Shown here in pieces: positions 1 to 45,590 of a stretch of 45,590 nucleotides of DNA. Position 1 is the first letter of the stretch, and each line of letters starts with the position of its first letter. The position numbers and the translations under genes were made by a program. This DNA comes from Macrostomum lignano (lineage: Eukaryota): positions 1 to 45,590 of the forward strand of contig NIVC01004449.1 of the NCBI GenBank assembly GCA_002269645.1. The letters are read 5' to 3'. Under the pieces are notes generated by a model, which was not told where the DNA came from, did not search any database, and saw only the letters and a program-made list of their open reading frames with translations.

Positions 1-650
1 AGAAGCGTCATGTAAACAATCACAGAAGCGTCATGAAAAAATCATAGAAGCGTCATGTAAACAATCATAGAAGCGTCATGTAAACAATCATAGAAGCATC
101 ATGTAAAAAAATCATAGTAGCGTCATGTAAACAATCATAGAAGCGTCATGTAAAGAATCATAGAAGCGTCATGTAAAAAAATCATAGATGCGTCATTTAA
201 AAAATCATAGAAGCATCATGTAAACAATCATAGAAGCGTCATTTAAAAAAATCATAGAAGCGTCATATAAAAATCATAGATGCGTCATTTAAAAAATCAT
301 AGAAGCGTCATGTGAAAATCATAAAAGCGTCATGTGAAAATCATAAAAGCGTCACGTAAAGAATCATAGAAGCGTCATGTTAACAATCATAGAAGCGTCA
401 TGTAAACAATCATAGAAGCGTCATGTAAACAATCATAGAAGCGTCATGTAAAAAATCATAGAAGCGTCATGTAAACAATCATAGAAGCGTCATGTAAACA
501 ATCATAGAAGCGTCATGTAAAAAATCATAGAAGCGTCATGTAAACAATCATAGAAGCGTCATGTAAAAAATCATAGAAGCGTCATGTAAAAAATCATAGA
601 AGCGTCATGTAAAAATCGTAGAAGCGTCATTTAAAAATCATAGAAAATCA
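1..650 (+). repeat. 23-bp satellite (AGAAGCGTCATGTAAACAATCAT)n in element A
   Basis: Directly visible tandem array of about 28 units. Confidence 0.95.
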
Positions 651-1489
651 TAAAAATCAAAAATTAAATGCAGCTATAATGCTGTGCTGGGGAGAAAGAC
701 TGAGACGTAAAGGCTCTCAGAGAATAACTGCTGAGATTACGGGGGGGGGGTTTCTGAGATGTCAAAGCAAAAGTCAGAAGCTACTTCAAAGTTCATGTAC
801 TTTACTCAATTTTTTTATTGCATTCTTTGTTGGCTCGCCACGGGAGGCGCTTATAGAAGAAGAGTCATGTAAAAAATAAAAGTAGCACTACGAGCGTATG
901 TACGAGCTATACATAAAATAAAAGTCATGTTCAAGTTAAAAGATTCATTTGGGAATTGCTACGATGTCAAAGCTTGGTGGAAATCGTTATAGTGCTGTGA
1001 TTCTTAAAGAAGGAATCACTAAAATGTCAAGGCTTAGGGGAGAAGAATTGCTGAGATTTCAAGGCTTTAGGTTGGGTTAAAGTTAGGTTTAGGTCAGGTG
1101 TGGGTTGAGGGTTATATTTTATCGGGTTTCAAGGTTAACAGAATAACAGGGATTTTTTAGATTTCAAGGTTTATGGAGGCCATCGCTGACATGTTAAGGC
1201 TTACGGGGGAATAGCTGAGATGTCAAGGCTCACGGGGTATAAATGAGATTTCAAGGCTAAAGTCAGAAGCTACATGTAGTTTATTGAAAACTTTTTATTA
1301 CATTATTTGATGCCTCCTCAGGGGAGGGATCGCTGATAAAAAAAGCGTAATGTAAAAAATAAAAGAAGCTTCATGTCGAAGTTAAGAGATTCATTTGGAA
1401 TCCCTACGATGTCGAGGCTTGCAGGAAATCGCTATAATGCTGTAGTAGTGCTATAGTGACTCTTAGAGAGAATTACTGAAATTTCAATG

Positions 1490-1547
1490 TTAGGTTAGGG
1501 TTAGGGTTAGGGTTAGGGCTAGGGTTAGGGTTAGGGTTAGGCTAGGG
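1490..1547 (+). repeat. Interstitial telomere-like repeat, ~10 units (six perfect TTAGGG plus TTAGG and CTAGGG variants)
   Basis: Directly visible. Confidence 0.9.
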
Positions 1548-2041
1548 TTAGAAGGTTGACAGATATTTTTAGATTTCCAAGGCTTATTGGGGGCATTGCT
1601 GAGATGTCAAGGGGGGAAGTTGATATGTCAAAGCTTGTGGGGGGGGAATTACTGACATGTCAAGGCTTACAAGGTTTGACAGGAGATTTTTTAAGATTTC
1701 AAGGATACATGTAGCTTATTAAAAAAACGTGTATTGCATTTATTTGGCTCCCCAACGGGGGGCGTAGATTGCTAGTTCGACCTAAAATTCATTGTAAGAA
1801 TGCTAGAGAAAAAACTGACTGGCTGAATTCCGATTGTGATAAAGATTGCATCACAGCAAGTTGAAAACAGTGCCGAAGAAATGCACACACGACTTGAATG
1901 AAATTGCGTAACCAATATTGCTAACTCAAATTGAGACTGATACTGGCTGACTGAGAAATTGATTATGTCATAACTGTTTACTCCAATTGACTTGCTGTAA
2001 GAATTGAATTATAAGGGCCACAATTCATGTTCTCCAAATGA

Positions 2042-2112
2042 AAAGAGATAGCCCAGATGCGAACAGACTGGGATGCTAAAGTAGCGACCTGGGTTCGAAT
2101 CTTAGTAGTGCA
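2042..2112 (+). pseudogene. tRNA-derived module inside Helitron B
   Basis: TAGCCCAG A-box-like motif, T-arm CTGGG-TTCGAAT-CTTAG, T7 run at 2119-2125; no acceptor stem. Confidence 0.55.
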
Positions 2113-2169
2113 AAAAGATTTTTTTATCAAAACACCTTAAAAACACAAAACTGCTAAACATAATAGAAG

Positions 2170-3575
2170 CGGAATGTCAAACATAGAAGAGCCACCATGT
2201 CAAACATAAAAGAGCCACCATGCCAAACATAAAATAAGCACTATGTCAAACATATACGTGACTCCATGTCAACGATTAAAAAGCCACCATGTCAAACATA
2301 GAAGAGCCACTATGTCAAAACTAAACGAGCCACCACGTCTAACATTTAAGAGCCACCATGTCAAATATTTAAGAGCCACCATGTCAAACATATATGTGAC
2401 TTTATGTCAAACATTTAAGTGTCACCATATCAAACATCAAATAGCCACTTTGTCGAACATTAAAGAGCCACCGTGTCAAACATAAAAGAGCCACCATGTT
2501 AAACATAGAAGAGCCACCATGTCAAACATAAAATAGCCACCATGTCAGACATTAAAAAGCCACCGTATCAAACATAAAAGAGCCACCATGTAGAATATTA
2601 AAGAGCCACCATAAAGAACATTAAAGAGCCACCGTGTCAAACATTTGGGAGCCACCATGTCAGACATTAAAAAGCCACCATGTCGAACATAAAAGAGTTA
2701 CCATGTAGAACATTAAAGAGCCACCATTTCAAACAGTAAAGAGCCACCATGTCAAACATTTAGGAGCCACCATGTCAAACATTTAAGAGCCACCATCTCA
2801 AACATATATGTGACTTTATGTCAAACTTTCAAGAGCCACCATTTCGAACATTAAATAGCCACTTTGTCAAACATTAGAGAGCCGCCATGTCAAACATAAA
2901 AGAGTCACCAGGTTAAACATAAAAGAGCCACCAGGTTAAACATTAAAGAGCCACCATGTCAAACAATAAAGAGCCACCATGTCAAACATAAAAGAGCTAC
3001 CATGTTAAACATTTAAGAGCTACCATGTCAAACATTTAAGAGCTACCATGTCAAACATTAAAGAGCCACTATGTCAAAACATGATAGTGCCATCATGTCA
3101 AACCTAAAAGAGCCACCATGTCAAACATAAGGAGCCACCAGGTTAAACATTAAAGAGCCACCATGTCAAACAATAAAGAGCCACCATGTAAAACATAAAA
3201 GAGCCACCATGTCAGACAATAAAAGCCACCGTGTCAAACATAAAAGAGCCACCAGGTTAAACATTAAAGAGCCACCATGTCAAACAATAAAGAGCCACCA
3301 TGTTGAACATAAAAGAGCTACCATGTCAAACATTTAAGAGCTACCATGTCAAACATTTAAGAGCTACCATGTCAAACATTAAAGAGCCACTATGTCAAAA
3401 CATAATAGTGCCATCATGTCAAACCTAAAAGAGCCACCATGTCAAACATAAAAGAGCCACCATTTCGAACAGTAAAGAGCCACCATGTCAAGTATAAAAG
3501 AGCCACCATGTCAACATAAAAGAGCCACCATGTCAAACATTAAAGAGCCACCATGCCAAACATAAAAGATACACA
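2170..3575 (+). repeat. 23-bp satellite (AAAGAGCCACCATGTCAAACATT)n in element B
   Basis: Directly visible tandem array. Confidence 0.95.
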
Positions 3576-3654
3576 ATTTCAAACGTAATAGTAAGCGAAT
3601 TTTAAAGGAGCCACTATAATGCTAAGGAAATTGTCGCACTAGCTACTTATTGTC

Positions 3655-3857
3655 TGGTGGATGCTTGCTATTTGGGGGATGCTATCTATCTGGGGATGCT
3701 TGCTATCTGGGGGATGCTTGCTATCTGGGGGATGCTTGCTATCTGGGGGATGCTTGCTATCTGGGGGATGCTTGCTATCTGGGGGATGCTTGCTATCTGG
3801 GGGATGCTTGCTATCTGGGGGATGCTTGCTATCTGGGGGATGCTTGCTATCTGGGGG
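3655..3857 (+). repeat. 18-bp satellite (GGGGATGCTTGCTATCTG)n in element B
   Basis: About 11 near-identical units. Confidence 0.95.
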
Positions 3858-4570
3858 TTTTATAAACTAAATAAATAAAATAACTTTTATCAAACACGTT
3901 GACATATACAGGGCTCTAAACTAAAAAACTGTAAAAAGTTGATAGTTTTGTTTTACCTAAAATGCGTTATTAACGATCTCCAAAAATTCCTATTTTAAGC
4001 TTAAGCTTAAGAAAAACACTTAAAGTACTCCTGCTAAAAGGTATATTATATTAGACGAATATTAATTATTTCTGCTCCTCGAAGGGGGGCAAAACTTTAG
4101 CTAGTCCTATATACTAAAAATGAGTTGTCTGTGGGTAGGTAGGTAGGTATGCGATAGATTTCAGAAAAAATGGCTCAATCGATTTTCTTCAAACTTGCAC
4201 CATTCGATCAGAAATTTTCCTGGGACGGTACATGCATCTTGGCTAAGAAATTGCTCAATTTTAAAGGGATTAAATATTCGAAAAACATGCTTTTTTGCAA
4301 AGGTCAAGCAGCTCTTTCGACCTGAAATGCATTGTAAGAATGCTAGAGAAAAAACTGACTGACTGAATTCCAATTGTGATAAAGATTACATCACAACCAG
4401 TTGAAAACAGTGCCGAACAAATGCACACAAAACTTGATTTAAATTGTGTAACAATATTGCTAACTTAAATTGACACTGATACTGGCTGACTGATAAAATT
4501 GATTATGTCATAACTTTTTACTCTAACCGATTTGCTATAAAAATTAAATTATAAGGGCCACAATTCAAGA

Positions 4571-4641
4571 CAAGAGATAGCATAGATGCGAACAGACTGG
4601 ACTGCTAATGCTACGACCTGGGTTCGAATCTTAGTAGTGCA
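4571..4641 (+). pseudogene. tRNA-Ser(GCT)-like module inside Helitron C
   Basis: CTGGA-CTGCTAA anticodon arm and GGTTCGAATC B-box (4621-4630) at canonical tRNA spacing, followed by a T7 run. Confidence 0.6.
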
Positions 4642-4699
4642 AAAAGATTTTTTTATTCAAAAATCTTAAAAACACAAAATGCTAAACACAAAAAAGCAC

Positions 4700-7600
4700 A
4701 ATGTCAAACATTAAAGAGCCACCATGTCAAACATTAAAGAGCCACCATGTCGACCATTAAAGAGCCACCATGTCGACCATTAAAGAGCCACCATGTCGAA
4801 CATTAAAGAGCTACCATGTCGAACATTAAAGAGCCACCATGTCAACCATTAAAGAGCCACCATGTCGAACATTAAAGAGCCACCACGTCCAACATATACA
4901 TGACTCCATGTTGAACATTCAAGAGCTACCATGTCAAACATATACATGACGCCATGTCGAACATAAAAGAGCCACCATGTCGAACATTAAAAAGCCACCA
5001 TGTCAAACATTAAAGAGCCACCATTTCAACCCTAAAAGAGCCACCATGTCGAACATTAAAGAGCCACCATGTCAAACATTAAAGAGCAACCAGGTCAAAC
5101 ATATACATGACTCCATGTCGAACATTGAAGAGCCACCATGTCGAACATTAAAGGGCCACCATGTCAAATATTAAAGGGCCACCATGTCAAATATTAAAGA
5201 GCCACCATGTCAAACATTAAAGAGCCACCAGGTCAAACATGAAAGTGCCACCATGTCTAACATTAAAGAGCCACCATGGCAGACATATACATGACTCTAT
5301 GTCGAACATTCAAGAGCTACCATGTCAAACATATACATGACTCCATGTCAAACATTAAAGAGACACTATGTCAAACATTAAAGAGCCACCAGGTCAAACA
5401 TGAAAGTGCCACCATGTAACACATTAAAGAGCCACCATGTCGAACATTTAAGAACCACCATGTCAAACATAAAATAGCCACCATGTGAAACATATACGTG
5501 ACTTCATGTAAAACATTAAAGAGCTACCATATCAGACATATACATGACTCCATGTCAAACATATACTCGTACGTGACTCCATGTTAGACATTAAAGAGCC
5601 ACCATGTCGAACATTAAAGAGCCAACATGTTAAAAATACAAGAGCCACCATGTCAAACATATACATGACTCCATGTCAAACATTGAAGAGACACCATGTC
5701 GAACATAAAAGAGCCACCATGCAAAACATTAAAGAGACACTATGTCTAACATTAAAGAGCCACCATGTCGAACATTTAAGAGCCACCATGTCAAACATAT
5801 ACATGACTCCATGTTGAACATTCAAGAGCTACCATGTCAAACATATGCATGACTCCATGTTGAACATTCAAGAGCTACCATGTCAAACATATACATGACG
5901 CCATGTCGAACATAAAAGAGCCACCATGTAAAACATATACGTGACTCCATGTCAAACATTGAAGAGCCACCATGTCGAACATAAAAGGGCCACCATGTCA
6001 AATATTAAAGAGCCACCATGTCAAACATTAAAGAGCCACCAGGTCAAACATGAAAGTGCCACCATGTAAAACATTAAAGAGCCACCATGTCGAACATTTA
6101 AGAACCACCATGTCAAACATAAAATACCCAACATGTGAAACATATACGTGACTCCATGTAAAACATTAAAGAGCTACCATATCAGGCATATGCATGACTC
6201 CATGTCAAACATATACGTGACTCCATGTTAGACAATTAAGAGCCACCATTTCGAAAATTAAAGAGTCAACATGTTAAAAATACAAGAGCATCCATGTCAA
6301 ACATATACATGACGCCATGTCAAACATTGAAGAGACACCATGTCGAACATAAAAGAGCCACCATGCAAAACATAAAAGAGCCACCATGTCTAACATTAAA
6401 GAACCACCATGTCAAACATATACATGACTCCATGTCAAACAGTAAAGAGACACTATGTCAAACATTAAAGAGCCACCATGTCGAACATTTAAGAGCCACC
6501 ATGTCAAACATATACATGACTCCATGTTGAACATTCAAGAGCTACCATGTCAAACATATACATGACGCCATGTCGAACATTAAAGAGCCACCATGTCAAA
6601 CATTATAGAGCCACTATGTCGAACATTTAAGAGCCACCATGTCAAACATATACATGACTCCATGTTGAACATTAAAGAGCCACCATGTCGAACATTTAAG
6701 AGCTACCATGTGAAACATATACATGACTCCATGTCGAACATTACAGAGCCACCATGTCAAAGATAAAAGAGCCACCATGTCAAACATAAAAGAGCCAACA
6801 TGTCAAATATTAAAGAGCCACCAGGTCAAACATGAAAGTGCCACCATGTAAAACATTAAAGAGCCACCATGTCAAACATATACGTAACTCCATGTCAAAC
6901 ATTGAAGAGACCCCATGTCAAACATTAAAGAGCCACCATGTCGAACATAAAAGAGTCACCATGTAAAACATATACGTAACTCCATGTCGAACATTGAAGC
7001 GACACCATGTCGAACATAAAAGAGCCACCATGTCAAACATTAAAGAGCCACCATGTCAAACATATAAGTGACTTTATGTCGAACATTAAAGAGCCACCAT
7101 GTCTAACATTAAAGGCCACCATGTCCAACATTAAAGAGCCACCATGTCAAAAAGTAAAGAGCCCCCATGTCTAACATTTAAGAGCCATCATGTCAAACAT
7201 TAAAGAGCTACTTTGTCTAACATTAAAGAGCCACCATGTCAAACATTAAAGAGCCACCATGTCAAACATTAAAGAGCCACCATGTCAAACATAAAAGAGC
7301 CAACTTTTTGAACATTAAAGAGCCACCATGTCAAACATAATAGAGCCACCATGTCAAACATAATAGAGCCACCATGTCAAACATTAAAAAGCCACTTTGT
7401 CAAACATAGAAGAGCTCCCATGTCAAACATAGAAGAGCCCCCATGTCAAACATAGAAGAGCCACCATGTCAGACATTGAAAAGCCACCGTATCAAACATA
7501 AAAGAGTTACCATGTACGAGCGTAGAACAAAAAAGAGCCACAATGTATAACATAAAAGAGCCACAATGTATAACATAAAAGAGCCACCCTGTTAAACATA
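4700..7600 (+). repeat. 23-bp satellite in element C (~125 units, with higher-order sub-blocks)
   Basis: Same unit as in element B, with CATATACATGACTCC variants. Confidence 0.95.
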
Positions 7601-7689
7601 AAAGATACACAATTTCAAACGTAAAAGTAAGCGAATTTTAAAGGAGCCGCTATAATGCTAAGGAAATTGTCGCACTAGCTACTTATTGT

Positions 7690-8110
7690 CTGGTGGATGC
7701 TTGCTATCTTGGGGATGCTTGCTATCTGGGGGATGCTTGCTATCTGGGGGATGCTTGCTATCTGGGGGATGCTTGCTATCTGAGGGATGCTTGCTATCTG
7801 GGGGATGCTTGCTATCTGGGGGATGCTTGCTATCTGAGGGATGCTTGCTATCTGGGGGATGCTTGCTCTCTGGGGAATGCTTGCTATCCGGGGGATGCTT
7901 GCTATCTGGGGGATGCTTGAAATCTGGGGGATGCTTGCTATCTGAGGGATGCTTGCTATCTGGGGGATGCTTGCTATCTGGGGGACGCTTGCTATCTGGG
8001 GGATGCTTGCTATCTTGGGGATGCTTGCTATCTGGGGATGCTTGCTATCTTGGGGATGCTTGCTATCTGGGGGATGCTTGCTATCTGGGGGATGCTTGCG
8101 GTCTTGGGAT
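7690..8110 (+). repeat. 18-bp satellite in element C
   Basis: About 23 units. Confidence 0.95.
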
Positions 8111-8358
8111 GATTTCTTTTTGCAATGCACTTCATTTGAGCAGTTTGTCTGTTGTCTTTTTGAAGGATTTTTGGCTGTTTTTTTGTTACTTGTAGAGAAC
8201 AGAGATTCTATCCAGATGTCCCCCATCGGGGGGCGAAGATTGCTAGTAGAATCTGAGATCACATCTTCTTGCACTTTAATATTTTTGCTTCAAAATTCGG
8301 CTTTCCAAGCCACCGAACGGCTGAAACCTTCAGGCATCACTGTTTCATCAGCGACAGC

Positions 8359-8601
8359 ATGGACAAGTCAAACAACGACAATAAGTCCAACCAGTGCAAC
8401 CCCAACAATGAGCGCTATCAGGGCCACCAGCCCGGCTACCAGGGCACCGGCACCAAGGCGGATCTGGATAACCATGCCAACCAGCTGAACCCCAACAACT
8501 GGCGCTACCAGCAGGGCGGAGGCCCCAGTGGCGGTGGAGGCGGCAGCGGCAGCGGTGCCGCTGAGCAAGAGCAGCAGAAGTCTTGGTGCACCTTGCAGTG
8601 A
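8359..8601 (+). CDS. NQ[CL]NPNN double-repeat microprotein, paralog 1 (80 aa, ends in CaaX-like SWCTLQ)
   Basis: ATG at 8359 in frame with ORF 8269-8601; GC-rich codon usage like the other exons; 45-aa core shared with two other ORFs, with several synonymous differences. Confidence 0.8.
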   Translation: MDKSNNDNKSNQCNPNNERYQGHQPGYQGTGTKADLDNHANQLNPNNWRYQQGGGPSGGGGGSGSGAAEQEQQKSWCTLQ

Positions 8602-9354
8602 AGTCGGTGACAAAGACTGCCCCAGCCAGCATGCAGAAGATTGCCAAAAGATTAACAAAGACAGCAGTCTGTGTTGGTTTCACATTTGACTATTTAAAAT
8701 ACAAGATTAGCAAGTTGGATCTTAAAAATTTTTCTCATGTTCAAACTCGAAGGTCGCTTTGAAAATGCAGCATGAACTCGGCTTCTCCCTGCATGTCTTT
8801 TGTGTATTTTTGTTTGTCGAATTTTTTCAACTCAGTTTGGCCTAAGATGAAACTCATCCTAAGCACCCCAGTGCGCTCTTGTGCCTCTCCTGAGCAGGCA
8901 GCTGCAAGGTACCGTTAGACCGGCGCGGTGCGCGCTTAAACCAATGCGCTCCTATGATAGCGCGCGATTCGGAGTTGGCGTCCAATCCAAGTCGCGCGAG
9001 AATTTCTGTCAGAACTCCAAGGACTACTTAAAAGTATCGATTATTTTTCAGACAGTAGTCCCCGCCACGCCCTTGCCAGCGCAAGCGCTCTCAGTCCAGT
9101 CCTGATTCTAATCTCTGCAATAAACAGACTTGAAGTTCGGGTGGAGCCAGGGTAAAGTTGTTGCTCAAACTAAATGTACTTTTTGATTGAATTTCCTGGA
9201 AATGAGTTCTCAAGTTTCCAAGAAATTTCTGTCAGGCAGGCAGGTATTTCGAAAGCAAAAACACCGTGTTTTTCTTCTCTCACGTGCTCCGCACCTGGGG
9301 TGTACTTTTAAGCCAGAGTTTCTGACTCCTTCCACCGTCACGCACATTTCAGGC

Positions 9355-9401
9355 TATAAATAGTAAATACAAATCCCGAGGAGCCGCTCAGACCCGTGAG
9401 T
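9355..9401 (+). promoter_or_regulatory. Candidate TATA box (TATAAATAG 9355-9363), Inr-like TCAG (9388-9391) and 5' splice donor GTGAGT (9396) for microprotein paralog 2; putative UTR intron 9396-10026
   Basis: Motif spacing only; candidate acceptor CCCCAG at 10021-10026, 10 nt before the ATG. Confidence 0.4.
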
Positions 9402-9496
9402 TTCTTCATCGAGTTCCAAAGCTTCGAGAAGAATTTTTTGCTTTTCTAAGAATTCTCAGCTTTTGAAAAAAACGGTAAGTTTTTTTACAAGAACGG

Positions 9497-9928
9497 CACC
9501 ATTCTCTCTGTGTGGCGCCATTCTCTCTGTGTGGCGCCATTCTCTCTGTGTGGCGCCATTCTCTGTGTGGCGCCATTCTCTCTGTGTGGCGCCATTCTCT
9601 CTGTGTGGCGCCATTCTCTCTGTGTGGCGCCATTCTCTCTGTGTGGCGCCATTCTCTCTGTGTGGCGCCATTCTCTCTGTGTGGCGCCATTCTCTCTGTG
9701 TGGCGCCATTCTCTCTGTGTGGCGCCATTCTCTCTGTGTGGCGCCATTCTCTCTGTGTGGCGCCATTCTCTCTGTGTGGCGCCATTCTCTCTGTGTGGCG
9801 CCATTCTCTCTGTGTGGCGCCATTCTCTCTGTGTGGCGCCATTCTCTGTGTGGCGCCATTCTCTCTGTGTGGCGCCATTCTCTCTGTGTGGCGCCATTCT
9901 TCCTGTATGGCGCCATTCTCTCTGTGGC
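9497..9928. repeat. 19-bp minisatellite (GGCGCCATTCTCTCTGTGT)n
   Basis: About 22 near-identical units. Confidence 0.95.
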
Positions 9929-10036
9929 ACAATTTCAGTTCCCTACGAGTATAGCTCAGACTTGAGCTCTTACTAAAGCCATGGATTGACTTAGGACTGC
10001 ATCCGCACCTCACCGCGCACCCCCAGAGCAGCGGCC

Positions 10037-10246
10037 ATGGACAAATCCGGCAGGGACAACAAGTCCAACCAGTGCAACCCCAACAACTCCAGCTACCAGG
10101 GCCACCAGAGCGGCTATGGCGGCACCGGGACCAAGGCCGACCTGAGTAACCATGGCAACCAGCTGAACCCCAACAACTCGCGCTACCAGGGCGGAGGCGG
10201 CGGCCAGGGCCGGTCGGGGGACATTCGAAGAAATGAGCGGTTTTGA
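10037..10246 (+). CDS. NQ[CL]NPNN double-repeat microprotein, paralog 2 (69 aa)
   Basis: DNKSNQCNPNNSSYQGHQSGYGGTGTKADLSNHGNQLNPNNSRY core; GCGGCCATGG start context. Confidence 0.8.
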   Translation: MDKSGRDNKSNQCNPNNSSYQGHQSGYGGTGTKADLSNHGNQLNPNNSRYQGGGGGQGRSGDIRRNERF

Positions 10247-10526
10247 GAGGCGAAAGTCACGGAGCAGAGCTGACAGTTACAGAAATACTGATTGAGCTCT
10301 CGTAGAATAACCTGATGCCTCTGTGGCTGTTTACCATCAACTTTGTACTTTTGAGGACGCATGATTTGAGCAATAATTACAAAAAATATAATCACAAGAT
10401 TTTTTTGCGAATCAGCTACTTTTAGTAGTGCAATAATAACACAGCATTAAATTGAGCATCTTTTCAGTTTTTGTTAAAATTGAGTTCCACTGCGGACAAG
10501 CTTCAAGCCCTGCCACTGTGCCCCGG

Positions 10527-11964
10527 TGTCACGTCTTAAAAAAATTCTGCGTTGTTTTATTCAGCTGAATAAAAATACTTTTCAGTATCCAAACTCATTC
10601 GGTTATCTTGAATTCTCTCACTGAGCAGAAACTATCTTATGCTTATGCTTATCTTATCTTATCTTATCTTATCTTAAATATTCCGACAACATTGCAAGTA
10701 GACAATAAATTATTACTACAAGGTACATTTCAACAAAAAGACAACAACAATCCAGAACTGAATGATTTGTACTCGTACACAAAATTAAATAATGCACATT
10801 ATAATATTGTAAGACTTGATGTGAAAAATAAATTAACCGCAGATAGCTAGTCTAGCTTGTCCTTGAGATAAATCCGGCACGTTTTAAAGATACGCAAAGA
10901 AATGTTGAGCATATGTTGAATTATCAAACTTCTTTGTCGTTTAAGTCCTACTTTCTAGATCTTCCATTAATTTTACATTTGCTCTAAATCACAAAGTTTC
11001 TAGTGAGTCAAGTGAAACACCTTTTTCAGTCTCTAGTTCACACCAAGTACTTTAGATGACGCCAATTAGAAAATTTACTCTTAAAATATTAGAAATTCTT
11101 GAAATCACCTGCCTGGTGGCCATTGATCGCTGTACACTTCCCTCTCGAGTCCGTACAGGTTGTTGCTTAGGACGACACGTTCGACCGTGTATACCTTGGT
11201 ACACCACGGTGTCTTCAGTTCGCCGCGTTTCAGATCGTCACGGACAAAGTTCCGCAGCAGGACCTTGTCACCGACTCTAAGGCTGAGGCTGCTGGCAGAC
11301 GCGGACTTCTGAACGTACGAGCGTGCACAAATTTTGTCCTGCCGTCCCAGTGAAATCGCTCCTGCAGCTTCGATGGGGTGGACTTAATCCCCTGATGAGC
11401 TCCTCCAGTCGCAGAGGTGTGATCTTCTTAGATCAGTTGACAGATCTCTTTGATCTTCCACCTCCAGGCGACGCTCCGTTGACCGATGGCGCTTCTTCTG
11501 ACATCACAGAACAGCTGCTGGCCCTCGTACCTGAAGTTGCGCTCCGTTTGTCGAACCTTGCTGTTGAAGTTGTTCTTCTCCTTGGTTGTTGTCAAAGACG
11601 CAAGGATGTCGTTCGTATGCGCCACTAAGCAAGTAAAGTTTTAAATCCGAATACGCGGCAGACAAACTTTATTGTACATTAATTGTAAGTTTAATGTACA
11701 ATACGTACATATACTGTCTAGATTTAGATGTACCGAAAGTCAGAGAACTTTGAAATTTTGTTAACAGACTTGCGGACAAGAATGCGCGGCTATAAAAGAT
11801 TCGGCAGTATTCATTTAGGTGATATCAGATCACGGCTTAAACTGTGATTATTGACAGGTCTTTAATCTCGTAAACCCCAGAGAGAAATCAGCCTAGCGCT
11901 TGGCATGACTTCTGGCCCCAAATAAAATAACGCATCCAAAGTTAGGATAATGGTTGCCATGACA
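10527..11964 (-). mobile_element. Ginger1-like DNA transposon, internally deleted and decayed
   Basis: Termini TGTCA (10527) and TGACA (11964) flanked by a CCGG duplication (10523-10526, 11965-11968); subterminal inverted motif TGCGTTRTTTTATT; remnants of a Gypsy-type integrase N-terminus, H2C2 finger and GPY/F domain. TGT ends with a CCGG TSD are described for Ginger1. Confidence 0.75.
11105..11625 (-). pseudogene. Ginger/Gypsy-type integrase remnant: H2C2 zinc finger joined to the GPY/F domain, DDE core absent
   Basis: KEICQLI*EDHTSATGGAHQGIKSTPSKLQERFHWDG (in-frame stop at 11428-11430), frameshifted YVQK..VCQQ, then LRVGDKVLLRNFVRDDLKRGELKTPWCTKVYTVERVV (11105-11281). Confidence 0.78.
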
Positions 11965-12469
11965 CCGGTCCTCAGCCCTGTCACAATTTGCTCTTGCCTA
12001 AACTAAAGTAAATTTGCAACAAGCCGCTGTGGTAAACAGAAGGGTTGCCTATACCTCATGAATGCAGGTGCAGAGCAGACATTGTGCAATGCAGTAAACA
12101 AGGCTGCTCTTGCCAACTCAAATTCAATTGACCGGCTTAACCGAAATTGCACGGCACACACCCTCCTGGACTGCAGTAGTAAACAGGCAAGCTGTGTAAA
12201 CATTTCTAGGAAATAGGCAGATTTCCAAGAAATAAACCGAGAGTCTGGGTTCATCAGAGTACAAAAGCGCCAATGCTATTGCAGGTTGTTGTTCTCAGAT
12301 TCTATTTTTAGCAATGACTGAGAGGGCGTATTTAAGAGGCCAAGCCAGAGCGCCGCTTCCTCCCCGCTGTCACCGACTGCCGCCAGAGCTGAGCTAACGC
12401 GAGTCCTCAGAGTGATCAAACGCATTACACACAGACTAGTAAATCCAGCTACTAATCCAGATTAGCAAC

Positions 12470-12673
12470 ATGTCTGACAAAGCTGCCAGCGACAACAAGT
12501 CCAACCAGTGCAACCCCAACAATGAGCGCTACGCGGGCCACCAGCCCGGCTACCAGGGCACCGGCACCAAGGCGGACCTGGATAACCACGCCACCCAGCT
12601 GAACCCTAACAACGAGCGCTACCAGGCTCCTGGCGGACAGCAGGAGCCGCAGCAGCAGCCGCCACCAAAGTGA
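12470..12673 (+). CDS. NQ[CL]NPNN double-repeat microprotein, paralog 3 (67 aa)
   Basis: DNKSNQCNPNNERYAGHQPGYQGTGTKADLDNHATQLNPNNERY core followed by a Q/P-rich tail. Confidence 0.8.
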   Translation: MSDKAASDNKSNQCNPNNERYAGHQPGYQGTGTKADLDNHATQLNPNNERYQAPGGQQEPQQQPPPK

Positions 12674-13454
12674 AGCTGATCGGATGCCGAGGCGTGCACG
12701 TTGAAAACTCGGAAACTATTTTAGTGAATCTGAATATTTTATTTAAAAACACTGTCTTACTTTAAATGCATTAAGCATGCTATTTTGTGTTTTTAAATAT
12801 ACCCATTATATTTAACCACTGAGGTAAAGATTTCTGTCAGCTTTATCCAAATAAACTGACAAAAAATCGTACCAATTCCTATTTCCTCTAATGTTTTTTT
12901 GTGTTTAGTTGCGCCCCAATTGGGCCGTTTTACTTTTTCTGTTGTGGGCACGACCTATTCTGAGCGTCAGAGGCCCAGTTTATTACTTTAATCTGCCTTC
13001 GCCTTGATTTATCACCTTTCTCTCTCACCGCCGACTTTTACGACCCCCTGTTTCTAAATTTAGCTTTAAGTGCCAGTCACTTCCGTCTTTGTTATTTGTT
13101 TTACTAAGCAATTGGACAATGTCGCCCTCGTCTGTCTATCTATTTATTTATCTTATCTGTTTATCTATGTATCTACTCGTATCTATCTATCGAAAAAATA
13201 TCTAAAAGAGCCAAATATCTTGCTATTATCTAAACGCACAACTACGAGTACTTATAGTAGTGACTTTTAGCAAGAAGAAATGATTAGTGCCTTTTAAAAG
13301 GGAGATTTAAAAAGCCCTAGTGTAATTAACACGGAACCAACAGTAATTAAAGCCATGCAAAAACCTCAAGTTGAGACTCATTACCCACTAATTGCTGTTA
13401 TTAATGAGAGCTGGAACAACGTGAGAAAACAAGGAGTGATTTTAAGTAGCTGAG

Positions 13455-13918
13455 GCAGCGCAGCTCCGTCAAAGGGCAGCGCAGCTCCGTCAAAGGGTAG
13501 CAGAGCTCCATCAAAGGTTAGCACAGCTCCATCAAAGGGTAGCAGAGCTCCATCAAAGGGTAGCAGAGCTCCATCAAAGGGTAGCAGAGCTCCATCAAAG
13601 GGTAGCACAGCTCCATCAAAGGGTAGCAGAGCTCCATCAAAGGGTAGCAGAGCTCCATCAAAGGGTAGCAGAGCTCCATCAAAGGTTAGCACAGCTCCAT
13701 CAAAGGGTAGCAGAGCTCCATCAAAGGGTAGCACAGCTCCATCAAAGGGTAGCAGAGCTCCATCAAAGGGTAGCACAGCTCCATCAAAGGGTAGCAGAGC
13801 TCCATCAAAGGGTAGCAGAGCTCCATCAAAGGGTAGCACAGCTCCATCAAAGGGTAGCAGAGCTCCATCAAAGGGTAGCACAGCTCCATCAAAGGGTAGC
13901 ACAGCTCCATCAAAGGGT
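13455..13918. repeat. 21-bp minisatellite (AGCTCCATCAAAGGGTAGCAG)n
   Basis: About 22 units. Confidence 0.95.
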
Positions 13919-14549
13919 CATGCTACTTACTATAAGTAGTACAGCTAGCAAAATAAACGGAACGCCAACACAGCTGCCTGCGCAGTTGAGTTATCGATGT
14001 ATTAGAAACACAATTAGCGTAACAGTAATTGTAATAATAAGGTAATAATTGTTATGCTGTGTATTCGGTGGGCTGCTGAATTTGCAGAACAGATGATGCG
14101 GATTGTTGGGGGGCTCAGGCAAAGCATTTCAACACCTATTTCGGCAGACAGACACTGGGGGGGGGGAGGCTGGAGAAAGTGGGAAACTGCAGCAAGTGGG
14201 AGCCGCCGCGCACAAGAAATTCACAACAACACGAGAACGAAGAGAAGTAGCGGCTTGGGGAAACGCACAGGTGGCCACAATAAATGGATATAAAATACGC
14301 GGGGCTCCGAGCCGCCAATTGAATTGCATTCGCTGCTACCGGGGGAGGGGGACGCGGTGCCGCCTGAACGCGCAAGATTTAAAGTTAATAGCAATACAAT
14401 AGCATCCCGACAGTCATTGTGACAGTGCAGGGACAGAATAAATAAACTGGGTTCACGGAGAGGACTAAAGACACGAGGGGACAACAGAGGCCTGGCAAAT
14501 GCACCGCTGCGAACACTGGAGGGGGGGTTCCGCATCACGAAGCAGCCGC

Positions 14550-17500
14550 TCAGTCCTCCATGGCGTCCTGAACCTCGTGCGGGTTGAGGATGCCGGGCAC
14601 GGTGCACTGCTGGGCCAGCTTGGCCTCCTGGGCCCGCCGGATCTCCTCCTGCTGCTCCTCCAGGTACAGGTCGCTCAGGTCCTCGCCGGTGAACTCGCGA
14701 ATCTGCACCAGGAAGTCGCGCAGGTGCTCGCGGAATCGCTTCTGGTCGGCGTTGAACGAGAAGCAGCCCTGGACGAACACGGCGATCTGCGGCCGCTGCA
14801 GGTGCGGGTAGGCCTCCGACAGCAGCGCGCTGAGCGACTGCAGCACGAACTCGCTGTTGCTCACGCTGGCCTGCAGCTGCGTGTGCAGCCGGTCCCGCTC
14901 GCACAGGGAAAACATCAGGCACAGCACCGAGCTCACCTGCGAACCGGGGGGGGGGGCTTGATGGCTGGGATCTGCTGGGATTGCTGGGATCTCCTGCGAT
15001 TGAGACTCCGATTTCAAGGGATCGTCAGGGATTGTAGCTTGGATTTCCAGGGATTGTGGCTGGGATCTCCGGGGAGTGTGGCTGGGATCTCCGGGGAGTG
15101 TGGCTGGGATCTCCTGGGATTGTGATTGGGATTTCCGGGGATTGTGGCTGGGATCTCCAAGAATCTCCGGGGATTGTGGCTGGGATCTCCGGGGAATGTG
15201 GCTGGGATCTCCGGGGAGTGTGGATGGGATCCTCGGGGATTGTGGCTGAGATCTCCTGGGATCTCCGAGGATTGTGGCTGGGATCTCCTGGGATCTCCGA
15301 GGATTGTGGCTGAGATCTCCTGGGATCTCTGAGGATTGTGGCTGGGATCTCGTGGGAGTGGCTGGGCTCTCCGGGGATTTTCTGGTATTGTCGGAGTGGC
15401 CGGGATCTGGCGAGTTTCTGGGAGTGGCTGGCATCTCATGAACACCAGAAGTGAAAACCCTGCGGCAGCTCACCTGAGACAGCTGGCCGGCCTGCAGCGG
15501 GTCGGTGAGCACGGAGAACAGGTGCTGCAGCAGACTCATGAAGAAGTTGGCGTGGAACTGGCCGGCAGCGGCCGGGTCCAGGCAGTCGACCTTCTGCAGC
15601 AGGCGGAGCACGATGCTGAGGCCGGTCTCGCTGACGGACCTCAAGCTGTGCCGCACGGCCCACAGCACGCTCTCCAGCACGATGCGCAGGCGGTCGGTGG
15701 GCAGGCGGATGAGGGTGGTGAAGCAGCTCTGAGTGACGGCCTCCAGAAGGGTGAACAGGTTCAGCCGGTGCTCCGGGAACTCGTGCTGGTCCTGGCTGAG
15801 CATCTCCAGGGTGCATTCGAACACGGCGTCCAGCATCGGGGGCACGTGCTGGCTGGCCTGCTCGCCCAGCTTGCTGACTATGGTGGCCAGCAGGGCCAGC
15901 ACCTCCGGCTCCCTGCGGAGTGTCATGGGGATAATCATGAATTGATGCGCTTTATTGGCTTTCTAATTTTCTATTGACTATGGCGTCATCTGAGGACAGC
16001 GGGGTCGCGTGAGGACAGATAAAGACAGCGGGATTCCTAGAAGACAGATGAAAGCGGGGTCATATCAGGACAGATAAGGACAGCGGGATTCCTAGAAGAC
16101 AGATGAAAGCGGGGTCATATCAGGACAGACAAGGACAGCAGGATTCCTAGAAGACATGAAAGCGGGGTCATATCAGGACAGATAAGGACAGCGGGATCCC
16201 TAGAAGACATGAAAGCGGGGTCATATCGGACAGATGAGGACACCCGGGGTCACTTGAGCACAGTGAGATCCCTAGAGAACAGTGGGGCCACCAAATGGAG
16301 TCCAGCAGCGCCATACCTGGCAGAGGCGACATTCCGCTGATAGTCGAGAAGCACGGCCTCGCACAGGGGCGGCACGAACTTGTCGGACACCAGGGCCGGG
16401 TCAGTGCTGCGGCCGACCCAGCAGTCGAGCAGTCGCAGCGTCTCCTTCTTGACGCCGCGCATCGCCCGGATCAGCGGCTGCTTGGCCACCAGTTCGCCGT
16501 GCGCGACCACCGCCTTGCTGATGTCCTCGCTGAGCAGTTTGTACAGGCTGAGCATGTCCATGAAGTTGCGGCCGAGCTGGCGCACGTAGGGGTGGCCGAG
16601 GCTGCGGCAGGCGCTGACGTTGGTGCGCAGCAGGACGGAGAGCTGGCGCACCGTGTCCGGCTCCTGAAGGCTTTCCACGTTCTGTGCAGCCATCTGGATG
16701 ATGCCGTCCCAGACCTGCGGCAAAGGGGGAGGTGAAACTTTAAAATTAGATTTCCAGAATGAAGAACCGGTTGCTATGGTAACATAATTAGATTTCCAGA
16801 ATGAAGAACCGGTTGCTATGGTAACAGAATTCGATTTTCAGAATAAGAAAACCGTTTCTAGGGCGAATGCTTCCAGGAAAAAAAGCGGTTGCTATGACAT
16901 CTAAGATTCCAGTGAAACAGCGGCATGGCTGAACAGTCGCACCTGGTTAGGCAGGCAGAACAGCTGCTCAATCATGATGTCCTGCTGCTGCCTGTCCGGC
17001 TGAGCCCCGATCATCATGCCCAGGGCCTCGTAGAATGTGTGCACCTGGGCCGGCTGCAGGTCGCAGATGATGGAGCTCAGGTTGCACAGAATCTCTTCAA
17101 CAAAGGGAGTCACCTCGCCGGCCTGCAGCTGCACGAACTGGCGCCGGCACTTGTTGGCGATCTTGATGAACGTGTCACAGGCCATGTCCTGGCGGGGTGG
17201 GGAGGGATTAGCTGTGGGATATAATCTATCACTGGGATTAGCTGTGGGATATAATCTATCACTGGGATTAGCTGTGGGATATAATCTATCACTGGGATTA
17301 GCTGTGGGATATAATCTATCACTGGGATTAGCTGTGGGATATAATCTATCACTGGGATTAGCTGTGGGATATAATCTACCACTGGGATTAGCTGTGGGAT
17401 ATAATCTACCACTGGGATTAGCTGTGGGATATAATCTACCACTGGGATTAGCTGTGGGATATAATCTACCACTGGGATTAGCTGTGGGATATTTTTGGGG

Positions 17501-20282
17501 ATTACCAGTGGGATAATCTTGTACTGGGACTAACAGATGAAAAATCTTGCACTGGAAAGCATTCTAACCCTAACCCTAACGATGAAGAGTCTCACCTGAA
17601 CCCCCTCGTGGGTCTCGTGCATGAACTCGAACAGCTTGTTCACGACAGTCTTGAGGAAGCGCCAGTGCGCTCGCAGGAAGCGGGGATACTGCCCGACCAC
17701 GTACATGATGTTGGCAGCCACAATTGCTTTGTTGTCCTTGCCCTGCAACAGTTTTTAAGCATATTTGTTGTAGTTTAAAATCCAGGAAAAATGCCCCGAC
17801 CGCCCAGATACATGATAGACACACTGGACTGCCATGGGTGCACCACAGCAGAACCCCAGCCCCAAGGCCTCTAATTTTAACCCAGTCTGCAGAGGGGCTC
17901 AGGGCGCTGCCTCAGGGCGCTGCCTGCCTGCCTACCTCTGTCTTGGGGTCCGGGCCTCATGGGATCGAACCGCCTGAGCCCCAAACGGGCTCAGCTGCCG
18001 CCGCCCCAAGGCCTCACCTGCTTGTGCTCGCACAGACCCAGCAGCTCCCGGATGACCACCACGATGAAGCGCCGCTCGTCGTCCTCGTTCATGGCACCTG
18101 AGATGGAGCCCACGGCCCAGCACAGGGTGCTGAGGTTCTTCCAGGACCACTCGGACCCGTCAACCTGGCGGAGCAGCTTCTCGGTGATGACGCGCTCAGT
18201 CTCCACCGGGTCCAGGTGAGTCAGGTACACCAGGGTCTCCCGCATGCTCTTGTACAGCGCCACGCTGTCCGTGTCCTTCATGAACTCGCGCACCACCTCG
18301 CCCTGCTCGTTCTCCACCACCAGCACCTCCTCGGGCTTGGCCATGCGGCTGATCATGATGCGGCGGAGGCTGGACAGCACCGGCCAGTACACCCGCCGCC
18401 TGTCCGGCCGGCCGACCTCGGGCAGGACGCTGACGAACGGGTTCTCCCGGTACAGCTCGGTGCACAGCGAGTTCCAGTACTCCAGACAGATCTTAAAGAT
18501 CTCAACCTCGTCAACCTCAGAGATCAGCACCAGGTAGGTCAGCGCGTCTGAGAAGTGGCCCTGAGGGTAATAAATGTTTTATTTGCATGAGGTTCACTTC
18601 ACATACACTCCTGCCTACTATGAGAAGGATGACTGCAGTGAAAATATAATTGCTTTAAATGAACTAGATTAAGCTGCCCTAATTAAAACCCTAATCCTAA
18701 CCCTGATCTGACGGTCCTGGCGCCTAGGGAACATGATCTCTGAGTCATTGATGCCCAGGGAACATGATCTGTGAGTCCCTGGTGCCTAGGGAAAATGATC
18801 TGTGAGTCCCTGATGCCTAGGGAACATGATCTGTGGGTCCCTGGTGCCTAGGGAACATGATCTGTGGGTCCCTGGTGCCTAGGGAACATGATCTGTGGGT
18901 CCCTGGTGCCTAGGGAACATGATCTCTGGGTCCCTGGTGCCTAGGGAACATGATCTGTGAGTCCTGGTGCCTAGGGAACATGATCTGTGAGTCCCTGATG
19001 CCTAGGGAACATGAAGCCATTGCGGGTCCCAGATGCCTAGGGAACATGAAGCCATTGCGGGTCTCAGATGCCTATGGAACATGAAGCCATTGCGGGTCTC
19101 AGATGCCTATGGAACATGAAGCCATTGCGGGTCTCAGATGCCTAGGGAACATGAAGCCATTGCGGGTCTCAGATGCCTAGGGAACATGAAGCCATTGCGG
19201 GTCCCAGATGCCTAGGGAACATGAAGCCATTGCAGGTCCCCGCCAACCTGCAGAGCGGAACTGGTCTCCACCAGAGAGGCGTGCTCCCTCAGGAAGGTGC
19301 AGTAGAAGAGGCTGAGGTTCTGGATGAAGTTCTGCTCGTCATCCCGGCCGCGCTGGTAGGCTTCCCGGATGTTGGTGCTGATGGGCAGCATCTCCTTGAG
19401 CCTCTCGGTGGTGAGGCAGAACAGCTGCACGAACTGGTCATTGTACTCGCTGGTCTGGACTCCCGCGATCTCGGTGAGGCACTTGAGCGTCACGTTGCGG
19501 AACATGGGCACGTTGAGGAACTTGTGCACCAGGGTGGCGATGAGCTTGGTCTGGAACAGGTAGCCCAGCGGGATCCAGTGCGTGAACTTCAGCAGAGTCT
19601 CCAGTGTGGCCGCCACCAGGGGCGCGTTCTGCGAATTGTCCAGCACGTGCTGGCACAGCTGGAAGATCAGGGAGAACTCGGCGCACATGTTGTCCTTGAG
19701 GTGGCGAGCCTTCACCTGGGTGAGCTGGCCAGAGTTGAATTCGAATACTTCCTCGCTGAGCAGCTTGAGGATGACCATGTTGTTCTGGCACAGCGACTCG
19801 TTCGACTTGCTGCTGCCGACGATGTCGCTGATGAAGCTGGGCCAGTTCTTCGGCCACTCGTGCTTGAGAATCTGCACCAGGATCATGTTGAGCTTGCCCA
19901 GGTACACCTTCTCGCTCTCCAGCATTTGCGGATTGGAGGAAGTCTTAATCACCAAGCCGACAATGTAGCGCTTGATGCCCTCGCACTGCTCCCTGGGCAG
20001 AACCTTCCAGCGGGTCTTGATGAGGTTCTCCAGAATCTGCAGCGCGTAATACTTGCTCTGCTGGTTGCCGCTGTACTCCAGAATTGAGTCCACCCGGGTC
20101 CAGGCGTCTGGGTGCTCCTTGAGGGTGGTGAGCACCTGCTGCGCCATCTGCTGCTGGCTGCCGGTGCTGCTGTACATGAGGGTGACAACGGAGTCCAGCA
20201 GGCCGATGTCCAGCTTGTGATTGAAGTCCAGCAGTTTGGCCACTTTTTCTTCGGAAATTGCATCCATGACTACTGGCGGCAT
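14550..20282 (-). CDS. XPO1: Exportin-1 (CRM1), 7 coding exons: 19248-20282, 18018-18560, 17596-17742, 16943-17188, 16317-16714, 15474-15912, 14550-14936; 3195 nt = 1064 aa + stop
   Basis: Recognisable CRM1 sequence throughout ([107 protein letters not shown]). All six introns are GT-AG and keep frame. The total length matches ~1070-aa CRM1 proteins. Confidence 0.97.
14965..15420. repeat. Degenerate ~22-25-bp minisatellite (GGGATTGTGGCTGGGATCTCC...) in XPO1 intron 6
   Basis: Directly visible. Confidence 0.85.
16000..16245. repeat. ~53-55-bp tandem repeat (~4 copies) in XPO1 intron 5
   Basis: CAGCGGGATTCCTAGAAGACA...AAAGCGGGGTCATATCAGGACAGA recurs. Confidence 0.85.
17204..17495. repeat. 30-bp minisatellite (GGGATTAGCTGTGGGATATAATCTAYCACT)n in XPO1 intron 3
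   Basis: About 9.5 units. Confidence 0.95.
18720..19235. repeat. Two-phase minisatellite in XPO1 intron 1: ~31-bp units (to ~19010), then 35-bp units, sharing the core TGCCTAGGGAACATGA
   Basis: Directly visible. Confidence 0.9.
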
Positions 20283-20849
20283 TTGCAGGTGTGCGCATTC
20301 ACAGCAGTGTCAGATTATTCCTGTATTATAGATTAGCAACCATGGCAGTGCCAGAGCAAGTTTAGCATTTCTATGACTAAGTTATGTATGCAGAATTTTT
20401 TGGACTATATATATGTATATAGATATGGTTATTACAGGAATGCATATTTCCTAGTAATATTGGAGCCAATGCACCATTGGAGCCCTTAATTTAATAGGTG
20501 GGAGGAGACAGAATAGGAGAAATGAATGAATGCTGCCACTGTCATAGCTTTTGTGAGAGAGTTCTTAAGTCTCTAGGGTTGGAGACTAAGCAAAAAAATT
20601 ACTCCATGTGCACATTGTATAGATGGGATAAGGCGAAAATTAGGGAAATAATATTTTCACTTACAATGCAAAGGGTCCTAAGTAAGTTCTTAAGTCCCCA
20701 GGACCAAGGAATTATAAGAAGCAGTTTTTCAGACTATATGCACATTGTATGGTTGGGATAGTGGGGGCTAAAGTTAAGACTAATGCAATCCTAGCCATTA
20801 TTTTTATATAATAAATAAGACCTAATGAGGCTAAACTATTGTTGTCACT

Positions 20850-21154
20850 CTTTATTTTATCATTACATCATAGTGAATGATTGAACTATTGCCATTGAAT
20901 GAACATTATTGAAAGTTATAAGAAGGTATATGAAATTAGTTAACTTTTTTGCTAAAATCAATTGCACACATACATATATATTGATATTGATATCACATTG
21001 ACATATTGACATATTGATACACATATATATGTACATGTGCAATTGATTTTAGCAAAAAAGTTAACTAATTTCATATACCTTCTTATAACTTTTAATAATT
21101 TTCATTCAATGGCAATAGTTCTATCATTCACTATGATATAATGATAAAATAAAG
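20850..21154. repeat. AT-rich foldback: two ~132-bp inverted arms (20850-20981, 21023-21154) with a 41-nt spacer
   Basis: Manual alignment of the arms gives about 6 mismatches; no TSD recognised. Confidence 0.9.
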
Positions 21155-21459
21155 TATATATTTTATCATTATTATCATTATCATTCACAGATAGACAACT
21201 CATTTTTAGTTTAGTTAGCTATGAATATTAATATACCTAATAGATAGGCTATAGAAAACTTAAATGACTATGAATATAGATATAGAAAGACTTTTTATAG
21301 TAAAACTACTAGCAATCTTCGCCCCCCGATGGGGGGCATCTAGATAGAATCTCTGGCTCTCTACAAGTATCAAAAAGACGGCCCACTAAAGCCTTCACAT
21401 AGACAATAGAAAAACTGCTCAAATGAAGGGCAATGCAAAAAGAAATCATCCCAGGACAG

Positions 21460-22740
21460 CAAGCAACCCCCCAGATAGCAAGCACCCCCAGATAGCAAGC
21501 ATCTCCAGATAGCAAGCACCCCCAGATAGCAGGCACCCCAGATAGCAAGCATCCACCTAATAGCAAGCACCCCAAGATAGCAAGCATCCCCAGATAGCAA
21601 GCACCCCCAGATAGCAAGCACCCCCAGATAGCAAGCACTCCAAGATAGCACGCACCCCAGATAGCAAGCATCCACCTAATAGCAAGCACCCTTAGAAAGC
21701 AAGCACCCCCAGATAGCAAGCATCCATCTAATAGCAAGCACCCTTAGATAGCAAGCATCACAAGATATCAAGCACCCCCAGATAGCAAGCATCTCCAGAT
21801 AGCAAGCATCCACCTAATAGCAAGCACCCCAAGATAGCAAGCATCCAGCTAATAGCAAGCACCCTTAGATAGCAAGCACCCTTAGATAGCAAGCACCCCC
21901 AGATAGTGAGCACCCCCAGATAGCACGCATCTCCAGATAGCAAGCACTCCAAGATAGTAGGCACCCCATTTATGTTTGACATGGTAGCTGTTTTGTGTTT
22001 GACATGGTGGCTCTTTAATGTTTGACCTGGTGGCACCTTAATGTCTGTAATGATGGCTCTTTAATGTTCGACATGGTGGCTCTTTTATGTTTTACATGGT
22101 GGCTTTTTAATGTTTGACCTGGTGGCACTTTAATGTCTATAATGATGGCTCTTTAATGTTCGACATGGTGGCTCTTTTATGTTCAACATGGTGGCTCTTT
22201 AATGTTTGACATGGTGGCTCTTTTATGTTTTACATGGTGGCTTTTTAATGTTTGACCTGGTGGCACTTTAATGTTTGCAATGATGGCTCTTTAATGTCTG
22301 ACATGGAGTCACTTATACGCTTGACATGGTGGCTCTTTAATGTTTGACATGGTGGCACTTTAATGTCTGAAATGGAGTCATATATACGCTTGACATGGTG
22401 ACTCGTTGATGTTTGACATAGTGGCTCTTTAATGTTCAACATGGGGGCTCTTTAATGTTTGACATGGTGGCTCTTTAATGTTCAACATAGTGGCTCTTTA
22501 CTGTTCGACATGGTGGCTCTTTAATGTTGGACATGGTGGCTCTTTAATGTTCGACATGGTGGCTCTTTAATGTTCGACATGGTGGCTCTTTAATGTTTGA
22601 CATGGTGGCTCTTTAATGTTTGACATGGTGGCTCTTCAATGTTTGACATGGTGGCTCTTTAATATTAGACATGGAGTCACATATATGTTTGACATGGTGG
22701 CCTTTAATGTTTGAAATGGTGCCACTTTTGTTTGAAATTG
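21460..22740 (-). repeat. 18-bp (21460-21968) and 23-bp (21968-22740) satellites in element D
   Basis: Reverse complements of the arrays in elements B and C. Confidence 0.93.
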
Positions 22741-22797
22741 TGCTTCTTTTATGTTTAGCATTTTGTTTTTAAGATGTTTTAATAAAAAAATTATTTT

Positions 22798-22868
22798 GCA
22801 CTACTAAGATTCGAACCCAGGTTGCTGAATTAGCAGTCCAGTCTGTTTGCATCTAGGCTATCTCTTGT
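22798..22868 (-). pseudogene. tRNA-Ser(GCT)-like module inside Helitron D
   Basis: Anticodon stem CTGGA/TTCAG pairs (one G-T) around loop CTGCTAA; T-arm CTGGG-TTCGAAT-CTTAG; downstream T run. Confidence 0.6.
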
Positions 22869-25800
22869 CGATTGGAGAACATGAATTGTGGCCCTTATAA
22901 TTCAATTCTTATAGCAAATCGGTTAGAGTAAAAAGTTATGACATAATCAATTTCTCAGTCAGCCAGTATCAGTCTCAATTTAAGTTAGCAATATGGTTAC
23001 GCAATTTAAATCAAGTCGTGTGTGCATTTCTTTGGCACTGTTTTCAACTTGCTGTGATGCAATCTTTATCAGAATTGAAATTCAGTCAGTCAGGTTTTTC
23101 TCTAGCATTCTTACAATGCATTTCAGGTCAAAAGAGCTGCTTGACCTTTGCAGAAAATCATGTTTTTCAAATATTTAATCCCTTTAATATTGATCAATTT
23201 CTTAGCCAAGAAGCATGCACCATCCCAGGAAAATTTCTGATCAAATGGTGCAAGTTTGAAGAGAATCGGTTGAGCCATTCTCGAAAAAATCAATTACACG
23301 CACGCACACACACATGCACGCACGAATACAGCGCAAAATTAGTATATAGAGATTAGATAAAGGTATAGCTATTTATAAAGATTGCTAAAATAGCAAGTAA
23401 AAGTTTAATAAAGCATATTTTTTGTAAAATAAAAAAATTAAGAATTGAAAGTGACTTCTTTATACCTAGATTTTTATTATCTTAGCATAACTTATCTCTT
23501 TTTGATAATTCAATTTTTTAGGGTTATCAGAATTGTTAATTGAAATTAGTCAAAGTTAAAAAAGCAAATAAATATATAATTGAAAAATAAAACTATATGC
23601 TGATTGAACTAAAGTCTACCATACTATAGATGCTATAGAAGGAAATAGGTTTTCTTTCCTTTTTCTTTAGTAATATACTATGGGCCAAGGCAATAATATT
23701 CCTTTATACTTTATACAATTTAAAGAATAGGAAATTATACTTAGCAACATTGAAAAGTTGCCATTCTATATGCTAGTGAGCAATTTTTCTTGGACTATTC
23801 TGAAATAAAAGATATGATAAAAGTGATCAGGATAGCTTAAATATATCTAGCCCTTGTATACTGCTCTTTCTACTAAATTCCTCAACTCAAGTCTGCTGAA
23901 GTGTCGCAAAGTTATGTCACTTGCAAAGATTGAGAGATTCTATTTGCTCTCTCAAAAGTGGCGACCACAGATGGCAACTTTTCAATGTTATTGAGTATAG
24001 ATTTATAAATTTAAAAGGCAATAGAAGCTGGATGGTCTCTTTTAGTTAAAAAATATAATCATTTATAAGAATATAAATTTGCATATTTTTAATTTTTTAA
24101 ATTTCATTTTTGCCTTAAATAACAATTTAAAAACTAATAAATAGTGTGGATTAAGTGGTTCAACAATTAACTAATAAATTAACAAACTATTTTTGCTAAA
24201 GTAACTATATAACCCTTTTGGACTCATTTTTATATAGATCTAAGAGACAAATAGACCACAAACCATGGCAATCTTAGCTAAAGCCAAAAATTATTGTTAT
24301 ATAATTTATCTGTTTTAAAATTTTGATCTATTATATTTATAATTTTGTTATCTTAGCTCATCTTTTCAAATTTTTAGATCAACTTATAAGTCTTCAAATT
24401 AAAAGTTAAAATAATATTTCTAGTTTAAATAAAATTGCAATCATAATAGTTTTTAATTCTAATATATAATTTATATTTTTAATGGTTTTTAAGAAATCAA
24501 TTAATGCACAATAGCCTTAATAGCTAGATATACAAACAACAATAGCTTAGGCCTAGCTACAACTAATGTACTATTAGACTAGTTGGTAAATAACAATAAA
24601 ATTCAACCAACCTTACAAATTGTGAGCCCCTATACAAAGAGTCAATAAAAAATGTTTTTCAAATATTTGACCTATTTCCCATTTAATTTTTTATCAAAAA
24701 AAGTTATGAATAATTTTTAAAAAATTAAGAATTTAAAGTTAATTCAAAAATGGCCATAGGCCTACAATTCTTGAAAAAATCAATAATAGACATAGGCCTA
24801 TATATAGACAGCAGACAAATAGCACAAAATTAGTATATAGATATACAGACAACTCATTTTTAGTATATAGGATTTCAATATGACATTTTTTTATTTTTTA
24901 TTAGGCCTGGTTATTTGAGGTAGGCCTACTTGCATTATGTATTCCTAGTTTTTTTTCTAATGCATTTCATTTGTGATTTCTATAAAGGTATCCAAGGTAT
25001 CTTTAGTCAATACTTTCAATTCAATAAATGTTCTTTGACAAGTGACAAAAGATATTAATTATTAAGGTTATAAATCAAACATATTATATAGTATAGGCTA
25101 TTAGCCTACTATTTGAAAATTATAGTTATTTAGTCTAAGACTAAGGAGTAAGGCATTGGGGGTTTTCTATATATTTTCTATATTCTTAGCTAAACTCAGT
25201 CCTTTTTATAGCTAGGTGAAATAAAACAATAAAAGAGTTAAAATGTTATTCAAAGATAAGGGCCTACTCTACAACTTGTTATAAATGGGTTAAGAATCAA
25301 ATCCCAACTTTTCAATTGAGTCTGGCATTCTTACTAGGGCCAAGCCTACCATTTTAATTTTTAATAAATAATAAGTAAAATAAACAAGACAATAACTCAG
25401 TCAGTCATACCATAACAAAAGGCCCACTATGACTTAGAGTTAGACCTAAAAAACATCATTCCTGGTAGTGGTAATGATAGGCTTAATAGCCTAATGTAAT
25501 CTAACATGAATAGTTGCATCAATGTAACATTCAAATAAGCAAGTCTAAGCAGGAACAGGCTAGGCCTAGCTACAAGTGCAATGTACTAGTGCATCATACA
25601 GCATAGGTTGTGACCAAATATTTTTTATTTACTTTCGTCTTACTAGGCCTAACTCAATTATCTTGATAGACTTATTGTTATATTTGTAGATTTGTAATTA
25701 GGGACATTTTGTTTTGGGTTTTATTAAGCATATTGATTGGGATAATGTTGCTAACGCTCAACTTCGGAGCCCTATATTAGTAATGGTCAAATCACAAATG

Positions 25801-28407
25801 TCTAGTTAAAACCAGTTCAGTAGGAAAACTCCGTAGCCTTCGTTACTTCGCAACATCGGGATGTTCTCAAGGCCATGTTTATTTATAGATTTACCACCTG
25901 CACCTTCATTGACTTTAATGTATTTTTTCATTGAAAAATTATAAGATATTTTTATGTAATCTTACATAACTATAACTGGTCTTGTCTCCATTATTTAATA
26001 TTTATCGTATCCGCTTGTTATAAACGGTAAAATAGGCCAAAGTCACATGACCTAATGAGAATATTGAAACTTCGGGAATTACAAAAATTCTTAAAATAGC
26101 ACAATTAGATTAGATAACGCTGGCTTTTTCCTTTAGCTGGAAATACACTTAAATGAATTAATTGATTAAAAGCAATATTCAAAGCAATTAAATTTAAGTC
26201 GCCAAGTTCTATCTCGTATATAAGGACTAAGGCCCGGTACGGAAGACCCGAAAATGAATTAGCCGTTGAGCTAGCCGTGACTAAGCAAAATTTTTAATGT
26301 GAATTCACCCTGTATATGGTAATTATACATTCGTGGCTGTGGTGCCATTTTATGAGTCTATTTCTTTTCCTTCTACTGCGACGGTGGATTAATGCATGTA
26401 ATAATAATATAAAAATATACACTAGTATACATGTACATGTTGTATATATAGTAGGCAGATTTTCAGCTTGCACTCTAGCGCGTCACATTTTAACCAACTG
26501 TAAGCTTTATCGGGTCTCGGGACGGATGTATGCTGATTTCCTTAGCAATAAGGCTGTCATTTGATAGGGCTTTACATTTTAGGCTTCCAAGTTTTTTTAA
26601 CGGAAGAAAAGGCGAATGTAAACATTTTCACGGTTTTCAATATTTTTTATTGATTTATTAGTCAATAAAAAGCGAGTGTTAGACGATTGGTTGGTCGCTG
26701 TTAGATTAAAAAGAAGAAAGGAACAATTTTTAAATAGAAAATACTGCAGGTGCACTCGCAGAGCCCGTGTTGTGCTGGCTGAGGGCGAGAACTTTGCTAA
26801 CCGGACAGGGGCGGATAGAAAAATACAAATCAAGCAGCAATTCTAACGGGAAGAAGAAAAGGAGCAACACGCGGTGCTTCGAAAGAAAATCAGCATAACA
26901 AAAGCAGCTAGTTGATAGCTGATAAATATGAGTGGGATCTACAGGAAAGGTGGGACTAATTACGGCTAATGAATGGAGTTGGATCCCCAGTTGTCCCAAG
27001 ATGCGGCAAGTAAGACGCCGGCAAAACAGAAAATTTAGGGCTATAAGCAAAAAGCAGGGAGGCAGCGGGATCGGTAAGCACAAACAAGGACACCGCTAAA
27101 CCGGATTGGGCAGATTCAGTTCAAAAAAGATTGCAAGCAAAAATGAATAACAGAGGAAGAAAAATGGCGGGAGGCGGGCAGGTCAACCCGGTAAAAAAAC
27201 GAAAAACATTAATAAAACTCATCGCAATTAATTTGGAGCAGCAATAAAGCCAAACAAGGTGCAGGGTGGGGGGCTACTCAGCAACTCAGCAACTCGGGTC
27301 TCAATACTGCTCTATACAACAGGCAACAAGCCTAACTACTTAGCCAGCAGTAGTATAACCAGAACAAATAGCAGCAGTTTAGTGCTAATCTACTGACATC
27401 GCGCGCCGGCAGTAGTATGAGGCACATTTCATATTTTTGGTAAAATGCGAAACTTAAAAGAAGAATATTGATTGGTTCTTAATATTATTTTTGTTCACCT
27501 CATACTACTTGCAGTACGATTAAATGAAATACTTTAGTGTTAAGAGAATTCCGAGAACGAACAGTCAATAAAGGCCGACTTAACGATAAATTTCCAAGAA
27601 AGCAAAAGCCACGATGAAAACAATTTTCTGGTCCCTGTTGCAGGTTTGCTTCTTTAGTTAAATATAAAAAACAGAAATGATTTGATGAAAAATCGCAGTG
27701 TTGCAAGAGGTGCTTCGATGACTAGAGAGCCCGAGTGTCCCCGTTTAAATTTTGATCAAGACATCAACAGAAAATCCGCTCTCGGGAACTGCCAAGGGCC
27801 CAAATTGTTAAAATTCGAAATAATTTTGATTTGTGCAATAAAAACGAACAAAAAAGCAGACGAATACTACTCAGTAATAGCAGTAGTAGAGGTGCGATGC
27901 TGTGAGTAGAATTATCACGAGGATGTGAAATAAAATACACAGCAGGTTAAAACTGATACTGCAGCAGGACGTGAGCCCATCGTTGCGAGTTGGTCGAAAT
28001 TCGATTCCAGCTGAGCGGCCAGAAGGCGGGGGCCGGCGGAGTCAATGAAAAATCAATAAAAATACAAGCAGATAAAACAGTGCGGGAACAATGGGGCAAT
28101 CGGGCATTGGGACTGAGAGTAGTGAGAAAAAGGTTGCGGCCCCGCAGACAGTTCCGTGTATTCGAGGGCCGATTCGAAAAGGCTCGGCTCAGTAAAACAA
28201 AATGTTCCTCAAGTTTTTTAGCAAATAAAAGAAACTCGCACAGCAACCAACCGCTGGGATAGAAAAACTGAAAGAAAAATTAGCGGAAAATGAAACGAAT
28301 GACGAAGGGGGGGGGCAGAGGCGGAGGCGGACAGAAGTGGCGGAAAGGAGGGCAGCAGCGGCCCGAACTCAAAGTAAGCAGCAGCGCGGCGGTCCAGCTG
28401 GAGGCCC

Positions 28408-31400
28408 TCACAGGTCGGTCTCGCCGTACAGCGTGGCTGAGAAGGTCGTGTAGTCCAGCGCGCCCGGCGGAGCGTCCGGCCCGCCGTAGGGCGACATGCG
28501 CTGGATGCAGTACTCCGCCTGATCCGGCGGCAGCTCGCGGCGAAGCACCTCCGAGGTCACGTATGGCTAGTTGGGGGGATTGAGAGCAGGATCAGTCTTA
28601 AAGAATTCACTGCAGCTAGTTTTGGGTCAGCTGGGTCAGCTTCAAAACCGCTGGAGGTCATTTGGGGTCAAGCCAATTGAGGTCGGTATCGAATGAGCTG
28701 GGATCAGATCTGCTTAGGTCAGGGCTCAGGTATCAAGTCAGCTGGGGCAATGCAATGGGTCAGGTATGAGGTCAGCTGGGTCGTTTGTCAGGTCAGCTGG
28801 GTTATGCTCAAGTGTCAGGTCAAGTGTCAGCTGGGTCAAGTGTCAGATCAGCTGGGTCAAGTGTCAGGTAAGTTGGGTCAAGTGTCAGGGCAGCTAGGTC
28901 AAGTGTCAGGTCAGCTGGGTCAAGTGTCAGGTCAGCTGAGTCAAGCAAGTCAGGTCAGCTGGGTCAAGTGTCAGGTCAGCTCAAGTGTCAGGTGGGTCAA
29001 GTGTCAGGTCAGCTGAGTCAAGCGTCAGGTCAGCTGGGTCAAGTATCAGGTCAGCTGTGTCAAGTGTCAGGTCAGCTGGGTCAAGTGTCAGGTCAGCTAG
29101 GTCAAGTGGCAGGTCAGCTGGGTCAAGTGTCAGGTCAGCTGGGTCAAGTGTCAGGTCAGCTGAGTCAAGCGTCAGGTCAGCTGGGTCAAGTATCAGGTCA
29201 GCTGGGTCAAGTGTCAGGTCAGCTGGGTCAAGTGTCAGGTCAGCTGGGTCAAGTGTCAGGTCAGCTGAGTCAAGCGTCAGGTCAGCTGGGTCGGGGGGCA
29301 AGTCAGCTGAGGTGAAGAATGCTCACCAGGTCGCCAGCCAGGATGCGGAAGGACTGTATGATCTGGTCCGCAGTGTTCTGGTCCGTCTTCTCGCTGGTCA
29401 TGAAGTCCACGAAGGCGTCGAAGCCGACCTGGCCGGTGCGGTTGGGGTCCACCAGCGCCATGATGCGCGCGAAGTCCTGCTCGCCCTGCCGGTCGTTGCG
29501 GATGTTGTAGCCGAGGGACACCAGGCAGGCCTTGAACTCGATGGGGTCGAGGCGGCGGGTTTTGCTCTTGTCGAAGTGGTTGAAGCATTTGCGGAACTCC
29601 GTCATCTCATCGTTGGTGATGCCCTTGGAGTCCCTGCGACGGTGGGGAAACCGCTTGCGTTAAAGTTGTGCAAATTTATTTCAAGGCCTGATCTCGCTGC
29701 AAAGTCGGTCACCTTGATTTGAAAGTTTTCCCATCCCATCTCATCTCCTTATCTTATCTCATCTCACATCTAGGCTGTACTCGTCTGACTGGAGGAGGCT
29801 GCAACCAGCGAGGAGGCCATGCCCTTTTCGCCGATCCCTAAGCACGCAAACGCACGCACTCACACAGGATGTACAGCGACCCTGAATATCTTATTGCCAA
29901 GCTTGTACACTCTCTGTGCCTTGGGGGCTGGCCATCAAGGGCGGCATGTACACTGTCTGTGCCTTGGGGGCTGGCCATCAAGGGCGGCATGTACACTCTC
30001 TGTGCCTTGGGGGCTGGCCATCAAGGGCGGCATGTACACTCTCTGTGCCTTGGGGGCTGGCCATCAAGGGCGGCATGTACACTCTCTGTGCCTTGGGGGC
30101 TGGCCATCAAGGGCGGCATGTACACTGTCTGTGCCTTGGGGGCTGGCCATCAAGGGCGGCATGTACACTCTCTGTGCCTTGGGGGCTGGCCATCAAGGGC
30201 GAGAGTCGCACAACAAGCCCCAGGCAATGTTTTGAGCAAGGAGCCCCAACTCGATGAGGCCGCGCTAATCACCAGCCTCAACTATTCGCGACTGGTACCT
30301 GATATTTGTCTCTGGTAAAACCCCATTTGTGCTACGCTGGCTACAAAGGAAACAGCTGCAAGTGTAAAAAACTTGCACACTCTTGTCTTGTGGCAGATCT
30401 GTTAAACACTGAATCAAGCGCTTGACACTTTGAAAGGCTTTGAGAACTGAATAGGTGAAATTAGATTTTTATAGATAAATCTGACTGCCGCCTACTGAAG
30501 AGTAGTAAGAAAAGAATGTAAAGCGAATATCTTGAAGCGAATGAAAAAACAGTTGCTCTCTGACAGCAAACAGGACTTCGAGCGCGGGTCTACGGGTAGC
30601 TCGAGTAGCCATTCGAATCTCACTTCTGGACATCACACATGGACTCGCTCATACAGGAGCTCACAATGATCGTCTATAAGGAATCGTTGAGTATGCCGAC
30701 GACTTGACCCAGGTGCATGACTCACCTCGTGAGAATCTGATTGGCCACTTCGTTAAGCGCTTTGGCAATGGAGGTGTGCAGCTGCTCCCAGCCAACACGG
30801 ATGGTCTCCATGGTGTAGGGCGAGTGCGGGTTGTCGAAGATGAAGGCCTCCTGGATGCTCTGGTTCACCCGCTCCATCTCTTCGATGTTGCTCTGCGCAG
30901 GTGGCGGGGATGGGGGTTGCTGCATCAGCTCTGTTCTCTGGGATTCTGGGATAAATGAGTTGGGATCTGGGATTCTGGGAAAACTGAGTTGGGATCTGGG
31001 ATTCTGGGATAACTGAGTTTGGGATCTGGGATTCTAGGAAAACTGAGTTGGGATCTGGGATTCTGGGATAACTGAGTTTGGGATCTGGGATTCTAGGAAA
31101 ACTGAGTTGGGATCTGGGATTCTGGATAACTGAGTTTGGGATCTGGGATTCTGGGATAACTGAGTTGGGATCTGGGATTCTGGGATAACTGAGTTGGGAT
31201 CTGGGATTCTGGGATAACTGAGTTTGGGATCAGGGATTCTGGGAAAACTGAGTTGGGATCTGGGATTCTGGATAACTGAGTTTGGGATCTGGGATTCTGG
31301 GATAACTGAGTTGGGATCTGGGATTCTGGGAAAACTGAGTTGGGATCTGGGATTCTGGGATAACTGAGTTGGGATCTGGGATTCTGGGATAACTGAGTTG

Positions 31401-34400
31401 GGATCTGGGATTCTGGGATAACTGAGTTTGGGATCTGGGATTCTGGGATAACTGAGTTGGGATCTGGGATTCTGGGAAAACTGAGTTGGGATCTGAGATT
31501 CTGCGATTACTGAGTTGGGATCTGGGATTCTGGAACAACCAAGCAGCGCCCACTAAGGCTCTCCCACCTTGAATCCTTGCAGCTCGTCCTGGATGGCGTT
31601 CAGCCGGCGGTCCTGCTCCTCCAGGCTGAGCTGCCGGCCGCTGGAGCAGATGCTGGACACGCCGTCCAGCCGCTGCTCGATCCAGGGCCCGGCCACGTTG
31701 GCCAGGTCGGCGAACTGCCGACGCAGGCGCTCGTTCTGGTGCTGCCGGGCCACCTCCTGCTGCAGGCTCTGGTCGCGGGCGGGCACCCGAGCGGAGACTT
31801 CGTCCCACTTCATCGCCAGCTCCTGTGGGCGGCGTATGAGGGCATCGCTGAATTGCTGATAGCCTGGGTCCAGAGTGCTAGGTTGGGACTGGGATCGATT
31901 AGTTTTAGGACTGGGATTTATTAGTTTTGGGACTGGGATCGATTAGTTTTGGGACTTGGATCGATTAGTTTTGGGACTGGGATGGATTATTTTTGGGTCT
32001 TGGATCGATTAGTTTTGGGACTGGGATTTATTAGTTTTGGGACTGGGATCGATTAGTTTTGGAACTGGGATTTATTAGTTTTGGGACTGGGATCGATTAC
32101 GAGTAGTTTTGGGACTGGGACCAATTAGTTTTATAACTAAGGGAAAACAATGTTATAGATGAAAATAACAGCAATATCTGCACTGCGCCACTGGCAGTAG
32201 CATGATTGGGAGTAAAAGCTAAAACTTTCTTTGCTTACTTTTAAAGTTAAAACTGGAAAGGCTGTTACAATTTAAAACAAATGAGCAGGAGAGAACAAGA
32301 GCGCAGTAATTGGCGTTGCGCCACGATCCCTCCCCCCCACAGCTCTGCTCTCTCGCCCAGTCCAGCTGGCTCTCAGTCAGGGTTATCGAATTTCAAGCAG
32401 GCCAGTCTGCATTCGCGCCCCCAGACCCCCGCCCGCGGTCCGGCACGACAAGGCCTGGACGGGAGACACCCTCACGGGATGGGGCGGTGGGCGGCTCCGT
32501 CACGCCCGGTTTCAAGGTGAACCAAGGAGTCCTTGAAACTAGGAGTCTGGAGTGCCAACTCTGCTGTACTGCGAGGCTACAGCAGTCTTCTGTAAAAACT
32601 GAAGCCCTGCCGTCTGCCTTGTCCAGCCTCCTGGCTCAGGATCTCCCTGAACCCCCTCAACCGCCTCCATCCGCTGTACGCAGCCGAGCCGCAGAAATGC
32701 CGAGCTTTGGCCGCAAAGAAATCTTCAAACTGGCTGGGGGTCACTGCAGCGGCCAGAGGGAGGGGAGGCACCACACAGACAGGCTGTAGAGGCTGGGCGG
32801 CCCCATCCCCACCCCCTGGATTGATTTCCCGCGCCCTGCCTCCGCCGTTCGCACTGAAGCGGCTGGGGGGGGGGGGGGCTGGCCGAGCGGGCAATTCGCA
32901 AATGGCAAGGGGAAAAATGCGGCCAGGGGTGGCTGGGGATTCTGCATTGCAGCGGCAGCAAGGGGCTGCACCGTAACAGACACAGAACTGAACTGAACGC
33001 CCGCTTGCCAAATGGCAGAGTGGAGGGTGGGGGCGCAGACACAAAAGCCGCAGTTCGAGGCTCCGAAGGCTGCAAGCAAAAGTGCAGCGGCCGCATCCGG
33101 CATCCGCTCCCTGGATTGATTGCCGGGCGCAAAGGTGCAACAGGCGGAGGCTTGGAAGATGTCAGCAGGCGGGAGTCGGGGGGGGGGGGCGCAGGCTGGC
33201 CGTCCTCAACCACAGGCGTGTGCCGTTCCCAGCCTGTTAAAACTCGAATACAGAAATCCTGCAGCTTGCTAAGCTAAACAAGCAATCCAATTATCCGGTT
33301 TGTGAAAATTCGCATTACATGACTCATAGGAGCTCGCATGAATCACTTCTGCTTCCGTAATGTCGTGACTTGCATGACCCATTAAATATGCATGACCCAA
33401 TCTTTTTCGAATAGCATGACCCTTTGATCCTGAATGACCCAACTAGCATGACCCATTGATCCTGTATGACCCAACCTAGCATGACCCATTGATCCTGCAT
33501 GACCCAACCCAGCATGACCCATTGATCCTGCATGACCCATTGATCCTGCATGACCCAACCTAGCATGACCCATTGATCCTGCATGACCCAACCCAGCATG
33601 ACCCACCCGGCCCCGCGGCTCACCCTGGCAGTCAGTCCGGTGTACGGGTTGATCAGCGCGTCGCCGGAAAGGCCGTGGGCGGCGGCCAGCTCGCGCACCT
33701 CGGCGTCGATATGGGCGATGGCGCGGTGCTCGGCCTCGGCAGCCGGCAGGCTGGCCCGGAACTCCGAGTGGGCGGCCTGCAGCGAGTCCACCTCCTGCAC
33801 CGAGTACACGATGAAGAAGTCCATCAGGTCCTCGTTCGCTCCGTCCAGCCAGTTGTTGAACGGGGCCGCCCGCTTGGCGAACTGCAGGTGCAGCTGGTCC
33901 AGCGACTCCAGCACCTGCTCCGCCTCGCGCAGGGCCCGCGACCTGCGACAGCGGACCGGGCTCGACTTCAGGTCCTCCGCTGCCCTCCTGACCTCCGCTA
34001 CCCTCCTGACCTCCGCTACCCTCCTGACCTCCGCTACCCTCCTGAACTCCGCTGCCCTCTTGACCTCCGCTGCCCTCCTGACCTCCGCTACCCTCCTGAC
34101 CTCCGCTACCCTCCTGACCTCCGCTGCCCTCCTGACCTCCGCTGCCCCCCTGACCTCCGCTGCCCTCCTGACCTCCGCTGCCCCCCTGACCTCCGCTGCC
34201 CCCCTGACCTCCGCTGCCCTCCTGACCTCCGTTGCCCTCCTGACCTCCGTTGCCCTCCTGAATGAATCCAGCTGGCCTCACCTGGTGGTGCTGAGGACTC
34301 CCAGGCGGTCCCAGGCTCCGCAGATGGCCTGGCAGCGAGAGTTCACGGAGTCCAGGTCATGGTAGCCCAGGCTGTTCAGGTCCTCGGCAATCTTGCAGAT

Positions 34401-37400
34401 CTGCTCCACCCGCTCCTGGTGAGCGCCGAGGTCGGCCTCGAAAGCCACCTGCTTGTTCATCATGGCTTTGAGGTCGTTCAGCTTGCACGATTTAAAGTCC
34501 TGCGACTGCTGCTGCGCCTCCTTGCCCTCCATCCAGGCCTCGTGGTTGCCGCACTTCAGCACGAACTTCTTGTACAGATTCTCCAGCCTGCGAACGGGTG
34601 AGTCAGGAGCTATGCTTACTGCATTGAGGATATTCTCAACTGTGCAACAGCCACCGCCCCAATCTCACCTGTGCAACACCCGCCACCCCATTCTCACCTG
34701 TGCAACACCCACCATCCCATTCTCACCTGTGCAACACCCACCACCCCAATATCACCTGTGCAACACCCACCACCCCAATATCACCTGTGCAACACCCACC
34801 ACCCCAATATCACCTGTGCAACACCCACCACCCCAATCTCACCTGTGCAACACCCGCCACCCCATTCTCACCTGTGCAACACCCACCACCCCAATCTCAC
34901 CTGTGCAACACCCGCCACCCCATTCTCACCTGTGCAACAACCACCACCCCAATATCACCTGTGCAACACCCACCACCTCAATCTCACCTGTGCAACACCC
35001 ACCACCTCAATCTCACCTGTGCAACACCCACCACCTCAATCTCACCTGTGCAACACCCACCACCTCAATCTCACCTGTGCAACACCCACCACCTCAATCT
35101 CACCTGTGCAACACCCGCCACCCCATTCTCACCTGTGCAACACCCGCCACCCCAATCTCACCTGTGCAACACCCGCCACCCCAATCTCACCTGTGCAACA
35201 ACCACCACCCCAATATCACCTGTGCAACACCCGCCACCCCAATCTCACCTGTGCAACACCCGCCACCCCAATCTCACCTGTGCAACACCCACCACCTCAA
35301 TCTCACCTGTGCAACACCCACCACCTCAATCTCACCTGTGCAACACCCGCCACCTCAATCTCACCTGTGCAACACCCACCACCTCAATCTCACCTGTGCA
35401 ACACCCACCACCTCAATCTCACCTGTGCAACACCCGCCACCTCAATCTCACCTGTGCAACACCCACCACCTCAATCTCACCTGTGCAACACCCACCACCT
35501 CAATCTCACCTGTGCAACACCCGCCACCTCAATCTCACCTGTGCAACACCCACCACCCCAATCTCACCTGTGCAACACCCGCCACCCCAATCTCACCTGT
35601 GCAGCCGCTGCATCTCCGCCAGCATCCACTCCTCGAATCCTTTCTCGGCCTTCTCCAGCCCCTTCCAGGCGTTGGCGATGTCGGAGACCAGCTTGCCCTC
35701 GGTGGGCAGGTAGGCGGGCCGGTTGCTGAGGCGCAGTCGAGTCTGCAAGGTGTTGAAGGTGGTCTCCAGCAGGGCCTTCTCCTCCAGCTTGGGCGGCTTC
35801 TCAGCCCGGCGATAGTCTCGAAACTGGTTGAGGCGGTCGCGAACGCCGTCCAGGGTGTTGTCGGTGCTGCGGTCCTCCAGGATCGGGCGGGTCCGCTTGA
35901 TCCAGGCTAGCAGGTCGCTGGCCAGGCGCTCGTAGAGGTCCATGAGCTTCTCGTTCTCCTGGTTGACGCGGAGCACCTTGCAGATCCGGTTGGCGGCGGT
36001 CTCCGCCTTCTGGGCGCCCGAGAAGGCGTGGTAGTAGGCGGACACGTAGGTCATCACGGACCGCTCGTCCGGCTTCACGTTGTTCACCATGTCTGCGGGG
36101 CGTGATGCCAGTGTACAGGTGTGATGCCAGTGTACAGGTGTGATGCCTGTGTACAGGTGTGATGCCAGTGTACAGGTGTGATGCCAGTGTACAGGTGTGA
36201 TGCCAGTGTACAGGTGTGATGCCAGTGTACAGGTGTGATGCCAGTGTACAGGTGTGATGCCTGTGTACAGGTGTGATGCCAGTGTACAGGTGTGATGCCA
36301 GTGTACAGGTGTGATGCCAGTGTACAGGTGTGATGCCAGTGTACAGGTGTGATGCCACTGTACAGACAAGATTGGAAGCATAGAAATCCTATGTATAGAT
36401 GAGAGGACATTATGGGCTGCACTCAGATCCCAGCGCTCACCTTCGGGATCTAACATCCTGGGAATGTCCAGGTGCTTCTCGGCCACATCGAAAGCGAGGT
36501 TCAGGTTTTCCAGCGGGTTGTCCTGCAGTTTTTACAGCGTCGGCGAGCATTTGAGGCTGGCTAATATAAAGCAATAAAACTGCTTTGCACTCATTCAAGG
36601 CAGCCCGCTTGAGAATTTTATGGCTGCTATAAAAGTGGTTAGTAGAAACACCAGACAGCAGGCATGAGTACAGGCAGGGAGGTGGCAGGCAGGCAACTCA
36701 CTTTGCTCAGCTTGTCATAGTCGATGAGCTCCGGCCTGTGCCTGTGGATCAGCGCACAGAATGCCAGGCCGTCCTGAAAGCTGCAAGAGTAGAAAAGGGG
36801 GGTCCCGGCAGCTGCAGGGGGTTCGGAACGGCATGCGGTGCTGGGAGGCAAATGTGAGTAGCTGAACAACAGGAATGCCCGAAATCTGCTGCAATCCCTA
36901 TCTACAGACACTGTAATCCCTGTCTACAGACACTGTAATCCTTATCTACAGACAGTGTAATCCATATCTACAGACAGTGCAATACCTATCTACAGGCACT
37001 TTAATTAATCCTTATCTACAGACACTGTAATCCCTATCTACACACACTGCAGTCTCTATCTACAGACACTGCAGTCTCTATCTACAGACACTGTAATCTC
37101 TATCTGCAGACACTGTAATCTCTATCTGCAGACACGGTAATCTCTATCTACAGACACTGTAATCTCTATCTACAGACACTGTAATCCCTATCTACAAACA
37201 CTGCAGTCTCTATCTACACACACTGCAGTCTCTATCTACAGACACTGTAATCCCTATCTACACACACTGCAGTCTCTATCTACACACACTGCAGTCTCTA
37301 TCTACAGACACTGTAATCCCTATCTACACACACTGCAGTCTCTATCTACACACACTGCAGTCTCTATCTACAGACACTGTAATCTCTATCTGCAGACACT

Positions 37401-40400
37401 GTAATCTCTATCTACAGACACTGTAATCTCTATCTACAGACACTGTAATCCCTATCTACAGACACTGTAATCCCTACCTACAGACACTGTAATCCCTACC
37501 TACAGACACTGTAATCCCTATCTACAGACACTGTAATCTTTATCTACAGACAGTGTAATCCATATCTACAGACAGTGCAATACCTATCTACAGGCACTTT
37601 AATTAATCCTTATCTACAGACACTGTAATCCCTATCTACACACACTGCAGTCTCTATCTACAGACACTGTAATCCCTATCTACAGACACTGTAATCTCTA
37701 TCTACAGACACTGTAATCCCTATCTACAGACACTGTAATCCCTGTCTACAGACACTGTAATCCCTGTCTACAGACACTGTAACCCTTATCTACAGACAGT
37801 GTAATCCATATCTACAGACAGTGCAATACCTATCTACAGGCACTTTAATTAATCCTTATCTACAGACACTGTAATCCCTATCTACACACACTGCAGTCTC
37901 TATCTACAGACACTGTAATCCCAATCTACAGACACTGTAATCCCTGTCTAGACACTGCACCACCCCACCCAGCAGGATTGCAGCAGAATCAGGTGACAGA
38001 ACAGCAACGTCAGCAAGCAGCTCATGCGGTGAGAAGGCAAGCGACAATGCATTGAACAGCAGAGGTCAGTCGGCATGCCCTGCAGGCGAGCGCACTGACT
38101 GACCCTTGAGAGCTTCGAATAGTCGAGCAGCTCCGGCCTGTGCCGGTGGATGAGCGCGCAGAAGGCCAGGCCGTCCTTCCAGCTGCGATCGAGTTGCGCA
38201 ACAGGTGGACGGAGCGCGTTGGGATTCCGAAATTGATGCTGAGCTCTCCCAGATCCCCTAATCCCAATTTAGCACAGAGCGCCCCTTGCCCAGCCAGCTC
38301 ACCTCATGTGAAAGTTCTGCACGTTCACGTTCTTGTAGGGAGCGGTCTTGCGCTGGCACCACAGCAGGAGGCCCTCCTTGGCGGTCATCTCTGCGTTTGG
38401 CGGCGTGGTTTAAAGTACAACTGCACTAATATTGACAACCAGTAAAATTCTGACTTACCTTCAACGGTGATGTCCTGGATGGCGAAGCGGAGGATGATCG
38501 TCCAGATCATGCCCAGCGTCATCTTCACGTTGCCGTCAACGATTTCTGAAATTCCAGTTTTAAGCCACGAGATAAATGACCGCGAGCCTTCTAGAGGGAC
38601 CAGATTCTCCACGGCGCCAGACACTCGTATCTAGAGGCGCCAGACACTCGTATCTAGAGGCGCCAAATACTCGTATCCAGAGGCGCCAGACACTCGTATC
38701 TAGAGGCGCCAGGCACTCGTATCTAGAGGCGCCAGACACTCGTATCTAGAGGCACCAGAATCTCTTTTACAGAAGCGCCAGACACTCGTATCTAGAGGCG
38801 CCAAATACTCGTATCTAGAGGCACCAGACTCTCTTTTACAGAAGCGCCAGACACTCGTATCTAGAGGCGCCAAATACTCGTATCTAGAGGCACCAGACTC
38901 TCTTTTACAGAAGCGCCAGACACCCACCCAGAGGCGCCAGACACGTATCTAGAGGCGCCAGACACTTGTATCTAGAGGCGCCAAATACTCGTATCTAGAG
39001 GCACCAGACTCTCTTTTACAGAGGCGCCAGACACACTCACCCAGAGGCGCGAGATACTTTCATCAAGAGGCGCCAGACACTCACCCAGAGGCGCGAGATA
39101 CTTTCATCAAGAGGCGCCAGACGCTCACCCAGAGGCACCCGACACTCGTATCTAGAGGCACCAAATACTCGTATCAAGAGGCACCAGACTCTCTTTTACA
39201 GAGGCGCCAGACACACTCACCCAGAGGCGCGAGATACTTTCATCAAGAGGCGCCAGACACTCACCCACAAGCGCCAGATACTCGTACCCAGGGGCGCCAG
39301 ACACTCATTTAGAGGCGCCAGATACTCGTATGCAGAGACGACAGACACTCATCCAGAGGCGCCAGATACTCGTATCAAGAGACGCCAGGCACTCTCACCC
39401 AGAGGCGCCAGGCACTCTCATCCAGAGGCGCCAAAAACTCCAAACCTCCCCACCAAAGCGCCACTCACCCTCGGCGCCAATGGACACGAGCTGCACGCCC
39501 TTGCGCTCGATGAACTCCAGCGCCTTGTTAACATTGTTAATCTTGTGAAAGCGCATCCGGCCCCGCTCTGGCTTGGGCAAAGCCTCGCTCGAAATCACCT
39601 CCAGCAGCAGCATGAGCTTCAAGCCGGAGCACAGGTCCTGGGTGATGTCCTCGATGGATGTGTCAGCTTTGCGCAGGAAGGAATTGATCCAGGCTGTGAA
39701 TGTCTGTGCATGTGCAAAACAGTTTGTTCAACATTAATGGAAGGTTTGTAATGGAAGACAAAATCTTTGATATTGAAATTACAAGCTATATTGGATGGTT
39801 AAATATATATAGATATTGAAGATTAAATATTGATACATTTTAAAATCAGATTATATACAAGACTATCATTAATCTTATACAAGAAGTAACTAAACAAAAG
39901 GAATATGAGCTATATGAAAAAATTCAAAAATATTTTTCAATCATAGATTAATTAAAGATTGAATAAGATACATAGCTTAGTATTAAATTTTTGAGAGCAA
40001 AATAAAATTATTTATTATTATAAAAAGGATCATCATCTTTAAAAATCTTTATTGCTATTTTATTTTTATAATAATTTCATCCTTGAGTTTAAAGCAAAGT
40101 TGTACATTCACTAGCATAATGGAATATTAAATGTTTAGTACATATGCATATCATTGTTACATTAAGATAGTGATAAAGAGCATACTTACTATATATAAAT
40201 ACATATATAACAATGAGAAAAGATGAAGATGGGATAGTGCAAATTACAAATCTAAATAAATAGAAAATATTTTAGCTTTAACTACTAAGTTAGTTTTCTA
40301 CATATTAGAGTTTATTACCCTAAGCACAAAAAACTTAAATCATATGCCTAAGTTGGTCATTTCTGCAGTCAAAGGATAATATGCAACTAAAGCCAAAGGA

Positions 40401-40856
40401 CAATAAACTACCAAGTCTAATTTGATAGTTGATTATAGACTAGTGATATCATTAGTCTTTTGATTATTTTATCACAAAAGAAACAACCGTCTTTCAAATT
40501 TAGTAGGAGAAATGTAGCACTGAAAGCTGCGCTGGCCTAGATTTTTAAGTCAGATTTTTATAGTAAGGCTTAAAATATTTTAATTGAATTTTTTTTAATT
40601 TAAAATTACAGCTTTTAGCAGCAATTAGACAATAAAACTATACACCTGCGATTAGTTCTAGAGCTCATGACCATGTTGCATTGAATAAACATTTAAAAGC
40701 GAAATGTACCTTTTTCTGCTGGATCTCCCACGCAGGGTCCAAAAAGTCTTCCCTGTTCCATTCTTCCTCTTCTTCTTCTTCGCCATCATAGTACCCAGGA
40801 CCATTATTGTACGCTGAGCCATTGTTGCTGTTATAATACTGCCCTGAATTAGCCAT
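28408..40856 (-). CDS. ACTN: Alpha-actinin, 13 coding exons: 40710-40856, 39469-39703, 38459-38545, 38303-38390, (38104-38182 or 36702-36780), 36441-36522, 35597-36092, 34282-34587, 33624-33942, 31568-31822, 30726-30892, 29327-29633, 28408-28566; 2727 nt = 908 aa + stop
   Basis: [18 protein letters not shown]1-CH2 actin-binding domain ([58 protein letters not shown]), spectrin repeats ([23 protein letters not shown]), EF hands and C-terminus [13 protein letters not shown]...LYGETDL*. All junctions are GT-AG and in frame. Confidence 0.97.
28790..29292. repeat. 21-bp minisatellite (TCAGGTCAGCTGGGTCAAGTG)n in actinin intron 12
   Basis: Directly visible. Confidence 0.93.
29903..30200. repeat. 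43-bp minisatellite (~7 copies) in actinin intron 11
   Basis: GTACACTCTCTGTGCCTTGGGGGCTGGCCATCAAGGGCGGCAT. Confidence 0.95.
30935..31535. repeat. ~28-29-bp minisatellite (GGGATCTGGGATTCTGGGATAACTGAGTT)n in actinin intron 10
   Basis: Directly visible. Confidence 0.93.
31880..32130. repeat. ~22-bp minisatellite (GATTAGTTTTGGGACTGGGATC)n in actinin intron 9
   Basis: Directly visible. Confidence 0.88.
33370..33605. repeat. CATGACCC-based composite minisatellite in actinin intron 9
   Basis: Directly visible. Confidence 0.85.
33972..34262. repeat. 18-bp minisatellite (CTCCGCTGCCCTCCTGAC)n in actinin intron 8
   Basis: About 16 units. Confidence 0.93.
34640..35600. repeat. 29-bp minisatellite (~33 units) in actinin intron 7; sense unit GTGAGATTGGGGTGGCGGGTGTTGCACAG
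   Basis: Directly visible; contiguous with the exon 7 donor site. Confidence 0.95.
36103..36362. repeat. 20-bp minisatellite (GTGTGATGCCAGTGTACAGG-type) in actinin intron 6
   Basis: About 13 units. Confidence 0.93.
36702..36780 (-). CDS. ACTN: Alpha-actinin alternative exon 5b (79 nt; (S)[26 protein letters not shown])
   Basis: Acceptor ccttttctactcttgcag at 36781, donor GTGAGT at 36701; same length and phases as 5a. Confidence 0.85.
36895..37950. repeat. 22-bp minisatellite (ATCTACAGACACTGTAATCCCT)n between actinin exons 5a and 5b
   Basis: Directly visible, with higher-order duplicated blocks. Confidence 0.93.
38104..38182 (-). CDS. ACTN: Alpha-actinin alternative exon 5a (79 nt; (S)[26 protein letters not shown])
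   Basis: Acceptor ...gatcgcag at 38183, donor GTCAGT at 38103; phase 2 to phase 0, matching the flanking exons. Confidence 0.88.
38610..39430. repeat. ~23-bp composite minisatellite (GAGGCGCCAGACACTCGTATCTA) in actinin intron 2
   Basis: Directly visible. Confidence 0.9.
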
Positions 40857-41213
40857 ACTTAAAGATGACAAACTAAGTATGCCGAACTGAACCAAATATC
40901 CGAGATGCAGTGGATGATGGATTCAGGAAGAAAAATTGACTGAACTTTTTCATTCAAATATAATTGTGGATGTTAATAAAAAGCAGTGAAACAAATGCAC
41001 AACAACAGTTAGTTATTTGTCGTATGCAGCATTTTAAATTAAAAAAGAATACTAAAATTTTATTTTTTAAACCTTCTCAACTTGAAAGCTTTTATTTCTA
41101 AATTTCATTTTGTGCGTCTCTGGTAAATTCAGTTTGTGAAACTACCATCTATTTTTAGTGAATCACAATTTCATGAGGTCGTAAAGCGTGATTTAGACGA
41201 TCCAAATGACGAT

Positions 41214-44130
41214 ATGAATGCCGATTTTGATGAAACAACGTTGTTTCTAACAAACAAAAACGGATTTCCAATTGACGATGGCACCTGGAGCAATATGTGG
41301 AAATTTGCTGAGTATCAGCAACCCAAAGCTAAAGAAAAGATTCGAAGTATAAGAGCGACTTCAGCAAACGATTTGGCTGAGGTATAGTAATAAATGTATT
41401 TGAAATGCATGCATATGCCATCCACTCTACGGTTCTTAAAATAAAAGACTCTTGAAAACTCTTGTTATCTCATTATCTGTTTTCCTCTGTAAATAGCCAA
41501 AGGCTATTCTCATCGCTTTCTGACAAATTTTGAGTTAAATCATATACACGAATCTTTTCCCTATTTTCAGCCAAAAATCCCAGTGCCTCCACTTACATTT
41601 CCGATTGGTTCGACGACATCGTCGAAAATACTGGCCGTTCAAAAATACTTTGCTGAGCTGCAGTAAGTGAATGGTATATTTGGCCTTTTGCTGCATACAC
41701 TGGAACAAGATCTTTGCCTTAAACTATTTTGAGCAGAGTTTCAAACAAAAAGGTCCCTAAAGAGTCAATAATTTTTTATCCTCCCTATCTATCGTTCGCA
41801 ATCATTTTAGATACAATCATACTGGCACGCAATTTTTTGAAATAAAAAAGTACCGCTCTTTTACTGGGTAAGATCAGAAAAACATGAAAGAATTGCTGTT
41901 ACGAAAATCACAAAAGCCGAGCCTTCATCTCATTGCAGTCTCATGGAAGATGCCAAACAGATGATAAAAGAATCTCTGCCAATAAAATGCCTGGAGGCCG
42001 TTGTCCTCGGAATGTAAGTGCTGATCCGGTTTACATCTAATTGCTTCAGTGTTATCGCAATAGCAATCTCTGAATTCTACGAGTATTGCGAGACCCTCGC
42101 GACAACCTGATTCCAACCCCCAGCTACCTGACCAACAAGATCGAGGACCTCACCCGCTTCGCAATCGGATTCAAGTCGGTCTTCAACGGTCACGTGCACC
42201 GGCACGTCGTGCTGGGCCTGTACAGCAAGGGGATGTTCGGAGCTCTTGGGATCAGCCGGCGAGACGATCTGATGTACAAACCGCTGACCTTTAAGGTAAC
42301 TTTGGTTGGTGTACTCGGAAATTTCTAATGCAAGCGAATACTGCAGTAGTAATGCAGGCAACCCAGCATTCCCCTGTAAACCCCAGCAGACTCTAACGGA
42401 ACTCATCATGGAGTACAAGGCGGCCTACCAGCGGCACTGGCACAAGCTGAAGCAGGTGAAGATCGGCATGGCCATCGGCAAGAATCCGCACAGCTTCGAG
42501 CCGCTGCCGTGGAAGGTGCCGTCTGAGCTTCAATTTGCAAGATTTCAAGTTCTGCTTGGCGCACGCACGCTCTGTCATGTCGCCCCCCTCCCCTCCTCCC
42601 GTACTCCAGGGCCTGACAGTCTTCCCCAGCAGCCAGCCGTTTGAGGAGATGCGCAGTGAGCTGGAGAAATTCTCTAAGCTGGTGAGCAAAGTTTCAGAAT
42701 AGGGGGGGGGCTTCAGCACGTTTTAGGACTAAAATTTTTCATAAAGAACCAGCCTGGCCAGTTTGAATGGGCTCACAGCTACCAGAATAAGAATCGTATT
42801 TTACGATCTGTGAATGAGCTTCACTGCTCATGATTGATAAGCTCAAAGCGGCTACACTGAGCTCTGCTCTGGTGGCCGGTCCTGGGCTGATAGCAATGAG
42901 CAGGCGGCTTGACTGCACCAGACAGGGTGTCCTGGGGCTGATAGCAATGAGCAGGCGGCTTGACTGCACCAGACAGGGTGTCCTGGATCTGATAAAGTAA
43001 TTTTAATGACATTGCATGTGTGAGGAGAAGAAACTGATGCAAATCAATTGAAACCGTAATTGGATAAAACAGAGCGAAACCCCCATGATATCAATGACAT
43101 TCTGGGCCTATGAACAATTAGTAAGGGCACTGGAATCTGTACTAAGGGCACTGAATTCAGTACTAAGGGCACTGAAGTCAGTACTAAGGGCACTGAAGTC
43201 AGTACTAAGGGCACTGAAGTCAGTACTAAGGGCACTGAAATCAATACTAAGGGCACTGAGGTCAGTACTAATGGCACTGAAGTCAGTACTAAGGGCACTG
43301 AAGTCAGTACTAAGGGCACTGAAATCAGTACTAAGGGCACTGAAGTCAGTACTAAGGGCACTGAAGTCAGTACTAAGGCCACTGAAGTCAGTACTAAGGG
43401 CACTGAAGTCAGTACTAAGGCCACTGAAGTCAGTACTAAGGGCACTGAAATCAGTACTAAGGGCACTGAAGTCAGTACTAAGGGCACTGAAATCAGTACT
43501 AAGAACACTGAAGTCAGTACTAAGGGCACTGAAATCAGTACTAAGGGCACTGAAATCAGTACTAAGGGCACTGAAATCAGTACTAAGGGCACTGAAATCA
43601 GTACTAAGGGCACTGAAATCAGTACTAAGGGCACTGAAATCAGTACTAAGGGCACTGAAATCAGTACTAAGGGCACTGAAATCAGTACTAAGGGCACTGA
43701 AATCAGTACTAAGGGCACTGAAATCAGTACTAAGGGCACTGAAATCAGTACTAAGGGCACTGAAATCAGTACTAAGGGCACTGAAGTCAGGGCTTTCCGC
43801 CATGACATCCGCCATGCAGGTGAGGCACGGCGCCAGCTTCTCCCACCAGCAGCAGGCGGCGGCCCGCCGGGAGCGGCTGCCCCGCAGTGCCAGCCTGCCG
43901 GCCCTCAGCCAGCCGGCCTCCCCGCAGCGCTCCGCCCAAGAGCCCGCGCAGCACCGCGGCAGACAGCAGCAGCAGCAGCAGCAGCAGTCAGCAACTCCTC
44001 AGAAGTCGCTGCTGATGCGGTGAGTTGTTGACAGCCGCCCTCAACGCTTGCAGGCAGCGACAAAAACTCCTTCATCCTCATTTGCCCCCCGCATTTCAGA
44101 AAGAAGTCCGGCTACCTTCTTCGCATCTGA
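41214..44130 (+). CDS. VASH: Vasohibin-family tubulinyl-Tyr carboxypeptidase, exons 41214-41381, 41571-41662, 41811-41867, 41939-42013, 42124-42295, 42390-42515, 42610-42681, 43820-44019, 44100-44130 (~330 aa). The start codon is uncertain because the frame is open upstream to 41136.
   Basis: NKNGFPIDDGTWSNMWK, LAVQKYFAELQYNHTGTQFFEIKK, catalytic ESLPIKCLEAV (Cys), HRHVVLG (His), GALGISRRDDLMYKP, and C-terminus SGYLLRI*, equivalent to vertebrate GYQIRV/I. Junctions are GT-AG and the total of 993 nt is in frame. Confidence 0.92.
43120..43790. repeat. 21-bp minisatellite (AAGGGCACTGAAATCAGTACT)n in vasohibin intron 7
   Basis: About 32 units. Confidence 0.95.
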
Positions 44131-44747
44131 TTTCGGCCGCCAACTTCGTGAAAGCTGCCAAAACTGACCTCAATACGAGCTAGTAGAATCTTGTGATATT
44201 TTGTGATTTTTGTGATTTTTTCTGCACAACTTGTTAGGCAGTGCGGCAGTGCACAGAGCATAGCGCTGCACATTGCGGAGAGCGAGAGCTACAAGAATCT
44301 CTCAGACCAGTTGGGTCCCCAGTGAGACCAAGAGGCGGGCCAGTCCAGAGCTCAAAGTGCCGCCCGCACTTCCTGCCGGCCTTAGAGGGAAGGAGTTGCT
44401 TGCTGCTGCGAACTCAGAGCAGGCGCATTCTGAATACAAACCAGCTGTTCCTGTGCCTGCACGCGTTCACGCAGTACAGATTTTTTTAAATACATGAGCT
44501 ATTTTACATTGCATTAGAAATCATGTGTAGGCATCTCTCACACTGACTTGCAACTTGCAGTTTTTCTAAACTCTTGGTACTTATTGGTGGAGCTCGTGTT
44601 GAGAGCAGGTGAGGAAGAAGGCGTTCGGTGCTGCTGTCACATCGACCTACTGGTGACTGGAACAGCGGCTTTTGAACATCGAAATTTAGAATTTTTCTGG
44701 CCAGATAAATGGCAAATTTTGCATTCTCCTCGTGTCTGACTACTCAG

Positions 44748-44828
44748 TAAAATAACTACTCAGTACACTGACTACTCAGTACACTGACTACTCAGTACAC
44801 TGACTACTCAGTACACTGATTACTCAGT
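44748..44828. repeat. 16-bp minisatellite (CAGTACACTGACTACT)n
   Basis: About 5 units. Confidence 0.85.
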
Positions 44829-45315
44829 CCCAACTTTGGTGATACTCTGACTGTAAACTCTTGCAGCCCTTCAAACACGGCCAATTCTCCCTGCCAGAAT
44901 TCCAGTAACAACGTGAATTATTTGTTAAAATCTGTCAATATCTGGCCAGATGTGCCTGAGAACTTTTCGCTTCAATGAACCCCTGTCAAATCCATCTCGT
45001 CATTCTCATGCTGCAGCTGCCCGTGGAAATAATCTCACAGGTTCCCATCACTCAGTTCTCTCTGCACCTTTGTCACAGGCCTCAGAAATGACAAATATTG
45101 AAAACAGCTTCTGAATTGCTACAAGTTTGTTTAGAAACGGGGCATCACCAAAGGACAGTATGCTCTTTGAAAATTCCATAACGGATCGCAGTTTTCCGAG
45201 GCAGGCAGTCGGTAGCGACTTGCTGAAGAGCTTGCAAAAGTGCATCAAAATTAAAGATATCGAGCGCTCAGGAGGAGCTGCTGCACGGCTGCTCAACGGA
45301 TGAATTCCAGGGGCA

Positions 45316-45590
45316 TCAGAAAATCTGCCTGCCGTACGCGACCACCTCGCACAGGGTCAGGCCTTCGATCGGCAGGTCCACCTGCACCGTCCGGCCCACC
45401 CGGCCGCAGCTGAACTTCTTCACAGAGAAGCTGCTCGCTCGAAGTAGGACGCGAACTCGACGCCATTGAGGCTGATGATGAAGTTGTTAAGCCTCTGAGA
45501 GCAGCAGTCTACCCGGTTGTACAGGGCCACGCGGTCGATGTACGCCCGCTGCGGCAGACTGGCCCGCCACCAGGCGTTCCTGGCGGAGCT
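45316..45590 (-). pseudogene. F-type lectin (fucolectin/FTP) domain, 5'-truncated by the window edge, with an apparent 1-nt frameshift near 45425-45440
   Basis: Frame 1: NAWWRASL...VALYNRVDCCSQRLNNFII (RxDxxxxR signature with vicinal CC), stop at 45420-45422. Shifted frame continues VKKFSCGRVGRTVQVDLPIEGLTLCEVVAYGRQIF* (LTLCEV hallmark). May instead be an intact gene with an assembly error. Confidence 0.75.

What the first reader, a model, noticed from the sequence alone, without database searches (positions are those of the whole stretch)
8359..12673. Cluster of three paralogous N/Q/G/Y-rich microproteins with a doubled DN[KH]xNQ[CL]NPNNxRY motif
Seen: three same-strand ORFs (80, 69, 67 aa) about 2 kb apart share a 45-aa core: repeat 1 DNKSNQCNPNNxxY, spacer xGHQxGYxGTGTKADL, repeat 2 xNHxxQLNPNNxRY (30-aa period), then unrelated low-complexity tails. 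Paralogs 1 and 3 differ in the core at 5 synonymous versus 3 replacement codons, consistent with purifying selection. No signal peptide is present. I cannot assign a known function; I recall NQLNPNN-like motifs only from uncharacterised proteins (unverified). Inference: a small intracellular protein family, possibly prion-like, self-assembling or a short interaction module. This is the best candidate here for an undescribed gene family.
Basis: partly seen in the sequence, partly recalled or inferred. Interest (0 to 1): 0.7.

Follow-up and report, generated by a model that had tools for sequence, protein, structure and literature searches.

The report
Unnamed pan-domain microprotein family, three flatworm copies
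Three neighbouring small genes of the flatworm Macrostomum lignano are real, selected genes. They belong to a large unnamed family of tiny water-loving proteins, built on one highly conserved 25-30-residue motif, that occurs in animals, protists, bacteria and archaea, and no member I could find has a tested function.

Summary
Three same-strand ORFs (8359-8601, 10037-10246, 12470-12673; 80, 69 and 67 aa) share a 44-aa core holding the motif DN[KH]xNQ[CL]NPNN twice, 30 aa apart. DNA similarity between the copies stops at the edges of the coding core. dN/dS is 0.23-0.54 and GC3 is 0.80-0.84.

The window is a Macrostomum lignano contig (NIVC01004449.1). All three ORFs are annotated genes in a transcript-based annotation.

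Profile searches show the genes are not orphans. There are 497 clusters at 50% identity and about 2,575 at 90% identity. Members come from molluscs, annelids, rotifers, nematodes, insects, mites, springtails and protists. At least 118 confirmed loci lie in bacteria and archaea. Every source name I saw but one (a stray "Serine kinase") is hypothetical or uncharacterized. Pfam, NCBIfam and PDB gave no valid match, and motif strings found no paper.

The unit is Y-x-G-T-G-T-K-A-D-L-D-N-H-x-N-Q-[LCM]-N-P-N-N-x-x-Y. AlphaFold predicts an 11-residue capped helix per repeat.

My best guess at function, held with low confidence, is a cytosolic hydrophilin-like protein whose conserved polar helix face binds a widespread target. 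The prion-like reading is not supported. This is a real, undescribed family.

The parts
8359..8601 (+). Paralog 1 coding sequence, 80 aa from the first ATG. The core is aa 7-50 (nt 8377-8508) and the motifs lie at 8377-8409 and 8467-8499. It has a G/S/Q-rich tail.
   Evidence: ORF list; alignment; the deposited gene product spans 8302-8601 and is open at its 5' end; GC3 0.80.
10037..10246 (+). Paralog 2 coding sequence, 69 aa. The core is nt 10055-10186 and the motifs lie at 10055-10087 and 10145-10177. It has a G-rich basic tail.
   Evidence: annotated as a 69-aa gene product; GC3 0.84.
12470..12673 (+). Paralog 3 coding sequence, 67 aa. The core is nt 12491-12622 and the motifs lie at 12491-12523 and 12581-12613. 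The tail QAPGGQQEPQQQPPPK looks like the canonical ...QAPKK ending with an insertion.
   Evidence: an identical product is annotated on two contigs; AlphaFold model.
8347..8511 (+). Reference copy of the only DNA stretch shared by the three genes. The other copies are 10025-10189 and 12461-12625. It runs from about 10 nt before the ATG to the end of the protein core.
   Evidence: the repeat finder family D6, 79-86% identity; blastn of the three gene units finds nothing outside the core.

Best explanation
Shown: the three ORFs are tandemly duplicated, transcript-annotated, protein-coding genes of Macrostomum lignano under purifying selection. They belong to a large unnamed family of 35-180-aa hydrophilic proteins found in animals, protists, bacteria and archaea. 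The family is built from 1 to 6 copies of a roughly 30-aa unit, Y-x-G-T-G-T-K-A-D-L-D-N-H-[AS]-N-Q-[LCM]-N-P-N-[NH]-x-x-Y.

Predicted: each unit forms one 11-residue alpha-helix (K-A-D-L-D-N-H-x-N-Q-L). It has a T/S/D N-cap and an Asn-Pro C-cap, and Gly/Tyr-rich flexible linkers join the units.

Inferred, with low confidence (about 0.3 for the mechanism): the proteins act in the cytosol as hydrophilin-like small proteins that are largely disordered on their own. The capped helix presents an invariant polar face (D-7, N-4, H/R/K-3, Q0) next to a narrow hydrophobic stripe (L-6, A-2, L/C/M+1). That helix docks onto a ligand or macromolecule common to very different cells. Copy number, through tandem genes and repeat number, sets the dose. 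The likely role is protection or regulation under water, salt or dormancy stress.
For: Coding and selection:
- The motif occurs only in these ORFs, with 5 pattern matches against 0 expected.
- DNA similarity is confined to the coding core.
- NG86 dN/dS is 0.23, 0.31 and 0.54.
- GC3 is 0.80-0.84 against flanks of 0.35-0.57.
- All three are gene products in the deposited annotation, which was built from RNA-seq and transcript-end data (PMC5730564).

Family size and spread:
- 17 hits with one paralog, down to E = 3e-20 for the best hit outside the window.
- 497 clusters at 50% identity with E <= 1e-3, of which 144 have E <= 1e-10.
- 2,575 clusters at 90% identity with E <= 1e-3, and 1,568 with an arthropod profile.
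- Named sources include Pinctada, Haliotis, Elysia, Solemya, Lamellibrachia, Rotaria, Romanomermis, Gryllus, ants, bees, termites, Culicoides, Dinothrombium, Allacma, Euglena and MMETSP transcriptomes.
- At least 118 confirmed prokaryotic loci, including a 35-aa single-repeat protein on a 1.76-Mb Nitrosopumilaceae contig.

Structure: the repeat logo has N-4, Q0, N+2 and P+3 at 98-100%, and T/D/S at the N-cap position. The AlphaFold best model has pLDDT 79.9, with helices at residues 4-14 and 34-44, which are exactly the K..L segments.

Hydrophilin criteria: GRAVY is -1.69 to -1.83 and Gly is 9-20%.

Dosage and modularity: another eukaryotic contig also carries three same-strand tandem paralogs, one with six exact 30-aa repeats. 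The motif is fused to PLAC8 and tetraspanin proteins.
Against: - There are no expression-under-stress, localisation or binding data for any member.
- Near-invariance of specific polar residues across three domains is stronger than expected for a pure bulk 'molecular shield'. It points to a specific target that remains unidentified.
- The AlphaFold global fold is uncertain: pTM is 0.44 and the other four models score pLDDT 54-70. Order versus disorder is therefore unresolved.
- There is no conserved gene neighbour in prokaryotes to suggest a pathway.
- Tails are acidic in most bacteria and basic or neutral in animals, so a single charge-based mechanism is unlikely.
- I could not see the RNA-seq coverage itself. 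The transcript evidence is indirect and rests on the annotation method.
Confidence: 0.45

Rival explanations
1. The motif is a specific adaptor or regulator module. The capped helix is a short, autonomous binding element for one defined and very widely conserved macromolecule, such as a component of translation, proteostasis or membrane traffic. The microproteins would be stoichiometric regulators rather than bulk protectants.
For: Fixed polar residues are extremely conserved, with N-4, Q0, N+2 and P+3 at about 100% over 430 unique repeats from all domains. The motif occurs as a terminal appendage on PLAC8 and tetraspanin membrane proteins. An archaeal single-repeat protein is nearly identical to the animal repeat unit.
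Against: No partner is known. Prokaryotic loci share no conserved neighbour. Distribution looks sporadic rather than universal, which is odd for a regulator of a core machine. Repeat number varies from 1 to 6.
Confidence: 0.25
2. The protein is a metal- or ion-binding microprotein. The Asp, Asn, His and Cys residues of the motif would chelate a divalent cation for buffering or chaperoning. This fits the fusion to PLAC8 proteins, a family linked to Cd, Zn and Ca handling according to my own knowledge.
For: Conserved D, D, N, H, N, Q and N side chains. Cys follows Q in 81 of 136 first repeats. PLAC8 fusions exist.
Against: The His position is R in 14% and K in 4% of repeats, including K in all three flatworm first repeats. 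The Cys position is L or M in most last repeats and in most prokaryotes. The residues lie on a predicted helix, not a loop. The pattern i/i+4 D...[HRK] looks like a helix-stabilising salt bridge.
Confidence: 0.1
3. The protein is a prion-like, self-assembling Q/N-rich protein.
For: N+Q makes up 25-29% of residues and Gly-rich tails are present.
Against: Only 17-23 N+Q per protein, below 30 per 80 residues. The N and Q residues are positionally invariant inside a charged, Pro-punctuated motif, not a compositional tract. 16-20% of residues are charged. Homologs in bacteria carry strongly acidic tails.
Confidence: 0.04
4. The ORFs are not genes. They would be chance ORFs or decayed repeats in a satellite-rich region.
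For: The window is full of minisatellites that create long spurious ORFs in all frames.
Against: The ORFs lie outside the arrays. Cross-phylum protein hits reach E = 1e-20 to 1e-44. Substitutions favour synonymous sites. GC3 bias is present. The ORFs are annotated as transcripts.
Confidence: 0.01

Closest known systems
Group 1 LEA / Em-type proteins (Pfam LEA_5), including bacterial GsiB-like relatives
   Same: From my own knowledge, these are small, very hydrophilic, Gly-rich proteins made of a variable number of tandem copies of a conserved roughly 20-aa motif. They occur in eukaryotes, bacteria and archaea and are linked to water-deficit tolerance. This family shows the same architecture logic: 1-6 repeats, GRAVY about -1.7, and presence in three domains.
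   Different: There is no sequence relationship: no Pfam hit even at E <= 10. The motif here is Asn/Gln/Pro-based with a predicted capped helix. No stress induction has been shown.
Hydrophilins (operational class: Gly > 6%, hydrophilicity index > 1)
   Same: All three paralogs meet both numerical criteria.
   Different: The class is defined by composition plus induction under water deficit. Induction is untested here. Positional conservation in this family is much stricter than in most hydrophilins.
Bacterial KGG-repeat and CsbD-like general-stress microproteins
   Same: From my own knowledge, these are stand-alone, small, hydrophilic, repeat-containing cytosolic proteins with poorly understood biochemical roles. 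They are often present in several copies per genome.
   Different: They have different motifs, and no Pfam or NCBIfam hit was found. Those families are not known from animals.
Pfam PF22698, semialdehyde dehydrogenase dimerisation domain
   Same: 11 of 19 family members give a local match. The best is E = 9.3e-6 at 26.0 bits, over profile positions 24-58.
   Different: The match is below the gathering score of 27. It covers about 30 of 165 profile positions. The three window proteins give no hit. It is a local motif resemblance, not the domain.

Membership tests
Unnamed DNHxNQxNPNN microprotein family (defined here) | At least one copy of [DN]-N-[HRK]-x-[ND]-Q-x-N-P-N-[NH] followed by Y/F at +8 | tested here: met
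   Each paralog has two copies. The logo comes from 430 unique repeats.
Unnamed DNHxNQxNPNN microprotein family (defined here) | Significant profile-HMM similarity to members from other phyla | tested here: met
   Paralog 3 hits proteins from other species at E = 3e-20 to 4.6e-9. It scores 4.3e-22 against the 94-sequence profile, although it is itself a row of that profile.
Unnamed DNHxNQxNPNN microprotein family (defined here) | 30-aa repeat period and small size, with no signal peptide or membrane helix | tested here: met
   The period is 30 aa. Lengths are 67-80 aa. Maximum 15-residue hydropathy is -0.27. No dedicated signal-peptide predictor was available.
Hydrophilins | Gly content > 6% and mean hydrophilicity > 1 (GRAVY < -1) | tested here: met
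   Gly is 17.5, 20.3 and 9.0%. GRAVY is -1.69, -1.76 and -1.83.
Hydrophilins | Accumulation under water deficit and protection of enzymes on drying | not testable with these tools
   No expression or biochemical data were available.
LEA_5, KGG, CsbD and other curated small stress-protein families | Match to the family's Pfam or NCBIfam model | tested here: not met
   The three paralogs hit no family at E <= 10. Seven prokaryotic relatives gave no relevant family.
Prion-like Q/N-rich domains | At least 30 Q+N in an 80-residue window (the classic criterion, from my own knowledge), in a compositional and not positionally conserved tract | tested here: not met
   23 of 80, 17 of 69 and 19 of 67. 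The N and Q residues are positionally invariant. PLAAC was not available.
PF22698 semialdehyde dehydrogenase dimerisation domain | Score at or above the gathering threshold over most of the 165-position model | tested here: not met
   The best relative scores 26.0 bits against a cut-off of 27, over 33 positions. The window proteins give no hit.
Secreted peptide or neuropeptide precursors | N-terminal hydrophobic signal sequence | tested here: not met
   The N-termini MDKSNND, MDKSGRD and MSDKAAS are polar, and no window has positive hydropathy.

The most novel reading that the evidence does not exclude
The capped DNHxNQxNPNN helix is an ancient, autonomous recognition module for a target shared by bacteria, archaea and eukaryotes. 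These microproteins would then be a previously unrecognised pan-domain class of regulators or protectants, possibly spread in part by horizontal transfer. That would account for the archaeal 35-aa protein being almost identical to the animal repeat unit.
Probability: 0.2. Interest if true: 0.85.

Novelty: new variant of a known kind. Interest (0 to 1): 0.62.

Why it matters
Highly conserved protein motifs shared by all three domains of life are rarely left without a family model, structure, name or paper that I could find. This one has thousands of database members labelled only hypothetical. It is short enough to study by peptide chemistry, and it is present in tractable organisms: M. lignano with RNAi and transgenesis, and bacterial genera that include laboratory strains. 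Defining its target would add a new entry to the small set of universal microprotein or hydrophilin modules. It would also annotate thousands of orphan genes at once. For the flatworm genome specifically, it shows that these three tiny ORFs should be kept as real genes.

Tried and rejected
- Pfam and NCBIfam scans of the three paralogs, 19 relatives and 7 prokaryotic relatives gave nothing valid. The only recurrent hit, PF22698, is sub-threshold and local.
- A PDB sequence-profile search returned only a chance antibody match at E = 0.66. Foldseek of the AlphaFold model against the PDB returned 0 matches.
- Three full-text searches for motif strings found nothing relevant.
- I looked for conserved neighbours in 80 prokaryotic loci by all-against-all clustering of flanking ORFs. 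No family is shared across unrelated taxa.
- tblastn of a bacterial-type member against the plasmid and phage collections found no match, possibly because of low-complexity masking. The IMG/VR scan found only 6 loci, so the family is not a notable mobile-element cargo.
- I recalled that some databases call such proteins 'alpha-amylase'. I could not confirm this. Every name retrieved was hypothetical or uncharacterized, apart from one stray UniRef 'Serine kinase' and one 'YukE' label.
- I checked the Acinetobacter desiccation hydrophilins DtpA and DtpB in the literature as a lead. The review I read (PMC13552118) shows no sequences, so I claim no link.
- The two M. lignano contigs are 98.3% identical, which is too close to add dN/dS information.
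- A 480-aa protein that appeared in one 90% cluster is unrelated and is a clustering artefact.
Full report
**1. What is in the sequence.** Three + strand ORFs lie at 8359-8601, 10037-10246 and 12470-12673 and encode 80, 69 and 67 aa. Their alignment has 41 invariant columns. The shared 44-aa core reads DNKSNQCNPNN-xxY-xGHQxGYxGTGTKADL-xNHxxQLNPNN-xRY, and the two motifs are exactly 30 residues apart. The C-terminal tails are unrelated and rich in G, S or Q. A six-frame scan finds the motif nowhere else in the 45.6-kb window. The back-translated pattern occurs 5 times against 0.00 expected in shuffles.

**2. Are they genes?** Four lines of evidence say yes.
- DNA similarity among the three units is limited to about 140-166 nt, from the start codon to the end of the protein core. 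Upstream, downstream and tail sequences no longer align.
- Nei-Gojobori dN/dS over the core is 0.23 (paralogs 1 and 3), 0.31 (1 and 2) and 0.54 (2 and 3).
- GC3 is 0.80-0.84, while flanking DNA is 0.35-0.57 GC.
- The window is contig NIVC01004449.1 of assembly GCA_002269645.1, the Macrostomum lignano Mlig_3_7 assembly (PMC5730564).

All three ORFs are gene products in the deposited annotation. That annotation was built from RNA-seq, spliced-leader and poly(A)-end data. The first product is annotated from 8302 and is open at its 5' end. This suggests a transcript start near there and ATG 8359 as the true start, which fits the conserved M-D/S-K N-termini.

A second contig, NIVC01003302.1, carries the same three genes. 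It is 98.3% identical over 11.4 kb, as expected for this partly duplicated genome. I did not see read coverage myself, so the evidence for expression is indirect.

**3. Relatives.** A search with paralog 3 alone returns 60-110-aa proteins at E = 3e-20 to 4.6e-9. They include hypothetical proteins of the pearl oyster Pinctada and the cricket Gryllus.
- A profile of these against 1.84 billion representative proteins finds 497 clusters at E <= 1e-3, of which 144 have E <= 1e-10.
- A 94-sequence profile finds 2,575 clusters at 90% identity.
- An arthropod-type profile finds 1,568.

Named members come from gastropods, bivalves, an annelid tubeworm, bdelloid rotifers, a nematode, crickets, ants, bees, a sawfly, a termite, a mirid bug, a biting midge, a mite and a springtail. 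Others come from Euglena and MMETSP protist transcriptomes. The transcriptome-derived members show that homologs are expressed elsewhere.

Translating them shows 27-70-aa proteins with one or two motifs in many lineages:
- Nitrosopumilaceae, Methanoregula and Flavobacteriia; some Flavobacterium and Chryseobacterium proteins carry an N-terminal membrane helix plus two or three repeats
- Pseudomonas, Acinetobacter, Vibrio and Burkholderia
- Chloroflexota, Treponema, Izemoplasmatales and others

A 35-aa protein encoded on a 1.76-Mb Nitrosopumilaceae contig, MGKYSGTGDKADLDNHSNQLNPNNEEYAGDGEDDE, is almost the animal repeat unit.

**4. Is it described?** I found no description.
- Pfam (models up to 2025) and NCBIfam give no valid hit for the flatworm proteins, their relatives or the prokaryotic forms.
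- The only recurrent signal is a sub-threshold local match to PF22698: 26.0 bits against a cut-off of 27, over about 30 of 165 positions. I treat it as a motif coincidence.
- There is no PDB relative by sequence or by fold.
- RefSeq, UniRef and IMG names for ten prokaryotic clusters are 'hypothetical protein', with one stray 'Serine kinase' and one 'YukE' label.
- All animal names are 'uncharacterized'.
- Three full-text searches for motif strings found nothing relevant.

**5. Anatomy of the module.** A position table from 430 unique repeats gives Y(-15) x G T G T(-10) K A D L D N(-4) H [AS] N Q(0) [LCM] N P N [NH] x x Y(+8) x G. N-4, Q0, N+2 and P+3 are 98-100% conserved. The His position is R in 14% and K in 4% of repeats. 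The flatworm first repeats have K and lack the YxGTGT lead-in, so they are N-terminally truncated units. In two-repeat proteins the residue after Q is mostly C in the first repeat (81 of 136) and L or M in the last.

AlphaFold with the 94-sequence alignment predicts helices at residues 4-14 and 34-44 of paralog 3, and coil elsewhere. Mean pLDDT is 79.9, with 84-91 across the core. However, pTM is 0.44 and the other four models score 54-70.

Helix 34-44 is exactly K-A-D-L-D-N-H-A-T-Q-L. The preceding T/S/D position is a typical N-cap, and Asn-Pro is a typical C-cap plus C' pair. That reading rests on established helix-capping rules, from my own knowledge.

On a helical wheel, my inference is as follows:
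- L-6, A-2 and L+1 form a narrow hydrophobic stripe.
- D-7, N-4, H-3 and Q0 form the invariant polar face.
- D-7 and [HRK]-3 are spaced i/i+4, like a salt bridge.

**6. Other clues.**
- Composition meets the numerical hydrophilin criteria, with GRAVY -1.69 to -1.83 and Gly 9-20%.
- There is no hydrophobic segment.
- A contig from another, unidentified eukaryote also carries three same-strand tandem paralogs within 4.4 kb. One of them has six exact 30-aa repeats. Tandem amplification and repeat-number change therefore recur.
- In some, probably protist, proteins the motif is fused to PLAC8 domains (two proteins) or to a tetraspanin-like protein. This shows it can work as a module attached to membrane proteins.
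- Prokaryotic loci share no conserved neighbour.
- Viral contigs rarely carry the motif.

**7. Interpretation.** It is established that these are real genes of a very widespread family for which I found no description. I put that at 0.95 or higher. What the proteins do is unknown.

My preferred reading, at about 0.3, is a cytosolic hydrophilin-like protein that is mostly disordered alone. Its capped helices would dock through the invariant Asn/Gln face onto a target common to very different cells, with dosage set by gene and repeat copy number.

The main rival, at about 0.25, is a specific adaptor or regulator of one conserved macromolecule. The extreme positional conservation favours some specific contact in either case.

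Metal binding, at about 0.1, is weakened by H-to-R/K and C-to-L/M substitutions and by the helical context.

The prion-like reading, at about 0.04, fails on the Q/N count (17-23 per protein) and on the fixed positions of those residues.

Closest analogues in logic, but not in sequence, are group 1 LEA / GsiB-type repeat hydrophilins. By my own knowledge, these also span three domains with a variable number of a conserved hydrophilic motif.

**8. Verdict.** I rate it as a new family within the known kind of small hydrophilic repeat proteins, with moderately high interest. It is a highly conserved pan-domain motif with no annotation that I could find, and it is readily testable.

Noticed in passing
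window 2156-7627, 3653-3857, 7689-8099 and 21458-22756: A composite satellite appears on both sides of the gene cluster. It consists of a 23-nt unit (about 62 plus 122 copies) followed by the 18-nt unit TCTGGGGGATGCTTGCTA. It reappears in inverted orientation at 21458-21967 (a 17-nt unit that is nearly the reverse complement of the 18-nt unit) and 21972-22756 (the 23-nt unit reversed). The inverted arrays bracket about 13.4 kb holding the three microprotein genes and the exportin gene.
   Followed up: partly
window 7689-8099 and 9495-9926: Minisatellite arrays of about 23 copies (18-nt and 19-nt units) end about 260 bp and about 110 bp upstream of the start codons of paralogs 1 and 2. A third array (21-nt unit, 13462-13918) lies about 790 bp downstream of paralog 3. 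They generate long spurious ORFs in several frames.
   Followed up: no
window about 14200-20300, - strand: A multi-exon CRM1/exportin-1 gene (IBN_N, Xpo1, CRM1 repeats, CRM1_C) is convergent with the microprotein cluster. Its apparent introns contain further tandem repeats with units of 30-98 nt.
   Followed up: partly
window 43085-44023 and 34453-35910: These long ORFs, which give many weak coiled-coil-type Pfam hits or none, coincide with 21-nt and 29-nt tandem arrays (43122-43790 and 34634-35603). They are probably repeat artefacts, not genes.
   Followed up: partly
window 23000-26000 and 33000-36000: Composition swings sharply. There is an AT-rich block (GC 0.27) at about 23-26 kb and a GC-rich block (0.61) with strong negative GC skew (-0.41) at about 34-36 kb. 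An ORF at 35593-36486 (- strand) has a spectrin-repeat hit.
   Followed up: no
L001 (NIVC01003302.1): A second contig of the same assembly is 98.3% identical over 11.4 kb. It carries the same three genes and the exportin gene, which fits the known duplicated (neopolyploid) state of this genome.
   Followed up: partly
L006 (Nitrosopumilaceae MAG contig CBDHDZ010000013.1, gene starting at about 2992): This archaeal 35-aa single-repeat protein is nearly identical to the animal repeat unit, including the YSGTGDKADL lead-in that most bacterial versions lack. This suggests either extreme constraint or horizontal transfer between marine archaea and invertebrates or protists.
   Followed up: no
relatives P0005, P0024, P0167 and others: The precomputed Pfam label PF22698 (semialdehyde dehydrogenase dimerisation domain) on several family members comes from a 30-residue local match just under the gathering score. 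It could seed wrong annotations in databases.
   Followed up: yes
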